Shown here: positions 1 through 61,198 of the stretch, piece after piece | Position numbering within the stretch: position 1 is the stretch's first letter | Layout: the number at the start of each line of letters is the position of its first letter | Assembly (NCBI GenBank): GCA_043775355.1 | Contig: JAYVSL010000172.1 | Coordinates: 1 to 61,198, forward strand | DNA from: Planctomycetota bacterium | GTDB taxonomy: Bacteria > Planctomycetota > UBA11346 | DNA length: 61,198 bases | Direction of reading: 5' to 3' | Translations under genes and position numbers: made by a program | The notes under the pieces: generated by a model | What the model saw: only the letters and a program-made list of their open reading frames with translations | What the model was told of the DNA's origin: nothing | The model's database searches: none

Positions 1-150
1 TCTGAAAAGACGCCCCGATCGCTCGTATGCCCGCGTGCCGATGCACCCGTACGCAAGATCAATTACGAGAGAGGGATAGGTTATCGCAACGCCATTGCAG
101 CTAAAGGTGTAGTCGTGTGTCCAGACATCCCTCTAACGACGGCTGATTAA
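1..150 (+). CDS. possible 3' end of a gene that starts upstream of the window
   Basis: Frame 1 is open from base 1 to TAA at 148-150 (49 codons, ...GIGYRNAIAAKGVVVCPDIPLTTAD). It is followed by the hairpin at 154-186. No domain recognised. Confidence 0.3.
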   Translation, partial: SEKTPRSLVCPRADAPVRKINYERGIGYRNAIAAKGVVVCPDIPLTTAD

Positions 151-186
151 AAAACGCGCGCCGCTCTTATCCAGAACGGCGCGCGT
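149..186 (-). terminator. rho-independent-type terminator downstream of gnd, possibly bidirectional
   Basis: 10-bp GC-rich stem ACGCGCGCCG (154-163) / CGGCGCGCGT (177-186). On the minus strand it is followed by a TTTTT run (149-153). It lies between the convergent 1-150 frame and gnd. Confidence 0.55.
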
Positions 187-233
187 CGATTATCATCTCA
201 TCATCAGCACAGTCAGCGCCGTCAGCGTAACGT

Positions 234-1655
234 TTACGCTAACCATTCCGTATGAACGAATTCGCCAAGTTTTTCGTTGCGCTCATAAGTATGCGAGCCG
301 AACGCGTCGCGTTGGGCTTGCGTGACGTATGCTGGCAGGCGCGCGGTGGCGTAGCCTTCGATGTAAGCCAACGAGGCCGACAGTGCCGGCACTGGCAAGC
401 CAGCGGCGACGGCGGCGCCGACGACTTTGCGCAGCGCGGGCAGCGTGCGGGCGATGTCTTTCTTGAACTCTGCGGCGATCAGTAAGCTGGGCAGGTTCGG
501 CTGTTTCTTGAACGCGGTGGTGATGCGATCCAGGAACACCGCGCGGATGATGCAGCCGCCGCGCCAGATGGCGGGAATGCTGCCCAGGTCGGTGTTATAG
601 CCGCGTGCTTTGCTGCATTCCACGATTAGGCGCATGCCCTGGGCGTAAGCGGCGATCTTGGCGGCGTAGAGCGCTTTGGCGATGTCGTTGACGGAAACGC
701 CCTTGAGCTTTTTGACTTTGAGCTTCAGCACTTTTGCAGCGATTTCGCGTTCGACTTTCAGCGAGCTGATCAGGCGCGCATCGACTGCGGCGGTGATCGT
801 CGGAATCGGCACACCGACTTCGAGAGCGGCGACGGTGGTCCACTTGCCAGTGCCCTTTTGTCCCGCGCAATCGCGGATGGCGTCGAACAAGAATTTACCT
901 TTTTTCTTGGGGTCGGCTTTGTCGGCGATGTTGCCAGTCAATTCGATCAAGAAACTGGCGAGTTCACCTTTGTTCCACTTGGTGAAGGTGGCTGCGCACT
1001 TTTTGTGATTTTGTTTCAGGCCGCGAAACATCAGGTCGTAACATTCAGCGATCATTTGCATGTCGCCGTATTCGATGCCGTTGTGGACCATCTTGACGAA
1101 GTGACCAGCCGAGCCTTCGCCGCACCACGTCACGCACGCTTCAGCGTTATTTTTTCCCGCTTTGGCGCTGATCTCTTTCAAGATCGGCATCAATTTAGCG
1201 ACTGCCGCTTTGTCGCCACCAGGCATGATCGAAGGTCCGATGCGCGCGCCTTCTTCACCACCCGAAACGCCCATGCCGACGAAGAAGAAGTTCTTTCCCT
1301 TCGCGAAAGCATTGCGGCGATCGGTGTCCGCCCAGTGAGCGTTGCCGCCGTCAACCAGGATGTCGCCTTCTTGCAGCAGCGGAGCAATTTGCTCAATCAC
1401 GGCGTCAGTGCCCTTGCCAGCTTGCACCATGATGATGATGCGGCGTGGGCGCTTGATGGCGGCAACGAAGTCCGCGAGTTCTTTACAGGGAATAAAGCGC
1501 GCATTCTTGCCGTGCTCCCATTGCATGACCTCTTCGGTCTTTTCATAAGAACGGTTATAGATCGCCACGGTGTGACCGCGGGATTCAATGTTCTTGGCCA
1601 GGTTACGGCCCATTACGGCCATGCCGATTACGCCGGCGTCAGCAGTCGCAGTCAT
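234..1655 (-). CDS. gnd: 6-phosphogluconate dehydrogenase, decarboxylating
   Basis: 473-aa ORF of typical Gnd length. N-terminal Rossmann motif VIGMAVMGRNLAKNIESRGHTV, and conserved Gnd blocks (GGNAHW, GMGVSGGEEGAR, HFVKMVHNGIEYGDMQ) throughout. Confidence 0.95.
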   Translation of the reverse strand: MTATADAGVIGMAVMGRNLAKNIESRGHTVAIYNRSYEKTEEVMQWEHGKNARFIPCKELADFVAAIKRPRRIIIMVQAGKGTDAVIEQIAPLLQEGDILVDGGNAHWADTDRRNAFAKGKNFFFVGMGVSGGEEGARIGPSIMPGGDKAAVAKLMPILKEISAKAGKNNAEACVTWCGEGSAGHFVKMVHNGIEYGDMQMIAECYDLMFRGLKQNHKKCAATFTKWNKGELASFLIELTGNIADKADPKKKGKFLFDAIRDCAGQKGTGKWTTVAALEVGVPIPTITAAVDARLISSLKVEREIAAKVLKLKVKKLKGVSVNDIAKALYAAKIAAYAQGMRLIVECSKARGYNTDLGSIPAIWRGGCIIRAVFLDRITTAFKKQPNLPSLLIAAEFKKDIARTLPALRKVVGAAVAAGLPVPALSASLAYIEGYATARLPAYVTQAQRDAFGSHTYERNEKLGEFVHTEWLA

Positions 1656-1760
1656 ATGATAAGGTCCTTATCGTTGGTGAGGGAGTGACAGCCTGTAAGG
1701 ACCGCATCAAGCGTCCAGTGACAGTTGTTGGAGCTTTGGTATGCACGGGCTTCGTAAGTG

Positions 1761-1932
1761 AGAAGCTGTCTGGAAATACAGGATTGGACAGGATTGAACA
1801 GGAGTGCGCAGAGGCGCAGAGAAGAAAATGGTCAGGTACGACACAAAATTGCATCTTCCCGGACCTCTGATCTTCAGATTGGCTTGGCGTCTCCGCGTCC
1901 TCCTGTTCCATCTGCCTTTTCAGACAGTCTCT
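1761..1932. repeat. imperfect palindromic intergenic element, copy 1 (termini AGAAGCTGTCTGGAAA ... TTTTCAGACAGTCTCT)
   Basis: The 16-nt left terminus is identical to that of the element at 57122-57275. The right terminus is its near-perfect inverted copy. The interior is rich in GGA / TCC arms. It sits between the gnd start and the stop of the 1932-2222 gene. Confidence 0.6.
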
Positions 1933-2222
1933 CAGTTGCGAACCTGGCTGTAGCCCATTTGGATGATGTAGTCCATGCCAGGAACTTTCTGATTTTCATC
2001 AAGGATCAGATCAATCCGTGCGGTATTTTTGTCATCAATCTTGGTCATCACTTTTTGGACACCGGAGGTTTTGCGCAGCTGTTTCTCGTCATCGAGCAGC
2101 ATTTGCTGGGTAACATTGGGCTTGGTGTAGGTGAACGACACCGTGCGACCGCTGCTACAAGCCACCAAGGCGATGAGTGCGAGCGGGACGGAGGCAAAGG
2201 TCAGCAGGGAACGTGGGCGCAT
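1932..2222 (-). CDS. small lipoprotein, unknown function
   Basis: The internal ATG at 2222 gives 96 aa beginning MRPRSLLTFASVPLALIALVAC-SS (signal peptide plus lipobox). The upstream part of the 164-aa ORF is Arg/Trp/Gly-rich and looks non-coding. Confidence 0.6.
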   Translation of the reverse strand: MRPRSLLTFASVPLALIALVACSSGRTVSFTYTKPNVTQQMLLDDEKQLRKTSGVQKVMTKIDDKNTARIDLILDENQKVPGMDYIIQMGYSQVRN

Positions 2223-2349
2223 AGTAAAAGCTCCTAGGCCAGCATAGTGAAGGGTCTGGTCGGCCAGCCAAGGTGCGGTTGGGCCAGTACAGTTCCAAGT
2301 ACCGGCGAACGAGTGGCGCCGCCATTGGCAGCCGACACCATCGCCCGCC

Positions 2350-2481
2350 ATGTCGCGAATCCTGGTAGTGGAAGATGAACCGACGATAGCCGACGCGGTG
2401 GAATACGCGCTGAGCACCGAAGGCATGACGGTGGTGCGCGCAGGTACGCTGCATGTGGCACGGCAACATTTGCTTTTATAA
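2350..2481 (+). pseudogene. N-terminal fragment of an OmpR/PhoB-type response-regulator receiver domain (43 codons)
   Basis: ATG at 2350 gives MSRILVVEDEPTIADAVEYALSTEGMTVVRAGTLHVARQHLLL, then TAA at 2479-2481. This is the first beta-alpha-beta of a REC domain with the acidic VVEDE pocket. The phospho-Asp strand and output domain are missing. It is below the ORF-track size cut-off. Confidence 0.6.
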
Positions 2482-2626
2482 GATCTGTCGAGTCACAGTG
2501 AGCAGGAGAGCAGGCCGAATAAAAGTATAAGCGAGTAGACCATCGAATTTTGACCGCGTTTTCACCGCGCTAGCGGGAAACCGATTCGGTGGTTGGGTCG
2601 GCCAGCAAGGTTATTACGTTGCGGTC

Positions 2627-3088
2627 ATGACAAGCCTCGCACTGACACCCGATGAAGAAGCGCACAGCCTGTTGCAAATGCATGGTGGTGACTCTGGGCT
2701 GGCCGAATGCCTGCGCGTGTTGAGTAGCCAATTTGGGATTATTCAGTCACGGGCCCAGCTGTTGCTGACGTTAGCGACCATCGTGCTCACGATTACTGGT
2801 TTTTCTGGGCCACGCATCGCCGCAAGTGGAATATTTGCTCGTACAGCGATGGCGGTCGGCTTGGTATTAACTTTGATCGCAGTGTTAGTGTTGTTGCTGA
2901 ACTTGCGCATTCGTTGGCTGACTCAATTTCGTGAGACCAGTGTTCATGCCACCTTGGTGTCCATTATGGTTTATCGTGACGGCAAACGGAAAGCGTACTT
3001 GGGAATTATTAGTTTGCTGATCGCGGGCCTGGCAAGTTATGTCGCGGCAGTGGTGGCGTATTTAATCACGGGAGAACCCGCTCACTAA
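2627..3088 (+). CDS. small integral membrane protein (3-4 TM), unknown function
   Basis: 153-aa ORF with an ATG start. It has three to four clear hydrophobic helices (LLLTLATIVLTITGF, AVGLVLTLIAVLVLLL, ISLLIAGLASYVAAVVAYLI). Confidence 0.5.
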   Translation: MTSLALTPDEEAHSLLQMHGGDSGLAECLRVLSSQFGIIQSRAQLLLTLATIVLTITGFSGPRIAASGIFARTAMAVGLVLTLIAVLVLLLNLRIRWLTQFRETSVHATLVSIMVYRDGKRKAYLGIISLLIAGLASYVAAVVAYLITGEPAH

Positions 3089-3183
3089 ATAATTCGGCTC
3101 TAGGAGAAATGAGGTTTGCTCAGGCCATGCGGAACAGCCGTCACCTGCATGACGTATCTCGGGCGAACCCATTGGAGACCGCT

Positions 3184-3471
3184 ATGCGCCACGTCCTCAC
3201 TTTAGCTTTGTTCGCTCTCTTGGCTCCCGTATTTGCCGGTGATCCGCCCGCCCCAGCGGCTGGCGCGGCCAAGGCATATCCGTTGACCACCTGCATCGTC
3301 AGTGGTGAGAAACTTGGCGAGATGGGGCCGGAGGTTCCCAAAGTGTACGATGGTCAAGAAGTGAAATTTTGCTGCAAAGGCTGTATCAAAAAGTTTGAAA
3401 AGGATATTGCTGGAAATGTGAAGAAAATTACTGACGCAGCGGCAGCGGCGTCTGCTCCGAAGGCCAAGTAG
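3184..3471 (+). CDS. secreted Cys-rich YHS/TRASH-like putative metal-binding protein
   Basis: The internal ATG at 3184 gives the signal peptide MRHVLTLALFALLAPVFAG. The motif TTCIVSGEKL...VKFCCKGCIKKFEKD resembles YHS/TRASH metallochaperone folds. It is the first gene of the efflux operon. Confidence 0.6.
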   Translation: MRHVLTLALFALLAPVFAGDPPAPAAGAAKAYPLTTCIVSGEKLGEMGPEVPKVYDGQEVKFCCKGCIKKFEKDIAGNVKKITDAAAAASAPKAK

Positions 3472-3499
3472 TTAACGGCAGATTGCTGAGGTATTGGTC

Positions 3500-3892
3500 A
3501 TGTTGCGTCAGTTGTTCATGTTTGCGCTCGCCTTCGGGGCGGGCGCGTTGCTCACCTTGGCGGTGCGCAGTGCGTGGCATCGTCCATACGCTGCGAAAAT
3601 CCCTGAATTACCCGCGCCGAAGTTGCCTCACTCTGCCCCGGCAGCTTCTGAAAAGAAAACCTCCGTTGAGGCACCGGTCGATCACGCGGCGACGCCGTCG
3701 GTGAAACCGGTGAACACCGTGTGTTCTCTTTGTGGCATGGACGTCGATCCCGAAATACCGAGTGTCATTTTTAATGGCCAGACGATTGGTTTCGCTTGCT
3801 TAAAGTGTCCACCAAAGTTCGCGCATAATCCTGCGCTATTTGGTCCATATTATTTGCGTAATGAAAAAGTGCCGAAGGAATTGCTTCCATGA
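3500..3892 (+). CDS. membrane-anchored YHS/TRASH-like metal-binding protein
   Basis: ATG at 3500 has GAGG about 10 nt upstream. There is an N-terminal TM helix, then VCSLCGMDVDPE...GFACLKCPPKF (CxxCGM ... CxxC, YHS-like). Its stop overlaps the next start (ATGA at 3889-3892). Confidence 0.6.
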   Translation: MLRQLFMFALAFGAGALLTLAVRSAWHRPYAAKIPELPAPKLPHSAPAASEKKTSVEAPVDHAATPSVKPVNTVCSLCGMDVDPEIPSVIFNGQTIGFACLKCPPKFAHNPALFGPYYLRNEKVPKELLP

Positions 3893-5193
3893 GGCGTACG
3901 CTCCTGACCGTCATCGCGGGGGTAATGGTTGGCGCGGGCGTCATTGCCCTCACGCCGTCGTCGCTGCTGTTCGTCCCAGATGCGGTCGCAGCGCACGCTG
4001 ATGATGTGAACGCAGAACGCTGGGCCTGTCCGATGCTCGATTTTATCGGCACGCATCCTGGAAATTGTCCGGTGTGCGGCATGAAAATGGAACGCATGAC
4101 GGCAGGTGAAATTACGCGCGAACAACAAAGCCGCATGGGCGTTGAGCTCGCAACGGTAACGGAGGGCCCAGCGCTGGTGATCGTGCGCGCGTCGGGCTCC
4201 GCTGAATATGACCATCGTTCGACCAGCGTTGTCATTCCACGTGTCGCTGGGCGCGTAGTTCGTCGATACCACACAACGTTTGGTCACATCCATGAAATAG
4301 AAGCTGGAGAGCCGATAATTGATCTTTTTAGTTTGGAGGCCTATCGCGCTCAAGTCGATCTGCAGACGGTAGTGAAACTTAAAGATCAAAAACTGATTGC
4401 TACCTTACGCGAACGCTTCGTGCGCTGGAATTTGGCTCCGGCTGCGGATGCCGTTATTGCTGGCGGAGAACCGCAAGAAATCGTAACCATTACCACGCCA
4501 TTCTCTGGACGAGTCCTGTTGCATGATGTGGGAAAGACTGACGAGGACTTGACCGTTGGCAAAGAAGTTGCTGCCGACATGCCGCTCCTGAGTTTAGTCG
4601 ATCCCAATAAACTAGTCTTGGTCTTGCATGTACCCGAAACGCGCTCGGGATTCTTGCGTGAAGGTCAAACGGTGTTGCTGGCCAGCGATGATCGCGGCGA
4701 TCTGCCCGAAGTGAATGCCGTCATCGGCCGCGTCGCGAATGAAATAAATCCAGAGATTCGGACGGTTGAAGTGCGGATTTTCGTGAGTGGCGCGCGTAAT
4801 GTTTTGCGTCCAGGGTCGCTGGTAACCGCGCGCATGCAGGGCGTCTTGTCGCCCACGCTGACGCCAGCAGATCCGGCGGCGAAAGATTCGTGGGGCACGT
4901 TTGCTTTGGTGCCGAAAAGCGCGGTATTATCTACCGGTGTTCGTCATCTCGCTTGGCGTCTTCGTCCGGGTGAAGGCCCGCAGCACTATGATCCGGTACC
5001 ACTATGGCTTGGTCCACGTATCGAAAGCGCGGACGGAAACGATCTTTTCGTCGTGCGCGAAGGATTGAAGGTCGGCGATCACGTGGCAACGCAGGGCGCG
5101 TTTTTAATTGATGCGCAGGCGCAACTTGCGGGCACGCCATCGCTGTTATTTCCCACGGGCGCTGGAACGTCAGCCGCTGGTCATTCGCATTAA
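3889..5193 (+). CDS. cusB: RND efflux periplasmic adaptor (CusB-like) with N-terminal heavy-metal-binding domain
   Basis: 434 aa. The motif WACPMLDFIGTHPGNCPVCGMKMERM matches the CPMHP...PGKCPxCGM heavy-metal-binding domain of Cus/Sil adaptors. The remainder is membrane-fusion-protein-like. It lies directly upstream of the CusA-like pump. Confidence 0.8.
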   Translation: MRRTLLTVIAGVMVGAGVIALTPSSLLFVPDAVAAHADDVNAERWACPMLDFIGTHPGNCPVCGMKMERMTAGEITREQQSRMGVELATVTEGPALVIVRASGSAEYDHRSTSVVIPRVAGRVVRRYHTTFGHIHEIEAGEPIIDLFSLEAYRAQVDLQTVVKLKDQKLIATLRERFVRWNLAPAADAVIAGGEPQEIVTITTPFSGRVLLHDVGKTDEDLTVGKEVAADMPLLSLVDPNKLVLVLHVPETRSGFLREGQTVLLASDDRGDLPEVNAVIGRVANEINPEIRTVEVRIFVSGARNVLRPGSLVTARMQGVLSPTLTPADPAAKDSWGTFALVPKSAVLSTGVRHLAWRLRPGEGPQHYDPVPLWLGPRIESADGNDLFVVREGLKVGDHVATQGAFLIDAQAQLAGTPSLLFPTGAGTSAAGHSH

Positions 5194-5272
5194 AATGAAA
5201 TTTGGAATGATCAGAGATGATGGGATAGTTCGTTATAGGCGGTTATTTCTATTCATGAAGGTAGGAAACGTG

Positions 5273-5384
5273 ATTGAACAAGAGGAACGGAGGAACGGAG
5301 GGAGAGGAAGTCGGCAGCAGGTGTTGGTGACTACCAAAAAAAATATTCCCGCTTTCCTCCGTTCCTCCGTTCCTCTTGTTCAAT
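5273..5384. repeat. 29-bp perfect inverted repeat (large hairpin) between adaptor and pump genes
   Basis: ATTGAACAAGAGGAACGGAGGAACGGAGG (5273-5301) is the exact reverse complement of 5356-5384, with a 54-nt loop. ORFs on both strands here (EQEERRNGG on each) are mirror artefacts of the palindrome. Confidence 0.85.
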
Positions 5385-5453
5385 GCTGACTTTTCGTATG
5401 AACACCAGGTCACTGATAACTGCTAAGGTTCGACCACGAATGATGATCAGCCG

Positions 5454-8400
5454 ATGATTGCCTGGTGTATTCGTAATCCACTGATCGTCCTGGTGATGAC
5501 CTTGGGCATTGCTGTCGCTGGTATGTGGTCGTGGCAGCGTGTGCCGGTGGATGCGATTCCGGATTTGTCTGACAATCAAGTCATCGTGTGGGCTGAGTGG
5601 CCGGGAAAAAGTCCCGAAGATATTGACGTTCAAATTACTGGCCGCTTAGCGCGCGAGCTACAAGGACTTCCAGGCGTACAAACCGTGCGTGGACTATCGT
5701 TGAGCGGCAGCTCGTACGTTTACGTTATTTTTGATGAGCGGCGAAATTTGTATGATTGCCGTACGCGCGTGCTCGAACGTCTCGGGCAAATACAAAGTGT
5801 GCTTCCAGTGGGAGTTTCTCCACGTTTGGGACCAGATGCTTCTGCCATGGGCCAGGTGTTTGCGTTTACACTGCAAGGCAAACGCGATGTTGAAAGCAAG
5901 CGTCATGTATTAGATCAGTTGGTAGTTCCTGCACTGCGTGGGGTCACTGGCGTAGCGGAAGTCGCACCCGCCGGTGGCGTGGTGCGTGAATATCAGATTG
6001 ATGTTGATCCTACGCGACTCGAAGAGCAGGGCATCACGCTCGATATGTTAATGATGGCAGTGAGTCGCGCAGGTCGCGACGTCGGCGCGATGTCGGTCGA
6101 GCAATCCGGTATCGAGACCATGATTCGTGGCGTCGGTTTTATTCGTTCGAGTGCAGAGATCGAAGACCTCGTCATCCGGGCTAATAAAGCTCAGCGTGCG
6201 GGTTTGCGTTTAAAAGATGTAGCCACGGTCACGCTTGGTGGTGCCGTACGCCAAGGGTTATTGGCCGACGCCGAGCAGGAACAGGCTGGCGCGATCGTCG
6301 CCATGCGCGTGCACGAAGACCCCTCGCAGGTGATTCGCGCGGTGAAACAGCGTCTTTTAGAACTGCGCCCAGCGTTGCAGCAAGAAAGCTTAACCGCGAT
6401 TCCGTTTTATGACCGCTCGCAGTTGATTAGCGAAACCAGTCGCACCTTGAGTCATACGTTAATCGAAGAACTGATCGTCACCAGTTTGGTGGTGTTGTTT
6501 TTCCTGCTGCATGCACGCGCCAGCTTGGCCGTAGCGATGGTGCTGCCGCTTGGTGTTCTGGCGACGTTCCTGGCGATGTACACGGTTGGCCTGGGTGCGA
6601 ACCTGATGTCGTTGGCGGGCATCGCGATTGCCATTGGCGTGATGGTCGATTTTGCCATCGTCATGACCGAAAATATAACCCAGCATTTATGTGCGTTGCG
6701 GCGGCATCCTGACTTTAAGAGTGTGGCCATCCATTCGCCCTTCGATCCTGCGGTGATCAACGCCGTGACGGCTGGTGCGAAAGAAGTGGCGCGCCCGCTG
6801 TTGACCGCAGCGGCGACGACAATTGTTGGATTTCTTCCGCTGTTTGTGCTCGATGACCAAGCGGGACGTTTGTTTGTGCCTTTAGCGATTACCAAAACGC
6901 TGGCGATCGCAGCGGCAGTATTGTTTGGTATGTTATTGGTGCCGGTGGTGTGTCGTTTCTTGCTGCCGCCATGGGAAGTTCGGCGCTCCGTGTTGATCGC
7001 ACTTGTGGTCGTGCTTGCTGGTGCTGCTGGTGTGTGGATCGGCGCAACCGGACTGAATATTCCCCGTGATCATGAGCGTTGGTTTATTCATATTCCAGGA
7101 TGGCTTGCGGGGCCATTGGTAGCCGTGCTTGCTGGTGCGTTGGTTTGGCGTTTGGGGCGTGAACGTTTGATCGATCCGGAAGATAACGCAGTCGCGCGTG
7201 GAATTCATTGGGCCTACGACTGGGCATTGACGCGACTTTTACGCCATAAATTAACTTTTACTGGCGTCATCGTGATGCTGGCGTTTGGTGGTTGGTTATT
7301 GGGCTTGGGATGGCACACCGTGTCGTGGCCGCTGGCGAAAAGTTTTTCGTTGGTTGGCGGCGATCTACGGACGACAAGTTTGGATGCGACCCTGACCCGA
7401 ATTTTCCCAGGACTGGGATCAAGTTTCTTGCCTCCGTTAGATGAAGGTTCTTTACTCTTCATGCCGTCATTACCGGCGGGCGCTGGTCTGGGCGAAACCG
7501 AACGGGTGATGCAAATTCAAAATCGTTTGATCGCGGAATTACCAGAAGTGTCAGGAGTGATGGGGAAAATGGGGCGGGCGGAGTCAGCCCTAGATCCGGC
7601 GCCTATTGGGATGATTGAAACGATCGTCCTGTTGAAACCCTATCGTGAATGGCCGGTGCAAGATATTCTTCGTCCAGACGGCACCAGCGAACGACGGCCA
7701 CGGACGTTGGATGAGGTGCGTCGTTTACTCAGTGCCGTCACCGATATTCCCGGCGTCGCGCCAAGTTGGTTGCAGCCAATTGAGACGCGGGTGGTGATGT
7801 TGTCGACCGGAATTCGTAGTCCGCTGGCGCTGCAATTTTTGGGCGATGATCATGCGGTGTTGGAGCGACTCGCCGAGCAGGCCGAAGCCGTCGTGCGTGG
7901 GGTTGCGGGCGCGACGGATGTCCAGATGCAGCGCGAAGGCGGCAAGCCGTACGCCGAGCTACGACTGGATCATGAACGCATGGCGCGCTTTGGTTTGACG
8001 ACCGAGCAAGTCATGCAGGCGTTGGAAGTGGCTCTCGGCGGCATGCCGCTGGCGTGGTCAGTGGAAGGCACGCAGCGCTATGGCGTGCGTATTCGCTACA
8101 GCCGTGAACGGCGCGATGACCACGATGAAATCGATCAAGTGCAGGTACCCAGAGGGAATGGCCTGCACGGCGCGATTCCGCTGGCGATGTTGGCGGCTTC
8201 TCCGGTGGAATACCGCATTCGACTCAACGGCATTGAATCTCCAGAATGGTTGCGGGCGCAATCTTTGGCGACTCAGCGCAATCTGACCGTGATCGGCAAA
8301 GACACCGTTTTGCTGACCTTGCCCGCCGATGAGAAACCGCTGACGACCATCGCTCAGACGACCGGCACCTGGGCCGTCGAGTCCACCCGTCCTGCTGATC

Positions 8401-9137
8401 ACGCCTTCACCTATGTGGTTGGCCCGATGGCGATTCGCAGCGAGGGCGGCAAGCGTACGCAATACGTGTTGTTGCGCGCCGAAGGTCGCGGTGAAGTTGA
8501 AGTCATCGAAGCTGCCGATGCCGCACTGCGGCGTGCGATTGCAGAAAAGCGCATTTCTTTACCGCCTGGTGTGACCTATCGCTGGGTTGGTCGTTACGAA
8601 CAACAGGTGAAAGCCGCCACCACCATGCGTTGGGTGTTGGTGGCTTCCGTTGCGATGATGTTGGTTCTTATCGTTATCGGCACGCGTTCGTGGTTGGTCA
8701 CCAGCATTATCGTTGGTGCGAATCTTTCGGTGACGACTGCCGGTGGTTTCATTGCGGTATGGTTGGCCGGCGTCGAATTGACCACCGCAGTCGCTGTGGG
8801 ATTTCTGGTGTTGATGGGCGTGATGTTCAACGACGGCATTCTGCTCGGGACTTATTTGCATGATCAGTTTCGCACGCCGCCGCGCGATGTGGACGATCTG
8901 CATCGGCGCGTATTTCTTGCCGGTGTGCGTCGCCGTCGGCCAGCGTTAATGACCAATTGTACGACCTTATTAGCGCTGATTCCGGTGTTATGGAGCGACG
9001 GTCGCGGCGCGGAGGTCATGCGTCCGATGGTGCTCCCCGTGATTGGCGGAATGCTGGCCGATTTCATTTCGCTCTTTTCTGTGCCGGTATTCTTCGCATG
9101 GTTCTGGGAATGGCGCCTGCGACGAAACCTCAAATGA
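5454..9137 (+). CDS. cusA: CusA/CzcA-family heavy-metal RND efflux pump, enlarged (1227 aa)
   Basis: The N-terminus is collinear with CusA (VDAIPDLSDNQVIV..., SYVYVIFDE, LGPDASAMGQVF), and an FLPPLDEGSLLFMPS block is present. It is about 180 aa longer than typical family members because of insertions (see findings). Confidence 0.9.
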   Translation: MIAWCIRNPLIVLVMTLGIAVAGMWSWQRVPVDAIPDLSDNQVIVWAEWPGKSPEDIDVQITGRLARELQGLPGVQTVRGLSLSGSSYVYVIFDERRNLYDCRTRVLERLGQIQSVLPVGVSPRLGPDASAMGQVFAFTLQGKRDVESKRHVLDQLVVPALRGVTGVAEVAPAGGVVREYQIDVDPTRLEEQGITLDMLMMAVSRAGRDVGAMSVEQSGIETMIRGVGFIRSSAEIEDLVIRANKAQRAGLRLKDVATVTLGGAVRQGLLADAEQEQAGAIVAMRVHEDPSQVIRAVKQRLLELRPALQQESLTAIPFYDRSQLISETSRTLSHTLIEELIVTSLVVLFFLLHARASLAVAMVLPLGVLATFLAMYTVGLGANLMSLAGIAIAIGVMVDFAIVMTENITQHLCALRRHPDFKSVAIHSPFDPAVINAVTAGAKEVARPLLTAAATTIVGFLPLFVLDDQAGRLFVPLAITKTLAIAAAVLFGMLLVPVVCRFLLPPWEVRRSVLIALVVVLAGAAGVWIGATGLNIPRDHERWFIHIPGWLAGPLVAVLAGALVWRLGRERLIDPEDNAVARGIHWAYDWALTRLLRHKLTFTGVIVMLAFGGWLLGLGWHTVSWPLAKSFSLVGGDLRTTSLDATLTRIFPGLGSSFLPPLDEGSLLFMPSLPAGAGLGETERVMQIQNRLIAELPEVSGVMGKMGRAESALDPAPIGMIETIVLLKPYREWPVQDILRPDGTSERRPRTLDEVRRLLSAVTDIPGVAPSWLQPIETRVVMLSTGIRSPLALQFLGDDHAVLERLAEQAEAVVRGVAGATDVQMQREGGKPYAELRLDHERMARFGLTTEQVMQALEVALGGMPLAWSVEGTQRYGVRIRYSRERRDDHDEIDQVQVPRGNGLHGAIPLAMLAASPVEYRIRLNGIESPEWLRAQSLATQRNLTVIGKDTVLLTLPADEKPLTTIAQTTGTWAVESTRPADHAFTYVVGPMAIRSEGGKRTQYVLLRAEGRGEVEVIEAADAALRRAIAEKRISLPPGVTYRWVGRYEQQVKAATTMRWVLVASVAMMLVLIVIGTRSWLVTSIIVGANLSVTTAGGFIAVWLAGVELTTAVAVGFLVLMGVMFNDGILLGTYLHDQFRTPPRDVDDLHRRVFLAGVRRRRPALMTNCTTLLALIPVLWSDGRGAEVMRPMVLPVIGGMLADFISLFSVPVFFAWFWEWRLRRNLK

Positions 9138-9180
9138 CTTCGGTGATGGTCATTCGCGCCATCATTTCTCACGGACAAAT

Positions 9181-11382
9181 ATGAGCGCCACGCCAACGAC
9201 TGACGACCTGCGCGCGTACCTGCGTGGTCAGCTGACCAGCGAGCGTTTCATTGAAATCGAGCGTTGGCTTGATGCTCAGTTACCGGAGACAGTTGAACGT
9301 CTGCTCGAAGAATCTCGTGATGAAGAAGCTGGCGCATTGGCGAACGTGAAGCCAACATCGACTTCTGGATTTGTCGCTGACGGTGGTGCGGGTCGTTTGC
9401 GACCGGACGGACAAATCGGCGTTGGCGGCATGGCGGTGGTCGCGGCCGCACGTGATCGCGCGCTGGATCGCGTGGTGGCGCTCAAGTCGCTGAAAGCACG
9501 ACGGGCGGATGAAAGTCTTGAACACTATCATTTGCGTGAAGCGGCCTTTCGGCGCGAAGCCGCATTGACGGCAGCGCTCGAACATCCAGCGATTGTGCCG
9601 ATTTATGATGTCGGACGCGCTGACGGTAAACCTGCTTTCACCATGAAACGTCTTGAAGGCGAAACGTTGCAGGCGGTGGTGTCAAAGAATGGCCGTTCAC
9701 GCGTTGCTTTGGTTGAGGCACTTTTGCGCGTCGCTGAGGCCGTCGCTTTTGCACATAGTCGCGGCGTGGTGCATCGCGATTTAACTCCGGGTAATATTCT
9801 GCTGGGGGAGTTCGGCGCGGTGTACGTATTAGACTGGGGCGTTGCAGCGCAACGTGGTGAAGGCGGCGGCGTTGCCGTCGGTACGCCGGATTGGATGGCA
9901 CCCGAACAAGTATCCGGAGCACCAGCAGATCCACGCATGGATGTGTTTGCGTTAGGTGGATTGTTGATGTTCATCCTAACCGGGCGTGGTCCACGAAAAG
10001 ATCACGCCGTTGATCTTGCACCGTTACAGCGGCGAGATTTACCACGCGGTTTGGCAGCACTGGCGCAACGCTGTTTGGCGATGGAACCAACCGCACGTGA
10101 CGCTGATGCAGGTGCGGTGGCGGCTGATTTACGTCGTTGGCTTGATGAAGGATTGACCTTAGCGGAGCAGGCCGGACCGCTGGCGTGGGCGTGGATGCGG
10201 CTACGTCGTTCAGCGCCAGTGCGCAATATATTGGCCGCTTCGGTAGTGATCATGGTGTCCATCAGTGTGGCGATGTGGGCGAATCAACGCACCGAATTAG
10301 CGGCGTCGCGCCAGCGTTTGGTTGATCTCGCCGCGACCGTACCGCTTGATGAACCCGAGGCCGTCACCGTTGGTTTAGCCGAAGTACGTACGATTATTTC
10401 GCGCCATCCACAATTGCGCGAAGCGACGGCATTGACGGCGCGTTGGCAGGCGGTGTTAGATTTGGCGAATCAGCGCGCTGCCATAGTGGCGCAACGAACG
10501 CGCCTCGAAACGCTGCTCGCCCGCACTCGTCGCAGTGGGCCGTGGGCCGAAGAAATTACCGATTGGTCGAAGGCTCTGCATGAAGCCGAATTGCGCCTGA
10601 CCGACACCGACCAGGCGCATGACCTCACGTTGCTGGCTACGCATCCATTACGTATTTTGTTGGTCGAAAGTCTCACGCATTTGTGGCACGCCGCCGCCGC
10701 GATGAATGAGTTAGACGTAGCGCGCCGAGCATCGTCATTGGTCGCCGTGGGCGGTCCATCCGCTGGCTGGCGCGCATTGGGTGGGTTATTGCAGCGCACG
10801 GCATTTCAAGCGCATCAACCCGTATTTTGTATGTGCGCTGAATCGAACGGCGCGTTGGCTGATCCCGCAAGTGCAGCGGTGATACTGTCACTGTATGGCC
10901 CGGATGAACGTTTAGTGGCTTTCGCCCGACAGGAAATTGCGCGTGATCCCGGAGCTTTTTGGCCATTGATTGCCAGCGCCCGTGCGGCCTTGACGACGAG
11001 TGACTTAGCAACCGCTGAGCACCAAGCGTTGATCGCGAGTGGTAGCGAGCCGTTCAGTTTATTTCCCCAACTCATTCTCGCCTACGTCGCATTAGCTCGC
11101 ACTGACAACGCGGCCTTGCTGCTGGCTGCTGAGCGTGGGCTGATCGCCAATCCTGCGCACACTGAGCTCCAAGTGCTCAAGGCCGTTGCGCTCGCCCGCA
11201 CGGGGAAACTTATCGAAGCGCAAGCCATCGTCAGCGCGATCGATGCGGGTCATCTGCAATATCATCTGCAGCACCGCGTTGGTCACCCGATGGAACGCGG
11301 CGTTGACGCTTTAGTCGCAGCGGGCGTGGTGATTCCCAAAGCCGACCCTCGCTTGGGACCATTAGTTCCGCATCATCATTAA
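9181..11382 (+). CDS. Ser/Thr-kinase-like protein with C-terminal helical (TPR-like) domain; atypical catalytic motifs
   Basis: The ATG at 9181 is in frame within the 9043 ORF. Kinase subdomains are present: IGVGGMAVV, VALKSL, HRDLTPGNILL, DWG, GTPDWMAPE. A TM helix (ILAASVVIMVSISVAMW) is followed by a long Ala/Leu-rich helical region. Confidence 0.8.
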   Translation: MSATPTTDDLRAYLRGQLTSERFIEIERWLDAQLPETVERLLEESRDEEAGALANVKPTSTSGFVADGGAGRLRPDGQIGVGGMAVVAAARDRALDRVVALKSLKARRADESLEHYHLREAAFRREAALTAALEHPAIVPIYDVGRADGKPAFTMKRLEGETLQAVVSKNGRSRVALVEALLRVAEAVAFAHSRGVVHRDLTPGNILLGEFGAVYVLDWGVAAQRGEGGGVAVGTPDWMAPEQVSGAPADPRMDVFALGGLLMFILTGRGPRKDHAVDLAPLQRRDLPRGLAALAQRCLAMEPTARDADAGAVAADLRRWLDEGLTLAEQAGPLAWAWMRLRRSAPVRNILAASVVIMVSISVAMWANQRTELAASRQRLVDLAATVPLDEPEAVTVGLAEVRTIISRHPQLREATALTARWQAVLDLANQRAAIVAQRTRLETLLARTRRSGPWAEEITDWSKALHEAELRLTDTDQAHDLTLLATHPLRILLVESLTHLWHAAAAMNELDVARRASSLVAVGGPSAGWRALGGLLQRTAFQAHQPVFCMCAESNGALADPASAAVILSLYGPDERLVAFARQEIARDPGAFWPLIASARAALTTSDLATAEHQALIASGSEPFSLFPQLILAYVALARTDNAALLLAAERGLIANPAHTELQVLKAVALARTGKLIEAQAIVSAIDAGHLQYHLQHRVGHPMERGVDALVAAGVVIPKADPRLGPLVPHHH

Positions 11383-11545
11383 CCGAACATCATAAGATTT
11401 TTTACGCTCCACCAGACATAAGTGTCAGCGTGCAGAAGCACATAAGCGCGTTCAAGATTACCGGCTTTGTCCCGTGCGATAATTAAGTCGCGATCATTTT
11501 CTATGACGCCACGGGCCTCTTGGAAAGTATTGGCCATGTTCCGAG

Positions 11546-11929
11546 TTGTGGCTTCCGGAAATTCTGGCCGCTGAAATTCCGGAAATTCTGGCCGGTGCCC
11601 GCCCTGCGGGTCCTTTGGGATCCTGCCTGGTAATCACACCACATAATTACCAGCGCCTCCATGGCGAGGAGAATCCCATCCTGACAGGTGACATCTCCGG
11701 GCTCATCGCCACCGATCAAATCACTGTGAACTACTCAACCACGGCAGATAAAACTTCGGCTGTCGGCGCATATCCAATTAGTATCGCCATCGAAGATCTC
11801 CTGGCGCGCTTGAACAACTATGCGGTGAGCGTCAATGCAGGAGTCATGGAAGTGGTCCAGCAAGGAGGAACCTCTTCGGGCGGAAAACGGTTAGGCACAA
11901 GCCGAGAGGGCGGGTTCGCACCGTGGTAG
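11546..11929 (+). pseudogene. orphan MBG-domain (adhesin-type) fragment
   Basis: The residues ITPHNYQRLHGEENPILTGDISGLIATDQITVNYSTTADKTSAVGAYPISI...NNYAVSVNAGVMEV fit the MBG repeat pattern (YG..NP.LT...G...D......s.vG.Y.I....NY.....G.l.v). There is no signal peptide and no other adhesin modules. The 5' part overlaps an 18-bp direct repeat. Confidence 0.45.
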
Positions 11930-11962
11930 CTCTCGCTCGAATTTTATAAGTGCTCTAACACG

Positions 11963-11990
11963 TGAGCCCACCAAGGTTTTGGTGGGCTCA
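11963..11990. terminator. hairpin terminator between the MBG fragment and tRNA-Ser, possibly bidirectional
   Basis: Stem TGAGCCCACC (11963-11972) / GGTGGGCTCA (11981-11990) with an 8-nt loop. It is followed by ATTCGTTTCT on the plus strand and lies immediately 3' of the minus-strand tRNA. Confidence 0.6.
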
Positions 11991-11998
11991 TTCGTTTC

Positions 11999-12090
11999 TG
12001 GCGGAGACTGGCGGATTCGAACCGCCGGTACGCGATTAAGCGTACGGGACATTAGCAATGTCCTGGATTAAACCACTCTCCCAAGTCTCC
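11999..12090 (-). tRNA. tRNA-Ser (anticodon GCU), CCA encoded
   Basis: The reverse complement folds as a cloverleaf. The acceptor stem is GGAGACT/AGTCTCC. The anticodon stem is GGACA/TGTCC with loop TTGCTAA. The long variable arm is GTACGC-TTAATC-GCGTAC. The T arm is GGCGG-TTCGAAT-CCGCC, followed by discriminator G plus CCA. Confidence 0.9.
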
Positions 12091-12224
12091 ATGTGGCTGC
12101 GTTCGCAGGGGTGCGGAGGTTAGAATGACAGGGAGGATGGTCAAGGCGTAGGACGATTGGTTTCACTTGGGGCTGTCCCTTTGCTCTGCCGTGAGAAAAT
12201 GTCGCAGATTCGCGCTGCGATGCG

Positions 12225-12836
12225 TTATTTTTCGTACCGATTGCCGCCGAGCACCACCAGAGCGACGGGCTGATCGTGGGTTTCGGTTGGGAGGTGTTCG
12301 GCTTGTTGGCAGCGGAATCCGATACCAATGGTGTGGCCTTGGTGCGTGCTCAGGACGCGGTCGTAGAACCCTTTGCCTTGGCCAAGTCGTTGTCCGTCGC
12401 GGGTGAAGGCCAGCCCAGGGACCAACACGGTGGTGTTATGAGGGAGCGTTTGCGCGGGGATTCGCACGGGGTCTGGTTCACGGATGCCGAAGCTGCCTGG
12501 AGTGGTGCCGTGAACGACGCTGTTTTCATCGATGAACACATGCCAGGTCAGCGTGCCTGGCCCGCTGACTCGCGGTAACCACAGCGGGCGCTTGAGCGAC
12601 CACCAAAAACGGTGGAGTTCGGCTAAGTCGAGTTCATCTGGCAGCGCTAAATAACTTGCCAGTGGGCGATCCACGTGCGCCTGTAGGTACGACGATAAAA
12701 CGGCGACGGTGGCGACCGTTTCCGTTGTGCGCAGCGATGGGTCGAGCGCTCGACGGGTGGCGCGAAAACGGCTGCGCAGCGCGACTTTTTTCGCTTTTTT
12801 TTCGCTCGGCTGGTTTTCGTTTCGCTCGTCGTTCAC
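12225..12836 (-). CDS. 5-formyltetrahydrofolate cyclo-ligase
   Basis: 203 aa. The C-terminal block FGIREPD...VLVPGLAFTRDGQRLGQGKGFYDRVL matches the MTHFS family signature. Confidence 0.8.
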   Translation of the reverse strand: MNDERNENQPSEKKAKKVALRSRFRATRRALDPSLRTTETVATVAVLSSYLQAHVDRPLASYLALPDELDLAELHRFWWSLKRPLWLPRVSGPGTLTWHVFIDENSVVHGTTPGSFGIREPDPVRIPAQTLPHNTTVLVPGLAFTRDGQRLGQGKGFYDRVLSTHQGHTIGIGFRCQQAEHLPTETHDQPVALVVLGGNRYEK

Positions 12837-13456
12837 CAGCGCAAGACCTGCGCGCCGCCGACCGGTACATCGAGCGAGTGACGAGTCCCAGGTTCAGGGC
12901 CGTGCAAGAATCCGCCCAGTGGCACTTCAGCGTGCGAAATCAGCACGGCCTGTTTGCGCCAAAGAAATAAATGTAAACCCGTGGCGGCTTGTAGGCGGCA
13001 ACCGAGGCGACGGGCTACCAATAAACGCACGGGCTTGAGCGCTAGACTGGTGAGCTGAGCCAATACTTGCGGCGCCGGTAACACTAAGCGATCGCCGTGA
13101 AATTCCGGCATGGTGACGGTTTCTTCAGCGATATCGACGCCCCAGTGCAAGGGGCCGTCGACGCTCATCGGCACGCCACACCATGCTAATAAATCGTACC
13201 AGCGGTCGGGTACTCCAGCCGCAGTCAAACCCAGCGTCGGTCCTTGCGCAGAGCTGGTCATTTCGCTGGCCCAACTATCGAGCTCCTGCGCTACGCTGCG
13301 CGGAACCACCACAGGTCGACCATGCAAATGCGCGTCCAATACTCGCGCACGCAAAGTGCCGTAATCAGCGCTGTCTGGCTTGGGAGCAGGACGATCAAGT
13401 TGACGGACAGCGGGATGCATGCGTGGTGCAGTGTGTGGGGCAAAGGCACGTCTCAC
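12833..13456 (-). CDS. hypothetical protein
   Basis: 207-aa ORF whose stop overlaps the downstream cyclo-ligase start by 4 nt, which argues for coding. No motif recognised. Confidence 0.45.
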   Translation of the reverse strand: MRRAFAPHTAPRMHPAVRQLDRPAPKPDSADYGTLRARVLDAHLHGRPVVVPRSVAQELDSWASEMTSSAQGPTLGLTAAGVPDRWYDLLAWCGVPMSVDGPLHWGVDIAEETVTMPEFHGDRLVLPAPQVLAQLTSLALKPVRLLVARRLGCRLQAATGLHLFLWRKQAVLISHAEVPLGGFLHGPEPGTRHSLDVPVGGAQVLRW

Positions 13457-13536
13457 AAGCGCCGTGACCGCTCGGGGCGCTCAGAAAAGTCACAGCACTT
13501 CGCCCCTGAGCATTGGTTGATAGTGTCCCACCCCAC

Positions 13537-15678
13537 ATGTTTGGTCTGTTGCCACTTTTGTTCGCCTTAGCCATCGCCGAAACCTCGACGCATGCGCAAA
13601 TGCCATTCGCTCCGCTCGCCACGTGGACCGCATTGTTGAGCGCTGTCGGTGGCAGTTTATTGGTGTGGTTGGTGCTGGGCGAAACGGCGGCGCGCGTCAT
13701 TGCTACGGGTGGACGACGGCGGTGGCTGTCGCGCTGGGATTTATTGGTGCAGAGCCTGATTTTAGGCTGGTATGCGTGGGTTTGTTATGGGTGGGGTTGG
13801 TCAGCTCATGCTGGTTTTTTCACTATCGCGTTGGCGCCATGGTTGCTGATGCAGGCGGTCCATTGGTGGACCTTGGCAGTGGCAGTGCGACGGGTCAGCG
13901 GCCATCACTGGTCGCGCTTCGGGCTGGTCTTGCAGCAATTCCGTTTCGGCATTTTGCCGATGTTAATCATTCTGCCGTTTTTTGACGTCGGAGCTTGGTT
14001 TGCTCAACATTATGGTTTGGAAGCGGCGTGGTTTTCTGGCGCGCAAGGCGCTCTGCTGGCGGCATATTGCGCGCAAGGCTTCATGGTTTTGGTTTTACTC
14101 GTGCTGCCGTTGGCGCTGCTGCCGTTGTGGGGCGCACGACGCATGCCGAGTGGAGAAATGCAAAAATTAATGTCGGACGCCTGCGAACGATTAGGTGTGC
14201 GCGTTGCTGGGCTTATGCGTTGGCCGATGGCTGGCGGACGAGTCTACAATGCAGCGGTCATCGGCATGTTGCCGCGTTTGCGTTACGTCTTGTTCACCGA
14301 CGATTTGATGCGCGATCTGCCGGTGCCGCAGGTGATGGCGGTGTTGGGCCATGAACTTGGCCATGCCCGTCATGGTCATTTGTGGACCTACATGTTGTTC
14401 GCCAACGCCGGATTGCTGGTGTCATTTCTGCTGCGCGAAGACTTCACGGTGGTCTTACTACCACTGATGAAGGCCATACTGCCGACTTTCGGCTTATCGC
14501 TCGTCGACTCACAATTGCGAGATTTCGCGGAAATCGCGGCGCTTTTGCTGATGATGGCGCTGATATGGCGGGTTGCCTTTGGCGTGTTGAGCCGCGCCTG
14601 CGAGCGCCAAGCTGACCTCGTCGGGGCTGAACTTGCCGGCGACCCACAGGTGATGTGCGATGCCCTCAAATCGGTTGCGCATCTTTCCGGTCACGGTGAG
14701 GATGAGCCCAGCTGGCGACACTACACCATCGCTCAGCGCGTCGCTTTCTTGCAAGCCGTCCGCCGCAATCCCTCACTCGCCATCTGGCACCATAAGTATG
14801 TCCGCATGATGCGTCATAGCCTTATCCTTATCATCCTCACCCTGCTGCTCGCGGTGTCGTACATCTTTGAGCCAGGAGTTGATTCCATTCGCGATCCCCA
14901 GCAGGCGATCAATTCCTGGATCCAACGTGATCGCGACTTGGGCATTGCCCTGCAAGCAACGGATAGCGGTCAGCACGTGCCGCTGGCGACGTGGCTTAAC
15001 CGCTTAGATGAAATTCCTCGTCGACAGTTCGCCAAACTGACCATTCGTCAGATCGCCATCGATATTGGTGTCGATAAAGATGGCGATCAGCGTTTTGATG
15101 ATCGGCCAATCTACCGTTGGCGTCATCGTTTGATGGCCTTCCAAGAAGTCACCACCGGTGACCATGAGCTTGACCATGAGATCGACAATGATCTCGCTTA
15201 TGGTTTGGTCGCTGGCACAGAAAATCCCACCACGATGGATTTGACCATCGCACGGTCAGTCTTGCCGCGATTAATGAAAAAAGCTGCCGACATGAAATCT
15301 GATCACGCCGTGCAAGACACCATCGGCTGCGTCCACTTTGCGCTTGGTGAATACGCCAAAGCTGTCACCGCATTTGAATTGGTCATGACGCGCTTCACTG
15401 CGGATACCACAATGACCAATGCCAACTGGCTGACCTCTGATGTTGACCGTCGCAAGATGGGAAAACTACATGCGCATATGCAATCGCTTTATAGTCGACG
15501 CCTCAATGCTGCGCGCATCAATGCTGCGACAGTTGCCGCGACAGTTGCCGCTGGCGCGCGCCCCGATAGCCCTGACATGCTACCATTACCGCGTGATCTT
15601 GGCCAAGTATTGCCGCCATCCGATGCGCCTATCGCACCCGTAGAAAGCACTTCTGGTGCGACAGGAATCAAACCGTGA
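13537..15678 (+). CDS. M48-family (HtpX/Ste24-like) membrane zinc metallopeptidase with C-terminal helical domain
   Basis: HELGHARHGH (HExxH) follows several TM helices. The ATG at 13537 gives MFGLLPLLFALAIAE; the ORF track starts at an upstream TTG (13513). The C-terminal approximately 250 aa are soluble and TPR-like. Confidence 0.75.
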   Translation: MFGLLPLLFALAIAETSTHAQMPFAPLATWTALLSAVGGSLLVWLVLGETAARVIATGGRRRWLSRWDLLVQSLILGWYAWVCYGWGWSAHAGFFTIALAPWLLMQAVHWWTLAVAVRRVSGHHWSRFGLVLQQFRFGILPMLIILPFFDVGAWFAQHYGLEAAWFSGAQGALLAAYCAQGFMVLVLLVLPLALLPLWGARRMPSGEMQKLMSDACERLGVRVAGLMRWPMAGGRVYNAAVIGMLPRLRYVLFTDDLMRDLPVPQVMAVLGHELGHARHGHLWTYMLFANAGLLVSFLLREDFTVVLLPLMKAILPTFGLSLVDSQLRDFAEIAALLLMMALIWRVAFGVLSRACERQADLVGAELAGDPQVMCDALKSVAHLSGHGEDEPSWRHYTIAQRVAFLQAVRRNPSLAIWHHKYVRMMRHSLILIILTLLLAVSYIFEPGVDSIRDPQQAINSWIQRDRDLGIALQATDSGQHVPLATWLNRLDEIPRRQFAKLTIRQIAIDIGVDKDGDQRFDDRPIYRWRHRLMAFQEVTTGDHELDHEIDNDLAYGLVAGTENPTTMDLTIARSVLPRLMKKAADMKSDHAVQDTIGCVHFALGEYAKAVTAFELVMTRFTADTTMTNANWLTSDVDRRKMGKLHAHMQSLYSRRLNAARINAATVAATVAAGARPDSPDMLPLPRDLGQVLPPSDAPIAPVESTSGATGIKP

Positions 15679-16610
15679 CCGGTCATCCGGCGGACCAACC
15701 ACCAAGTCCAGCAGAACGACTGGTGTCGGCATATAGTCGCGGCCCAGGAATTAATGACGCAGAACAGTGCCCGCTGCCGAGTCGTGAAAATGTCACCAAG
15801 GTCTGCGACCTGGCGTTAACGCTGTTTTTTCCAGGCTTTTTCTCGTCTGGTGCCGTAACGCAACGTGATCTGCCAGAATTCACCAAGTCACGCTTGGCCG
15901 CGCTGGGCACCGCTCTGCGAAAATATCTGCATGGTACGATGGCCTACACCGCGACGCGCGAAGGTCGTTCCTGCGCCGGAATTGAAATTGCCGTGCGTGA
16001 TCATGTGCATCACGTCATCGCGGAATTAACCGAAGTCCGTGAATTGGTGTTGACCGATGTGGAAGCGGCTTTCGTCAGCGATCCGGCTGCTGCCGATCGG
16101 GCGACGGTGATCCTCAGCTATCCGTGCATTGAAGCGCTCGCCGTGCAACGTTTTGCTCATCGCCTGTACCGTCGCGGCATTCCGATTTTTCCGCGCATGT
16201 TAACTGAAGTTGCCCACAGCCGTACCGGCATTGATATTCATCCGGGCGCGACGTTCGATGAATCGTTCTTCATTGATCATGGCACTGGCGTGGTCATTGG
16301 CGAAACCAGCCGCATCGGCAAACATTGCGTGTTGTACCAAGGCGTCGGCTTAGTCGCATGGAATCCTTTGGCGAAAGACGAGCACGGTGAACTCCAGCGC
16401 GGCGCGACGAACAAACGCCATCCTGACCTGGAAGATAACGTCACCATTTACGCCGGAGCCACCGTGCTGGGCGGTGATACCGTCATCGGTCATCACAGCG
16501 TCATCGGCGGCAATGTCTGGCTGACGCATTCGGTCGAACCGTACAGCGTGGTGACCAACAAAGACCCGGAGTTGAACATTCGCAAACGCAAAGGGGCTAA
16601 AACCGACTAG
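15675..16610 (+). CDS. cysE: serine O-acetyltransferase (long form)
   Basis: Hexapeptide-repeat core GIDIHPGATFDESFFIDHGTGVVIGETSRIGKHCVLYQGV...TIYAGATVLGGDTVIGHHSVIGGNVWL. The GTG start overlaps the upstream stop (GTGA). Confidence 0.85.
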   Translation: MTGHPADQPPSPAERLVSAYSRGPGINDAEQCPLPSRENVTKVCDLALTLFFPGFFSSGAVTQRDLPEFTKSRLAALGTALRKYLHGTMAYTATREGRSCAGIEIAVRDHVHHVIAELTEVRELVLTDVEAAFVSDPAAADRATVILSYPCIEALAVQRFAHRLYRRGIPIFPRMLTEVAHSRTGIDIHPGATFDESFFIDHGTGVVIGETSRIGKHCVLYQGVGLVAWNPLAKDEHGELQRGATNKRHPDLEDNVTIYAGATVLGGDTVIGHHSVIGGNVWLTHSVEPYSVVTNKDPELNIRKRKGAKTD

Positions 16611-16698
16611 CCGCCCAGCGTCTGTCCCGGTTGCGCCTGCCTGGGGCTTTCCCCACGAAACGCCCTTACATGATGCGCCCTCCACCTGGGAAACCATC

Positions 16699-17868
16699 AT
16701 GCCCCTGACCAGCGACCAATACCTTCGTTACGCCCGCCATCTGACGTTGCCAGAATTTGGCGAGGCCGGGCAGCAAAAATTATTAAAGGCTTCCGTACTG
16801 CTGATCGGCGCCGGTGGACTTGGCAGTCCGCTCGCGCTGTATCTTGCCGCTGCGGGCGTTGGTCGATTGGGCATCATGGATTTCGATGTGGTCGATGTAT
16901 CGAACTTGCAACGCCAAGTGATTCATCGCACGCAGGACGTCGGCACGAGCAAAGCAAAGTCGGCCAAGCGCGGCGTACAAGATCTCAACCCTGGATGTCA
17001 GGTCGACATTTACGAAGAAGGAATTACCTCCGCCAATGCCTTGGAGATTATTGGTAAATACGACATCGTCATCGATGGCACCGATAATTTTCCGACGCGC
17101 TACTTGGTCAACGACGCCTGTGTGTTTTTGAATAAAGTAAATATCTACGGTTCGATTTATCGCTTTGAAGGCCAAGCCACGGTCTTCGATGCGCGCAAAG
17201 GACCGGACGGCAAGCGCAACGGTCCGTGTTATCGTTGTCTTTATCCTGAACCGCCACCACCTGGCGAGGTTCCGTCGTGTGCCGAAGGCGGCGTGCTCGG
17301 CGTGTTGCCCGGCACCATCGCGATGATCCAAGCCACGGAGGCAATCAAGATCCTCAGCGGCATGGGCCGTTCACTGGCCGGGCGTTTCTTACGCTACGAC
17401 GCGATGAACATGAGCTTCCGTGAACTGAAACTACGCCCGGATCCCAGCTGTCCGGTGTGTAGTGCGAATCCAACCATCACGCAGTTGATCGATTACCAAC
17501 AGTTTTGCGGCATGGGCCGTGGGGAGAGTACCGTGAGCACCGAGAATCTCGAAATCACTCCGGCCGCCTATGCTGAACTGCGTGAAAGCGGCAAAGAACA
17601 TCTGCTGCTGGATGTGCGCGAGCCGTTCGAGCTCGGCATCTGCCAGATCGACGGCAACCTCAACATTCCACTTGGCCAATTGCCTGGCCGCTTGAATGAA
17701 CTCAGCGCGTGGAAAAATAAGCTCATCGTTGCGCAGTGTAAATCGGGCCGGCGTAGCATGAAGGCCTTGGAAACTTTGAAGAAACACGGTTTCACCAACG
17801 TCTTAAACCTGGAAGGTGGAATCCTCGCTTACGGACAAGACATTGATCCGTCGATAACCGCATACTAA
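16699..17868 (+). CDS. moeZ: MoeB/ThiF-type adenylyltransferase fused to C-terminal rhodanese (MoeZ-type)
   Basis: GAGGLGSP nucleotide loop, CYRCLYP...PSCAEGGVLG and CPVC zinc site. The C-terminal rhodanese domain has the active-site loop AQCKSGRRS. Confidence 0.88.
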   Translation: MPLTSDQYLRYARHLTLPEFGEAGQQKLLKASVLLIGAGGLGSPLALYLAAAGVGRLGIMDFDVVDVSNLQRQVIHRTQDVGTSKAKSAKRGVQDLNPGCQVDIYEEGITSANALEIIGKYDIVIDGTDNFPTRYLVNDACVFLNKVNIYGSIYRFEGQATVFDARKGPDGKRNGPCYRCLYPEPPPPGEVPSCAEGGVLGVLPGTIAMIQATEAIKILSGMGRSLAGRFLRYDAMNMSFRELKLRPDPSCPVCSANPTITQLIDYQQFCGMGRGESTVSTENLEITPAAYAELRESGKEHLLLDVREPFELGICQIDGNLNIPLGQLPGRLNELSAWKNKLIVAQCKSGRRSMKALETLKKHGFTNVLNLEGGILAYGQDIDPSITAY

Positions 17869-17986
17869 CAAGAATACTTTTTTTCGCGTCCGGCTCTGGG
17901 CTGACTCTGAGCAAATAGTCAGCAAATAGTTAGTCAGGCGGAGAGAGACTGACCGTCGTTATGCCAGCCACATCCCGGAGTTCCTC

Positions 17987-19528
17987 ATGCGTACTTGGCC
18001 ATGGTCTCTTGCTTTCTGGCTGATGATCGCGCTCTGCGTTGGTGGCACCAATGCCATGATCTTTGCGGCAGAAAAAGCGGTCGCCTTAGATAAAAAATGG
18101 TTTGATCAACGCGAGGCCAATCGCAAGGGTCGCGAAGGAATGTACAAAGGCGCGGCGACAGACCGTGCGGACCGTGGCAAAAAAGCCGCCGCGCTGGCGC
18201 TGGAATTAGTAAAGAAAGCCGCCGAGGTCAGAGTTCCTGGGCAGGATATTTTATTCGCCCGTATGAATGCCTTCATCGAACGTTTGGATCCGCTACAAGC
18301 CGTTGAAGTAGCGCAGGCGGTCAAAGCCTTGCCTGCAGAGCCAGCCACGGCTGAGGCTAAAGATATAAAATTGTGGGAAAAAACCCTCAAAACCAAGCTT
18401 CCAACCCTGACTAAACCGACCGAGGTGCTGGGGCAAAAAGCGCTCGACGTTGGCGTTACGGACATTGCTTATGAATGTTTACAGCAAGTGCTCACCTATG
18501 ACCCCGACCATGTTTCTTTGCGCAAAGCACTGAACCAAACCAAAGTCGATGGGCGTTATTATGGCCCCAAGGATATGGACTTTGTTAAAGCTGGCGCGCG
18601 CTGGGACACCAAACGTGGTTGGATGAACCCTAAAGAAACGGCGCGTTACGAGAACGGGGACTATTATGATCTGCAGTCGAAAAGCTGGACCACTTTAAAC
18701 GAAGCCAACACTCTCCGCAGCGATCTCACTAAGCAGTGGATTATTCAAACCGAACATTTAGAAATACGCGGCACCGCAAAGCTTGCCGATCTGGTTGATG
18801 TCGCCAATCACTTAGAAGCATTTTACGCCCAAATCTTTGCCTCATACGCATTGTTTTTTTCCAAAGGACAGAGCGATGTGAAGCTCATCTTTGGTTTGCT
18901 CGACCATCCACGACTGGTGGTCAACATCGCTAAAGATCCAGCGGCATACAAACTCTCGTTGCCAAGCGGCACCGATGCCGGCTGGTCAGCGGGCATGTGG
19001 GTTCCGGCCGTTGGCGCATCTTTTTTTTACGCTGGGCCGATGGAAGTGATGTACCACGAATTCACCCATCAAATACTCGATGTATTCAGTCACGGCTGCA
19101 GAGCGCCCGTATGGATCGTTGAAGGGATTGCGGTCTACACCCAGTCACCGACGTACGTTGATGGCAAACTCACTCTTGGCTTAATCGAGCAGAATAACCG
19201 GGTAAGGAGCCATTTGTCCCGCTTGGCAGCGGGAAACGCCATGACCTTTGATCAACTACTGGCGCTTGATCATACGACCTGGGGCGCAGCGAAAGACCCG
19301 GGCCCACAATACGCCGCCGCTGGCGCCTTGGCCCAGTTTTGTATGGAAGCAGAAAAACGCCGCTATCGCTCTGATTATGTTGAATTCATCCGTGATGCTT
19401 ACCTGGGTCAAACGCAAAACCATACCTTGTGGGATTATCTTGGCATGACGCGCGAGGCTTTTTTGTACGCCTATCATGCCTGGGAAAAATCTACTGGCGA
19501 TGAACTCGCCGCTGGCGGTAAGCGTTGA
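17987..19528 (+). CDS. secreted HEXXH protein (peptidase-MA / DUF1570-like)
   Basis: Signal peptide MRTWPWSLAFWLMIALCVGGTNA. There is a single HEXXH motif (MYHEFTHQ) followed by VEGIAVY, as in MA-clan domains. Confidence 0.65.
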   Translation: MRTWPWSLAFWLMIALCVGGTNAMIFAAEKAVALDKKWFDQREANRKGREGMYKGAATDRADRGKKAAALALELVKKAAEVRVPGQDILFARMNAFIERLDPLQAVEVAQAVKALPAEPATAEAKDIKLWEKTLKTKLPTLTKPTEVLGQKALDVGVTDIAYECLQQVLTYDPDHVSLRKALNQTKVDGRYYGPKDMDFVKAGARWDTKRGWMNPKETARYENGDYYDLQSKSWTTLNEANTLRSDLTKQWIIQTEHLEIRGTAKLADLVDVANHLEAFYAQIFASYALFFSKGQSDVKLIFGLLDHPRLVVNIAKDPAAYKLSLPSGTDAGWSAGMWVPAVGASFFYAGPMEVMYHEFTHQILDVFSHGCRAPVWIVEGIAVYTQSPTYVDGKLTLGLIEQNNRVRSHLSRLAAGNAMTFDQLLALDHTTWGAAKDPGPQYAAAGALAQFCMEAEKRRYRSDYVEFIRDAYLGQTQNHTLWDYLGMTREAFLYAYHAWEKSTGDELAAGGKR

Positions 19529-19563
19529 GCGCTGCTGATATCACATCGACCAAAGGAGCTTTC

Positions 19564-19950
19564 ATGTCTCGCCTTATCCACCTGCTTTTCGCCCTCGTTT
19601 TCAGCCTTCCCCTGACGGCAGCAGAAATGGAACACACCAAAGACTCCATCGACCAGGTGAAAGCCGCCATTCATGCAGGAACCGCCATCATCATCGACGT
19701 GCGCGAGCAGTCCGAATGGAATGATGGTCACCTTCAAGCAGCCACGCTCGTGCCACTCAGTCTACTAACGAAAGAGGGCAGCGAAATTCCTGCGTCGTTG
19801 CCTAAAGACAAACCCATTTATCTGCATTGCAGATCTGGCGGTCGCAGTTTGAAAGCAGCGGAAATCCTTAAAGCAAAAGGTTACGACGCACGTCCATTGT
19901 CCGAGGGTTACCGGCAGCTCGTGCAGGATGGCCTAGAAAAATCGCCGTAA
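19564..19950 (+). CDS. periplasmic single-domain rhodanese
   Basis: The ATG at 19564 gives the signal peptide MSRLIHLLFALVFSLPLTAA. Rhodanese core IIDVREQSEWNDGHL...IYLHCRSGGRS with catalytic Cys. Confidence 0.85.
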   Translation: MSRLIHLLFALVFSLPLTAAEMEHTKDSIDQVKAAIHAGTAIIIDVREQSEWNDGHLQAATLVPLSLLTKEGSEIPASLPKDKPIYLHCRSGGRSLKAAEILKAKGYDARPLSEGYRQLVQDGLEKSP

Positions 19951-19982
19951 CAGGCAACCACCGGAATAACGCAGCACGAGCC

Positions 19983-20681
19983 TTATTTCGCGGCTAGGCG
20001 AACGAGCTTATCTTTGCGCTTTTCCTCTTCGGCTAAGCGCAAGATATAGGCCTGAAATTCCGGGTCTTCGCCATCAAGATGGGGAACCATCATGGTGCGG
20101 AAATCTTCCCGACGACACCACTCACGCATGTAATCATCCCAGGTCAGCCACAGGCGACGTGTTTGCCGGCTCATATGCTCTTCATAGACCAACAGATAAG
20201 CACGTTCGAAGAGGGCAACCAATAGGCCAAAGATCAAATATTTACGCTCCAACTGATCTTCGCTCAGCTTGGGTATTTCGAGACTCTGACGAAAGAGATG
20301 AAGATCGGCGTGTTCCAGTACGAGCTTAAGAAAAGTGGAATATTCATCCGACAATCGTTGGAAAACTTCCTCTTCATCGTTCTGGCGGTCTTTGCGCTGT
20401 TCGTAGATAAAGACAATGAGCGCCATCGGCAAGCCGAAGACCGTGACGATATAACTCAGTAATTCCCAAATTTCCATCGTCGTCATTGGCAGCGTCCTCT
20501 GGTGGACGACGAAGCCTGCGCGAAGCGCGGTAAATTCAGCCATTTCATACTCAGCGCACTCATGGGAGAACCGTACTATGACAGCGAATGTGTCCAGCGA
20601 TTTCCTACACCGAAGCGTTTGGTCTTCACTGCGAAAGAGAAACTGAGGACAGCCAAGGCAGCATCGTTTCTTCGTCGTCAT
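19983..20681 (-). CDS. hypothetical membrane-anchored helical protein (start may be 20486)
   Basis: One TM helix (LLSYIVTVFGLPMALIVFIY), then a charged helical domain. The visibly lower GC and AT-rich codons differ from neighbours. The N-terminal 65 aa (CCLGC...C) may or may not be translated. Confidence 0.5.
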   Translation of the reverse strand: MTTKKRCCLGCPQFLFRSEDQTLRCRKSLDTFAVIVRFSHECAEYEMAEFTALRAGFVVHQRTLPMTTMEIWELLSYIVTVFGLPMALIVFIYEQRKDRQNDEEEVFQRLSDEYSTFLKLVLEHADLHLFRQSLEIPKLSEDQLERKYLIFGLLVALFERAYLLVYEEHMSRQTRRLWLTWDDYMREWCRREDFRTMMVPHLDGEDPEFQAYILRLAEEEKRKDKLVRLAAK

Positions 20682-20766
20682 ATCACTTAGTCACCAAGCT
20701 CGTGGCTTTGGTCTTCCTCCGCTGCCCCGTTCCTGCCCTTTAACAAATAGAAGCGGGCTGCGAGCC

Positions 20767-20856
20767 GCATCACATAGCGCGTAGCACATAGCGCGTAGCA
20801 CATAGCGCGCATCACATAGCGCGCATCACATAGCACATAGCGCGTAGCACATAGCG
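20767..20856. repeat. tandem array with about 14-bp period, about 6.5 copies of [CAT/TAG]CACATAGCGCG
   Basis: Read directly: CATCACATAGCGCG TAGCACATAGCGCG TAGCACATAGCGCG CATCACATAGCGCG CATCACATAG CACATAGCGCG TAGCACATAGCGCC. It abuts the transposase fragment. Confidence 0.85.
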
Positions 20857-20858
20857 CC

Positions 20859-21126
20859 GCGATATCCGCGGGAGAATGGCTACGCGGAACGCTTCGTTCG
20901 CTTGCTCAAAGAGAGCCTGCTGCGCAAGTGCCTCTTCCACAGCGAATCAGCGCTGCGGTCAGCGCTGTCTGAATTCCAAATGTATTTCAACAATGAACGA
21001 CCCCATCAAGGCATCGGCAATCGCACCGTGCTTGGTTCCAGCAAGGTGCCAACCGCCTGTAAAATCATGGAAACGTGCTCGGGCACTACATTGATGCCAT
21101 CGAATTTTTCGACGGACTGTGCATAG
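20859..21126 (+). mobile_element. 3' fragment of a DDE (rve / integrase-core) transposase gene
   Basis: The frame reads ...RENGYAERFVRLLKESLLRKCLFHSESALRSALSEFQMYFNNERPHQGIGNRTV..., which is the C-terminal rve signature (NG..ERF...lK.E ... YN.eRPHqglg). The catalytic N-terminal two thirds, the HTH and the inverted repeats are absent. Confidence 0.75.
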
Positions 21127-21458
21127 CAAAGCACGTAAGCGACCAACGTGGCGGGTCGGCGGCATGAAGCATTTCATCGAAATACACGGACGTGGTCACG
21201 GATTCCGTATGTGCATGTGCCACTCGCTGGCGGCGCTACCAAGCGGCACGAAGCCCCAGGTCATCGTTGTCGTACCATCATCCAGCGTGCTCAAGGTCCG
21301 CGTACGGCGCGCGGTGATCTGATCCAAATGGGCAGCGTGAATTCCATGCGGAACCGGGCATATTTTAAACTGCTCCTTGACGGAATTGAATTTCGCAAGG
21401 TCCGATAAACGCACGACGGCGATTTCCGCAGTCGGTTCTGTTCATTTCCGGAGCACCC

Positions 21459-22682
21459 ATGCCTACTGTATTGTTAGTCCAACGGACTTTGGTCCCAGCG
21501 CTGGTGGCAGTTACTGCCTTGACCCTGATGCCGTCCCTGGCGCTGTTGGCTGCGGATGCTCCCGCGGACGAAATCGCCAAATTACGTGCCACGTTGACTG
21601 AGCTTCAAAGTCGCGTTGAAACGCTGGAACAAGATACTTCTCACGATGAGAACCTTGATGTTCCCCGCTTGACCATCAAAGGCTTCGCCGATTTGACGTG
21701 GCGCATGTCGCGTGAACGCCGCGACGGTGTCGACGATGCCAATGACAATCACTTTGCACTCGGTCAGTTCGATCTGTTCTTCTCCTCGCGTTTGACTGAC
21801 AACACCAGCTTTCTTGGTGAAATGGTGGTTGAGACTAAGGATGACGGTTCCACCGGTGTCGATCTCGAACGCGCGATCATCAAATACACCATCAGCGATC
21901 ATTTTAATGTTCAGGCTGGCCGCTTCCATACCACGCTGGGTTACTGGAACGAAACCTTCCATCACGGCGCCTGGCTGCAGACCACCATCGATCGCCCCGC
22001 AGCACTTAACTTTGAAGATGGCGGCGGTGTGTTACCGGTTCACTTGGTCGGTGTATTGGCCAAGAGTCATCATGTCGTCGGCGATATGCTTGGCATCGAT
22101 GGTACCGTCGAAATCGGCAATGGCCGCGGTCCCACCGCTGATCCGCCGCAAGTCATCTATGATGGAAATGACAGCAAGGCCATCAATCTGTCCGTATCGC
22201 TCGCACCATTATCCGTGCCTGGACTGCGCGTCGGTGGCGGCATGTATTTTGATCGCATTCCTGCGTACATTGGCGACGTCAACAACCCTGCGCATAGCGA
22301 TCTGCAAGAACAAGTTCTCAATGGCTATTTAGTCTATCGCGCCCGGCCTTACGAGCTCATCGCTGAATATTACCGCATCGCCCATAAAGCCACCGATGGA
22401 TCTGGTGCGACGGCGGTCAGCGATTCCTACTATGTGCAAGTAGGCTACCAACTCGGGCGCTTCACTCCCTACGCCCGTTACGACACGTTAAGGATCAGCG
22501 ACAGTGATACCTATTTCAGCAGCCAGGACGACACCTCTAAAACGGCCATAGGCATTCGTTACGAGGTCAATGCCTGGGCAGCGCTGAAGCTTCAGGGCAA
22601 TGAAGTGCTGATCCATCCTGCCGGTGGTGGCGCGGATATTCATCGCGATGAACTCGTCATTCAAATCAGTAGCGCGTTCTAA
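21459..22682 (+). CDS. outer-membrane beta-barrel porin with N-terminal coiled coil
   Basis: Signal peptide ending LALLAADA. Coiled coil EIAKLRATLTELQSRVETLEQ. This is followed by alternating-hydrophobicity strands and a C-terminal ...VIQISSAF (terminal Phe typical of OMPs). Confidence 0.7.
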   Translation: MPTVLLVQRTLVPALVAVTALTLMPSLALLAADAPADEIAKLRATLTELQSRVETLEQDTSHDENLDVPRLTIKGFADLTWRMSRERRDGVDDANDNHFALGQFDLFFSSRLTDNTSFLGEMVVETKDDGSTGVDLERAIIKYTISDHFNVQAGRFHTTLGYWNETFHHGAWLQTTIDRPAALNFEDGGGVLPVHLVGVLAKSHHVVGDMLGIDGTVEIGNGRGPTADPPQVIYDGNDSKAINLSVSLAPLSVPGLRVGGGMYFDRIPAYIGDVNNPAHSDLQEQVLNGYLVYRARPYELIAEYYRIAHKATDGSGATAVSDSYYVQVGYQLGRFTPYARYDTLRISDSDTYFSSQDDTSKTAIGIRYEVNAWAALKLQGNEVLIHPAGGGADIHRDELVIQISSAF

Positions 22683-22730
22683 CCCATGCGCCCCACACAC
22701 TATTCCCCATCGGATCGTCAAGGAACCCAC

Positions 22731-23231
22731 ATGAGTCTTAGACGCTCGTCCCACCGTTTGTCCCACCGTTTGTCCCACCGTTTGTCTGCTTGGCTGTTAA
22801 TGAGCGCTCTTTTGCCCGCTTCTGCGGCTGATTATGCGATTGTCGTCAACGCCGCGTCGCCTCTTACGGGACTTTCCTCTTCCGACATGAATCAGATCCT
22901 GAAGGTCGAAAAACAAAGCTGGGATGATGGCAGCAAAATCGTCCTGGTGATGCCCAAGAAGGGTTCCAAAGAAGAAGCCATTCTGTTGACCAAAGTCTAT
23001 CAAACCGACAGTGATGGTCTGACCAAATTCTGGACCGCCGTGGTCTATCAAAACAAGATCACCACGGCGCCAAAATCAGCCCCCGCGAAAGTCGCGCTCA
23101 AGCTCGTCGAGATCAAGGCTGAGGCCATCACGATTGTCGCCGTCGCCGATGTCCCCACTGGCGGCGCGCTCAAGGTGCTGACGCTTGATGGCAAGAAACC
23201 GGGCGACAGTGGCTACGCCCTTAGCGACTGA
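22731..23231 (+). CDS. short periplasmic PBP-like (PstS/phosphate-binding-like) protein
   Basis: The ATG at 22731 is preceded by AAGGA. The signal peptide contains three SHRL repeats. The mature part (YAIVVNAASPLTGLSSSDMNQILKVEKQSWDDG...) resembles the short substrate-binding-like proteins found next to porins and sensors. Confidence 0.65.
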   Translation: MSLRRSSHRLSHRLSHRLSAWLLMSALLPASAADYAIVVNAASPLTGLSSSDMNQILKVEKQSWDDGSKIVLVMPKKGSKEEAILLTKVYQTDSDGLTKFWTAVVYQNKITTAPKSAPAKVALKLVEIKAEAITIVAVADVPTGGALKVLTLDGKKPGDSGYALSD

Positions 23232-25257
23232 ACCCGACGCCAGCGCGACGACAGCCGGCACGGCCGGAGCGATTTCCCCCGCTCGGGTCGGCGGCCGGCG
23301 TTTTCCCGTGCGTCTCAAGATCGCGGTGGCATTGCTGCCGGCACTGTTGCCGTTGCTGGCGGTGGTGGCGGTCGGCTACTGGTCCGGGCGCGGCGCGGCG
23401 CTTACCACCAGCGCCGGCATCGCCGGGCTGATCGCCGACGCTGGCGGACAACAGCTCGGCTCGTTCCTGCTCGCCCGTCGACGGCAGGTCGAACAGTGGA
23501 CGCAGGACGACGTGTACGGCGCGGCCATCGCCTTCGATGCCGTGGGCGAACTGGGCAAGACCTTCACCACCATGCTTGAGCAGGATCACGGCTTTTCCGC
23601 GCTGATCCTCACCGACCCGACGGGCCAGGTGTTGCAGGTCGCAGGCAAGATTCCGCCCTCCGTTATTGGCAAGCCGTGCATGGAATGGCAGCAGCACCAT
23701 GCCGGCGCAGGTAAGCTTGACATCGTCATCACCAGCAGCGCGCTGCTTGGCGGCCGACGAACGCTGGTCTACTGCTTTGACGCTCGTAATGAGGACAAAG
23801 TCGTCGGCACCCTGCTTGCGTTTCTCGATCCCGGCGCGATCGAGCAGCAGGTCGCTGCGTTGTCGCGGCAACTGGCTGGGTATGGTCTTGCCAGCGGCGC
23901 GGGTCTGTTGCTCGACGGCGGTGAACACCAGGTTCTGGCCAGCACCGCAACCACTGCGACTGCGACTGCGACTGCGACTGCGACTGCGACTGCAGCTGCG
24001 ACTGCAGCCGATGCCGAACGCGCGGGACTCGCCTGGCTCGACGCGCAGCGGCCAAGCGGGAGCAGCGTGCTCAACCATCAGCGGCGATTGGTGAGTTTCG
24101 CCGGCATCGCCGATGCAGACTGGCGAGGCGCGACGCCGGTCGTGGCGTCGGCTCCGGCCGCGACGCCGGCGCGTCTCGGCTTGCTGGTGTTGGTGCCGGA
24201 GAGCGAACTGCTCACCGGCGTCCGCCAAGCCCTGTGGCTCAACCTGGCGCTGGCCGCAATCGGCAGCGCGGTGGTCGGCGTGCTGATCCTGATCGCCGCC
24301 GGACGCATCAGTCGCCCAATCAGCTCCACCGCCAAACTGTTGCAGGACATCGCCACCGGCGACGGCGACCTGACTCGTACCCTTGACCTCCGCTCGCGCG
24401 ATGAACTCGGCGACCTTGCCCACTGGTTCAATGCTTTCGTAACCAACCTGCGCGCGATCGTTGGCCGGGTCGGCACCACGGCGCAGGAGCTCGATCGCTC
24501 AGCCAACACGCTGACGGACAACGCCAACACCATGCTTGGCCATGCGCAGGATTCATCGCGTCAAACCGCGACCATGTCGGCCGACCTCGCGCGCGTCAGT
24601 CTGGAGGTCAATGCAGTCGCGCAGGCGATTAGCCAGATCGACCAGTCGATTACCGAGGTGGCCGCCAGCGCCGCCAGCGCCACTGGCGTGACCAGCGAGG
24701 CGGTCGCCGCCGTGGCCAAAGCCAACGCCACCATCGTCAGGCTCGACACCGCGAGCAGCCAAATCGACAAGGTGGTCAAACTGATCGCCACGGTCGCCGA
24801 CGAAACCAATCTGCTGGCGCTCAACGCCACCATCGAAGCCGCACGCGCCGGAGAAGCCGGCCGCGGCTTCGCGGTGGTGGCCTACAACGTCAAGGAACTG
24901 GCGAACACCACCAGTTCATCGACCGCCGAGATCACCGCCAAGGTCGAAGCGATCAAAACCGAGGTGCGGGAGGTGGTCGCAGAGATGGCCGGCATCCGCG
25001 CCATCATTGGACGCATCGACGGCATCAGCCGCACAATCGCCTCCGCGGCCGAAGAACAGTCGACCACCATGCGCGACATCAATGCCCGCCTGAGTGAGGC
25101 GGCGCAAGCCTCGGCGGGAGTGGTGCACAGCGTCGAAGAAGTAACCGGCTCAATCGCCGGCACCACCCTTGGCGCCCGTCAAACCCACACCTCAGCCGAC
25201 GCCCTCACCGGCATGGTCGGCGACCTACGAGCGCTGATCGGGAAATTCCGCTACTGA
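23185..25257 (+). CDS. methyl-accepting chemotaxis protein (2 TM, periplasmic sensor, HAMP, MA domain)
   Basis: HAMP region (RPISSTAKLLQDIATGDGDLTRTLDLRSRDELGDLAHWFN) and signalling hairpin ETNLLALNATIEAARAGEAGRGFAVVA. The true start is probably downstream of the overlap with the previous gene, for example GTG 23308 before TM1. GC3 is markedly higher than in the neighbours. Confidence 0.9.
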   Translation: MMARNRATVATPLATEPDASATTAGTAGAISPARVGGRRFPVRLKIAVALLPALLPLLAVVAVGYWSGRGAALTTSAGIAGLIADAGGQQLGSFLLARRRQVEQWTQDDVYGAAIAFDAVGELGKTFTTMLEQDHGFSALILTDPTGQVLQVAGKIPPSVIGKPCMEWQQHHAGAGKLDIVITSSALLGGRRTLVYCFDARNEDKVVGTLLAFLDPGAIEQQVAALSRQLAGYGLASGAGLLLDGGEHQVLASTATTATATATATATATAAATAADAERAGLAWLDAQRPSGSSVLNHQRRLVSFAGIADADWRGATPVVASAPAATPARLGLLVLVPESELLTGVRQALWLNLALAAIGSAVVGVLILIAAGRISRPISSTAKLLQDIATGDGDLTRTLDLRSRDELGDLAHWFNAFVTNLRAIVGRVGTTAQELDRSANTLTDNANTMLGHAQDSSRQTATMSADLARVSLEVNAVAQAISQIDQSITEVAASAASATGVTSEAVAAVAKANATIVRLDTASSQIDKVVKLIATVADETNLLALNATIEAARAGEAGRGFAVVAYNVKELANTTSSSTAEITAKVEAIKTEVREVVAEMAGIRAIIGRIDGISRTIASAAEEQSTTMRDINARLSEAAQASAGVVHSVEEVTGSIAGTTLGARQTHTSADALTGMVGDLRALIGKFRY

Positions 25258-25303
25258 CAAAATGGAAGCGTGGGCAGATGAATGAATGGGAAAGGCAGTG
25301 TGT

Positions 25304-26107
25304 TTAATTTTTATTCAGGCTCTTTGCGACTACCTCAAGCAGCGAAGTCGTTGTGAATGGTTTGGCCAAACGGGAAAACGACAACACGTCAGACTTGCAC
25401 TGCGTCAGATCGCCAGACATCACGATCAATGCGCTTTGCTGCGCCACTGACAGGTGCGAAAGTTGTTCGATGAAATGCTCGCCACTCATGGCGGGCATCA
25501 GCCAATCCACCAGGATCACGTCTGGGCAGGTGCGTTGTACGGCAGCTATCCCTTCGAGACCGCTGGAACATGCTTCGACCTCGGCTCCGGCTTCCTGCAA
25601 CATGACCACGATGATGTCGCGCAGCATCTCATTATCATCGATCACGAGGATGCGGCGCTGCTTCAAAGACTGCGCCAACTCGGGCACGGGCAGGCCTGAC
25701 TGCAGGTGCGGTACCTGGATTTCCTCCCGGTGAGCGAGGGGCAGACGAATGCGGAAAGTCGCGCCATGCCCGAGCATGCTTTCGACCTGGATAGTTCCGT
25801 GATGACGATGGATGCACGATTCGCACGTTGCCAGGCCAAGCCCCGTCCCTGCGATGTCCGGCTGACCACGCGTTGCACTCGCATAGACGCCCTTGGTCGA
25901 AAAGAAGGGATTGAAAATCTTCGGCAGGTCCTCGGGGTGGATGCCGCGACCGGTATCAGCAATGACGATCTCGACGTGATCCAGTTGGCTTGTGGCATTG
26001 AAGAGAACGCTGCGGACGGATACATAAAGGATGGCGTTGAAAAAATCTAAATGATGTGGGCACATGACCACGCTCCGTGGCCCCGGATGGCGTGGATTCG
26101 ACAGCAA
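25304..26107 (-). CDS. truncated hybrid histidine kinase: HATPase_c plus receiver only (probable gene remnant)
   Basis: ADTGRGIHPEDLPKIFNPFFSTKG...GTGLGLATCESCIHRHHGTIQVES (G1/F/G2 boxes) followed by REC (RILVIDDNEMLRD...VILVDWLMPAMSG). There is no HisKA/H-box or sensor, and no continuing frame upstream. Confidence 0.65.
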   Translation of the reverse strand: MLSNPRHPGPRSVVMCPHHLDFFNAILYVSVRSVLFNATSQLDHVEIVIADTGRGIHPEDLPKIFNPFFSTKGVYASATRGQPDIAGTGLGLATCESCIHRHHGTIQVESMLGHGATFRIRLPLAHREEIQVPHLQSGLPVPELAQSLKQRRILVIDDNEMLRDIIVVMLQEAGAEVEACSSGLEGIAAVQRTCPDVILVDWLMPAMSGEHFIEQLSHLSVAQQSALIVMSGDLTQCKSDVLSFSRLAKPFTTTSLLEVVAKSLNKN

Positions 26108-26415
26108 GGGGCCACGACAGCGTGTGCCTTCATCACCGTTTCCACGGCATCAAATCACCGAAGTCACGAAAAAATGCCGTCTACCAACCGCCCGAATGGC
26201 CGGTTGTCCGGCTATGTCCAACTCACCTCATGCCGAGGGTTTTTTCAGGAAAATCATAACCGGCTGGCCTGATTTTACTCCGCTGCGACTGATCCGAACG
26301 TGGCCTGATTTTACACCGCTACTTACAAGCTCAAAATGAACCTGAATTGCTTAGCGTCCCCGCTCAATTAATCGGTCATCTAGGCCTGCAATAATGTCCT
26401 GATCTGGTCGTGACA

Positions 26416-27189
26416 TTATTCGTCTTTCGGCGCGTACGGCAGTAATAACACCACGCGGCTATTGCCAATATGGGCGGGATTATCCATCGACGGAATGAAA
26501 TCGGCGCGACTGGTCACCTGACGGCACAAACCGGAGCTATAGCCGGCGTCTATAAGACCATCGTAAATTCCCTGCGCACGGCTCAGGCCAAGGTCCATCT
26601 TACGCGGTGCACCCACTTGTGAGGGACCTTTATCGATGTGACCAGTAATCACCAAAGCGCGACGCACGGTTGACAAAACATCCACTAACGACCGCAACAT
26701 GGCGGTGCCAGCTTCTGTGCGAACCGCGCTGCCAGGCATAAAGAAAACACCGCGTTGATCCTCAATCAAATCAATACGCAAGCCGCGTTCACTCAAAGCA
26801 ATTTTGACATTGCCACTGTGTTCCTTGAATGCTGGATCTGTGCGCCGACGTTCTTCCAACAGTAACTGCAGCGTACGTGCCCATTGGAAATCAATGTACT
26901 TCACCGTGAGGTCGTTTTCTTCTGCCTCTTCAGGCTGGGGCGGCGGCTTTCCATCCATCTGCAGCACATTCCGACTCGCAGCGAAATTTACTTTAAACGC
27001 ACCTGGGTTATTGAAGTAAGCGGCAATACCTTGCTTGGTATTCACGTCCAAGCCAATAATCCACATCACCAAAAAGAACGCCATCATCGCGGTCACCAGA
27101 TCCGCGTAAGCCAGCTTCCACGCGCCGCCATGATGACCATGTGCGTGTTTTTTCTTGCGAATAATGATGGGCGGTTGTGCGTCAGCCAT
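26416..27189 (-). CDS. motB: flagellar-type stator protein MotB
   Basis: GGAWKLAYADLVTAMMAFFLVMWIIG (plug/TM with the conserved proton-binding Asp). C-terminal OmpA-like block ITGHIDKGP...LGLSRAQGIYDGLIDAGY...NSRVVLLL. Confidence 0.88.
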   Translation of the reverse strand: MADAQPPIIIRKKKHAHGHHGGAWKLAYADLVTAMMAFFLVMWIIGLDVNTKQGIAAYFNNPGAFKVNFAASRNVLQMDGKPPPQPEEAEENDLTVKYIDFQWARTLQLLLEERRRTDPAFKEHSGNVKIALSERGLRIDLIEDQRGVFFMPGSAVRTEAGTAMLRSLVDVLSTVRRALVITGHIDKGPSQVGAPRKMDLGLSRAQGIYDGLIDAGYSSGLCRQVTSRADFIPSMDNPAHIGNSRVVLLLPYAPKDE

Positions 27190-27320
27190 GTCTTATCGCT
27201 CAGAAAGAAAAATGCCGCCATCGGCGAGCCCATAAAACCTAACGTCATCACGTTGATCAACGATGAACGAATAAGGCGAATTCCGCGCTCGTGATTCTTT
27301 AAGCTCTGGTTGTTGACGGT

Positions 27321-28184
27321 TCATTTCTTACCTCGCTCTTTAATCGCCTTATCCATTTCTGAGAACGTTGGGCGAACCGACGGATCAATATTCCGGCGAG
27401 CAAATTCGAGACTGCTTGATGGAGGATCACCACGTGCCCCACGCGCAATCGCGTGACGAATACAGGTCAAATACATGCCTTCCATGCGAATGCGTTGACT
27501 CAAACCCTTGACCAACGGCGACATCATCACGTAAGCAATCAACACGCCAAGAAAGGTTCCGACCAGGGCGTTACCAATAGCAGCACCGATTTCCGATGCC
27601 TCACCACCGATATGACCCATGGTGATAATAACGCCAAGCACGCAGGCAACGATGCCGATGGCCGGCATGCCGTCAGCGCTAACTTGGAGCGCATCAGGAA
27701 CTTGGTTTTCCTCAGCATGAACGGCATCCAAATCCTGCTCCATCATATCGGCGAGGTCATGTGGCTGAACACCACCGGTAACCAGAATTTTCATGGTATC
27801 ACAGAAAAACTCGACAGCGTGATGGTTGGCCATGAAGCTTTTATTTGCTGACAAAATGGTGCTTTTTTCTGGGTCTTCGATATGGCTTTCAATCGCCAGC
27901 AGACCATCGGTGCGCGCCAAGCTGAAAAGCTTGTAGATCATGATTAAGAGATCTTCGTATTCCTGCTTACCAAATTTTGCCGGTTTCATCAAATGCATAA
28001 TTTGAGCGATCGTTTGTTTCGTTAGCGCCATGCCATTCGAGCCAAGATACATACCAATACCAGCACCGATGATGACGATGTATTCCGTCCACGCGACGAC
28101 AAACACCATCATGCTGCCACCGTGCAATAGGTAGCCAGCAAAGGTACAAGCGAGTCCAAAAGCGATGCCGAAGAAAGTGAACAT
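27321..28184 (-). CDS. motA: flagellar-type stator protein MotA
   Basis: 287 aa, collinear with E. coli MotA. The Arg90/Glu98 equivalents are conserved (SLARTDGLLAIESHIEDPEKS), as are the Pro173 (DGMPAIGIV) and Pro222 (MSPLV) equivalents, and there are 4 TM helices. Confidence 0.93.
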   Translation of the reverse strand: MFTFFGIAFGLACTFAGYLLHGGSMMVFVVAWTEYIVIIGAGIGMYLGSNGMALTKQTIAQIMHLMKPAKFGKQEYEDLLIMIYKLFSLARTDGLLAIESHIEDPEKSTILSANKSFMANHHAVEFFCDTMKILVTGGVQPHDLADMMEQDLDAVHAEENQVPDALQVSADGMPAIGIVACVLGVIITMGHIGGEASEIGAAIGNALVGTFLGVLIAYVMMSPLVKGLSQRIRMEGMYLTCIRHAIARGARGDPPSSSLEFARRNIDPSVRPTFSEMDKAIKERGKK

Positions 28185-28303
28185 AGTTTAGGTCAAGGGG
28201 TGACGTGGAATCATACCACGGAAATAGCGAGTCGCAGGAACGAAGTTCTCTGTTCTCCGTAACGAAAAACGTAGCGTCCATGTGTTGCGAATAATCATTC
28301 CAT

Positions 28304-28675
28304 TCATCTCCGTTCGTCCAAAAAGTGTGCTGGCTGATGCTCAGTCACTGGCAAATAAGCACGCATGGCCATGTCCCCACGTTCTTCTTGTGCGCCCATT
28401 TCAATTTGGAGTTGGCGGTAGCGTGTCAGCTCTGCAGCACTGCTCGCTAAAAGCCTGGCCGTGCAGCGAGCCGTTTCGAGCAGCTGTTCACGAGCGTGTT
28501 TTTCCAGACCACTCAGCGCATCCGCTGTCGGCAATGACGCTAAAAGCTGGGACACTTCTTGAGAGAGACTTTCCGCACGCTCAAAATCGACGGTTTGCTC
28601 TTTAAAAAGCGCGGCCTGCTGACGAAGTAAATTCTGCACAGCTTCATGAAGCTCAATAATGTCGCTGATGTTCAT
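28304..28675 (-). CDS. small cytoplasmic all-helical protein (FlgN-like layout, unverified)
   Basis: 123 aa with no signal peptide and a heptad-like Leu/Gln/Glu pattern. Its start overlaps the upstream stop by 4 nt. Confidence 0.55.
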   Translation of the reverse strand: MNISDIIELHEAVQNLLRQQAALFKEQTVDFERAESLSQEVSQLLASLPTADALSGLEKHAREQLLETARCTARLLASSAAELTRYRQLQIEMGAQEERGDMAMRAYLPVTEHQPAHFLDERR

Positions 28676-29475
28676 GGGCCCACCGCTCCAGCGATATTCA
28701 GCCCCGCGAGTAAGCCGCGAGCAGCCCCAACCAATTCGCTGGTGGCATGATCTTGCGCCAAACGCTCGACCGCCGTGGTCGCTTCCGCTAAAAATTTCAT
28801 ACGTGCTTCGCCGGTCGCTTGGCGCGCTTTTTCAATTAAGAACCATGCTTTTAAATATCGGTAGCGCACTGGCTCACCATCACCGAGCTCGGCCACTTCC
28901 ACCAGCTCAAGTGCTGCAAATCCAGCCGCCACATCAGCGGCCGTCGGAGTCATCACAGCAGCAAGGTCATGGTAACATTCGGCAATGCGTAGTTGGTTGG
29001 TCGCAGCGAGAGACGAGCGTTGCAACGCTTGCGCCGCAGGTCGCGCGGCATCGAGCGTGTCGCGATGGTGCCCGATGACGCGTTCATCGTAGGTTTCCAG
29101 TGCACGTCGGAGATCGAGATGTGCTTGATCACGTTCTCGCAGTGGTTCGCCCAAAGCGGGATTGCTCGGTGGGCTGGTAGCTGGACGTAAATTCTGCCGC
29201 TGATCTAAAAGCTCCCGAATACGTTGGTCGCGTTCACGGACCAACGATTCCAAACGACGCTGCAGACGATCAGCGGCCGTCAACGTCGCTGGGTTTTCAA
29301 CCGTCGGCACCAACGGTTGAACACGCGGCGCCGGATCAAGTGGCGGCGAGACTTCGACGGTGAAAACGACTGACGTAACCATGAGCAGAATAAACGCGCG
29401 CACACGCCTCATTCGCGGCCCAGTAACTTCGCAGGCAGAAAAAATAAACGCGCAAACGGTGGCAATCATTTTCAC
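28672..29475 (-). CDS. secreted or membrane-anchored coiled-coil protein
   Basis: 267 aa. N-terminal hydrophobic segment (RAFILLMVTSVVFTV), a Pro-rich linker, then charged helical repeats (RLESLVRERDQRIRELLDQRQ). It is translationally coupled on both sides. Confidence 0.6.
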   Translation of the reverse strand: MKMIATVCAFIFSACEVTGPRMRRVRAFILLMVTSVVFTVEVSPPLDPAPRVQPLVPTVENPATLTAADRLQRRLESLVRERDQRIRELLDQRQNLRPATSPPSNPALGEPLRERDQAHLDLRRALETYDERVIGHHRDTLDAARPAAQALQRSSLAATNQLRIAECYHDLAAVMTPTAADVAAGFAALELVEVAELGDGEPVRYRYLKAWFLIEKARQATGEARMKFLAEATTAVERLAQDHATSELVGAARGLLAGLNIAGAVGP

Positions 29476-31457
29476 TTTGCCTCCCCATTGAATGCTTTAA
29501 TCGCTTCGCGTAAGCGGCCCTGGTCACGCAAATGACTGCCCAGTAGATTCGCTGCATAATCACGGTCGCGCAGCGAAAGTCCTGGGTCTTCCAAAAGCTC
29601 TCGTAGCGTGGTTTCACCAAGATCATTTTCGCCGCCAAGGATAGCGGCACGTGCTAATCCGAGTCGTGCGGCATGGAGTAAATCTTTCGGTGGACGTTCA
29701 GCGATGGTGCGTTCGTAATGATGAACCGCATCGGCGGCAGCGGCAGAGCGCACGCGACGATCGCGTTGGGCGCGGCGATAATCAGCTTGAGCAATATAGA
29801 ACAATGCTTTGGCTCGAACTGGGCCACTATAACCACCTAAGCGCCCTTCCAGCTCCCCCAACAATTGATCGAGCTGTAATTGCCCAGGTCGTTGATCGGC
29901 AACCGCATCGCTCTTTAGCAAATCCCATAACGCATTGACGGTATCGTCATCACGTTGCAGTTCCGCATAACAGCGGGCAATGTTAATCAGCAGTTCCGCA
30001 TCCAACGGTGACTCGGTAAAATCTTGACGTGCACGAAGAAATGCGAACAGCGCATGCACATGTTTGGGTGGCGTGGCTGCCAGGTGACATTGACCAATGC
30101 GATACGCTGAGGTGGCATAGATAATGGAATTTGCGTCGCCATCGGTCTTGCCATTTTTCCATCGGCGCTGCAGCTCAACGTAAGCTGGCAGCGCTTCAGC
30201 GCTACGATTTTCATGAAAGGCGCATTCTGCCAGGCGGAAAGAAAGAATGTCGTTCGCGCGTCCGCCAGACGCCGTCACCACCAGTTTCAGTTGCGTTTCT
30301 GCTTCGCGCCATCGAGCCGCTTCAAACAGCAAATCACCGAGGTTGAGGCGCGCCACGTGGACGCGCGCAGCGGCAGCAGGAACTTTAGTAAATTCTTCTA
30401 ATAAATTCTGCAACGTGTCGATCGCCGCATCGAGTGCGATCGCATCGTTCTTTGCCAATCCTTGTCGCCGTGCCGCTTCGGCTGCAGCCAGATAGATGTC
30501 TGGCAGATCTGGGTCGCCGACTTCGGCGCGTGAAATATAATTGAGGAAAACACCACGGGCATCCTGGAATTGATCGAGCGCCATCATGGCTTCGCCGACG
30601 CCACGAATGGCACGTCGTACCCACACTTGTACCGCCGCATCCGTGTCGCTGGCGTAGGCATCGGCCAAGCTGCTGAATTGCTTCATCGCCTCCAGCGGAT
30701 GACGAGCGGCGGCTTCGTTTGAGCCCAACAACCACAGCGCCTCGGCTCCTGCGGCATTATGGTTTTTACTGGCGGCATGGTGAAGCGCTCGACCAGCGAG
30801 ATCTTCTAATAGTTCACGATCGCGCGGTTGCAGCGCGCTGTCGAACACCACCAATAAACCATCTTTACCGCCGTCTTCGCGCCAAGCTAAACCAATCTGG
30901 CCAAGCAATCGATCGAGTGCTTCCGCCCACGGTACGTCTTTTAAATGCAGACTTACGGCGCGGCGAGTGGCGACGACTCCGGTATCGTCAATGGAGTGTC
31001 CCAACAACAGTGCCAATTCACGGTAAACCACTTCGGCAGCTTCGCGTTCGATGTTGGCACTCACCAGTGATTCGCCGCCAGCAGTAACTTGAATTGACAA
31101 CTTTTCTTCACCAAAACGAACGGAAAAACGACGGTTTGCTTCGCCTGCATGCGTGCCAACTTCCAACCCATGGTTGGGTCGAACGGCCGTCGGAGCCGTG
31201 GTTGTGTCATTGGTCGCCAGCGCCACACGCACGCGTTCAACAGCTCGGCGCAGCGCGCCGATATCGTCAATCAACGTTCCTTCACCAGGAGCTGGATTTT
31301 CGTTCGCTATTTTTTCAACGACTGCCGCTTTTTGCCCCAACTGCAGTGGCCGTGGTTGTGGCGGCAATGGCGGCGATGGCGGCGATGGCGGCGGGGTCTC
31401 AGCCGCCTGCATGAGCGAAAACAACGTGAACAACGGAACGATCACGGAAATACGCAT
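29472..31457 (-). CDS. periplasmic TPR-repeat protein with N-terminal STN/secretin-N0-like module
   Basis: Signal peptide MRISVIVPLFTLFSLMQAA plus a PSPPSPPLPPQP linker. The module ...VSLHLKDVPWAEALDRLLGQIGLAWREDGGKDGLLVVF resembles STN/PilQ-N0. More than 400 aa of Ala/Leu/Tyr TPR-like helices follow. Confidence 0.7.
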   Translation of the reverse strand: MRISVIVPLFTLFSLMQAAETPPPSPPSPPLPPQPRPLQLGQKAAVVEKIANENPAPGEGTLIDDIGALRRAVERVRVALATNDTTTAPTAVRPNHGLEVGTHAGEANRRFSVRFGEEKLSIQVTAGGESLVSANIEREAAEVVYRELALLLGHSIDDTGVVATRRAVSLHLKDVPWAEALDRLLGQIGLAWREDGGKDGLLVVFDSALQPRDRELLEDLAGRALHHAASKNHNAAGAEALWLLGSNEAAARHPLEAMKQFSSLADAYASDTDAAVQVWVRRAIRGVGEAMMALDQFQDARGVFLNYISRAEVGDPDLPDIYLAAAEAARRQGLAKNDAIALDAAIDTLQNLLEEFTKVPAAAARVHVARLNLGDLLFEAARWREAETQLKLVVTASGGRANDILSFRLAECAFHENRSAEALPAYVELQRRWKNGKTDGDANSIIYATSAYRIGQCHLAATPPKHVHALFAFLRARQDFTESPLDAELLINIARCYAELQRDDDTVNALWDLLKSDAVADQRPGQLQLDQLLGELEGRLGGYSGPVRAKALFYIAQADYRRAQRDRRVRSAAAADAVHHYERTIAERPPKDLLHAARLGLARAAILGGENDLGETTLRELLEDPGLSLRDRDYAANLLGSHLRDQGRLREAIKAFNGEAK

Positions 31458-31459
31458 GT

Positions 31460-33589
31460 TTAATGACCTCCGTGAGCGTCATGCGTCGCGGCTGACGCGG
31501 CGGGCTTGTGATCGTCATGACTTGCCGGAGCCGCATGACTATCAGCGGCCTCATGGCCGTTGGCTGCTGCATGTTTGCTGGCGGTTGCTCGTTCGTGACC
31601 TTGCTGTGACGCCGTGCCCAACATACGCCCCAAGGTCAGATACGCATCTTGAACGGCTTGCTGATTGCGCACCACTTCATCACCAGGACGCGTAAGTCCG
31701 TTGCGATCACGCGGGGCCAGATAACTGTCTTCGTTCGCCAGCAAACGATACACCTGCCGAGTAGCAGCGGGCATGTCACCTAATTCGGTGAGACATACCG
31801 CGTAATCGAGAAAAATTCGCGGATCATCAAATAGACCATGACCAGTTTCTGCCAAAGTAGCAAATTCATCCGCCGCTTGATGAAAAGCACCTTTCGCTCT
31901 GAAATGGCGCCCTAATGCCAAAGCAATTTCCGCTTCGTGTCCGGGATACCGAGCTTTCAGTCGCCCCATAAACAGGACGCCCTTGGCCACCTCCGTCGCA
32001 TCCTGCGCCGCCAACTGCGCGACCGCAGCTTTATAATCATTAGCGAAACTATTGCTGGGCGTCAGTGCCGCTTCGCGCTGAGTCTTCAGCTCACTAGACA
32101 AACCGTTAATGGCGTTCACCACCATGCCCAGCGTGGTGGCACAGATAGCGAGAAATAATACGGCGGCGACTAACAGCCAACGAGCACCTTTTAATTCCGC
32201 CGGAGCCATCACTGGCACGCCCAGCGTTATGGTAGGGCCACCTCTGGTTGCCGCAGAATTACCGCTGATTAAACCGCTCGCTGGCATGGCATCCATGGTC
32301 GCTTTGGCATTACCAGCCTGTTCCAATAATTTATCGATTTCGCCTTCGTGTTTCGCCAGCGCGTCGCTAATTTTTTGAGTATTGGGTGCGCCAGTGGCAT
32401 TGGCGAGTTGCTTAACCAGCGCATCGATATCGCCCTGATCAATCATCGGCGCTTCGCCATGCTCACTGATCACACCAACCTGACGATCAACCAGCGCATC
32501 TAAATCATCCGCACTCAATGCCAACGTCGGCCCAGGCCCTGACGGCATCACCTCCATCATGGGAGCAATGATGGTCGCCGCACTCGCGTTTGACGTTGTC
32601 GTGCCTGGTTTTTGTGATTGCGCCGCTACTGCCACGGCTGTCGTTGGTACGCTTGGAACCGCACTCGCGGTTTGTTTTGACGTGCCTGGCTTGGCGGTGG
32701 TTTTAGCTCCTAAATCTGCCAACAATTTATCGATGTCATCCTGACCGAGCGGACCACTCTGATTATCGTCTGGATTCGCTTGTGCCTTCGCATTGGCCGC
32801 TTCCTGAACCGAATCCAACATCTCTGTAATCGATTCGCGTTTCTTACGCTTGGTCGATCCCATCGCTGGCGCAGGGCTCGGCGTCGTTTGATTCAGCAAG
32901 GCGTCTATCGCATCTTGATCGAGCGCTTTTCCAGGCGCTGACGCGGCCGCTTTGTTCGCCGTTGGAGCAGGCGACTGCACCTGATTGATCAACGCATCAA
33001 TGTCATCTTGTCCCAGCGAGCCAGAAGACGATGCCGCCGCCTTCGGCGCTGCGGCAACCGCTTTGGACACTGGCGCACTGGCCTGTACCTGATTGATCAG
33101 CGCATCAATATCATCTTGTCCCAGCGAGCCAGAAGACGATGCCGCCGCCTTCGGCGCTGCGGCAACCGCTTTGGCCACTGGCGCACTGGCCTGCACCTGA
33201 TTGATCAGCGCATCGATTTCATCTTGCCCCATGGCACCGGAGGCCGCAGCCACGGGCGCAGGTTTCGGCGCTGCGGCAACCGCTTTGGCCACTGGCGCAC
33301 TGGCCTGTACCTGATTGATCAGCGCATCGATTTCATCTTGCCCCATGGCGCCAGAGGGCGCTGCCACCGGTTTGGCCACCACTGGAACCGCCTGAGTGGT
33401 TGGTGCACTCGCCTGCGTTAGGTTAATCAGTGCATCAATATCGTCTTGTCCCAACGCTCCCTGAGGCCCTGCTGGCGCCTTCACCGGTGTGGTGCCTTGC
33501 GACGGCGCAGGCGACGGAGCCGCCCCCGAAGCCTGATTGATCAGCGCGTCGATGTCATCTTGCGACATGGAGTTAGGATCGTTTGCCAT
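31460..33589 (-). CDS. single-pass membrane protein: cytoplasmic array of about 10 FliM-type EIDAL (CheY-binding-like) peptides, one TM helix, periplasmic TPR-like domain, His-rich tail
   Basis: The motif xQD[DE]IDALI/LN occurs at residues 9, 47, 83, 121, 157, 193, 224 and 282, with degenerate copies at 359, 384 and 415. The TM helix is WLLVAAVLFLAICATTLGMVV (about residues 470-492) after KGAR. The stop lies 2 nt from the next start. Confidence 0.8.
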   Translation of the reverse strand: MANDPNSMSQDDIDALINQASGAAPSPAPSQGTTPVKAPAGPQGALGQDDIDALINLTQASAPTTQAVPVVAKPVAAPSGAMGQDEIDALINQVQASAPVAKAVAAAPKPAPVAAASGAMGQDEIDALINQVQASAPVAKAVAAAPKAAASSSGSLGQDDIDALINQVQASAPVSKAVAAAPKAAASSSGSLGQDDIDALINQVQSPAPTANKAAASAPGKALDQDAIDALLNQTTPSPAPAMGSTKRKKRESITEMLDSVQEAANAKAQANPDDNQSGPLGQDDIDKLLADLGAKTTAKPGTSKQTASAVPSVPTTAVAVAAQSQKPGTTTSNASAATIIAPMMEVMPSGPGPTLALSADDLDALVDRQVGVISEHGEAPMIDQGDIDALVKQLANATGAPNTQKISDALAKHEGEIDKLLEQAGNAKATMDAMPASGLISGNSAATRGGPTITLGVPVMAPAELKGARWLLVAAVLFLAICATTLGMVVNAINGLSSELKTQREAALTPSNSFANDYKAAVAQLAAQDATEVAKGVLFMGRLKARYPGHEAEIALALGRHFRAKGAFHQAADEFATLAETGHGLFDDPRIFLDYAVCLTELGDMPAATRQVYRLLANEDSYLAPRDRNGLTRPGDEVVRNQQAVQDAYLTLGRMLGTASQQGHERATASKHAAANGHEAADSHAAPASHDDHKPAASAATHDAHGGH
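33003..33446. repeat. in-frame tandem repeats of 108/108/114/108 bp inside the EIDAL-array gene
   Basis: Units start at 33003, 33111, 33219 and 33333 (TCATCTTG...). Units 1 and 2 differ at only about 4 of 108 positions. Confidence 0.9.
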
Positions 33590-34252
33590 GGTCAGCGACA
33601 GGGTTCTCGGTGGGCGTTGCGAGGTTAGACAAGGGCAGTTGCCCTGGGGGGACTACGCAAACGCCTTGCCCAATTCCCACAACTCGTCGGAAGAGCCTAC
33701 CTGAGAACGGCAAAATGTGCCCGCCGCTGAAGAGAAAAACCGCTCTCGGCCGCTTACTGACGCAATCGCTGTCAGCCACTGACTACAGACTGCGGCAGCG
33801 TCAATAATGCAGAGACGACAGACTACTGGCGACAGGCCACCGGATCGTGCTGCGACGTCGTGTACACCATTGGTGATCCGTAGCCTGTGACCGGGTCGCC
33901 GGTCGCCGGTCGCTTCTCTGCTGATCATCGACCCGCAATGACGTTGCGTCAGACTTACTTCCCAACCAGTGATTCGAAATACGCCAGTAACGACGCCAGC
34001 TCTTCAGGCTTTGGGTTATTCATCAAACCAGCCAGCATCATCGAATTTTTTGTGACTCTGCGGCGTTTCGTGTGGGTTGCATCTCGTGGGAAAGCCCAAG
34101 AAGAAATAATTACTACGGGATCCTCAAGACCGAAACACGCTGTCACACTCTGTCCGGTTCCAGTCAGCCTCACCGCAAACCCACGCCTGCTGCCCAGCGT
34201 CCGCGTTAACCCGGACTTGGTGCGGCCGCTATCAAGACCATACTTCGCTGCC

Positions 34253-35212
34253 ATGCGCTATTGGCTTTTTTTTATCTGCATGATGTTGACGTGCATTGGC
34301 TGCCTCGACCAATCACGAAGCACCAAGACACTGCCCGACATTATCCGCCCTGCGGAACCCAACGCGGCTCAGGTTGCTGAAGCCGAAGCGCAGTTAACGG
34401 CTATCGACGACGAGCTCCAGCGTGCGTCATCCATGCTGCCGGCCCAACGCCTACAACACGAAATGACGCTGGAATCGCGTCTTGAACGTGCGTTGGAAAC
34501 TTCGGCTGGTACACGAAGTGAAAACAAAGCGCTCTATTATCTCGCTAATTGGCGTTATTCCTACCGCGAAGGTGAAGGCGTCGATGTTCTCCTCGATCGC
34601 CTCAATGGTTTGCCTTCACCTGCACGAAAGAACAGTGGCGTGCGTTTGCGTGTGTTGCTGTTACTGCGCCAGGGGAAAGTTGCCGAGGCACGCGCGATGG
34701 CCCAAGCATTGATCGCTGAAGTACCTGAATTTTCTCCCGTCATGGAGCGCGTGCTTTTTCACGAGACCATCGGCGCACTCGCACCGAAAATCGTCAGTCG
34801 CAGCCTCTCCGGCGGTCCTGATGAGCCGATCAGTAAACGCACGGAACCGTGGTTGTTCTATGTGTTCGTCAATGTGCTCGACGATGCCTCGTTTTTTTTA
34901 TTGGACAGATATCTGACCGCACTCGACGTTTTACCTGCAGACCAACGGCGCGTGGTATGCGTCACCTTTGAATCCAATCTGTTGAGCGCAACCAGTCGCT
35001 TACGCTCTTTCCCACGTGCGAACGAAATTGATCTGCTGTGGGCCAGTCCTGGCGAAAATGGAAATACCAAGGAATGGATAACGGCCTGGAAATTACCCAG
35101 CCAAAATCCGCACATCGCGCTGCTCGGCCCTGGTCCTGATCGCACTATCATGGCCGTCGAAGTGACACCGGATAATTTACGTACGTTATTGATGCCGAAT
35201 AAAAATAAATGA
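34253..35212 (+). CDS. lipoprotein with helical N-domain and thioredoxin-fold-like C-domain lacking CxxC (unverified)
   Basis: The in-frame ATG at 34253 gives MRYWLFFICMMLTCIGC (lipobox). The 122 codons upstream in the ORF track look non-coding. Confidence 0.55.
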   Translation: MRYWLFFICMMLTCIGCLDQSRSTKTLPDIIRPAEPNAAQVAEAEAQLTAIDDELQRASSMLPAQRLQHEMTLESRLERALETSAGTRSENKALYYLANWRYSYREGEGVDVLLDRLNGLPSPARKNSGVRLRVLLLLRQGKVAEARAMAQALIAEVPEFSPVMERVLFHETIGALAPKIVSRSLSGGPDEPISKRTEPWLFYVFVNVLDDASFFLLDRYLTALDVLPADQRRVVCVTFESNLLSATSRLRSFPRANEIDLLWASPGENGNTKEWITAWKLPSQNPHIALLGPGPDRTIMAVEVTPDNLRTLLMPNKNK

Positions 35213-35432
35213 GCTTGCCGACTCTCTGATGGTCAATGCTCCCTCATTCACCAGAGCCAATGCTGCGTCTCACTCGTGCGCTGATGCCGTGGTTTCGTGA
35301 AGATCAATTTATTTGCTACCGACGACTTAACGCAGCGTAATTTCTGCGGATAGTTGGGTGCTCGGGAATCCGGGCGCCACGGGTACATTTTTTACACTTG
35401 CCGTCGGGTCAGCGATGTGAACATCGTGTGGC

Positions 35433-36839
35433 ATGCCTACCCGCGCTCTCGTTTTCCTGGTCGGTTGGTGCCTGATTGGTTCCTTTACCGCGCTGAACGC
35501 GGGCGAGGTTTTGGACCTCGGCAGCGGCGCCACCATCGAGTTGAGCGCCGTACCGGCCGGCACCGCAACGCTCGGATCGCTGCCGGACGAAGCGGGGCGC
35601 GACAGCGACGAGGATCGTCGCATCGTGCGCATCAGCGAAGACTTCCTCATCAGCAGCACGCCAGTGACGCGCAGCCAGTTCGCCCGCTTCGTCGCCAGCA
35701 CGGTCTATCGCACCGAAGCGGAGATCGGTACTTCCGGCGGCTGGGGATTGTCCGGCGGAGCCTTAGTGCAGCGTAAAGATTTCACTTGGCGCAATCCGGG
35801 TTTTCCGCAGGACGATCGCCATCCCGTGGTGTTGGTGACCTGGGCTGACGCGCAGGCGTTCTGCGGTTGGGCGAGCAAACTGACGCGCCGCTCCGTCACC
35901 CTGCCGACCGAAGCCGAATGGGAGTACGCCGCGCGTGGTGGCAATGACGGCACTTGGAATGGCCCCGCGCTGTCGGCCCACGGCGGGACGCGTGCGGTGG
36001 GTGAGGATCCCGCCAATCCACTCGGCCTGCATGATCTTCTCGGTCACGTGAATCAATGGTGTCAGGATTGGTATCAGCCGATGTTGTCCGCCGACGCGGT
36101 GGATCCGCGTATCGATCGTGCTCCTTCGGGCGACACCGCTCGTCGTTGTTTGCGCGGTGGCTCGTTCCTTCAGACCACGCGTCAGCGTGTTGCTGCCCGC
36201 TGGCGCAACAGTCCTGGGACGCGCAACGCGGATAACGGTTTTCGTATCGTCGTACGCGCTGCTCCCGTGGTCGCAGCGGCTACCACGTTGTCACGGCCAG
36301 TGCCGGTGTTGCCGGAGGTCGAAGCCAGCGCGCCGGTGACTCCACAGCCCAACCAGGCTCTGCCGGCGATGCCGCCGATATCGTTCGTGCACGATCAGCC
36401 GACGGATTCCGGCATGCCAACGCTGATGGTGTGGTTCTTCATTATATTTTTTGGCATTGTGGTGGTGAAAATTATTAAGGCGGTGATCACGTCTCTCGGA
36501 TCATCGGACGGTGGCTCGCGCCAAGCGCCCCAACGCCAAGCGCCTCATCAAAAACCTGATCTACGCGATGACGGATTCTGGCTCGACACGCGTGCGTACC
36601 GTCGTGGAGCGCGCCTGCGCTACAAAGTCCGGCGCGATCGCGCGTGGGCGGAAGAGCAGATCGACATCACGCCGGATGCGCCACGTCAGTTCATCTACAC
36701 CGGCTTGCGACCAGAGGAGGTGGTGATCCTCGGCGTGACGGGTGGTACGATGGCACGGTCGGTGCGATCTGATCGGTCAGTGCGTGACAATGACGATTCG
36801 TCGCCGGCGTCGACCATTGGTTTCCCGTCGGCGTATTGA
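35433..36839 (+). CDS. FGE-sulfatase (SUMF1/DUF323) domain protein with TM segment and unknown C-terminal domain
   Basis: Signal peptide, then PVTRSQFARFV...HPVVLVTWADAQAFCGWASK...LPTEAEWEYAARGG...RCLRGGSF, which are typical FGE-sulfatase blocks. A TM helix (MVWFFIIFFGIVVVKII) is followed by a basic tail. Confidence 0.8.
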   Translation: MPTRALVFLVGWCLIGSFTALNAGEVLDLGSGATIELSAVPAGTATLGSLPDEAGRDSDEDRRIVRISEDFLISSTPVTRSQFARFVASTVYRTEAEIGTSGGWGLSGGALVQRKDFTWRNPGFPQDDRHPVVLVTWADAQAFCGWASKLTRRSVTLPTEAEWEYAARGGNDGTWNGPALSAHGGTRAVGEDPANPLGLHDLLGHVNQWCQDWYQPMLSADAVDPRIDRAPSGDTARRCLRGGSFLQTTRQRVAARWRNSPGTRNADNGFRIVVRAAPVVAAATTLSRPVPVLPEVEASAPVTPQPNQALPAMPPISFVHDQPTDSGMPTLMVWFFIIFFGIVVVKIIKAVITSLGSSDGGSRQAPQRQAPHQKPDLRDDGFWLDTRAYRRGARLRYKVRRDRAWAEEQIDITPDAPRQFIYTGLRPEEVVILGVTGGTMARSVRSDRSVRDNDDSSPASTIGFPSAY

Positions 36840-36843
36840 CCTG

Positions 36844-39543
36844 ATGGCCCTGGGAGACGCCGCCTCAGCCGCGAGAGATCTCGCGGTCATTATTCTGCCG
36901 GGCGAACATCGCGCGATGCAGCGCACTCGCCGTGCGGTGTACGCCCACGGTTTGACGTGTTGCGAGGCGGAGCACGCGCCGATTGGCAGCGGGTGGTGCT
37001 GGGTGCTGCGTGCTGGCTGTTGGCCGTTATCAGTGCCGCGCCCGCAGGCGAGTGCCAGTGGACGAGCGACGGCACTGATCGGCCTCGTCATCCCAGCAGA
37101 ACCCGACGCGCAACGAGATCGCTCTGCTGCCAAATGGGATGAGTGGTGCCGTTTTTCCGGCGGTGATGCAGATGAGGTCGCGCTTCCTGGCATGCCGGCG
37201 TCTGTCCTGCTCGATCCCCGTTTGGCTGATCAGTGCCGGCAATTGATCGCTGCCGGCGCGACAGTGAGCACATCAATAGACAGGATTCTGAACGATCCGA
37301 CCGTGCGCCGCATTCGTTGGAGCGGGGCCGATGTGGGCGAAGACGAACGCGTGCGCGTGGTGCAGGTCATCACCAGCCTGCAGCGCGGCGGCGCTGAGCG
37401 TTTGGCGCTCGCTCTGCATCAGGCCGTCCCGCGTACGCACGTGGCCATGCACCTCATTGTCGCGGGGGATCCCGCGCGCAGTGCGTTCCCGTTACCGGAT
37501 GACGCGTACACCTGTGCCGATGCCGGTCCACGTCCTGCGCGCATGATGGAAGCCGCGTTGATGGCCTGTCGCTTGGGTGCCGACGTGGTCCACGCGCATC
37601 TGCTCGCGGCCGACGATGTTGCCGCGTTCGCCGCGCGTGAGGTGCCGTTACTGATCACCGTTCACAACGCCAAGCCCGGATGGCCAGAGCGCATGACAAC
37701 GGTACGCGCGCCATGCTTGCTGGTGGCCTGCAGTCGTCGCGTGGAAGTCGATCTTGCTGAGCACTTGCCACAGCTGCCGCGCCGCACGGTGTGGAACGGC
37801 ATCGACCCTGGAGTGACGGAGCCGTCGCCGCAACGTCAGCGCGATGGTCAGGCGCTGCGTAAGCGCTGGAAGATTCCAACGGATGCGGTGGTGCTCATCG
37901 CGTTGGCCAACCCTCGGGCGCAGAAACGCCTGGAACTGTTGCCCGCCATGCTTCGTCCATTGCAACAGCAGATCGATCGGCCAGTGCATGTACTCCTCGC
38001 TGGTGAAGCGGGTTCCGGTCCTGGTGCGAATGAAGCGGAGTTGCTCTTCACTACCGCTGTCTCTGCCCACGGCGTCGGCGAGCAGGTTCACCGCCTTGGC
38101 ATGATCACGGATGTGGGCGCGACGTTGGCCGCTGCTGATATGCTGGTGTCGCCCAGTGCGTGGGAAGGTTTGAGCCTCGCTCATCTGGAAGCGCTCGCCG
38201 CCGGAATCCCGGTAATCACCAGCGACGTGGGCGGTGCAGCAGAGGTGGCGTCACGCCACGATCAGGTGCACGTGCTGCCGGTAGACGCCGATACCGCAGC
38301 GTGGGTACACACGTTGGCGTCTGTGACGCGTTCGTTACCGCCACGCGAAAAGCGTTTGGACGCGGCGTTCACCATCACCGCGATGGCGCGCGGATATGCA
38401 CGCCTGTACCCGCGTGCCGCAGCGCTGGCGCGCCCCGCGACGGCGCCGAAGGGACTGTGGCTGGTGAGCAACAACCTGAGTGTTGGTGGTGCTCAAAGCA
38501 GCGCGCGTCGTCTGTTGCTCCATCTGCATGGCGCCGGCATTCCTGTGCGCTGCGCATTGTTGCAGGAACAGGTGGCCATGCCCACGCCTGGTCGGCAGTC
38601 GTTGCTCGCTGCGGGAATACCGGTCCTCGTGCTGCCCACGCCGGATGAACTGGATGCCGATAGCGCCGTGGCGCGTCTAGCGCAGGCGATCGAAGCAGAT
38701 CCGCCCCAAGCCGTCCTGCTGTGGAATGTGATGCCCAAGTACAAAGTGCTGCTCGGTGAGGTGGTGCTGAATACGCCGCTGTGGGATGTCAGTCCGGGCG
38801 AGATGAACTTCTCTTCGTTGGAGCGCTTGTTCCGTCAGTTGCCCAGCGATCTGCCGCTGCGCGATGTGCGCGACTATGGGACACGCCTCGCTGGAGCGAT
38901 CGTGAAATTCGGCGACGAAGCAGCGGTTGCGACGGCGACCTTCGGCGTGCCGGTCAGCGTGATTCCCAATGGCGTCCCGCTCAGCGAGGTTGCTCGCACA
39001 CCGCGCTCATCGGGTCCGTTGGTGTTCGGCACGGCGACGCGACTGTCGCCGGACAAACGCCTGGAGGATCTCATCGATGCCCTGCGTGTGGCGGCGCCTC
39101 GTTTACCGCTATGGGAATTCCTGATCGCGGGCGGCCTGGATGGCGACCACGCCTATGTCCATCGGCTACAGGCGGCGTGTGTTGGTCTTCCCATCCGCTT
39201 CGTCGGCGAGTGCGAAAACCATCAGACATTTCTCGCCGACCTCGACGTCTTCGTCCTGATCGCCGAACCGGCGGGCTGCCCCAACGCCAGCCTGGAAGCC
39301 ATGGCCTGCGGCCTACCGGTGGTGGCGACCGCTGTGGGCGGCATGGCGGAGCAGATCGAATCCGGGGTTAGTGGCTTGTTGGTTCCGCCGCGCGATACGC
39401 AGGCGTTGGCTGACGCGCTGGTGCTGATTGCCAATGATCCGCAGCGCCGTCAACGCTGGGGAAAGGCGGCGCGAGAACGGATCGCCGATCGGTTCAGCGT
39501 CGCACGAATGGCCGACGATTATCGGCGCATCTGCTTGCGCTGA
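36844..39543 (+). CDS. tandem double GT4-family glycosyltransferase
   Basis: The in-frame ATG at 36844 lies 5 nt after the upstream stop. There are two GT-B units: VVQVITSLQRGGAERL...SAWEGLSLAHLEALAAGIPVITSDVGG and LWLVSNNLSVGGAQSS...EPAGCPNASLEAMACGLPVVATAVGG. The gene is high in GC. Confidence 0.8.
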   Translation: MALGDAASAARDLAVIILPGEHRAMQRTRRAVYAHGLTCCEAEHAPIGSGWCWVLRAGCWPLSVPRPQASASGRATALIGLVIPAEPDAQRDRSAAKWDEWCRFSGGDADEVALPGMPASVLLDPRLADQCRQLIAAGATVSTSIDRILNDPTVRRIRWSGADVGEDERVRVVQVITSLQRGGAERLALALHQAVPRTHVAMHLIVAGDPARSAFPLPDDAYTCADAGPRPARMMEAALMACRLGADVVHAHLLAADDVAAFAAREVPLLITVHNAKPGWPERMTTVRAPCLLVACSRRVEVDLAEHLPQLPRRTVWNGIDPGVTEPSPQRQRDGQALRKRWKIPTDAVVLIALANPRAQKRLELLPAMLRPLQQQIDRPVHVLLAGEAGSGPGANEAELLFTTAVSAHGVGEQVHRLGMITDVGATLAAADMLVSPSAWEGLSLAHLEALAAGIPVITSDVGGAAEVASRHDQVHVLPVDADTAAWVHTLASVTRSLPPREKRLDAAFTITAMARGYARLYPRAAALARPATAPKGLWLVSNNLSVGGAQSSARRLLLHLHGAGIPVRCALLQEQVAMPTPGRQSLLAAGIPVLVLPTPDELDADSAVARLAQAIEADPPQAVLLWNVMPKYKVLLGEVVLNTPLWDVSPGEMNFSSLERLFRQLPSDLPLRDVRDYGTRLAGAIVKFGDEAAVATATFGVPVSVIPNGVPLSEVARTPRSSGPLVFGTATRLSPDKRLEDLIDALRVAAPRLPLWEFLIAGGLDGDHAYVHRLQAACVGLPIRFVGECENHQTFLADLDVFVLIAEPAGCPNASLEAMACGLPVVATAVGGMAEQIESGVSGLLVPPRDTQALADALVLIANDPQRRQRWGKAARERIADRFSVARMADDYRRICLR

Positions 39544-39643
39544 TCTCGTATGGCGCTCGAAAAAACGCACGTCGTCATTTCGAAAACAAAGGACTTGATA
39601 GGAGCATTCGGAGATCGACAACCAGCGACACACGGAGCATGTC

Positions 39644-40426
39644 ATGAAATACACGATCATTCTCGCCCTCACCGCTCTTTCCCTTCACACCACGAATTGC
39701 GCCGATGCTGCTAAGACGGCATCCGCTTCACCCACCGTCACGTGCAAGCCAGTGATGATCTCCGCAGGCGCCGAACTTCCCGCCTCCTTTGGTTTTCAAG
39801 ATCGTCCGATGGGCCATACTCTTGGCTTTGAAATCGCTTACTTAGTTGAAGCCACCGATTTGATTGGTTTCAAGAAAGACAGCCTGTCGGTCACGTCTAT
39901 CACCACAGCGGACGGCAAAGACATCTCGAAGAAGCGCAACGGTAAGCCATCTTACGAACTTGGTAGCTTTCCCAAAACCACCGATGACGGCAAATACGGA
40001 ATTTTTCAAATTAAAGTGTCAGAGAATCAATTCGGAAAACTCGATAATCTCAAAGTCACCGGGACGGTTGTCGCCCTGACTGGTAGCGATCGCCAAACGA
40101 AGACTATCATCATGAAACTCAGCGAAGACAAAGTCGAAGAAGTCGGTGGATTGAAGATCAGTCTGAAAGCACCAAAGAGCAAGAAGGCTAACAACGACAA
40201 TACCTTCGGCGGTGGCAACAATCTTGGTGTGCACGTCGACGGCGAATTTATCAAGGTTGCCGATCTCAGCGTTCTCGAAGGCGCAAACAAACTCAAAACC
40301 CAAAGTACGAGCTGGTCTGACACCCGGAAAACCTATGACTTCGCCAAGCCCACTGGCGACACGATAACCATTGAGGTGAGCTTTTGGAACAAGTTCGGCA
40401 CGGTCACCGTTGCGATTGGTAAATGA
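39644..40426 (+). CDS. secreted Lys-rich beta-type protein, unknown function
   Basis: ACGGAG lies 7 nt upstream of the ATG. Signal peptide MKYTIILALTALSLHTTNCADA. GC is visibly lower than in the preceding block. Confidence 0.6.
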   Translation: MKYTIILALTALSLHTTNCADAAKTASASPTVTCKPVMISAGAELPASFGFQDRPMGHTLGFEIAYLVEATDLIGFKKDSLSVTSITTADGKDISKKRNGKPSYELGSFPKTTDDGKYGIFQIKVSENQFGKLDNLKVTGTVVALTGSDRQTKTIIMKLSEDKVEEVGGLKISLKAPKSKKANNDNTFGGGNNLGVHVDGEFIKVADLSVLEGANKLKTQSTSWSDTRKTYDFAKPTGDTITIEVSFWNKFGTVTVAIGK

Positions 40427-40567
40427 CCATCGCTGAACGCTACGCAGAGAAAGTGTAGACACACAAGACACACAGCCTTTGGTTATATTTCATCACCGGC
40501 CCCGTCTTGTCTGCGCTTTAGTCCTGCTTGAGATTGCCTTTGGTTTCATAGAGCAGGGCTTTCTCTC

Positions 40568-41719
40568 TCACGGCTTTTTAATCACATACGCATCCGCCAA
40601 TACGAAATGATCGGCGATGTCGAAACGTGCGCCGTAGTCTACGCGTAATTCCAATTGTTTGGCGGCGGTTAGATCAAGGTCGATCGGCTGCGGTTTTTCG
40701 CCACCGCGTACGCTGTCGCGGTTCCATGCGACTTTGCCGTCAATGATAATGCTCGCGGCGCAGTCGCCTTGATCGCCGACCAGATCGGCAATGCCGCTCA
40801 GTGCGCGGAAGCGCGTGTATTGGCCGTCGAGTTTCCAACTCAGATATGCTTGGCTGTGCACGGCTAGGCCGCGCTCGTAGCGAACGCCCGCTAAACGCAG
40901 CGGTGAACTATCCAGATTGCGATCACGTTGATATGGCCATACCACACCGAAAGCTCCGATTTCTTCCACCTTTGCGGGATCCAGTTCGCTCAGGTACACG
41001 CGTCGACCACCTTCCATGCGCAGGCGCACGGTGTCCAATTTTTTTCCTAACATCACCTGCGGTGACGCGCCGAGAGCAAAACCGTTTGCGGTTGGCACGA
41101 CACGCAAAGGCGGATGCAATTCATCAAGCGCAGCAATTAATCGTACGCCTTTTCCTGGGCGAACAGGAATCGCTAAGCGCAGACCACGGACTTGATCAAG
41201 TGCTAATTGCAGAGGCTCGGGATCGAGCGCGCTGCGCAGAATTAATTTACCTTTCACCAATCCCTCTAACCCACCAGCTATAAGACCCGTGTCGAGCAAC
41301 ACCTGGTCTTCTTTTATTTCCGCACCGGGCATGGCGACAGCGGTGCCCCAACCGCGCACGACGGTGAGCGGCAACGTCAGCGAGCCAAGAAAGCCATTTA
41401 CCGTCAGCTCATTATCCTTGGCGCCAACGGTGATGCTGGTGGCTGGCATCCACGAACCATCAATCAGCCACAGACCGAGGCGTTTTCCTGCTGTTCCAGG
41501 CAAAGTGATTCCTGCAGCATCACCAGGTTCCAGCCAATCACAGTCGGCCAGTGCGACCGTCACGCCGCCCACGGTGACAGCGGTTGCTTTCGCATCGAAA
41601 GTCAGCGCTTCACCCGTGAGCATGCGTCCATCAAGCGCCGCCACCGTCGCCGCACGCAGCGGTGATGCGATCGTCATGAGCGAACCGAGGAGAAAACCAC
41701 AAAGGATGAATGAGCGCAT
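40568..41719 (-). CDS. secreted NPCBM-like domain protein
   Basis: Signal peptide MRSFILCGFLLGSLMTIASPLRA. The C-terminus LAGVRYERGLAVHSQAYLSWKLDGQYTRFRALSGIADLVGDQGDCAASIIIDGKVAW...LELRVDYGARFDIADHFVLADAYV fits the NPCBM/NEW2 pattern. Confidence 0.65.
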   Translation of the reverse strand: MRSFILCGFLLGSLMTIASPLRAATVAALDGRMLTGEALTFDAKATAVTVGGVTVALADCDWLEPGDAAGITLPGTAGKRLGLWLIDGSWMPATSITVGAKDNELTVNGFLGSLTLPLTVVRGWGTAVAMPGAEIKEDQVLLDTGLIAGGLEGLVKGKLILRSALDPEPLQLALDQVRGLRLAIPVRPGKGVRLIAALDELHPPLRVVPTANGFALGASPQVMLGKKLDTVRLRMEGGRRVYLSELDPAKVEEIGAFGVVWPYQRDRNLDSSPLRLAGVRYERGLAVHSQAYLSWKLDGQYTRFRALSGIADLVGDQGDCAASIIIDGKVAWNRDSVRGGEKPQPIDLDLTAAKQLELRVDYGARFDIADHFVLADAYVIKKP

Positions 41720-42010
41720 GCTCGGGACGATAGAACGCTGCCGCCATCCAGGAAGTGCGGAGAAGACCTGAGCTACGACGTGAGACTTACCGCTCTCTCA
41801 GATCTCGATTCCACTCGACTCGCTGGTCAGGAAATTTTTTCAGACGTGCGTCACGAGTGAGACTTGCCGCTTCGCGCTTGGCTTCGCGCTTGGCTTCGCG
41901 CGCCTCACGCTTTGCCCTTTGCACCGTTGATTGAACTGCGTCCCTCAGCCGCGCTCCACCATGCAAGTTTCACACTAGCCGAGTTTCCAAGGCGGCTTAG
42001 ACCTTCGCCC

Positions 42011-43828
42011 GTGTTTACTGCACTGCATCCGTTGTTGTTGTGGGGCGCAGCGGCTGTGGCCGTTCCGATCCTCATCCATTTATTATTACGCCAACGACCC
42101 AAGCCACGGCCATGGGCGGCCATGCGATGGTTGTTGGCAGCAGCTCAAGCGGCTCAGCGGCGCTACCGCCTGACGAATCTGTTGCTGCTGCTTTTGCGTT
42201 GTTTGGTAATTTTATTAATCGCGCTGTGCATTACCCGACCAGCTTTGCCTGGCTTAGGCGGAGGTGATCGTCTGGTGCTGATTATCGATCGCACCGCTTC
42301 CATGGGTGCGCGTGGAAATGATCCCGGACCTTTGGCGGCAGCAAAGGCAGAATTGTCACGAGCAACTTTCGATTATCGCAGTGTCGTCGTTATTGGTGTG
42401 GCGAATGATGTGCAGCAATTTAGTGCTGGATCACCGGCCGATCTGCGCTCTGCGCTTGGACGACTTGACGTCACCGATTTACCCGGCGGCCTTGAATACG
42501 CGGCTGAAGGCGCGCTGGCGGATCAACTCAGCACCATGGTCGGAACCGCAGCAGATGTCGTGCTGATTTCTGATTTTCAACAAGACGATGGCGGTCGCAT
42601 CGCGGCGCTGCTGAAACCACATGCGCGCAGTTTAGCGCGGTTGTCTGTCGGCGATCATTCAGCAAATGCGTTGGTGGAAGGTGTTGCAACCATGGGTGAT
42701 TTGCGTCCTGATCAACCAAACGAATTCATGTTACGCGTCACTGGTCAGGCAAGTGGCGCGGCCATTGCTGCCGATGATGGTCCGTTTCTTCCGCTTGCTG
42801 GTGCATCCGTGACGGGTGGATTATTACGCATCGCCACGCCGCCATTAACGGTTGGCGATCATCTGCTGCGTGTTCGCATTGATGATGCCGGTTTAACCTA
42901 TGATAACCTGTTGGAATTGCCGGTGAATGTGCGAGCAGCGATCACCGTTTTAAGCATCGGTGAGCATCCAGATTATCTCTCAGCTTCACTCAACGCCGAC
43001 GCTACCGCATTTGCTTACAAGCGCGTCGCCGCTCCTCAGTTGGGAGGCGAGCCACTGCCTCCTCATGGACTGATCGCATTACGTGAACGCGTCGCGGACG
43101 GAAAAAAAATCGCTGACTGGGTTAATGGTGGCGGAGTTTTATGGGCAACGCACAGTTTACTCAACGAAGATCAGGCGCTGCGTCCATTGGTGGCAGCCCT
43201 GACTATCGGCGACAAACAGCGTACGGGCGGTGCTTATCGTTCAGGAGAAAAAGATCTCGACGAAGTGCTCTCCGTTGGTCAGCGCGAAAGCGTTCCCACC
43301 GTCAACCTACCGGAAAATGCACGGGTCTTATTGCGAGCCGGTGACGCTCCGCTGGTCGTGCAAATTCCCGTCGGTGCTGGCGCCGTGATTGTTGAGCTTG
43401 CTGATTTGCAGCCCACCGGCGACGAAAGTCTGCGTGCCCGCGGAACTTTACCGTTGTGGGTGAATCGCGTTGCTCGCCGAGCGACCGCCGCGCTTTCTTC
43501 ACCTGCCTTTTGGCAAGCTGGCCAGCCTGCGCCCTTCAACGCAACGCTGCAACGTGGTGCGCTGTCAATGTCGGTAAAATCCGGTGAACCATTGATGATG
43601 GCTCCTGGGGTGTGGACTCGCGCCGACCATCCTTCGGTAGTGATGTTGCCCAGTCGCTCCGAAGGCCAGCTGCAACAGGATCCGCCACGCCAGTGCGCCA
43701 AAACCTTGGCCGAAGCTTTACCGGAACGACCGGGTAGCGATTGGGGTCTGGCGTTAGCCATCGCCGCGTTGTTGCTCGCCATCAGCGAAGGTTTAGTCGC
43801 CGCGTGGGCTGGGAAGAAATATGGTTAA
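42011..43828 (+). CDS. BatA_N (N-terminal double-TM) / vWA-like membrane protein
   Basis: The in-frame GTG at 42011 gives VFTALHPLLLWGAAAVAVPILIHLLLRQRP, the canonical BatA_N start. This is followed by LVLIIDRTASM (vWA MIDAS-like) and a C-terminal TM. The ORF-track start at 41864 includes a 12-bp repeat region that is probably non-coding. Confidence 0.7.
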   Translation: MFTALHPLLLWGAAAVAVPILIHLLLRQRPKPRPWAAMRWLLAAAQAAQRRYRLTNLLLLLLRCLVILLIALCITRPALPGLGGGDRLVLIIDRTASMGARGNDPGPLAAAKAELSRATFDYRSVVVIGVANDVQQFSAGSPADLRSALGRLDVTDLPGGLEYAAEGALADQLSTMVGTAADVVLISDFQQDDGGRIAALLKPHARSLARLSVGDHSANALVEGVATMGDLRPDQPNEFMLRVTGQASGAAIAADDGPFLPLAGASVTGGLLRIATPPLTVGDHLLRVRIDDAGLTYDNLLELPVNVRAAITVLSIGEHPDYLSASLNADATAFAYKRVAAPQLGGEPLPPHGLIALRERVADGKKIADWVNGGGVLWATHSLLNEDQALRPLVAALTIGDKQRTGGAYRSGEKDLDEVLSVGQRESVPTVNLPENARVLLRAGDAPLVVQIPVGAGAVIVELADLQPTGDESLRARGTLPLWVNRVARRATAALSSPAFWQAGQPAPFNATLQRGALSMSVKSGEPLMMAPGVWTRADHPSVVMLPSRSEGQLQQDPPRQCAKTLAEALPERPGSDWGLALAIAALLLAISEGLVAAWAGKKYG

Positions 43829-43852
43829 TAATTTTCGCACGACATTCTTTCC

Positions 43853-43912
43853 TGACTTGCTAGCTACTGACTTGCTGGCTACTGACTTGCTGGCTACTGA
43901 CTTGCTGGCTTC
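43853..43912. repeat. 15-bp tandem repeat x4 (TGACTTGCTGGCTAC) in the intergenic spacer
   Basis: Copies at 43853, 43868, 43883 and 43898, with one or two substitutions in the outer copies. Confidence 0.85.
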
Positions 43913-43951
43913 CGGTTTGCCAGGCTGCCGAGCTTGGCTCGGAGCGACCTG

Positions 43952-46147
43952 ATGAATTCCACCAGCGTCGATTTCGTTTTTGAACATGCGCCTGAACCCT
44001 GGCACATGCTCGTCGTTTTAGCGGCGATGGCGCTGGTCGCGTGGTTAGGCTGGCGGCGTTACGGGCCGTCAGCGCCAGGAACGGCTGGAATCATCGGTCG
44101 GTTATGTCGCGCTATCGCCCTGATGGCTTTGGTTTTGCTGATCGCCGGTCCGGCGTGGCGTTCAACGACCACCACCGTTTTGCCGGGTCGCGTGTTAGTG
44201 GCCGTCGATCGTAGTGCTTCCATGGCTCGCACCGACGGTCCAGGCAAGACTCAACGCGTTGCCATGGCCAGTGCGGTTGCTCAAGCATTGGAAAAACGCA
44301 ACGAAAAGATTCCATTAACCGTAGATTTTCGCGGCATCGGTGGCGTCCCAGGTGGACTCGACGCCAAGACCCTTGCGACTACCGCACCCATCCCCAATGG
44401 CTCGGCCAGCCCGCTCGGCGATGACCTCGCGCGATTAATTGCTGAGCAACGACCTGACGGATTAATCGTTATTAGCGACGGACGCGTCACCACCGGCAGC
44501 GGCTTAGCCGCATTGCCTTCTGCTTGGCGTGGTCGCGATTTAGCTGTCTCCATACTCGCGACTGGCGGAGATACGGTCGAACCTGAATTGGTCATTGATG
44601 AAGTGCAGGTCAACCGCGCGGTCGCACTCAATGAACGTGAACCCGTTTTGGTACGCCTCAGCAGTCGCGCATTACCGCCCGGCCCAATCACGATTTCGAT
44701 GATGGTCAATGATGAGCCAGCCATCACCACCAACATTGACGCACCAACCGCCGATCGCACCAACATGACCGCTAGTGAGGCACGGCTGGAAGCGAATTTT
44801 TCACACGAAGGAACTTCGCGTCTTAAAGTACGCGCAGAAAGCGGCACCGGAGCCAATCATTTGGTTGCCGAATTAGCGATGACGGTCACCGTCAGCGAAC
44901 GCAAACTGCGCGTTCTGATGCTCGACTACCGTCCTCGCTACGAAATGCGCTTTCTGCGCGAGGCCTTCAAGCGCGACAAAACCATTACTCTGCACGCGTA
45001 TTTGGCCGAAGGACGTTGGCGACGCTGGGGCGATGGTACGGATGCCATCTATGGACCAGATCATCTCCCGCTGACGCCGAGCGAATTACGCGACTATGAT
45101 GTCATTATCATTGGTGACATCGGACCCGATACGCTGCGTGAAACCGACCTCGCTAACATCGACAACGCCGTCCGTCGTGGAGCAACCGGTTTGGTGTGGG
45201 TTCCCGGTGAAAATGGCGCTATTTCCGGTTTCGTCAGCAGCAAAATCGGCAAATTACTGCCCGTCGAATTACCCGACGCCGCCTCTATTAGCCGTGGTTA
45301 TTTAGAAGGCAAAGGGCGCTTCGCTCATCGCACCAAAGCCGCAGAACTCCTGGGATTGCTTGACGCTGGTGATGTCGACTGGGAACGGCTGCCGGAATTG
45401 CTCGGCGCATCCCCAGTGATTCGACCACAGCCAGCGGCGGAAGTCCTGGTCGAAGACCAACTGCAACATCCGTTAGTGGTCAGTGGCGTCTACGGTGCAG
45501 GGCGCGCCATCTTCATCGGCGTCGACGATACGTGGCGTTGGCGCCGCAATGTTGGAGATCGTTATTTACACCGCTTTCACAGCCAATTATTGCGCTTTGT
45601 CGCATCTGGTCGTCGACTTGGCAATCAATCATGGCGCTTGTTCGCCAATCCCAGACGCGTCGTTAGTGGCGAACCGCTGACCCTCAATCTGACGCCCAAA
45701 GGCGGACGCGAAGGTTCATTGCCTGACAGCGTCACCGTTCGCCTCACCGGTGTTGGCGGCCAAGAACAATTATTGCGCCTGAATGTCGAAGGCGGAGTCG
45801 GCTTCGCTGCACGCATTCCTGCGCCCGCCGCTGGAACCTGGGCAATGGAAGTGGCTTCCGGTCTTGATCCTCAAGCGGTTGAGAACGATCAGCTCGTCGT
45901 ACTGCCACCCAGCGATGAATTGCGCGATCCACGCATTGATCGCGTGGCCCTCAACGCCCTGGCCGCAGGAACTGGCGGGAAAGTCTTCACCGACGCCAAC
46001 GAACTCGTCGCCGCCCTGCCCGATCTCTCGCACAGCGAAAGTATCAGCGCCATTAACGGTTGGTGGGATACGTGGTGGGCGTTGGCAATTATTGTGACGT
46101 TCTTGGCGATCGACTGGTCGATTCGCCGGATAAACCGCCTGCCTTAA
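43952..46147 (+). CDS. large membrane protein, vWA-like N-domain plus GATase1-like/DUF4159-type region (Bat-operon partner type)
   Basis: ATG at 43952. There are two N-terminal TM helices, VLVAVDRSASM (MIDAS-like), DVIIIGDIG...GLVWVPGE, and a C-terminal TM (WWALAIIVTFLAIDW). Confidence 0.65.
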   Translation: MNSTSVDFVFEHAPEPWHMLVVLAAMALVAWLGWRRYGPSAPGTAGIIGRLCRAIALMALVLLIAGPAWRSTTTTVLPGRVLVAVDRSASMARTDGPGKTQRVAMASAVAQALEKRNEKIPLTVDFRGIGGVPGGLDAKTLATTAPIPNGSASPLGDDLARLIAEQRPDGLIVISDGRVTTGSGLAALPSAWRGRDLAVSILATGGDTVEPELVIDEVQVNRAVALNEREPVLVRLSSRALPPGPITISMMVNDEPAITTNIDAPTADRTNMTASEARLEANFSHEGTSRLKVRAESGTGANHLVAELAMTVTVSERKLRVLMLDYRPRYEMRFLREAFKRDKTITLHAYLAEGRWRRWGDGTDAIYGPDHLPLTPSELRDYDVIIIGDIGPDTLRETDLANIDNAVRRGATGLVWVPGENGAISGFVSSKIGKLLPVELPDAASISRGYLEGKGRFAHRTKAAELLGLLDAGDVDWERLPELLGASPVIRPQPAAEVLVEDQLQHPLVVSGVYGAGRAIFIGVDDTWRWRRNVGDRYLHRFHSQLLRFVASGRRLGNQSWRLFANPRRVVSGEPLTLNLTPKGGREGSLPDSVTVRLTGVGGQEQLLRLNVEGGVGFAARIPAPAAGTWAMEVASGLDPQAVENDQLVVLPPSDELRDPRIDRVALNALAAGTGGKVFTDANELVAALPDLSHSESISAINGWWDTWWALAIIVTFLAIDWSIRRINRLP

Positions 46148-46165
46148 AAACGCTTATCAATCATG

Positions 46166-46191
46166 ACGCGCAGCGCTGAAACGCTGCGCGT
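46166..46191. terminator. bidirectional hairpin terminator between convergent genes
   Basis: Stem ACGCGCAGCG (46166-46175) / CGCTGCGCGT (46182-46191) with a 6-nt loop. It is followed by TTTCG on the plus strand. It lies between the stop at 46147 and the gyrB stop at 46197. Confidence 0.6.
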
Positions 46192-46196
46192 TTCGA

Positions 46197-48659
46197 TTAA
46201 ACATCAATGCGTTTGGCCACTGACAACGCGTAACGTTCAATAAAGTCGCGACGAATCGCCACGTCATTACCCATCAGTGTAGCGAACATACGTTCAGCTT
46301 CGATCGCGTCGCTCAACGTCACCTTGAGCAACGTGCGCGCTTTCGGATCCATGGTGGTTTCCCACAATTGATCGGGGTTCATTTCACCCAACCCTTTGTA
46401 GCGCTGAATATCGAGACCACGTGAACCGAAGCGTTTGATGGTTGGCACCAGCGCGGCCAGATGCGTAAGCACCACTTCTTCTTTTGCGTCTTTGATGACG
46501 AACGGACTGATGCGACCTGGACTGTCGAGTAAAAATTCAGGATTGTAGCCTTGAATACGCAAACGATCGAGGCTGCGCTCCATCATCTCGCGCTCGGTGA
46601 ATTCAATCAGTTCCGGCACAATCGGCGCCGGTTCACCTTCGACGCGCTCGGTCGTCGGTTTGTGGCGACCGAGCAGCTCATCGAGTTCCGCTTCTGAATA
46701 CAGATATTGAATCGCTTCGCCTAAACGCGCGCGATACAACGGCAAAACGCCGGAACCGTTGCGCAGATCAAGGTATTCATCAATGGTCAAACCCTTGAGC
46801 GCCAACACGCGGTCATGATCATCAAACTCTTGCAGCACTTCAACGAGGCCGACCAAGGCTGGGCCAGTAATCGTGCGGTCGCGGCCAGTGCTGCGATCGG
46901 TCAGCGTCGAGCCGTCGGTACCGAGGCGAATGATTTCGCCGCTGAGTAGTTTTTCGTTGAAGATATATTCGCTGCTCTTGCCGCGCGTGACTTTATAGAG
47001 CGGCGGTTGAGCAACGTAGATATTGCCGTTTTCAACTAACCGAGGCAGGTGGCGGAAGAAAAAGGTCAGCAACAGCGTACGAATATGACTGCCGTCAACG
47101 TCAGCGTCAGTCATGATAACGATTTTGCCGTAGCGCAGACCTTCGAGGTTAAATTCCTCGCCGATATTTGTGCCAAACGCCTGAATCATGGCGCTGATTT
47201 CTGAATGCCCCATGACTTTATCGATGCGTGCTTTTTCGACGTTAACGATTTTTCCCTTCAACGGCAAAATCGCTTGAATGCGCGCATCGCTGCCGCGCTT
47301 AGCGGAACCACCGGCCGAATCACCTTCGACCAGGAAGATTTCGGTTTCATGGACATTGCGGCTTTGGCAGTCACGCAATTTATCAGGCATGCCACCGTTG
47401 TTGAGCAGGCTCTTACGATTTTTGCGCGCCATGTCGCGCGCCTTGCGGGCGGCTTCACGAGCCTCCATCGCTGAGAGCGCTTTGCTGACCAAGGCTTTGG
47501 CGATCTTGGGATTTTCAGCGCAGTAATCTTTGATCGCTGGGCCGATAAGATTCTGCACGATACCAGCGATCTCGATGTTGATCAGCTTGTCTTTGGTCTG
47601 CGCCGAAAACTTGGGATCGCCCAGTTTGACCGACACGATAGCGCACAAACCTTCGCGCAAATCTTCGCCCGCTGGTGGTTTGTCATCAGCCTTGAGCAAA
47701 CCCGAAGTTTTGGCGTAGGTATTGAACTCACGCGTCAGCGCGGTTTTAAAGCCTTCAAGATGCGTACCGCCGTCGCGGTTACGAATGTTGTTGGCGAAAC
47801 AAAGAATCTGTTCGTCGTAGCTGTCGTTATACTGAATCGCTAACTCAACATCGATGCCTTCCGGCGTCGAGCGATTGATGTGAATCACTGGATGGAGCGC
47901 ATCTTTGCCTTGGTTGAGATAACGCACAAACGCCGCCAGGCCATCGGTGGAATAGAATACTTCCGCTTTGCCTTCTTCGCGCAGATCCTGCAAGTTGATG
48001 CGCACGCCACTATTGAGGAAGGCCAGCTCGCGCAAACGTGCGGCGATGATTTTGAAATCGAAAACGGTGTTGTCGCCGAAGACTTCAACGTCAGGTTTAA
48101 AATGAATGGTGGTTCCACGTTCCGTCGAAACGCCAAGCGTTTCCAACGGAGTCTTCGCTTCGCCACGTTCAAAACGCATGCGGTAATGATGGCCATCACG
48201 CTTGATGTCCGCCACCAGCCAAGCACTGACGGCATTGACGCAGCTGACGCCGACGCCGTGCAGACCGCCTGATTTTTTATACGCGCCAGCACCTTGATTA
48301 TCGAACTTGCCACCAGCGTGCAAAATCGTCAGCACCACTTCGAGCGTGCTTTTTCCGCTGGAAGGATGTGGCGCGACGGGAATGCCACGTCCATTATCGC
48401 TTACCGATAAAGAATTATCCGGATGAATGGTGATCAACACTTCGCTGCAATGACCAGCCAAAGCTTCATCGATCGAGTTATCGATGGTTTCCCACACCAA
48501 TTGATAAAGACCGCCCGCACCAGGATCGCCGATGTACATACCTGGGCGTTTACGCACCGCCGCCATACCTTCGAGCACTTGAATCTTGTCGACTCCATAG
48601 TCGCTACTGGAAGTACTGTTGGAGGGTTGGTTGGCAGCTGGCGACGGGTCGGCGGACAT
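46197..48659 (-). CDS. gyrB: DNA gyrase subunit B
   Basis: 820 aa. Conserved blocks: VLEGMAAVRKRPGMYIGD, GGLHGVG, EIFLVEGDSAGGSAK, PLKGKIVNVEKA, IMTDADVDGSHIRTLLLTFF and the C-terminal QRYKGLGEMNP. Confidence 0.97.
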   Translation of the reverse strand: MSADPSPAANQPSNSTSSSDYGVDKIQVLEGMAAVRKRPGMYIGDPGAGGLYQLVWETIDNSIDEALAGHCSEVLITIHPDNSLSVSDNGRGIPVAPHPSSGKSTLEVVLTILHAGGKFDNQGAGAYKKSGGLHGVGVSCVNAVSAWLVADIKRDGHHYRMRFERGEAKTPLETLGVSTERGTTIHFKPDVEVFGDNTVFDFKIIAARLRELAFLNSGVRINLQDLREEGKAEVFYSTDGLAAFVRYLNQGKDALHPVIHINRSTPEGIDVELAIQYNDSYDEQILCFANNIRNRDGGTHLEGFKTALTREFNTYAKTSGLLKADDKPPAGEDLREGLCAIVSVKLGDPKFSAQTKDKLINIEIAGIVQNLIGPAIKDYCAENPKIAKALVSKALSAMEAREAARKARDMARKNRKSLLNNGGMPDKLRDCQSRNVHETEIFLVEGDSAGGSAKRGSDARIQAILPLKGKIVNVEKARIDKVMGHSEISAMIQAFGTNIGEEFNLEGLRYGKIVIMTDADVDGSHIRTLLLTFFFRHLPRLVENGNIYVAQPPLYKVTRGKSSEYIFNEKLLSGEIIRLGTDGSTLTDRSTGRDRTITGPALVGLVEVLQEFDDHDRVLALKGLTIDEYLDLRNGSGVLPLYRARLGEAIQYLYSEAELDELLGRHKPTTERVEGEPAPIVPELIEFTEREMMERSLDRLRIQGYNPEFLLDSPGRISPFVIKDAKEEVVLTHLAALVPTIKRFGSRGLDIQRYKGLGEMNPDQLWETTMDPKARTLLKVTLSDAIEAERMFATLMGNDVAIRRDFIERYALSVAKRIDV

Positions 48660-48871
48660 GCAGAAAACTCCGAGGATTTACACTGGTTTGCACCAAGCGC
48701 GAGACGATTGGCGAAGCGTACCGCGAGAGCCTCATTGGCAATGCCCGGATGCTCGCTGAAAAGCGTTCGAGAACCCGTCGCTCAACACCCCCATCGACCC
48801 CTGTGACCACGAATGCTGGACTTGCGAGATGCATGCTTGCCGCGTTGGTCGAGGCACAGAACCTGCGGCCC

Positions 48872-49789
48872 ATGACTGCTGCCCAGGCCACGCCCGATGC
48901 TGACGCCACTGCCTTGCTTACCGAAGCGGTGCGCTTGGCCGATGTGGCGCTCGAACGATGGTTGCCCCCTGCTGATGAAGCGCCAACGCGCTTACACCAA
49001 GCCATGCGCTACAGCGTTTTCGCTGGCGGCAAACGTCTGCGACCGGCCTTAGTTTTGGCCAGTGCGCGTGCCGTCGGTGGCGCGGCCAATGAACAGATGG
49101 CCGCCAGCATCGGCGCGGCGATGGCAGCGGTTGAAGTTTTGCACACGTATACCCTGATCCATGACGATTTACCGGCAATGGATGACGATGATTTGCGGCG
49201 TGGACGTCCGACCTGTCATAAGGCCTTTGATGAAGCGACCGCGATTTTAGCGGGTGATGCGTTACAGACACTCGCTTTTGAAGCATGCGCAGCCATCAAC
49301 GCAGAAGCCGTTACGGTCTTAGCGCGCGCCTCTGGCAGCCGTGGCGTGGTGGGTGGTCAGCAAGACGATCTTGATGCTGAAGGTCAACCAATCGACCAAT
49401 CACCGGCGACTCGTGCACGTTTGGAGCGCATTCATCGCGGAAAAACCGCTGCGCTTATTCGCGCCAGCTGTGAACTAGGTGCCATCGCAGCGGGCGCAAA
49501 CGCCACCATGCGGAGCGCGCTGCGAACCTACGGCGAAGCCATCGGCTTGGCTTTTCAGGTGGCCGACGATGTCCTCGACGCTACCGCCAGTTCTTCGGCA
49601 CTCGGCAAAACCCCCGGTAAAGATGCGGCGCAGGGCAAGCTCACGTACGTTGCCGTGCATGGCCTTGATGCAGCACGGCGTGAAGCCGAACGACTCGAAC
49701 AAGAAGCTCTCGCTGCGCTTGCGCCGCTCGGGGCACCTGCCAACGCGCTGCGAGCATTAGGACGCTTCGTTGTCCGGAGAGATCACTGA
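48872..49789 (+). CDS. polyprenyl diphosphate synthase (FPP/GGPP synthase family)
   Basis: First DDxxD (LIHDDLPAMDDDDLRRGRPTCH) and second (FQVADDVLD) aspartate-rich motifs. The start is taken at ATG 48872; ATG 48833 is also possible. Confidence 0.85.
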   Translation: MTAAQATPDADATALLTEAVRLADVALERWLPPADEAPTRLHQAMRYSVFAGGKRLRPALVLASARAVGGAANEQMAASIGAAMAAVEVLHTYTLIHDDLPAMDDDDLRRGRPTCHKAFDEATAILAGDALQTLAFEACAAINAEAVTVLARASGSRGVVGGQQDDLDAEGQPIDQSPATRARLERIHRGKTAALIRASCELGAIAAGANATMRSALRTYGEAIGLAFQVADDVLDATASSSALGKTPGKDAAQGKLTYVAVHGLDAARREAERLEQEALAALAPLGAPANALRALGRFVVRRDH

Positions 49790-49790
49790 T

Positions 49791-50717
49791 ATGACCTACC
49801 GATCCCTATTTTTGAGCGTGATATTCGCATTGTCTGCGAGCGTCTGCGCGTGGTCTGGCGATGCATTAACCACGGCACCGCCGACCACCGTACCCGTGAT
49901 CGGCGGCTATCACTTTACCGTCGGCACCAATCAATTGTACGCGTACAGCCTTAAGCAGACCGTCAGCTGGAATAGCGCGGGCGATGCGTTGACCTACCAA
50001 TCAACCTTGCTGTGGAAATTTCTCCTCACCGTCGTGGAAGCCACGCCCGAACGCGCCGTGCTTGAAGCCACTATTTTGCGTGTTCAGGCAACCCACGATG
50101 GTCCCGCTTCGCGGCGATTCGTCGACAGCGGTATAAAAGGTGAGCAAAACGGCGCCGAAGATCCGCTCCTTGGACATCTTCTCGCGCTCAACGGCGCGGT
50201 TTTAACACTGGTGGTGAATCCGACGACTGGCCAGGTGAGCGAAGTCCGTGGCGGCGAAGCCATCGTGGCAAAAATCAACAAACTAACTCCTGCTCTCATT
50301 CCTGGCGATCCTCCACCGCTCGACGCGGCAGCGAAAGCAGCTTTCAGCGGCGAAGCCTTGGGGCGAATTTGGAATCAACTTTTGGCGCAACCGCGCGACG
50401 TTTCCGTGAAGGTTCCGCTGGGACCGCCTTTGCATGGCGAGGTCGAGCGGCAATGGCAGGGCGCTCAATTCACCCTGCTTTTACCCACTGGAACCGACCA
50501 TTTAGATGCCACGTTAGTCAGCGACCCAACGCCCGTAGCGGTAAAACTGAGTGCGCTAACCGGCAAAGGTGGCGTCAACGTCAATCTCAAAAACGGCATG
50601 CCAGGCGGCAGCAAAGGCGAACTCGGGTTTCTCTTGACCTTCAACGCTTTAACTCAGCCAGTCGGGCAGCAACACCTGATCAACTGGGAACTCGTCCCGT
50701 TGATTCTTGAACCCTAA
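49791..50717 (+). CDS. secreted hypothetical protein
   Basis: The ATG at 49791, 1 nt after the upstream stop, gives the signal peptide MTYRSLFLSVIFALSASVCAWSG. No domain recognised. Confidence 0.55.
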   Translation: MTYRSLFLSVIFALSASVCAWSGDALTTAPPTTVPVIGGYHFTVGTNQLYAYSLKQTVSWNSAGDALTYQSTLLWKFLLTVVEATPERAVLEATILRVQATHDGPASRRFVDSGIKGEQNGAEDPLLGHLLALNGAVLTLVVNPTTGQVSEVRGGEAIVAKINKLTPALIPGDPPPLDAAAKAAFSGEALGRIWNQLLAQPRDVSVKVPLGPPLHGEVERQWQGAQFTLLLPTGTDHLDATLVSDPTPVAVKLSALTGKGGVNVNLKNGMPGGSKGELGFLLTFNALTQPVGQQHLINWELVPLILEP

Positions 50718-50860
50718 AATCTGGCCAGCTGAAGCTGCTAGCCGCCGGTGTCTCTCCCAGTTGCGCCCCGCTCGTCACATCGGTCGCCCTGGCATTTGCG
50801 CGTAGTCAGCTCATGCCTAGCATCTCGCTGACTAACCGCCTTTCGCACCGGAGATAACGC

Positions 50861-52411
50861 ATGTTCGCCAGCAGCAAGTTAGTAGTCGGGCTCGATGTCG
50901 GTTCTTATTCCGTGAAAGCGGTGGCCCTTCAACCCAGCGGCGAACGTCTGACTTTGCAGGGATACGCGCAGGCGCGCATCGGCACGCAAGAGCCGGTGGA
51001 GGTCATTCGCAAGGTCCTTGAACAACTGGGCGTCAAACCTCGGCGTGCGGTCACCAGCGTTTCTGGACGTTCGGTGATCGTGCGCCAAGTCGAAACGCCG
51101 CGTTTGCCGTCGGACGAATTAAAAGCGCATATCGTCTACGAAGCGGACAAATATATCCCCTTCGGTAGCGAAGAGGTTATCATCGATTGTCAGACGTTGC
51201 CAGATCGCGACGAAGCCAAAGCCAACAACATGCAAGTATTGCTGGTCGCCGTGCGACGCGGTTTTGTCGAAGATCATATCACTCAATTGAAAGCCGCTGG
51301 AATTTCCCCTGAAGTCATCGACGTTGACGTTTTTGCTTTATCGAATGCCTATGAATTACTGGGCCCTGGCCCGCAACCTGGTGTTGAAAAAAGTGCCACC
51401 GCACTGATCGATATCGGCGCGAGCAAAAGCAATATCGCCATCGTGCAGGGCAATCGCCTGCTTTTTACCCGCGAAGTGTACCTTGCGGGAAATGAAATCA
51501 CCGACGCCATCGTTCGTACGTTCAATGAACCCGCCGAAGATGTGGAGCGCATCAAGTCCGCCCCAGGCGAAGCGCTCGAAGCCTTGATGGATGCGGCGCT
51601 GCCTGCGTTTGAAGATCTGGCCAACGAGATTCGCCTGAGCTTCGATTACGTTGAAGGACAGTTCGAAGTGCAAGTCGCCGATTTAGTGCTGACTGGTGGT
51701 TCCAGTCAGCTGCCAGGTATTGCTGAAATTCTTGGCAATATTCTTGGGCGTCCGGTACACGTATTCGATCCGCTCGCCGGTCTTGATTTAGTACCGAGTA
51801 AATACGACATCAATGGTTTGGACGCCAATGGTCCATCGCTGACTGTGGCCCTGGGTTTGGCCGCGCACATTTTGCAATTTGGTCAGACCGGACTTGGTGG
51901 TTCTAACTGCCACAACTGGCAGCCGCGCCAAGTGCGCGACGGCACTATCGTCCCCAAAGCACCGGCGGCTGCGGCAGCACCAGTGATCCCAGAAGAATCG
52001 CTGACCAAACCCACCAGTGCCTTCGCCCGCCAAGCAGTAGCGATGGAACCATTGCCGTTGCAGTCCTCGCCGCCACCAATGCCGCAGCCGCTGCCGATGA
52101 GCGCTCCGCCGATGGTGTTGACGCCGCCGCCAGCTGTCCCGGTGTCGAACACGCCGCGTATGCTGGATCTCGATCAGCCGATGGATGATGACGGCTTGTC
52201 GACCGACGCCATTCTCAGCGATCCGACGCGCAGCGCGCTGTTGGTGGTGTTGGATGAAGATCAAGAGATGCCGCCGAGCGAACGCCACGAACGCGGCACC
52301 ATAAGTCGGCCAGCCAGTCGGCCATCACAAGTGCTGAAGGTCGAGAGCTTCGAAGAGGATGACGACAAAGAGGAAAAATCTGGCGGGCTTCCGGAATTAC
52401 CGCGTTTATAA
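50861..52411 (+). CDS. PilM/FtsA-like actin-fold ATPase with long Pro-rich, acidic C-terminal extension
   Basis: GGAG lies upstream of the ATG. LVVGLDVGSYSVKAVAL (phosphate-1), IDIGASKSNIAIV and LTGGSSQLPGIAEIL are PilM-type motifs. About 170 extra residues (PPPMPQPLPMSAPPMVLTPPPAVP ... EEDDDKEE) follow. Confidence 0.75.
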   Translation: MFASSKLVVGLDVGSYSVKAVALQPSGERLTLQGYAQARIGTQEPVEVIRKVLEQLGVKPRRAVTSVSGRSVIVRQVETPRLPSDELKAHIVYEADKYIPFGSEEVIIDCQTLPDRDEAKANNMQVLLVAVRRGFVEDHITQLKAAGISPEVIDVDVFALSNAYELLGPGPQPGVEKSATALIDIGASKSNIAIVQGNRLLFTREVYLAGNEITDAIVRTFNEPAEDVERIKSAPGEALEALMDAALPAFEDLANEIRLSFDYVEGQFEVQVADLVLTGGSSQLPGIAEILGNILGRPVHVFDPLAGLDLVPSKYDINGLDANGPSLTVALGLAAHILQFGQTGLGGSNCHNWQPRQVRDGTIVPKAPAAAAAPVIPEESLTKPTSAFARQAVAMEPLPLQSSPPPMPQPLPMSAPPMVLTPPPAVPVSNTPRMLDLDQPMDDDGLSTDAILSDPTRSALLVVLDEDQEMPPSERHERGTISRPASRPSQVLKVESFEEDDDKEEKSGGLPELPRL

Positions 52412-52467
52412 GCAGAATCGCCCTTTTCGCATCATCACGCATCATCACGCATCGTCATGCGTCGTCA

Positions 52468-52495
52468 CGAAGGGAGCGCCTAGGCGCTCCCTTCG
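52468..52495 (+). terminator. hairpin terminator after the pilM-like gene
   Basis: Stem CGAAGGGAGCGCC (52468-52480) / GGCGCTCCCTTCG (52483-52495), followed by TTCGTTC. It is preceded by four 10-bp repeats (52429-52468). Confidence 0.6.
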
Positions 52496-52588
52496 TTCGT
52501 TCATGCTCACCGTCGACATAGGACGAAAATCGGCAAAAAAGCCAGCTGAGCTGGACTGCCGCGCATTGCTTGCAAGCTGCCGCAGATC

Positions 52589-53584
52589 ATGCCTGAGCTT
52601 TATTCCCTCCATCGCCTCACTCTTGCCGCAGCTGAAGAGCCGTTGTTCGCCGCATTGGCCAACGCCATCCCAGGCCTATCGCGCCACCAAGCCCGTTTGG
52701 CCATCACCGCCGGATTGGTGAAAGTCGGTGGGTCGGCGGTGCTCGAACCGAAATCTTTACTGACGTCATCAAGTAAGGTCGAATGCGATTTGCGTCATGG
52801 TATTAAAACGGCTTTCAAAGCACGCATCTATGAAAACGTGACGCCGACCGATAAGCCGTTCACCATTATCTTCCAAGATAGCCAAGTTATCGTCGTCGAT
52901 AAACAATCCGGAATCGTCTCAGCACCGACGATCAAACCTGGAGATACCACTCCTGAACGCGGTCACATGCCGGAATTATTGCGCCGAGCCTGCCATAAAC
53001 GTGGACAAGAACTGCGCTTTATTGGTCAGGTCCATCGCCTCGACAAAGAAACCAGCGGCTGTCTCTGCTTCGCACTGACGCGCGAATCTCAGCGCTTGAT
53101 GGCAACACAATTCGCCAGTCATGCCGCTGCCCGCACCTACCGCTGCATAACCGTGCGCACACCACGCAATATGGAAGATACGTTGCGCGGCTCGCTCGGT
53201 CGACGACTCGATGGTCGACGCGCTTTGGTCACCGATGACGAAGACGGCGACGGCAAAGAAATGATCACGCATTTCCGCGTGCTGCGAAAATTCACCGGCG
53301 CCGACGGACGCGACCTGGGCGCTGAACTGGAAGTGCGCCTGGAAACCGGACGCACGCATCAAATTCGCATAAGTCTTTCTGCGATTGGTTGCCCGATCTA
53401 TGGCGACACGGTGTATGGATTAACTGGCAAAGCAGCACGCACTGCGGTGCCAGCACCGAAATCACCACGCATGATGTTACACGCTCATTTGCTCGCCTTC
53501 GACCATCCTTTGAGCGGTGAACGCATCGAAGTCGTGGCGCCCGTGCCGAAGGTTTTCGACGAGTTCGCCCGCTTACTGAAATGA
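52589..53584 (+). CDS. RluA-family pseudouridine synthase (RluD-like, with S4-like N-domain)
   Basis: Catalytic motif VHRLDKETSGCLCFA, and RTHQIRISL near the C-terminus. Confidence 0.85.
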   Translation: MPELYSLHRLTLAAAEEPLFAALANAIPGLSRHQARLAITAGLVKVGGSAVLEPKSLLTSSSKVECDLRHGIKTAFKARIYENVTPTDKPFTIIFQDSQVIVVDKQSGIVSAPTIKPGDTTPERGHMPELLRRACHKRGQELRFIGQVHRLDKETSGCLCFALTRESQRLMATQFASHAAARTYRCITVRTPRNMEDTLRGSLGRRLDGRRALVTDDEDGDGKEMITHFRVLRKFTGADGRDLGAELEVRLETGRTHQIRISLSAIGCPIYGDTVYGLTGKAARTAVPAPKSPRMMLHAHLLAFDHPLSGERIEVVAPVPKVFDEFARLLK

Positions 53585-53603
53585 TCTACGGTCGCCACCA
53601 CGC

Positions 53604-54806
53604 ATGGCCCTGATTCAACGCATTCCTTACGCTGAGGTACCGTGGGGCTGGTTGGCACTCACGGTTGCGCTGACCACCATGGGTGTGTCGTTTGTCATTA
53701 GCGCCTGTTACGATCCTAACGCTGCTTACGGTCTTGGTGAAGAAGCACGCAAACAAATCACCTGGTGGGCGGTTAGCGTCACGATTTGCCTCACCGCGAT
53801 GCATGTGCCCTTTGCTCTTTGGCGACAATTAGCGATCCCGTTATTTCTTGCCGGAATAATGCTAGAATTGTTCATGCTGGTCGCTGCTGGCACGGTCATC
53901 GTGCCGACTATCAAGGGACAAGCGAACTGGTTGGTGCTGGGACCACTACGCGTTCAGCCGGTTGAATTTATTAAACTCGCTACCTTGTTGGGTTGCGCAC
54001 GACTCGTCGCCAGCCCGGATTTTCAAGCCACGCGACTCCTCCATCTTGCCGGCGGACTTGGCTTAGCCGCGATTCCTTCATTACTTTTTGCGCGCTCGGA
54101 CATGGGCAGTGCGCTCACCTTTCCACCGATGATTTTCGGCATGCTGTTGGCCATGGGCATGCGCATCATGCACTTCGTCGTCATCACCATGACATGCCTC
54201 ATCTTGGGCATTGGTTTTTTCAAAGTGTTGACGACGGAAGCGTCCGAAGGCTCTCAGGTACGAAAATTCCAAGAGACGCTATTGCCACGAAGCGGACCAA
54301 AATCTTACCAATACAAGCGCATTCAAGCGTGGCTCAATCCCGATGAATACGCCTTAACCGAAGGCTATCAAACCGCGCGCAGTGTACGCTCCATCGGCTC
54401 AGGTCAGTTCTTAGGCAAAGGTTATTTAGAAGGTGATCAGAACCGCCTTGGTTGGTTACCAGAAAAACATACCGACCTGATCTTCGCCGTCGTTGGCGAG
54501 GAAGTTGGTTTCCTCGGTTCAGCCTTTGTACTCGCGCTCTTTCTTTCCTTCGCCTGGGTCGGCTTACACACCGCCGCCATGTGCCGCGATCCCTGTGGAC
54601 GAGCGCTGATCATCGGCTTTGTCTGCCTCATCATCGGCCAGTGTTCGATCAACCTCGCCGTGGCCATGGGTTTAATGCCGGTAACCGGCATCACGCTGCC
54701 ATTTTTTAGTTACGGCGGATCGAGCCTGCTCGCCTGTCACTTGGGTTTAGGTATTTGCCTATCAGCAGCGCTCGCACCACGGCGCGAATCGACGCGCATG
54801 AACTGA
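53604..54806 (+). CDS. SEDS-family peptidoglycan polymerase (RodA/FtsW)
   Basis: 400 aa with about 10 TM helices and the conserved loop RSIGSGQFLGKGYLEGDQNRLGWLPEKHTDLIFAVVGEEVGFLG. Confidence 0.88.
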   Translation: MALIQRIPYAEVPWGWLALTVALTTMGVSFVISACYDPNAAYGLGEEARKQITWWAVSVTICLTAMHVPFALWRQLAIPLFLAGIMLELFMLVAAGTVIVPTIKGQANWLVLGPLRVQPVEFIKLATLLGCARLVASPDFQATRLLHLAGGLGLAAIPSLLFARSDMGSALTFPPMIFGMLLAMGMRIMHFVVITMTCLILGIGFFKVLTTEASEGSQVRKFQETLLPRSGPKSYQYKRIQAWLNPDEYALTEGYQTARSVRSIGSGQFLGKGYLEGDQNRLGWLPEKHTDLIFAVVGEEVGFLGSAFVLALFLSFAWVGLHTAAMCRDPCGRALIIGFVCLIIGQCSINLAVAMGLMPVTGITLPFFSYGGSSLLACHLGLGICLSAALAPRRESTRMN

Positions 54807-54816
54807 ACCTAAAACG

Positions 54817-56391
54817 TCAGCCGACGTCTTTGGAGTCGCTCGATGTGCGGCGGAATAAACGATTCGGAACGTAATTCCAAAACGATGTGCGACGGCGAAT
54901 GACTTTTCCATCGGCTTCCGTTTCGCCACGGAAGCGGTCAGTGCTTGGCGCTAGGGTGTCAAGAATGTCGCCGAGTAATTCCAGGAGTTCTTCCCAACTC
55001 TGCACGCGATTCGATGGATCGCGTGCCATCATTGACATGATTAATTGACTGACGCGTCGTTCGACTTTGGGATTGACCAGATGCGGTGGGATCGGCGCTT
55101 CGCTCAAACGTTTAACCATTAATTGAACGGGGTCGGGATCATTAAATGGCGTACGTCCGGTTACCGCGTGATAAAGCGTTGCGCCCAATGAGTAAATATC
55201 ACTGCGGTGATCGCATGCCGCGCGGCCGCCCTGTACTTGTTCAGGCGCGATGTAGCTTGGGGTTCCTGCAATCGTTCCGTTGCCAAACAATCGATCGATC
55301 TCGCCTTGCGCGAGAGATGACTTCGCCAACCCAAAATCGGCGATTTTGACCTGTTGATCGCGTGTCAGCAAAATGTTTTCTGGTTTAATGTCGCAGTGTA
55401 CGACGTTCAACATGGCATGGGCATAACCCAAGGCCTCTGCCGCCTGGCAGATCATCGGTAGCGCTTCTTCGGTACTGAGCGTGCGACGTTCGCGGATAAG
55501 GCGCGAAAGCGGCTGACCATCGACCAGCTCTGCTACCAAATGCGGCCAGCGGCCGTAATCGGTAAAGTCGAATATTCGTAAAATATTCGGGTGATTCAGG
55601 CGAGCGAGCAAACGGGCTTCGTTGGTCGTCAACTGACGATGACTCGCCGCGTCGTCGTGTTCTTGCATCAACACTTTCAACACCACGTCGACGTTCATCG
55701 AACGATGACGAGCGCGATACACAATCGAACTGGCACCGCGGCCGATCTCAGCCAGTAGTTCACATTTGCCCAACACCGCGCCAGGTTCTGGTGGCAAGAA
55801 AGCCGCCGCACGAATAGTGCTCGGTCCATCCATGCCATTTTCCACGGGAAAACTGGCACTCACCGCCGCCGAAAGGCCTGAATGAATACCCGCTTCCGTT
55901 GCGCGATAAGTCGACGTGGGGATGGACTCACACGTTTCGCTTGAACCCGCGTGCGCTGCACGTGGTGTTTCTGGTGCTGCGCACGGGACGGAAGTAACGT
56001 CGGTCGGCAAATCCGTGTCAGCCGCTGATGGAGTCGCAGGACCTGCGTCTTCCAACATGGCTTCGACCGTACTCAGTATGAGGGCCGTATCTTTAAAAAT
56101 GTTGCGCGCATAACCGACCACCGTGTGCGCGGTGGCTAATTCAAAACGAAATGTTGCCCGGCCAATCATGATAATACGACTGAGCGCTTGAGCACCGCTG
56201 AGCTCATTGAAAAACGCCGCACGAAGAACACCGCCATCGAGACAAATCGACCCGCGGTTTCGTTGGGCATCAAGATGCAAAACACCACTGGCGCAAATTC
56301 GATGCAGCATCTTTAACAGATCCAACAATTCGCGCCCCATGACCGTGCCATGAAACCGTTCATCATCAGCGCGAAGTTGTGTCACAGTCAT
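54817..56391 (-). CDS. Ser/Thr protein kinase with N-terminal DUF4388 (PATAN-like) domain
   Basis: The N-terminus GRELLDLLKMLHRICASGVLHLDA...GSICLDGGVLRAAFFNELSGAQAL is DUF4388-like. Kinase motifs: GRGASSIVYRA, VVLKVL, VHCDIKPENILL, IADFGLA, GTPSYIAPE. Confidence 0.85.
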   Translation of the reverse strand: MTVTQLRADDERFHGTVMGRELLDLLKMLHRICASGVLHLDAQRNRGSICLDGGVLRAAFFNELSGAQALSRIIMIGRATFRFELATAHTVVGYARNIFKDTALILSTVEAMLEDAGPATPSAADTDLPTDVTSVPCAAPETPRAAHAGSSETCESIPTSTYRATEAGIHSGLSAAVSASFPVENGMDGPSTIRAAAFLPPEPGAVLGKCELLAEIGRGASSIVYRARHRSMNVDVVLKVLMQEHDDAASHRQLTTNEARLLARLNHPNILRIFDFTDYGRWPHLVAELVDGQPLSRLIRERRTLSTEEALPMICQAAEALGYAHAMLNVVHCDIKPENILLTRDQQVKIADFGLAKSSLAQGEIDRLFGNGTIAGTPSYIAPEQVQGGRAACDHRSDIYSLGATLYHAVTGRTPFNDPDPVQLMVKRLSEAPIPPHLVNPKVERRVSQLIMSMMARDPSNRVQSWEELLELLGDILDTLAPSTDRFRGETEADGKVIRRRTSFWNYVPNRLFRRTSSDSKDVG

Positions 56392-56657
56392 AGGAGGAGA
56401 TAGCCGTCGTGGTTAATCGTTGTAGGCGTTCAGATACATCTGGGTCATGTGCTGATGTTCATGATCCTAGATCGACCATCAAGCACGCCACAAAAAAATC
56501 CTACTGCGACTTGGGGCACCGAGCTTTTGCCAAGACACGGCAGGCCAGTATCGATAGATGACTTCATTTTTCCGCCGGTTTGCAGGTAGATATCGTGATC
56601 TCGCCCATCTAAAGCCTTCGACAGATACGGGCCCTTGGCAGCCGAAAATCCCCGCCC

Positions 56658-57122
56658 ATGTTTCCGCACGGAGCCTTTATGCCCGAACGCAACGTTATGG
56701 TACGGTTACATCGCACTGATGACCCCACCCAACGTGCTTGGATTGCCATGCAGGTGAGTTCTTGTGACGACCCCAGGCAAGTGCAAATCGACATCGATCC
56801 ACTGCACGGCGTGCGCAGCGATCCCACCTGCTTCCTGCATTTACCCTCAGAAAACGAAGCCAAAGTGCTGAAGTCCGAAATCGTTGGCGGAGTGCTGATG
56901 GCGCGCAAACAACTTGGAAAAATCGGCTTTCGCGTGCGCTTGCTGACCCTCGGCGGCAGTATCGGCGATGATCCGCGGGTGAGCCAAGTTCCTTCCGTCG
57001 CATTTGCCGTTGGCGCCCATGTGGCAGTGGTCGAGGTTATCGGCAGCGAAGACCAACGCGCAGACCTCAAAGGCGGCTTTGGGTGGCGGGTGAACGCCAT
57101 CGAACCATTCAGCGAACTCTAA
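56658..57122 (+). CDS. hypothetical protein (strand choice uncertain)
   Basis: The plus-strand 154-aa ORF has a more protein-like composition than the overlapping minus-strand 163-aa ORF, which is Ser/Arg/Cys/Trp-rich. No motif recognised. Confidence 0.35.
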   Translation: MFPHGAFMPERNVMVRLHRTDDPTQRAWIAMQVSSCDDPRQVQIDIDPLHGVRSDPTCFLHLPSENEAKVLKSEIVGGVLMARKQLGKIGFRVRLLTLGGSIGDDPRVSQVPSVAFAVGAHVAVVEVIGSEDQRADLKGGFGWRVNAIEPFSEL

Positions 57123-57275
57123 GAAGCTGTCTGGAAACCGGAGAATGACATGGAGGACCGGAGAACCGGAGAAGCCAAAAGCCAAGAATCAGCGTGGAAT
57201 ACATGATTGAGAATCCGATCATTCTCCGGTCCTCCGGTCCTCCATGTCTGATTTCGCCTTTTCCAGACAGCCTCT
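57122..57275. repeat. palindromic intergenic element, copy 2 (termini AGAAGCTGTCTGGAAA ... TTTTCCAGACAGCCTCT)
   Basis: Same 16-nt left terminus as at 1761. Internal 27-bp arms GACATGGAGGACCGGAGAACCGGAGAA (57147-57173) and 57222-57248 pair with one mismatch. Confidence 0.65.
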
Positions 57276-57296
57276 AAGCCCAGCGCGACCGACCAC

Positions 57297-58898
57297 TCAC
57301 AGGATTTCGCGCACCAGGCGCTGCACTTGTTCAAGGCGAAAAGGTTTGGCCAACACCGGGAATCCGGTGTCCTTGCGAATGCGGTCGAGCGTATGCACAT
57401 CGTTCGCACCGGTGAACACCGCGACGTGGCCAGCAAGCCCAGGTTGCCGGGCGATTAACATACGTAACACATCAAGCCCAGAACTCCGCTCCAGATGGAA
57501 ATCGGCGATGACCGCGCGGATGGGCTGACGAACTAACGCCTCACTGGCCTGTTCCGCGGTAGAAACCACTAACACTTGAATACCTTCGTCACGCAGACAG
57601 TCGCTGATAAGTTCGGTAATCATGGGGTCATCATCGACCACGAGTACCAAACCACTTTCAGGATGAGGTTGCGTCATTTGACTTGCTACCGGCAGCGCGC
57701 CCGACAACGGCAACGAAACGGTGACCACCGCGCCAGCAACACCATCTACACGACGATCCAATCCAATGGCTCCTTCCTGATCTCGCAACAACGCAGAAAC
57801 CATCGCCAAGCCCAAGCCACGATGACCTCGATCAGCCCGCGTGGTGAAAAATGGACGAGTCGCATTTCGAATCGCTTCATCGTCAGGAGTCAGGCCATCA
57901 TTCGTCAGTAATAAACGTACTCGACCATCGCTGATGGTCGCCGACAATACGCACGTTTTGGCGCCAGCTAAACGCGCGTTATCCAGCACCTGTTCGAACA
58001 CGCGGGTCAAAGAACGTGGCGCCGCAATAACTGGCGGAAAATCACCATCAAGGCGAATTTTCGGCACTGCCGTACCGGCTGCCTTCAAGCGTAATACCGA
58101 CTGTTCGATAATCAGCGCCGGATCACAGGGAACCGGGGATTCATCCAACGGCGTTGCCAGATTTCGCAATTGTTCGACCAAACCACGACAGCGTTCGACC
58201 TCGGTCAGAATCACATCTAAACGCTGACCCGCATCAAGGTCGCTGCCCAGACGGCGCTTCAGCCGTTGACTATACCCAAGAATCGCAGCGAGCGGATTAT
58301 TAAGTTCATGCGCCAAGCCACGAGCAATATGTGAAACCGTCGACTGCGTTTCGAGGCGCACCATTTCTACCTGCTGTTCACGCAATTGATCCAACGTCTC
58401 GCGTAAGCTGGCGGTGCGTTCTTCGACCATGCTTTCGAGTTGTTGATTGAGCAGTTCCAGATCGGCGTTGCGACCGGCTAGTTCGCGAGCGAGCTGACGA
58501 TTGTGGCGGCGCAGAAGTGAGGTTTCGCAACCTTGATTTAACAACGAAATCAAATGCTCAGACGTCCATGGCTTTACTAAAAATGCATCGATAAGCCCCT
58601 GATTAATCGCGGATACTGCAAATTCTAAATCCGCCGCGCCGGTGAAAATAATACGAAAACAGTCAGCGTCGCGCTCGCGTAAATACGCCAATAAATCAAG
58701 ACCGGTGGGCTCATTCAATCCCAGATGTTGGTCAATCAGGGCTACTTCAATTTCATTTTTTTCCATCACCTGTTTGGCTTCGGCGACGTTCGCACACAAC
58801 CGTAGCGAAAACTGTGGACCGAGATCCAAACGACCGAGTGCCTTGAGTACATTCGCGTCGTCGTCGACCACCAGCACAATGCCAACCGGAAGAATCAT
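57297..58898 (-). CDS. hybrid histidine kinase: REC - coiled coil - HisKA - HATPase_c - REC
   Basis: N-terminal REC (VLVVDDDANVLKAL...ALIDQHL...LVKPW). H-box SHIARGLAHELNNPLAAI. ATPase boxes (GHRGLGLAMV). C-terminal REC (VLVVDDDPMITELI...VIADFHL). Confidence 0.85.
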   Translation of the reverse strand: MILPVGIVLVVDDDANVLKALGRLDLGPQFSLRLCANVAEAKQVMEKNEIEVALIDQHLGLNEPTGLDLLAYLRERDADCFRIIFTGAADLEFAVSAINQGLIDAFLVKPWTSEHLISLLNQGCETSLLRRHNRQLARELAGRNADLELLNQQLESMVEERTASLRETLDQLREQQVEMVRLETQSTVSHIARGLAHELNNPLAAILGYSQRLKRRLGSDLDAGQRLDVILTEVERCRGLVEQLRNLATPLDESPVPCDPALIIEQSVLRLKAAGTAVPKIRLDGDFPPVIAAPRSLTRVFEQVLDNARLAGAKTCVLSATISDGRVRLLLTNDGLTPDDEAIRNATRPFFTTRADRGHRGLGLAMVSALLRDQEGAIGLDRRVDGVAGAVVTVSLPLSGALPVASQMTQPHPESGLVLVVDDDPMITELISDCLRDEGIQVLVVSTAEQASEALVRQPIRAVIADFHLERSSGLDVLRMLIARQPGLAGHVAVFTGANDVHTLDRIRKDTGFPVLAKPFRLEQVQRLVREIL

Positions 58899-59746
58899 GG
58901 CGTTTTTTCCTGGGCTTTTTCCTGGTTCTTGTTCAGCGAAATGACCGTCATGACCACGCCACGTTCACCAAGCGCCATCACCTCCACTCGTAGCGGACCG
59001 AGTGAACCGTCAACCACTAGCTGACTCCCGCTCACGAGCGCTGCTTGGGACCATTCCCACAGCGGAGAGTGTGTGCCGACGACCGGCATTTCACCCGGCA
59101 TAAGATCCGGAAACATGCGCCGAGCCAATGCATTCGCCAACGCCACTTGGCCGTCAGGAGCAATGCCAACCACCGCGACCGGCAAGCCATCAAGGACTTC
59201 TTGGCTGAGGCTCAGCGCTCGATTACGCAACTCTAAAGCGGTCGTGCGTTCGCTGACGCGGTTCTCTAATTCAGCATTAAAGCGTTTGAGCTGCTGATTT
59301 TTTTCTTCGGCCTGGTGCGCCAGCATGCGGTTGTTGCGCAACAACTGCCAACGCTCAACTCCTTGGCGGACCGCTTGCAGCAGCTCGTCATCATTCCATG
59401 GCTTGGTGATAAAACGGTAGACCTCACCACCATTTACCGCGCGACGCAGCAGCTCTAGGTCAATGTGCCCGCTGAACAGAATGCGGCTGGCATCCGGGCA
59501 ACGCTCACGCGCCTGCCGCAAAAGATCGACTCCGCCGATTCCACCCAGATCATAATCGGTTAACACCACTGCGGTTTCTGCCTGACCCAACAAGGTCAGT
59601 GCTACCTCTGCCGATGGCGCGGTTACTAAATCATAGGATTCAAAAGCCAGCAGCCGCGTCAAAGAACGCAAAATCGGCGGTTCATCGTCGACCAACAAAA
59701 TTCGTACTGCCGCCGTCACGACAACCGCGCTCCGGCTCCCTGCCAA
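58895..59746 (-). CDS. response regulator: REC - coiled coil - PAS-like domain, no recognisable output
   Basis: RILLVDDEPPILRSL...VLTDYDLGGIGG...ITKPW, then a heptad region and LDGLPVAVVGIAPDGQVALANALARRMF (PAS-like). The start possibly lies downstream of 59746 because of a 31-nt overlap with the kinase gene. Confidence 0.78.
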   Translation of the reverse strand: MAGSRSAVVVTAAVRILLVDDEPPILRSLTRLLAFESYDLVTAPSAEVALTLLGQAETAVVLTDYDLGGIGGVDLLRQARERCPDASRILFSGHIDLELLRRAVNGGEVYRFITKPWNDDELLQAVRQGVERWQLLRNNRMLAHQAEEKNQQLKRFNAELENRVSERTTALELRNRALSLSQEVLDGLPVAVVGIAPDGQVALANALARRMFPDLMPGEMPVVGTHSPLWEWSQAALVSGSQLVVDGSLGPLRVEVMALGERGVVMTVISLNKNQEKAQEKTP

Positions 59747-60591
59747 TGACGCAACTCAACCGTGAATCGGGCTCCTCCTAACTCTGGGCTAGCGTCACAG
59801 CGAACCTTGCCGCCGTGATTACGCGCAATCCGCTGGACGATTGGCAACCCCAGCCCAGTTCCTGTCGCCTTGGTGGTATAGAAACTGGTGAATATTTTCT
59901 CCCACAAATGCTGCGGTATTCCACCTCCGCTATCTTCCACAGTCAGTGTAACCATACCATCGCGGCACTGTGTGGAGACGCGCAGCTGACCACCTGCGCT
60001 GCTGATGGCTTGGACAGCGTTGTGCGCCAGATTAATAACCAGCTGAATGATTTGTGAACGCACCATCAAAATTCCATCTTGGCAATTCAGCCGACGCTCC
60101 ACCTGACAACGGTGCTTGAGCTGATGCGCCAGCACGGTTAGCGCAGAATTTACGCACTGATCTACGCATCCTTGTTCGGGACTAATCGATGTACGGGCCA
60201 GCAATTTAAGATCTCCAACCACGTTTTTCAGATGCTCGGCACCTTCACGGGTCTCGTCCACCACCGCGGCTAAATCATCGCGAATGGTCGACCAGCGCAC
60301 TGAATTCAATGACTGATGCCATTGAGCACGGCGTTCGGGTTCCATAAATTCGTCGGCTTGCGCCATCAGCGTCGATACAATATCGACATAACGCCGCAGC
60401 GTATTCAGATTACTACTAATGTAACCAATGGGATTATTGAGTTCGTGAGCAATTCCGGCGGTCAATTCACCCAGGCCCGCCATACGTTCACGGTGAATGG
60501 TTTCCGTGCCGAAACCATCAGGCCGCTTCGTTCCCATCGAGGAAGTTGCGGCCGACGGATCTTGTGGCGAAAGATCCGGTTCTTGAATCAC
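59716..60591 (-). CDS. soluble sensor-less histidine kinase (HisKA + HATPase_c only)
   Basis: H-box LTAGIAHELNNPIGYI about 60 aa from the N-terminus. N box LVINLAHNAVQA. G boxes DSGGGIP and GTGLGLPIV. No TM or sensor domain. Confidence 0.85.
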   Translation of the reverse strand: MIQEPDLSPQDPSAATSSMGTKRPDGFGTETIHRERMAGLGELTAGIAHELNNPIGYISSNLNTLRRYVDIVSTLMAQADEFMEPERRAQWHQSLNSVRWSTIRDDLAAVVDETREGAEHLKNVVGDLKLLARTSISPEQGCVDQCVNSALTVLAHQLKHRCQVERRLNCQDGILMVRSQIIQLVINLAHNAVQAISSAGGQLRVSTQCRDGMVTLTVEDSGGGIPQHLWEKIFTSFYTTKATGTGLGLPIVQRIARNHGGKVRCDASPELGGARFTVELRHWQGAGARLS

Positions 60592-61067
60592 ACAATCTTC
60601 TTGAGACTAACTTCCAAACAAAACTTTCCGATTTCAGAGGCGAAAGATACCACCAAACATGGGACTGCTTTGTTCTGTGCGGTAATATAACTGCGGCCGG
60701 TAACGATCTTCGGCAAACCAATCTCGAATTTATAGCCTTTCTGTACTAAGCGATTCTTGGCATCGCCGGCGATGATGTTGGTCAACTCACCGACACCGTC
60801 GACCACGCCTGAAGTGATGCTGGTGAAATCTTCGCCAACGAATTTGCCGACCACTTTAATGGCAACCGCTTCGGGAAAATTGAGCACCACCGCGCCGGTG
60901 GCCTCACCACCAAGACCAATGATACCACTCACGCCATAGGTGTCTTCGCCATCGCCCTTCAAATACACCCGATCACGTGTCGGCGTCATCCCCGCCATGG
61001 TCGTAAAGGTATGGGTCACCGCTTCGATGAAGGGGTTGATGTAGTCCACATTGATGCCATGGCTCAT
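60588..61067 (-). CDS. cheX: CheX-type CheY-P phosphatase (CheC/CheX/FliY family)
   Basis: The internal ATG at 61067 gives 159 aa starting MSHGINVDYINPFIEAVTHTF. There is a single active-site motif D-x3-E-x2-N-x21-P (VVDGVGELTNIIAG...IGLP), as in CheX. The stop overlaps the kinase start. Confidence 0.8.
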   Translation of the reverse strand: MSHGINVDYINPFIEAVTHTFTTMAGMTPTRDRVYLKGDGEDTYGVSGIIGLGGEATGAVVLNFPEAVAIKVVGKFVGEDFTSITSGVVDGVGELTNIIAGDAKNRLVQKGYKFEIGLPKIVTGRSYITAQNKAVPCLVVSFASEIGKFCLEVSLKKIV

Positions 61068-61198
61068 AACGAATCCTTGTTGTCGACCTGGAAGGTACCT
61101 CACGACTTTCCTAGCCGCAAGACGGAGAGTTCTTTTCGTCACAGCGCATGCCGCAAATCCTTTGTCGACTTGCCTAGCGCCGTGCCGGACCACGCTGC

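Follow-up and report, generated by a model that had tools for sequence, protein, structure and literature searches.

In Campylobacter, the stator subunit MotB is scaffolded by PflA/B and FliL, and MotX/MotY and the spirochaete collar protein FlcA are further comparators among periplasmic stator scaffolds. The bitopic hub proteins HubP, FimV and PodJ recruit clients through an extended cytoplasmic region that is repetitive, acidic and disordered, and PodJ is in addition oriented N-in and has its TPR domain in the periplasm. The N-terminal EIDAL peptide of FliM, also present in FliY and some FliN proteins, is a CheY-binding motif, and FlhG, too, uses the FliM N-terminus for binding. Here we analyzed a 61,198-nt stretch of Planctomycetota DNA (the window) in which an array of FliM-type peptides is encoded at the head of a gene cassette followed by motAB. 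Our best reading is that the tail carrying this array belongs to an envelope complex, putatively co-expressed with stators in the window's clade, and may act as a multivalent docking site that receives receiver domains or FlhG. The interpretation offered by the first-pass annotation is partly supported.

The locus comprises six genes, all on the minus strand: g1 (31460-33589, a 709 aa ORF), g2 (29472-31457, 661 aa), g3 (28672-29475, 267 aa counted from a GTG start), g4 (28304-28675, 123 aa), motA (27321-28184), encoding a flagellar-type stator A subunit, and motB (26416-27189), encoding the B subunit with its plug, Asp30 and OmpA-like C-terminal domain. We recovered these ORFs and their junctions with the coordinates and spacing that had been claimed, namely 2 nt separating g1 from g2, overlaps of GTGA at the g2/g3 junction (with g3 read from GTG) and of ATGA at the g3/g4 junction, and spacers of 119 nt between g4 and motA and of 131 nt between motA and motB. 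The start of g3 is ambiguous, being either the GTG at 29475 or the internal Met22 (MRRVRAFILL...), where orthologues begin aligning; reading from Met22 replaces the overlap with a 59-nt gap behind g2. A GC3 of 0.49-0.55 is common to g1-g4 and motAB and differs from that of the flanking islands. The reported lack of fliG/M/N, flg, flh and cheA/W/Y was confirmed for the 61-kb window, as none was found among ORFs of at least 150 aa and the few gaps scanned. The window also holds an MCP gene (23185-25257), a gene for a CheX-domain protein (60588-61193) and, at 57-61 kb, a response regulator/histidine kinase/CheX cluster that resembles the regulator and kinase of related cassettes in generic domains only.

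The founding member of the cassette, g1, is predicted to be a bitopic inner-membrane protein with an N-in orientation and has no Pfam or NCBIfam match. Its disordered, Ala/Pro/Ser-rich cytoplasmic tail of ~460 residues carries the EIDAL array (32306-33574, minus strand; residues 6-428), made up of 11 motifs of the FliM N-terminus type (L-G-Q-D-D-I-D-A-L-I-N-Q, eight of them strict), all N-terminal of the TM helix and with the opening copy beginning at residue 8. About ten CheY-docking-type peptides had been proposed; we count 11, and the match to the FliM N-terminal motif is genuine. When the window is translated in all six frames, the strict pattern turns up nine times, compared with 0.02 times per composition-matched shuffle. 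Each motif is modeled by AF2 as a short helix (block-mean pLDDT ~70-84) between linkers scoring below 50, and in the family alignment the Q, I and D of the motif are invariant whereas the linkers vary. Beneath four of the copies lies a 108-nt tandem DNA repeat (3.4 copies). The TM helix (32114-32182, minus strand; residues ~470-492 by hydropathy) is preceded by K467 and R470 and falls within an AF2 helix spanning residues 466-506. It leads into a periplasmic domain (31562-32047, minus strand; residues 515-676) that AF2 models as three TPR-like repeats, with pLDDT above 90 across most of its length. In Foldseek this domain comes closest to small TPR proteins of a generic kind (PcrH, SycD and the TPR domain of YbgF; E ~5e-4), and beyond it g1 ends in a His/Ala-rich tail with a conserved GGH terminus.

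Homologues of g1 number ~97, and all those with a named source are labeled Planctomycetota or Planctomycetes. Members carry between 3 and 11 motifs, always on the N-terminal side of a single TM helix, and the arrays of the window's subclade, with 9-11 motifs, are the largest. The core of the opening motif is found near residues 10-12 in most full-length members, a position like that in FliM, and the family consensus G-P-L-G-Q-D-D-I-D-A-L-L fits the CheY-binding FliM motif. Such a tail had been called unprecedented, but an exhaustive profile search for multi-EIDAL tails found them also on FliL-domain proteins of other phyla (7-15 motifs), on one FliN protein (10 motifs) and on a second TPR family, in which the multi-EIDAL tail is followed by a TM helix and a TPR domain of ~680 aa. 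Three of the FliL-type proteins exceed the Pfam FliL threshold, the sole PDB match of their profile is FliL, and one is encoded inside a flagellar cluster, between flhF-flhG-fliA and fliK-flgFG. These FliL-domain proteins give independent support to the idea that such peptides can sit on a stator-side protein. Downstream of the second TPR family, two unrelated genomes encode a small protein, a PAS kinase and a sigma-54 response regulator. At the one locus compared, this kinase shares 32% identity along its whole length with the kinase found beside g1-type cassettes. The kinase/regulator pair has no equivalog-level match, its best match being AtoS/AtoC, and FlgR scores 324 bits against a cutoff of 750.

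The products of g2 and g3 are predicted to be exported. That of g2, a gene kept at every locus examined, has a signal peptide and a Pro-rich linker as well as a putative STN module at residues 161-197 and an extended TPR region. The TPR_16, TPR_6 and TPR_2 matches are weak and all under Pfam cutoffs, and STN is borderline (27.9 bits against 28.4), with weak STN matches reappearing in g2 orthologues. The helical g3 protein (~250 aa) belongs to no known family and gave nothing specific in a profile search against the PDB; in an alignment of 24 orthologues, a single Cys is invariant and the N-terminus carries a hydrophobic signal segment. The product of g4 is predicted to be a small cytoplasmic helical protein, with neither signal peptide nor TM segment and no PDB or Pfam match, and is marked by a conserved C-terminal R-A-Y ... 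R-F-I-D motif (16 orthologues aligned).

Among the 27 Planctomycetota loci examined, for which the downstream side could be read in 24 and the upstream side in 23, all 27 keep g1-g4 in the same order, bearing out the view that the four upstream genes are a conserved unit. Retention of this unit beside motAB was likewise found in relatives (L011, L012, L015, L013 and L032), down to 45% g1 identity, and within this clade MotA has diverged to 85%. However, the cassette does not behave as a dedicated MotAB accessory set, as motAB follows it at 6 of the 24 readable loci, all in one clade of the g2 tree, and is not adjacent at the other 18. A soluble PAS histidine kinase of the AtoS/NtrB-like class lies downstream of g4 at 12 of 24 loci, and a response regulator lies upstream of g1 at 17 of 23. 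In genomes of the kinase type, motAB stands by itself on another contig, indicating that an "orphan" stator, which had been singled out as noteworthy, is the norm here. At the loci examined outside the motAB clade, flagellar structural genes never adjoin the cassette; the only nearby hints there are FliW-CsrA ~8-9 kb upstream of g1 at one locus (L009) and an MCP gene at another (L007).

We propose, tentatively and at somewhat less than an even chance for the explanation as a whole, that the region joins two units, a four-gene envelope cassette and motAB. The first would be a vertically conserved, Planctomycetota-specific cassette in which g2 and g3 are likely periplasmic partners of g1, the three potentially forming a periplasm-spanning complex. 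The second would be the ordinary flagellar stator pair of the lineage, which in one clade takes the place of the PAS kinase behind g4. The cytoplasmic array may serve as a multivalent, membrane-tethered capture site, with the peptide GALGQDDIDALINQ a candidate ligand for receiver domains, CheY or FlhG. One conceivable target of the array is a phosphorylated receiver-domain protein, either the cassette's own regulator where present or otherwise a CheY-type protein, and another is the MinD-type ATPase FlhG; binding by FlhG and docking of CheY are equally possible, and either would couple the envelope structure to cytoplasmic signaling. The persistent linkage to motAB suggests that in the window's clade the complex acts at the flagellar motor or alongside it, adjacent to the stator units. 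Against this explanation we count the absence of both the cassette-type regulator and kinase from the window, the lack of adjoining flagellar structural genes at the loci outside the motAB clade, the promoter-like motif ahead of motA described below, the variable motA-motB gap, where relatives carry unrelated hairpin inserts, and the lack of detectable homology of g1-g3 to PflA/B, MotX/Y, FlcA or FliL. The likeness in kind to MotX/MotY and PflA/PflB suggested earlier for the accessory proteins found no backing in homology, and g4 also shows no detectable relation to PflA/B, MotX/Y or FliL.

A possible but less probable explanation is that the cassette is purely a signaling device, with g1-g3 sensing across the envelope and acting on a sigma factor by way of the regulator and its STAS-like partner, together with the PAS kinase, the array sequestering the regulator at the membrane and motAB representing a neutral rearrangement in one clade with no physical link to the motor. 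A two-component pair is the commonest neighbor and, in a midpoint-rooted tree, that of the deep-branching cassettes. The regulator family, whose features also speak for the two-unit explanation, is discrete and close in size to that of g1 (84 versus ~97 proteins); it joins a Rec domain to an anti-sigma-like output, and in one clade is fused into a single protein with the product of the next gene (98 aa). Nothing in the PDB or Pfam matches the output region by sequence; the AF2 model best matches LvrC, in which Rec is joined to a Bergerat-fold anti-sigma domain, with a Foldseek score dominated by Rec. Also consistent with a signaling device are the ECF sigma factor downstream of g4 in L009 and the STN-like module of g2, STN being the signaling domain of FecA-type transducers. 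The same holds for a non-coding motif, TTCCGTGGTATGAT (28210-28223, minus strand), that ends 25 nt ahead of the motA ATG, is found in all six motAB-linked species and is missing upstream of both stand-alone motA genes. It resembles an extended -10 element (TGnTAnnnT) and is a putative promoter, from which motAB may be transcribed on its own. However, the window's subclade retains its large arrays at a locus that has neither the regulator gene nor the kinase gene any longer, the motAB linkage has outlasted deep divergence, the same array occurs on the motor parts FliL and FliN, and neither a FecR nor an anti-sigma domain was detected in g1 with Pfam or NCBIfam.

More doubtful is a role for g1 as a polar landmark analogous to HubP, FimV or PodJ, anchored through its TPR domain with g2 and g3, recruiting FlhG or other clients by its repeated peptides and thereby setting how many flagella budding, dimorphic planctomycetes have and where they are placed. 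FlhG uses the FliM N-terminus to bind FliM/FliN, HubP helps FlhG localization, a FliL-type multi-EIDAL gene lies directly behind flhF-flhG-fliA, and g1 shares with the known hubs a bitopic layout and a long repetitive acidic cytoplasmic region. Nevertheless, flhF or flhG was found near g1 at no locus examined, family profiles detected no LysM or other peptidoglycan-binding domain in g1, and the conserved neighbors are a response regulator and a kinase rather than ParA/MinD-type ATPases.

We consider it very unlikely that MotAB powers a non-flagellar envelope machine built of g1-g3 and comparable to Agl-Glt or Tol-Pal, the alternative raised in the first-pass annotation. The periplasmic TPR-rich proteins and a weak YbgF-like match of g2 (29.6 bits against a cutoff of 90.1) recall Tol-Pal, and flagellar structural genes are missing from the 61 kb, but most cassettes have no adjoining motor genes and MotA belongs to the flagellar MotA1 type. 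The protein has matches to MotA_N and MotA_ExbB, scores 289.6 bits against TIGR03818 (just below the cutoff of 303.8), and aligns R91, E99, P174 and P223 with R90, E98, P173 and P222 of Escherichia coli MotA, confirming that the Arg/Glu rotor-contact pair and both prolines are kept. It also shares 56-57% identity with stand-alone MotA from related cassette-bearing MAGs, whose motAB is probably orthologous to that of the window. MotB has a plug domain (64 bits) and, as claimed, keeps the proton-binding Asp (Asp30, E. coli Asp32); its OmpA-like domain is below the Pfam threshold (20.4 versus 27.2 bits) but aligns to Salmonella MotB-C (E = 7e-7), with the GH.D ... L..RA residues kept. A Zorya-like anti-phage system, in which a MotAB-like pair acts with accessory genes, is effectively refuted, its sole support being a weak match of the MotB TM/plug to ZorB (16.6-18 bits against the NCBIfam ZorB1 cutoff of 400), with no ZorA match, a 287 aa MotA without the ZorA tail that scores 289.6 bits as flagellar MotA1, and no PADLOC match for g1-g4.

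The locus shares features with several described systems. With the FliM peptide, g1 has in common the consensus L-S/G-Q-x-E/D-I-D-A-L-L, a first copy at the extreme N-terminus, a cytoplasmic location and a predicted short helix; in contrast, FliM has one copy and g1 has 11, and the carrier in g1 is a bitopic TPR protein, not a switch protein of the CheC-like or SPOA kind. The N-in, periplasmic-TPR layout of PodJ recurs in g1, but g1 lacks the LysM or peptidoglycan-binding domain of the HubP/FimV/PodJ comparison and its repeats are a defined FliM-type peptide. The upstream regulator, with Rec and an LvrC-like output in the AF2 model and with a small alpha/beta domain that either comes next or forms part of the same protein, parallels the LvrB-LvrC pathway and partner-switching modules, although its gene is missing from the window. 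FlgS/FlgR, FlrB/FlrC and FleS/FleR, soluble PAS kinases paired with sigma-54 regulators that control flagellar genes, are of the same type as the pair behind the second multi-EIDAL family, whereas the regulator of the g1 family is not NtrC-type. The joining of such a cassette to motAB hints at an undescribed wiring of phospho-signals to envelope or motor structures. PflA/PflB, MotX/MotY and FlcA are, as here, exported TPR-rich proteins encoded with or required for stator units; no sequence relationship was found between the cassette proteins and solved structures, PflA/B-type scaffolds included, and the cassette differs from PflA/PflB in having its own two-component pair and a linkage to motAB in one clade only. 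FliL likewise resembles g1 in its N-in orientation, single TM helix, periplasmic domain and, for this clade, linkage to motAB, with a TPR module in g1 where FliL has the FliL domain, and it is the stator-adjacent working mode of FliL and PflA/PflB that we propose for the complex of the window's clade.

The interval 26416-33589 contains six open reading frames on the minus strand, g1 (709 aa), g2 (661 aa), g3 (267 aa), g4 (123 aa), motA and motB. This layout is exactly that given in the first-pass annotation. The junctions comprise a 2-nt gap between g1 and g2, a GTGA overlap between g2 and g3, an ATGA overlap between g3 and g4, and gaps of 119 and 131 nt around motA. The start of g3 is uncertain, because its orthologues align from Met22. 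Two ORFs of 39 and 43 aa that exactly fill the g4-motA and motA-motB gaps with ATGA overlaps are called as genes by some pipelines; we rejected them as genes because their peptides are not conserved in four comparison loci (L011, L012, L015 and L013). Promoter and terminator scans gave counts no different from chance, and an Rfam scan of the entire window returned zero families.

That g1-g4 constitute a real, conserved and previously uncharacterised envelope cassette is well supported. Approximately 97 homologues of g1 were found, and all those named by a source carry the label Planctomycetota/Planctomycetes. The 27 loci examined each came from a separate species-level genome or metagenome contig, and all share the order g1-g2-g3, with g4 next wherever it was recognisable. 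Whatever its mechanism, the cassette defines three protein families lacking annotation (g1, g3 and g4), together with an operon conserved across about 100 uncultured planctomycetes. Downstream of g4 the loci diverge: motA-motB follows in six (the window, L011, L012, L015, L013 and L032), a soluble PAS-HisKA-HATPase kinase in 12, and neither in another six, including one (L009) with an ECF sigma factor at this position; three loci were unreadable. The synteny of the accessory genes with motA, which the first-pass annotation proposed to examine, is retained in the five other loci of the first group, and motAB adjacency is limited to six of the 24 loci with a readable downstream side. These six form a single clade on a neighbour-joining tree of g2, the deepest branches of which carry the kinase-linked state; the tree was rooted at its midpoint, so the direction of change is presumptive.

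Of the stator proteins, MotA exceeded the cutoffs for MotA_N (PF20560; 67 bits) and MotA_ExbB (PF01618; 49 bits), and it aligned end to end with TIGR03818 (MotA1) at 289.6 bits, slightly below the cutoff of 303.8. Residues R91, E99, P174 and P223, which correspond to E. coli R90, E98, P173 and P222, were invariant when it was aligned with E. coli MotA and three planctomycete MotA proteins, bearing out the claim that the rotor-contact charged pair and both prolines are retained. The claim that MotB keeps its proton-binding Asp also held, with MotB_plug matched at 64 bits and Asp30 (E. coli D32) invariant in the MotB alignment. The Pfam OmpA domain of MotB scored 20.4 bits against a cutoff of 27.2; the protein aligned to Salmonella MotB-C at E = 7e-7, and GH.D ... 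L..RA of the OmpA-like domain was conserved in a MAFFT alignment with E. coli. A degenerate peptidoglycan-binding motif was considered and rejected, as the same alignment shows the Arg-Ala to be kept. That motAB here is a stator pair of ordinary flagellar type, linked to the cassette in one clade, is well supported.

Two MAGs with the kinase behind g4 carry a stand-alone motAB on a separate contig (L033 and L034) with no flagellar genes alongside, so isolated motAB is normal for this group. The window MotA is 56-57% identical to the products of these stand-alone genes, and the window motAB is probably their orthologue, relocated once behind the cassette. Approximately 25-30 nt ahead of the motA start, the linked clade has a non-coding motif, YCCGTGGTAnnCT (CCGTGGTAnnCT), whereas the stand-alone motA genes have no such motif ahead of them. 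The motif resembles an extended -10 element, and motAB may therefore have a promoter of its own as well. The motA-motB gap varies from 6 to 165 nt within the linked clade. In L012 (6987-7151) and L015 (14043-14200) unrelated long hairpin inserts occupy it, with inverted repeats such as (GATGTCC)n ... (GGACATC)n, and these resemble REP- or MITE-type elements within the stator operon. Behind motB the clade also encodes a membrane protein of ~170 aa (MTFMEW.ELLSYLVTV...) with no Pfam match, at 19983-20681 (-) in the window, 7755-8207 in L013, 12038-12556 in L032 and 11878-12381 in the close relative L001; in the window its gene is split from motB by a 5.9-kb insertion.

Comparison of the window with L001, a contig 96% identical to it, revealed two strain-specific insertions. 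One, at 20509-26416, contains a porin-like gene, a 181-aa ORF, an MCP (23185-25257) and a truncated HATPase-REC ORF; the other, at 35216-40566, contains an FGE-sulfatase-domain protein and a 933-aa double glycosyltransferase. GC3 was 0.67-0.78 in the insertions and 0.49-0.55 in g1-g4 and motAB, and the excess over neighbouring genes (~0.5-0.6) suggests that both were acquired horizontally. Since the MCP and the truncated ORF next to motB lie in an insertion missing from the relative, they were rejected as conserved context. The truncated ORF (25304-26107, minus strand) begins within HATPase_c at profile position 35, lacks HisKA and continues into a Rec domain, and thus looks like a hybrid histidine kinase that lacks its 5' end and sits at the insertion edge. 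At the junction just downstream of motB (26265-26320) lie two copies of a 20-nt direct repeat, TGGCCTGATTTTACNCCGCT, 36 nt apart. Within the MCP gene, a (Thr-Ala)n low-complexity run (23900-24060) arises from a dinucleotide-like DNA repeat, which produces long spurious ORFs on the opposite strand.

Searches of the window for fliG/M/N, flg, flh and cheA/W/Y found none, in agreement with the first-pass annotation. The minus-strand cluster at 57297-61193 encodes a CheX-domain protein (201 aa), a HisKA/HATPase kinase (291 aa), a Rec protein (283 aa) with a C-terminal region of ~150 aa lacking assignment, and a hybrid kinase (533 aa); the CheX-domain gene is of the CheY-phosphatase type, in a window otherwise lacking cheA/W/Y. 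This cluster was rejected as a relocated two-component pair of the cassette, the likeness being limited to generic Rec and HisKA/HATPase domains. Elsewhere in the window are a 516-aa protein of PilM type (type IV pilus assembly ATPase-like; 50861-52411, plus strand), which is longer than usual and has no other pil gene next to it, and two Ser/Thr protein kinases, at 54817-56391 (-), with a weak N-terminal match to DUF4388, and at 9043-11382 (+).

The distinctive feature of the cassette is the array of EIDAL motifs, peptides of the FliM N-terminus type, in g1. For the roughly ten docking-type peptides described in the first-pass annotation we count 11 copies of L-G-Q-D-D-I-D-A-L-I-N-Q spread over residues 8-424, eight of them strict; as a 14-residue peptide the motif reads GALGQDDIDALINQ. 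The strict pattern had nine matches in a six-frame translation of the window, eight within g1, compared to 0.02 expected per shuffle. The copies conform to the FliM-type motif L-S/G-Q-x-E/D-I-D-A-L-L, and the g1 family shows no variation at Q, I and D; assignment of the peptides to the FliM type is well supported. In FliM, this N-terminal motif is the binding site of CheY, and FlhG too acts by way of it. All copies, the first beginning at residue 8, precede a single hydrophobic helix (~470-492) that is followed by ~215 more residues. Because g1 has no signal peptide and has Lys/Arg ahead of the helix, the tail is predicted to be cytoplasmic and the C-terminal TPR domain periplasmic. In an AF2 model the motifs are short helices of moderate confidence separated by disordered linkers, followed by a long transmembrane helix and a confident all-helical C-terminal domain whose best structural matches are small generic TPR proteins. 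Beneath four of the EIDAL units lies a 108-nt tandem DNA repeat (32975-33345; 3.4 copies, 90% match). Among close relatives (the window, L001 and the proteins P0002-P0004) g1 measures 709, 746 and 679-682 aa, and copy number in the array thus appears variable. The periplasmic His/Ala-rich tail of g1 (residues 677-709; 31463-31561) terminates, in most members of the family, in G-G-H or G-G-H-H, for which metal binding and sorting are possible roles.

An exhaustive HMMER search with the g1 profile against 1.84 billion representative proteins revealed that such arrays extend well beyond g1. About 58 representatives matched the profile including its C-terminal domain, and many others matched the repeat region only, in 3-7 stretches. 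Two coherent families were distinguished. Type A proteins (16 representatives) carry 2-14 motifs by pattern, at least six in most, then a transmembrane helix and a conserved TPR domain of ~680 aa. Type B proteins (13 representatives) carry 7-15 motifs, a transmembrane helix and a FliL domain; three members exceed the Pfam FliL threshold, and the only PDB matches of the type B profile are FliL. One further protein has ten motifs ahead of a FliN C-terminal domain. In a Desulfobacterales MAG, the type B gene lies within a flagellar cluster, directly preceded by flhA-flhF-flhG-fliA and followed by fliK-flgF-flgG; between it and fliK (L040, 10543-11332) are an unannotated 100-aa gene and a DUF6115 gene. 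Two type A genes from unrelated genomes are each followed by genes for a ~155-aa protein, a PAS kinase and a sigma-54 response regulator, and at the one locus compared, full-length identity between this kinase and that of the cassette is 32%. The type A profile had zero HMMER matches to the g1, g2 and g3 families, and hhalign detected no kinship between the type A TPR domain and g2 or between the small downstream protein and g4. The occurrence of the array on motor proteins (FliL and FliN) and on bitopic TPR proteins accompanied by a PAS kinase indicates, at the level of sequence, that it is a recurrent module. The array of g1, initially considered unprecedented, is accordingly one case of a broader module, which makes it less singular and more interesting as a general phenomenon. 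This module is apparently undescribed: in the limited set of open-access literature searched, no description of multi-copy EIDAL proteins, including FliL with an EIDAL tail, was found.

Signalling genes also accompany the cassette. A response regulator precedes g1 in 17 of 23 readable loci and is itself followed by or fused to a ~98-aa domain. The regulators form a discrete family of 84 proteins, bounded by a fall in score from 110 to 65 bits and similar in size to the g1 family. In a Foldseek search, the AF2 model of the regulator (pLDDT 89) best matched LvrC of Leptospira, in which a Rec domain is joined to a Bergerat-fold anti-sigma domain. The anti-sigma assignment of the output region is tentative, because the Rec domain dominates the Foldseek score and the output region had no sequence match, including in a profile search against PDB sequences. 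A 305-aa gene upstream of g1 in another locus (L039) was rejected as a fused regulator. The kinase behind g4 belongs to the AtoS/NtrB class.

Taken as a whole, the first-pass observation is confirmed, and its interpretation is supported in part. We suggest that the g1 array could offer multivalent docking to a phosphorylated receiver domain, of the cassette's own regulator or of CheY, or to FlhG; that the TPR domain of g1 would assemble with g2 and g3 into a periplasmic complex; and that in the linked clade this complex may act beside stator units. This combined reading, a dock on an envelope complex that is motor-proximal in the clade of the window, is the one we tentatively prefer, while regarding it as a possibility short of an even chance. 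The parallels with FliL and FliN and the long-lived linkage to motAB favour such a connection to the motor. The predominance of two-component genes in the neighbourhood and the lack of nearby flagellar genes at most cassettes favour a signalling device, in which the link to motAB might be secondary; we consider a signalling-only role unlikely while taking it seriously. A polar hub is improbable, and a non-flagellar machine powered by MotAB, the alternative raised initially, very improbable.

On the accepted view, CheY and FlhG influence the motor by way of a single peptide on each FliM (or FliY) subunit of the C-ring, and FliL encircles stator units. In the proteins described here that peptide recurs 3 to ~20 times, and the membrane proteins that carry it have their opposite end in the periplasm, in one family FliL itself. 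If these arrays bind receiver domains or FlhG, the stator ring or an envelope scaffold would thereby gain sites that sequester or recruit them with high avidity, bearing on the coupling between stator recruitment, the number and placement of motors, and chemotaxis signals, on the regulation of non-model motors, and on what the flagellar apparatus of Planctomycetota, to our knowledge almost unstudied, looks like. More speculatively, and as a reading we think unlikely, tandem arrays of FliM-type peptides may be a widespread module by which CheY-like receivers or FlhG would be anchored at the cytoplasmic side of stator-side and periplasmic scaffolds (FliL, two unrelated bitopic TPR families and FliN), giving motors or motor-proximal envelope complexes a second site of signal input or assembly control besides the single FliM peptide; the g1-g4/motAB operon of planctomycetes would then exemplify it.

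Finally, comparison with known systems placed the cassette, on sequence criteria, outside the PflA/B, MotX/Y, FlcA, FliL, FecAR and Zorya families; none of the defining features open to testing was present. Pfam and NCBIfam gave generic TPR, STN and weak YbgF matches only on the cassette. For g1 they gave no match of any kind, and hence neither the CheC-like middle domain nor the C-terminal SPOA (FliMN_C) domain of the FliM, FliN and FliY switch proteins. The FliL domain (PF03748) was not matched by g1, whose periplasmic domain folds as TPR in the model and by its structural matches; g1 has topology and tail in common with the FliL-type multi-EIDAL proteins, and nothing else. Profiles of g2, g3 and g4 searched against all PDB sequences recovered designed TPR proteins or noise, with no homology to PflA/PflB, MotX/MotY or FlcA, consistent with the original view that the likeness to stator scaffolds is one of kind rather than of detectable identity. 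Campylobacter is known to have TPR scaffolds for its stators in the periplasm, and the cassette resembles these in kind only. Signalling of the FecA/FecR type is not indicated, as Pfam and NCBIfam found no FecR or TonB-dependent receptor domain in g1-g4 and the STN match is borderline (27.9 compared to 28.4 bits). A Zorya system was excluded: PADLOC recovered nothing for ZorA or for g1-g4, and its sole match was ZorB, at 16.6 bits over the transmembrane segment of MotB. By analogy, the closest functional counterparts of the cassette appear to be the EIDAL-tailed FliL proteins found here and hub proteins such as HubP and PodJ.

What the first reader, a model, noticed from the sequence alone, without database searches (positions are those of the whole stretch)
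32315..33589. About ten tandem FliM-type CheY-binding (LSQxEIDALL-like) peptides in one cytoplasmic domain
The N-terminal 425 residues contain xQD[DE]IDALINQ at residues 9, 47, 83, 121, 157 and 193. Variants are DQDAIDALLNQ (224), GQDDIDKLLA (282), SADDLDALVD (359), DQGDIDALVK (384) and EGEIDKLLE (415). They are separated by Ala/Pro/Ser-rich linkers of about 25-30 residues. The conserved N-terminal peptide of FliM/FliY (LSQxEIDALL) is the established docking site for phosphorylated CheY, and normally there is one copy per protein. An array of 8-11 copies tethered to the membrane by a single TM helix (about nt 32114-32182) would be a high-avidity CheY-P sink, concentrator or scaffold. I know of no described protein with this architecture.
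Basis: partly seen in the sequence, partly recalled or inferred. Interest (0 to 1): 0.85.

Follow-up and report, generated by a model that had tools for sequence, protein, structure and literature searches.

The report
Membrane-tethered array of CheY-docking (EIDAL) peptides
A planctomycete inner-membrane protein carries eleven copies of the short peptide that flagellar switch proteins use to capture the chemotaxis signal protein CheY. It is encoded next to flagellar stator genes, which suggests an undescribed way of holding response regulators at the motor; no binding has been tested.

Summary
ORF 31460-33589 (-) encodes 709 aa with 11 copies of x-Q-[DE]-[DE]-I-D-[AK]-L-[LIV] in its first 425 residues; shuffles give a mean of 0.03. 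These are followed by one TM helix, a periplasmic 3-TPR domain and a His-rich tail.

About 100 homologues exist, all unannotated and from Planctomycetota MAGs. They carry 3-11 copies. The family consensus, GPL[GDS]QDDIDAL[LVI], matches the FliM/FliY N-terminal "EIDAL" peptide.

The gene is always followed by a periplasmic STN+TPR protein and two small proteins. In this clade flagellar-type motA-motB follow directly. In other clades a receiver-domain protein lies upstream and a histidine kinase downstream.

A profile of the repeat finds 366 array-bearing protein clusters among 1.84 billion. They include FliM, FliY and CheZ, with arrays at the terminus where each normally has one CheY-binding peptide. 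They also include FliL, FlcA-like TPR proteins and FimV/HubP.

Best reading: a multivalent, membrane-tethered dock for a phosphorylated CheY-type receiver, on a stator-associated envelope scaffold. FlhG, which also binds EIDAL, is the main rival partner. Binding is untested. I rate it a new variant of a known kind, interest about 0.7.

The parts
31460..33589 (-). Whole gene: 709-aa bitopic inner-membrane protein (P0001). Cytoplasmic motif array, one TM helix, periplasmic TPR domain, His-rich tail.
   Evidence: ORF list. About 97 homologues plus 20 more representatives. AF2 model.
32315..33589 (-). Cytoplasmic N-terminal region (aa 1-425) with 11 EIDAL-type helices separated by disordered Ala/Pro/Ser linkers of about 25-30 aa.
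   Evidence: Regex and shuffle test. In AF2 each motif is a 10-13-residue helix with block-mean pLDDT of about 60-85, and the linkers are below 50.
33539..33562 (-). Motif copy 1 (aa 10-17, SQDDIDALI). It sits at the extreme N-terminus, as in FliM.
   Evidence: FliM residues 6-22 align to the motif profile.
33425..33448 (-). Motif copy 2 (aa 48-55).
33317..33340 (-). Motif copy 3 (aa 84-91).
33203..33226 (-). Motif copy 4 (aa 122-129).
33095..33118 (-). Motif copy 5 (aa 158-165).
32987..33010 (-). Motif copy 6 (aa 194-201).
32894..32917 (-). Motif copy 7 (aa 225-232, DQDAIDALL).
32720..32743 (-). Motif copy 8 (aa 283-290, GQDDIDKLL). Positionally conserved in the whole family.
32489..32512 (-). 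Motif copy 9 (aa 360-367, SADDLDALV). Membrane-proximal and positionally conserved; L358 and S359 are invariant.
32414..32437 (-). Motif copy 10 (aa 385-392, DQGDIDALV). The most conserved copy; I383, Q385, D387, I388, D389 and L391 are invariant in 27 sequences.
32324..32347 (-). Motif copy 11 (aa 415-422, EGEIDKLL). A degenerate copy that lacks the Q.
32975..33345 (-). 108-nt (36-aa) tandem DNA repeat, 3.4 copies, 90% matches. It marks recent expansion of the array.
   Evidence: TRF. Near-identical proteins differ by one unit: 679 vs 713 aa, 10 vs 11 copies.
32114..32182 (-). Single transmembrane helix (aa about 470-492), preceded by KGAR. Orientation is N-in.
   Evidence: Hydropathy. AF2 helix 463-506. 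There is no N-terminal signal peptide.
31562..32047 (-). Periplasmic all-helical 3-TPR-like domain (aa 515-676).
   Evidence: AF2 pLDDT above 90. Foldseek best hits are PcrH/SycD/YbgF TPR domains, TMt 0.6-0.76. Weak Pfam TPR_16/TPR_6 matches.
31463..31561 (-). His-rich C-terminal tail ending in HGGH. The ending is conserved in most homologues.
   Evidence: Alignment A1.
29472..31457 (-). Co-operonic partner, 661 aa. Signal peptide, beta-rich STN-type N-domain, then a TPR superhelix of about 11 repeats. Its start lies 2 nt after the array gene's stop.
   Evidence: Pfam STN and TPR. AF2 mean pLDDT 82. Immediately downstream of the array gene in all 13 distinct loci examined.
28672..29475 (-). 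267-aa predicted exported helical protein with no known domain. It overlaps the previous gene by 4 nt.
   Evidence: Conserved after the STN/TPR gene.
28304..28675 (-). 123-aa protein with no known domain. It overlaps the previous gene by 4 nt.
   Evidence: An equivalent gene of 111-131 aa is present in L001, L003, L004 and L006-L009.
27321..28184 (-). MotA, flagellar-type stator subunit.
   Evidence: Pfam MotA_N and MotA_ExbB. TIGR03818 MotA1 289.6 bits, against a cut-off of 303.8. Adjacent to the module in the window, L006, L007, L008 and L015.
26416..27189 (-). MotB (plug plus OmpA-like domain).

Best explanation
The gene encodes a bitopic inner-membrane protein. Its 425-residue cytoplasmic N-terminus is a disordered tether carrying 11 short amphipathic helices of the FliM/FliY 'EIDAL' type. 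Most likely each helix is a docking site for the alpha4-beta5-alpha5 face of a phosphorylated CheY-type receiver domain. One chain could then hold many response-regulator molecules at the membrane.

The periplasmic 3-TPR domain probably binds the co-translated periplasmic STN-TPR protein and the two small partners. Together they would form an envelope scaffold that, in this clade, is encoded with the flagellar stator MotA/MotB.

The net effect would be a multivalent buffer or concentrator of CheY~P (or of the module's own response regulator) beside the stator ring and C-ring.

Shown here: the sequence anatomy, topology, conservation, synteny, and the occurrence of the same arrays in FliM, FliY, CheZ, FliL and FlcA-like proteins.

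Inferred: that the helices bind a receiver domain, that the TPR domains pair with each other, and that the complex sits at the flagellar motor.
For: (1) Eleven copies are observed where 0.03 are expected by chance.

(2) Across 634 copies in the homologues P0002-P0097, position 0 is Q in 82%, +3 is I in 90%, +4 is D in 98%, +6 is L in 89%, and -2 is L in 64%. That is the FliM LSQxEIDALL pattern. Copy 1 sits at residues 8-17, as in FliM.

(3) The family-only motif profile ranks FliM residues 6-22 first among 177,635 PDB sequences. The NCBIfam FliY model hits an array protein through its N-terminal positions 4-40 alone.

(4) AF2 gives isolated helices in disordered linkers, the expected form of a docking peptide.

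(5) The profile search of 1.84 billion representatives finds 366 array proteins. Among them:
- FliM with 5 N-terminal copies (P0103).
- FliY with 3-5 N-terminal copies (P0176, P0227).
- CheZ-like phosphatases with 5-6 C-terminal copies and the FQDITxQQ motif, which I recognise from memory as the CheZ catalytic signature (P0177, P0192).
These are the termini where those proteins carry their single CheY-binding peptide.

(6) Arrays also sit on stator-associated membrane proteins. A 21-member cluster contains the FliL-domain protein P0130. Three proteins match FlcA_CTERM. This family is next to motAB in 5 loci.

(7) A receiver-domain gene lies immediately upstream in 6 of about 10 loci, and a HisKA kinase lies downstream in 3.
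Against: No binding was measured or modelled; the tools do not allow complex prediction.

The co-encoded receiver protein is closer to NtrC/FixJ/Spo0F receivers than to CheY, and it is absent from this window and its closest relatives.

motAB adjacency is limited to the clade with at least 45% identity to the window protein.

There are no flagellar switch or che genes adjacent to the gene. The MCP nearby lies in a roughly 6-kb insert that the closest relatives lack.

The EIDAL motif also binds FlhG, and arrays occur in FimV/HubP proteins.

The motif profile also matches paxillin LD peptides almost as well as FliM, so a short acidic amphipathic helix is not by itself specific.

The TPR folds match only generic TPR structures.
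Confidence: 0.5

Rival explanations
1. The arrays dock the MinD-type ATPase FlhG, or another ParA/MinD-like ATPase, rather than CheY. The protein would then be a membrane landmark that controls flagellar number or placement, as HubP/FimV does.
For: The FliM EIDAL motif is reported as necessary and sufficient for FlhG binding (bioRxiv 10.1101/2022.04.21.489128). In Desulfobacterales the array-bearing FliL-like gene directly follows flhG (a ParA/MinD-family gene) and fliA (L013). Three array proteins match FimV_core and two match FimV_Cterm. HubP is reported to interact with FlhG.
Against: No ParA/MinD gene lies within 10 kb of the array gene in any of the family loci examined. The conserved neighbours are instead a receiver protein and a kinase. 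Arrays on CheZ-like phosphatases make sense for CheY but have no known link to FlhG.
Confidence: 0.2
2. The helices are a generic LD-like docking motif for some other partner, for example the cytoplasmic domain of MotA, the C-terminal domain of the co-encoded receiver protein, or its 98-aa companion. The resemblance to FliM-N would then be convergent.
For: Paxillin LD peptides score nearly as well as FliM against the motif profile, and a paxillin was hit in the homologue search. Many array proteins (clusters P0112, P0101, P0105) have no recognisable chemotaxis domain. The three membrane-proximal copies have distinct, positionally conserved flanks and may be structural.
Against: The Q at position 0 and the L at -2 are conserved as in FliM and are absent from LD motifs. 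The arrays recur on FliM, FliY and CheZ at their known CheY-binding termini.
Confidence: 0.17
3. The region is a low-complexity spacer produced by repeat expansion. The motif would have no specific binding function.
For: A recent 108-nt tandem duplication. Copy number varies between near-identical proteins. The linkers are Ala/Pro-rich and disordered.
Against: The motif residues are nearly invariant (D 98%, I 90%) across 634 copies in proteins as little as 30% identical overall. The linkers change freely in length and composition, from Ala/Pro-rich to acidic. That is purifying selection on the helix itself.
Confidence: 0.03

Closest known systems
FliM / FliY N-terminal CheY-P-binding peptide (LSQxEIDALL, 'EIDAL motif')
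   Same: Same consensus at the L, S/G, Q, acidic, I, D, A, L, L positions. The first copy lies at the extreme N-terminus. It is a short helix in a disordered segment.
   Different: Eleven copies instead of one. The carrier is a membrane protein with a periplasmic TPR domain, with no CheC-like or FliN/SpoA domain. Binding is not tested.
CheZ C-terminal CheY-binding peptide
   Same: A short acidic amphipathic helix on a flexible tether that captures CheY. CheZ-like proteins with 5-6 copies of the same motif as here exist (P0177, P0192).
   Different: This protein has no phosphatase domain, and its array is N-terminal.
Campylobacter PflB/PflA, and spirochete FlcA, periplasmic stator scaffolds
   Same: A pair made of an inner-membrane-anchored TPR protein and a periplasmic protein with a beta-rich N-domain plus a long TPR superhelix. 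PflAB scaffolds stator complexes together with FliL (PMC12222027). Here the pair is encoded next to motAB. Other array proteins match FlcA_CTERM.
   Different: No detectable sequence homology to PflA, PflB or FlcA. The folds match only generic TPRs. I know of no cytoplasmic EIDAL array on PflB (my knowledge, not checked here). Location at the motor is not shown.
FliL
   Same: A single-pass membrane protein associated with the stators. A 21-member cluster of array proteins contains a FliL-domain protein (P0130) with 5-14-copy N-terminal cytoplasmic arrays across the cluster. The design principle is the same.
   Different: The periplasmic domain here is TPR, not FliL.
FimV / HubP polar landmark proteins
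   Same: A single-pass membrane protein with a long repeat-rich disordered cytoplasmic region and a TPR-like module. Some FimV-family proteins carry the same motif arrays.
   Different: No LysM domain and no FimV core or C-terminal domain. The array is N-terminal and the TPR domain is periplasmic, the reverse of the FimV/HubP arrangement as I know it (my knowledge).
Paxillin LD motifs (eukaryotic)
   Same: Several short acidic Leu-rich helices (LDxLLxxL) separated by disordered linkers form a multivalent adaptor. They give near-equal profile scores.
   Different: Unrelated lineage and partners. LD motifs lack the conserved Q and have L where this motif has I.

Membership tests
EIDAL-type (FliM-N) CheY-docking motif | Sequence consensus L-S-Q-x-E-I-D-A-L-L | tested here: met
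   Family consensus over 634 copies is L-[GDS]-Q-D-D-I-D-A-L-[LVI]. FliM residues 6-22 are the top PDB hit of the family profile. The N-terminal segment of the NCBIfam FliY model matches array proteins.
EIDAL-type (FliM-N) CheY-docking motif | Short helix in a flexible, otherwise disordered segment | tested here: met
   In AF2 each motif is a helix of 10-13 residues (block-mean pLDDT about 60-85) and the linkers have pLDDT below 50.
EIDAL-type (FliM-N) CheY-docking motif | Phosphorylation-enhanced binding to the alpha4-beta5-alpha5 face of CheY | not testable with these tools
   Complex prediction is restricted to single chains. No biochemistry is available.
FliM/FliY switch proteins | CheC-like middle domain and FliN/SpoA C-terminal domain | tested here: not met
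   No Pfam or NCBIfam hit to FliM, CheC or FliMN_C even at E up to 10. The protein is therefore not a FliM/FliY family member.
PflB/PflA- or FlcA-type periplasmic stator scaffold | Membrane-anchored or periplasmic TPR proteins | tested here: met
   AF2 and Foldseek give a 3-TPR periplasmic domain. The partner has a beta-rich N-domain and a TPR superhelix.
PflB/PflA- or FlcA-type periplasmic stator scaffold | Sequence or specific structural homology to PflA, PflB or FlcA | tested here: not met
   No NCBIfam FlcA hit for this protein. PDB sequence searches are empty. Foldseek returns only generic TPR matches.
PflB/PflA- or FlcA-type periplasmic stator scaffold | Genetic or physical association with MotA/MotB | tested here: inconclusive
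   motA-motB lie directly downstream in the window, L006, L007, L008 and L015, but not in L001, L003, L004 or L009. Physical association is not testable here.
FimV/HubP polar landmark | Periplasmic LysM domain, FimV core and FimV C-terminal domain | tested here: not met
   None of these domains was detected. The array is N-terminal and cytoplasmic, and the TPR domain is periplasmic.
TPR superfamily | Tandem helix-turn-helix repeats forming a right-handed superhelix | tested here: met
   Foldseek TMt 0.6-0.76 to PcrH, SycD and YbgF. Weak Pfam TPR_16/TPR_6 matches.

The most novel reading that the evidence does not exclude
EIDAL arrays mark a widespread and so far undescribed design. Periplasmic stator-scaffold proteins (this planctomycete TPR family, array-bearing FliL proteins, FlcA-like TPR proteins) would carry multivalent cytoplasmic docks for CheY~P. 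Response-regulator control, or a large local CheY~P reservoir, would then sit at the stator ring itself rather than only on the C-ring switch.
Probability: 0.3. Interest if true: 0.85.

Novelty: new variant of a known kind. Interest (0 to 1): 0.7.

Why it matters
CheY~P is thought to act on the motor through one peptide per FliM or FliY subunit. A membrane protein with 3-11 such peptides per chain, encoded with the stator genes, would change the local CheY~P binding capacity at the motor. If it assembles around the stators it could offer many more sites. It offers a concrete, testable handle on how motors in poorly studied phyla tune sensitivity, speed or stopping.

The wider census is a finding in its own right. 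366 clusters carry such arrays, including FliM, FliY, CheZ, FliL, FlcA-like and FimV/HubP proteins. This shows that multivalency of this docking peptide is a recurrent evolutionary solution. I could not find it described in the searched literature.

Tried and rejected
- Pfam and NCBIfam scans of the protein gave no significant family.
- A PDB sequence search gave nothing meaningful.
- The genome-contig scan with the full-length alignment was saturated by motif patterns (600-stretch limit). It returned only one true family locus. It did, however, turn up other array-bearing proteins.
- The first metagenome attempt failed because the alignment was too diverse. The second returned only 7 loci.
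- Promoter and terminator scans were at chance level and say nothing about operon limits.
- Foldseek of both AF2 models returned only generic TPR folds, so structure gives no support for specific PflA/PflB/FlcA homology.
- I looked for the conserved upstream receiver gene and its 98-aa partner in the window. They are absent. The receiver protein at 58895-59746 is not their orthologue. No stand-alone CheY is encoded in the window.
- My guess that the 98-aa protein is STAS-like, and that the receiver protein's C-terminal half is RsbW-like, got no Pfam support. I dropped it.
- The nearby MCP and HATPase+REC genes looked like supporting context. They lie in a roughly 6-kb insert absent from the closest relatives, so I do not count them.
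- Taxonomy below phylum level could not be obtained.
Full report
**1. What is in the sequence**

The finding lies in ORF 31460..33589 on the minus strand, which encodes 709 aa. A regex finds 11 copies of x-[QD]-[DE]-[DE/A]-[IL]-D-[AK]-L-[LIV], starting at residues 10, 48, 84, 122, 158, 194, 225, 283, 360, 385 and 415. Nine of them fit a strict Q-containing form.

Shuffling the 425-residue region 5000 times gives a mean of 0.03 matches and never more than 2. The other roughly 17,000 residues encoded in the window contain 5 loose matches.

The central copies are carried on a 108-nt DNA unit repeated 3.4 times at 90% identity, at 32975-33345. Proteins in one 90%-identity cluster differ by exactly one unit: 679 vs 713 aa, 10 vs 11 copies. 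The array therefore expands and contracts by tandem duplication.

The strongest hydrophobic segment starts near residue 470. There is no N-terminal signal peptide, and the residues just before the helix are KGAR. The 425-residue array should therefore be cytoplasmic and the C-terminus periplasmic. This is inferred from the positive-inside rule and from the length of the N-terminal segment.

**2. Structure**

I ran AlphaFold2 with a 27-sequence family alignment. Every motif comes out as an isolated helix of 10-13 residues, with block-mean pLDDT of about 60-85, set between linkers with pLDDT below 50. One long helix spans residues 463-506. A confident all-helical domain covers 515-676, with pLDDT above 90.

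Foldseek against the PDB matches that domain only to generic three-repeat TPR modules: PcrH, SycD and the YbgF TPR, with TM-scores of 0.6-0.76 on the target. The last 33 residues are His-rich and end in HGGH, an ending shared by most homologues.

**3. The family**

A word-indexed search of 5.8 billion proteins found about 97 homologues. All are unannotated or 'hypothetical'. Where a name exists, they come from Planctomycetota metagenome-assembled genomes. The exhaustive profile search added 20 more representatives.

All have the same plan: N-terminal motif copies, one TM helix, and a C-terminal domain. Near-full-length members have 3-10 copies by the regex, with a median of 7; the window protein and the P0325-type variants have 11.

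Over 634 copies the consensus is G-P-L-[GDS]-Q-D-D-I-D-A-L-[LVI]-x-[QE]-L. D is present in 98% of copies, I in 90%, L in 89% and Q in 82%.

The linkers change freely between relatives. They are Ala/Pro-rich here and acidic in the relative at locus L003. Selection therefore acts on the helix, not on the spacer.

Copy 1 always sits at residues 8-17 of the protein. The three membrane-proximal copies have distinctive flanks that are conserved in position, and copy 10 (MIDQGDIDALVKQL) is almost invariant.

**4. Is it the FliM-type motif?**

The consensus coincides with LSQxEIDALL. The literature describes this N-terminal 'EIDAL' motif as the CheY-binding site of FliM, present also in FliY (PMC6946799).

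I searched a profile built only from this family's repeats against all 177,635 distinct PDB sequences. Its first hit was FliM residues 6-22, LSQAEIDALLNGDSDTK. The E-value of 0.16 is not significant on its own, because the match covers only 17 residues. Ranks 2 and 3 were paxillin LD peptides, a reminder that short acidic helices resemble one another.

The stronger evidence is comparative. The same profile, run against 1.84 billion representative proteins, finds 366 with E of 0.001 or better, 115 at 1e-10 or better, and 22 at 1e-30 or better. Some have up to 22 copies per protein. I masked the arrays and clustered the top hits, then scanned the clusters against Pfam and NCBIfam. They include:

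- FliM with five N-terminal copies (P0103).
- FliY (CheC plus FliN-C domains) with 3-5 N-terminal copies (P0176, P0227).
- CheZ-like proteins with 5-6 C-terminal copies (P0177, P0192). Their Pfam CheZ scores are below the curated cut-off. They carry the motif FQDITxQQ, which I recognise from memory as the CheZ catalytic signature.
- A 21-member cluster of single-pass proteins with N-terminal arrays; the member scanned, P0130, scores above the Pfam FliL cut-off.
- A 16-member cluster with arrays, a TM helix and a large TPR region. Three of the 71 scanned array proteins match the C-terminal model of the spirochete collar protein FlcA.
- Three FimV/HubP-family proteins.

In FliM, FliY and CheZ the arrays sit at the terminus that normally carries the single CheY-binding peptide. 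This is the best available argument that the repeats are multiplied CheY docks.

**5. Genomic context**

In the window the gene is followed by three tightly packed genes, with a 2-nt gap and then two 4-nt overlaps:

- A 661-aa protein with a signal peptide, an STN domain and TPRs.
- A 267-aa exported helical protein.
- A 123-aa protein.

After 119 nt come MotA and MotB. MotA scores 289.6 bits against TIGR03818, the flagellar MotA1 model, whose cut-off is 303.8. MotB has the plug and OmpA-like domains.

AF2 of the STN/TPR protein (mean pLDDT 82) shows a beta-rich N-terminal domain followed by a TPR superhelix of about 11 repeats. Foldseek again gives only generic TPR matches.

Across 13 distinct related loci, the array gene is always followed by the STN/TPR gene, and by the 267-aa gene wherever the contig extends far enough. 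motA-motB follow directly in the window, L006, L007, L008 and L015. That is the clade with at least 45% identity to the window protein.

A 239-aa receiver-domain protein and a 98-aa protein lie immediately upstream in L001, L003, L004, L008, L009 and L010. A HisKA kinase lies downstream in L003, L004 and L020. L008 has both the receiver pair and motAB.

The window and its two closest relatives lack the receiver pair. That receiver is closer to NtrC/FixJ/Spo0F receivers than to CheY. One relative has fliW and csrA 9 kb away, which suggests a flagellated lineage.

The MCP and the HATPase+REC gene downstream of motB in the window lie in a roughly 6-kb insert. The gene that follows motB in L006 and L008 is found at 19989-20486 in the window. 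I therefore do not use them as context.

**6. How it most likely works**

Shown here:

- A bitopic protein with a disordered cytoplasmic region bearing 11 conserved EIDAL-type helices.
- A periplasmic TPR domain.
- Obligate co-occurrence with a periplasmic STN-TPR protein.
- Frequent linkage to two-component genes and, in this clade, to flagellar stator genes.

Inferred:

- Each helix binds the alpha4-beta5-alpha5 face of a phosphorylated CheY-type receiver. This could be the chemotaxis CheY, the module's own response regulator, or both.
- The TPR domains of the two large proteins pair in the periplasm. This would parallel PflA-PflB in Campylobacter, which scaffold the stators together with FliL (PMC12222027).
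- The assembly sits beside the stators.

A flexible 425-residue region is long enough to reach the nearby C-ring. Depending on affinities and off-rates, the array would either raise the local CheY~P concentration at the switch or buffer it as a sink. These data cannot tell the two apart. I put 0.5 on this combined reading.

**7. Rivals**

FlhG is the main rival, at 0.2. The EIDAL motif is reported as necessary and sufficient for FlhG binding. The Desulfobacterales array-bearing FliL-like gene directly follows flhG and fliA. Arrays also occur in FimV/HubP proteins. Against this, no ParA/MinD-type gene lies near any locus of this family, and the arrays on CheZ argue for CheY.

A different partner with only convergent resemblance to FliM-N gets 0.17. 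A functionless low-complexity spacer gets 0.03. It is contradicted by near-invariant motif residues set in freely varying linkers.

**8. Comparison with known systems, and novelty**

The motif class is known. The protein is not a FliM or FliY family member, because it lacks the CheC-like and FliN domains. It is not a FimV/HubP member, because it lacks the LysM and FimV domains. It shows no detectable homology to PflA, PflB or FlcA.

It does work like several of these. The peptide is that of FliM/FliY. The paired TPR architecture and the stator linkage recall PflAB and FlcA. The tethered multivalent adaptor recalls HubP or paxillin.

Eight full-text searches found no description of tandem EIDAL arrays or of this family. 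That library omits most subscription journals.

I rate it a new variant of a known kind. It is real, conserved and testable, but the partner is unproven. Interest 0.7.

Noticed in passing
window 31463-31561 (-), aa 677-709 of the array protein: A periplasmic His-rich tail (7 His in 33 residues) ends in HGGH. A GGH or GHH ending is conserved in most homologues. It may be a metal-binding or sorting signal.
   Followed up: no
window 25304-26107 (-): A 267-aa ORF with a TTG start has HATPase_c and REC domains but no HisKA/dimerisation domain. It looks like a truncated hybrid histidine kinase. No remnant of the missing part was found upstream.
   Followed up: partly
window about 20500-26400: This is a roughly 6-kb insert relative to the closest relatives. 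The 167-aa gene that directly follows motB in L006 and L008 is at 19989-20486 (-) here. The truncated kinase, an MCP (23185-25257), a 181-aa ORF and a porin-O/P-like gene lie in between.
   Followed up: partly
window 57297-61193 (-): A signalling cluster: CheX phosphatase (60588-61193), HisKA/HATPase kinase (59716-60591), a 283-aa REC protein (58895-59746) and a hybrid kinase with two REC domains (57297-58898). The REC protein is not the orthologue of the receiver gene that accompanies the array family elsewhere.
   Followed up: partly
window 54817-56391 (-): A Ser/Thr protein kinase with a weak N-terminal DUF4388 match carries one isolated EIDAL-like sequence, SLAQGEIDRLFGNG.
   Followed up: no
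L013 9995-11752 and L014 9992-11854 (Desulfobacterales MAGs): Single-pass proteins with 5-6 EIDAL copies and a weak FliL-like C-terminal domain (PF03748, E 0.012 for the L013 protein). In L013, where I scanned the neighbours, the gene sits in a flagellar cluster directly after flhG (ParA/MinD family) and fliA and before a FliK-like gene. Related representatives form a cluster whose scanned member P0130 scores above the Pfam FliL cut-off.
   Followed up: partly
L012 9374-13435 (Nitrospiraceae MAG): A 1353-aa protein with the same plan on a larger scale: an N-terminal EIDAL array, a TM helix and a large periplasmic TPR region. A histidine kinase and a receiver gene lie just downstream. It appears to belong with a 16-member cluster of similar length and plan (not tested directly). 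Three of the 71 scanned array proteins match FlcA_CTERM.
   Followed up: partly
L011 9941-12256 (Planctomycetota chromosome OY763323.1); P0099, P0101, P0102, P0108: A soluble family of about 750 aa with up to 10 N-terminal EIDAL copies, a long coiled coil and a conserved C-terminal domain of unknown function. The gene lies between a LysM-protein gene and a gene with a weak, sub-threshold HEAT-repeat match.
   Followed up: no
P0100 (Desulfovibrio MAG protein that a source names CheA): A 681-aa protein with seven near-identical MSLDDIDALLD units and a coiled-coil tail. No CheA domain is listed for it in the precomputed Pfam column. The name is probably an annotation artefact caused by the motif.
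   Followed up: no
loci L001, L003, L004, L008, L009, L010, upstream of the array gene: A conserved pair: a 239-aa protein (REC domain plus a roughly 120-aa C-terminal domain with no Pfam match) and a 98-aa protein with no Pfam match. The two are fused into one 324-aa protein in L004.
   Followed up: partly
window 33008-33421 (+): A 137-aa ORF on the opposite strand repeats the peptide 'RRCRRLRRCGNRFGHWRTGL'. It is a mirror artefact of the tandem repeat, not a gene.
   Followed up: yes
window 23185-25257 (+): The MCP contains a Thr-Ala run, TATTATATATATATATAAATAA, in its periplasmic or linker region.
   Followed up: no
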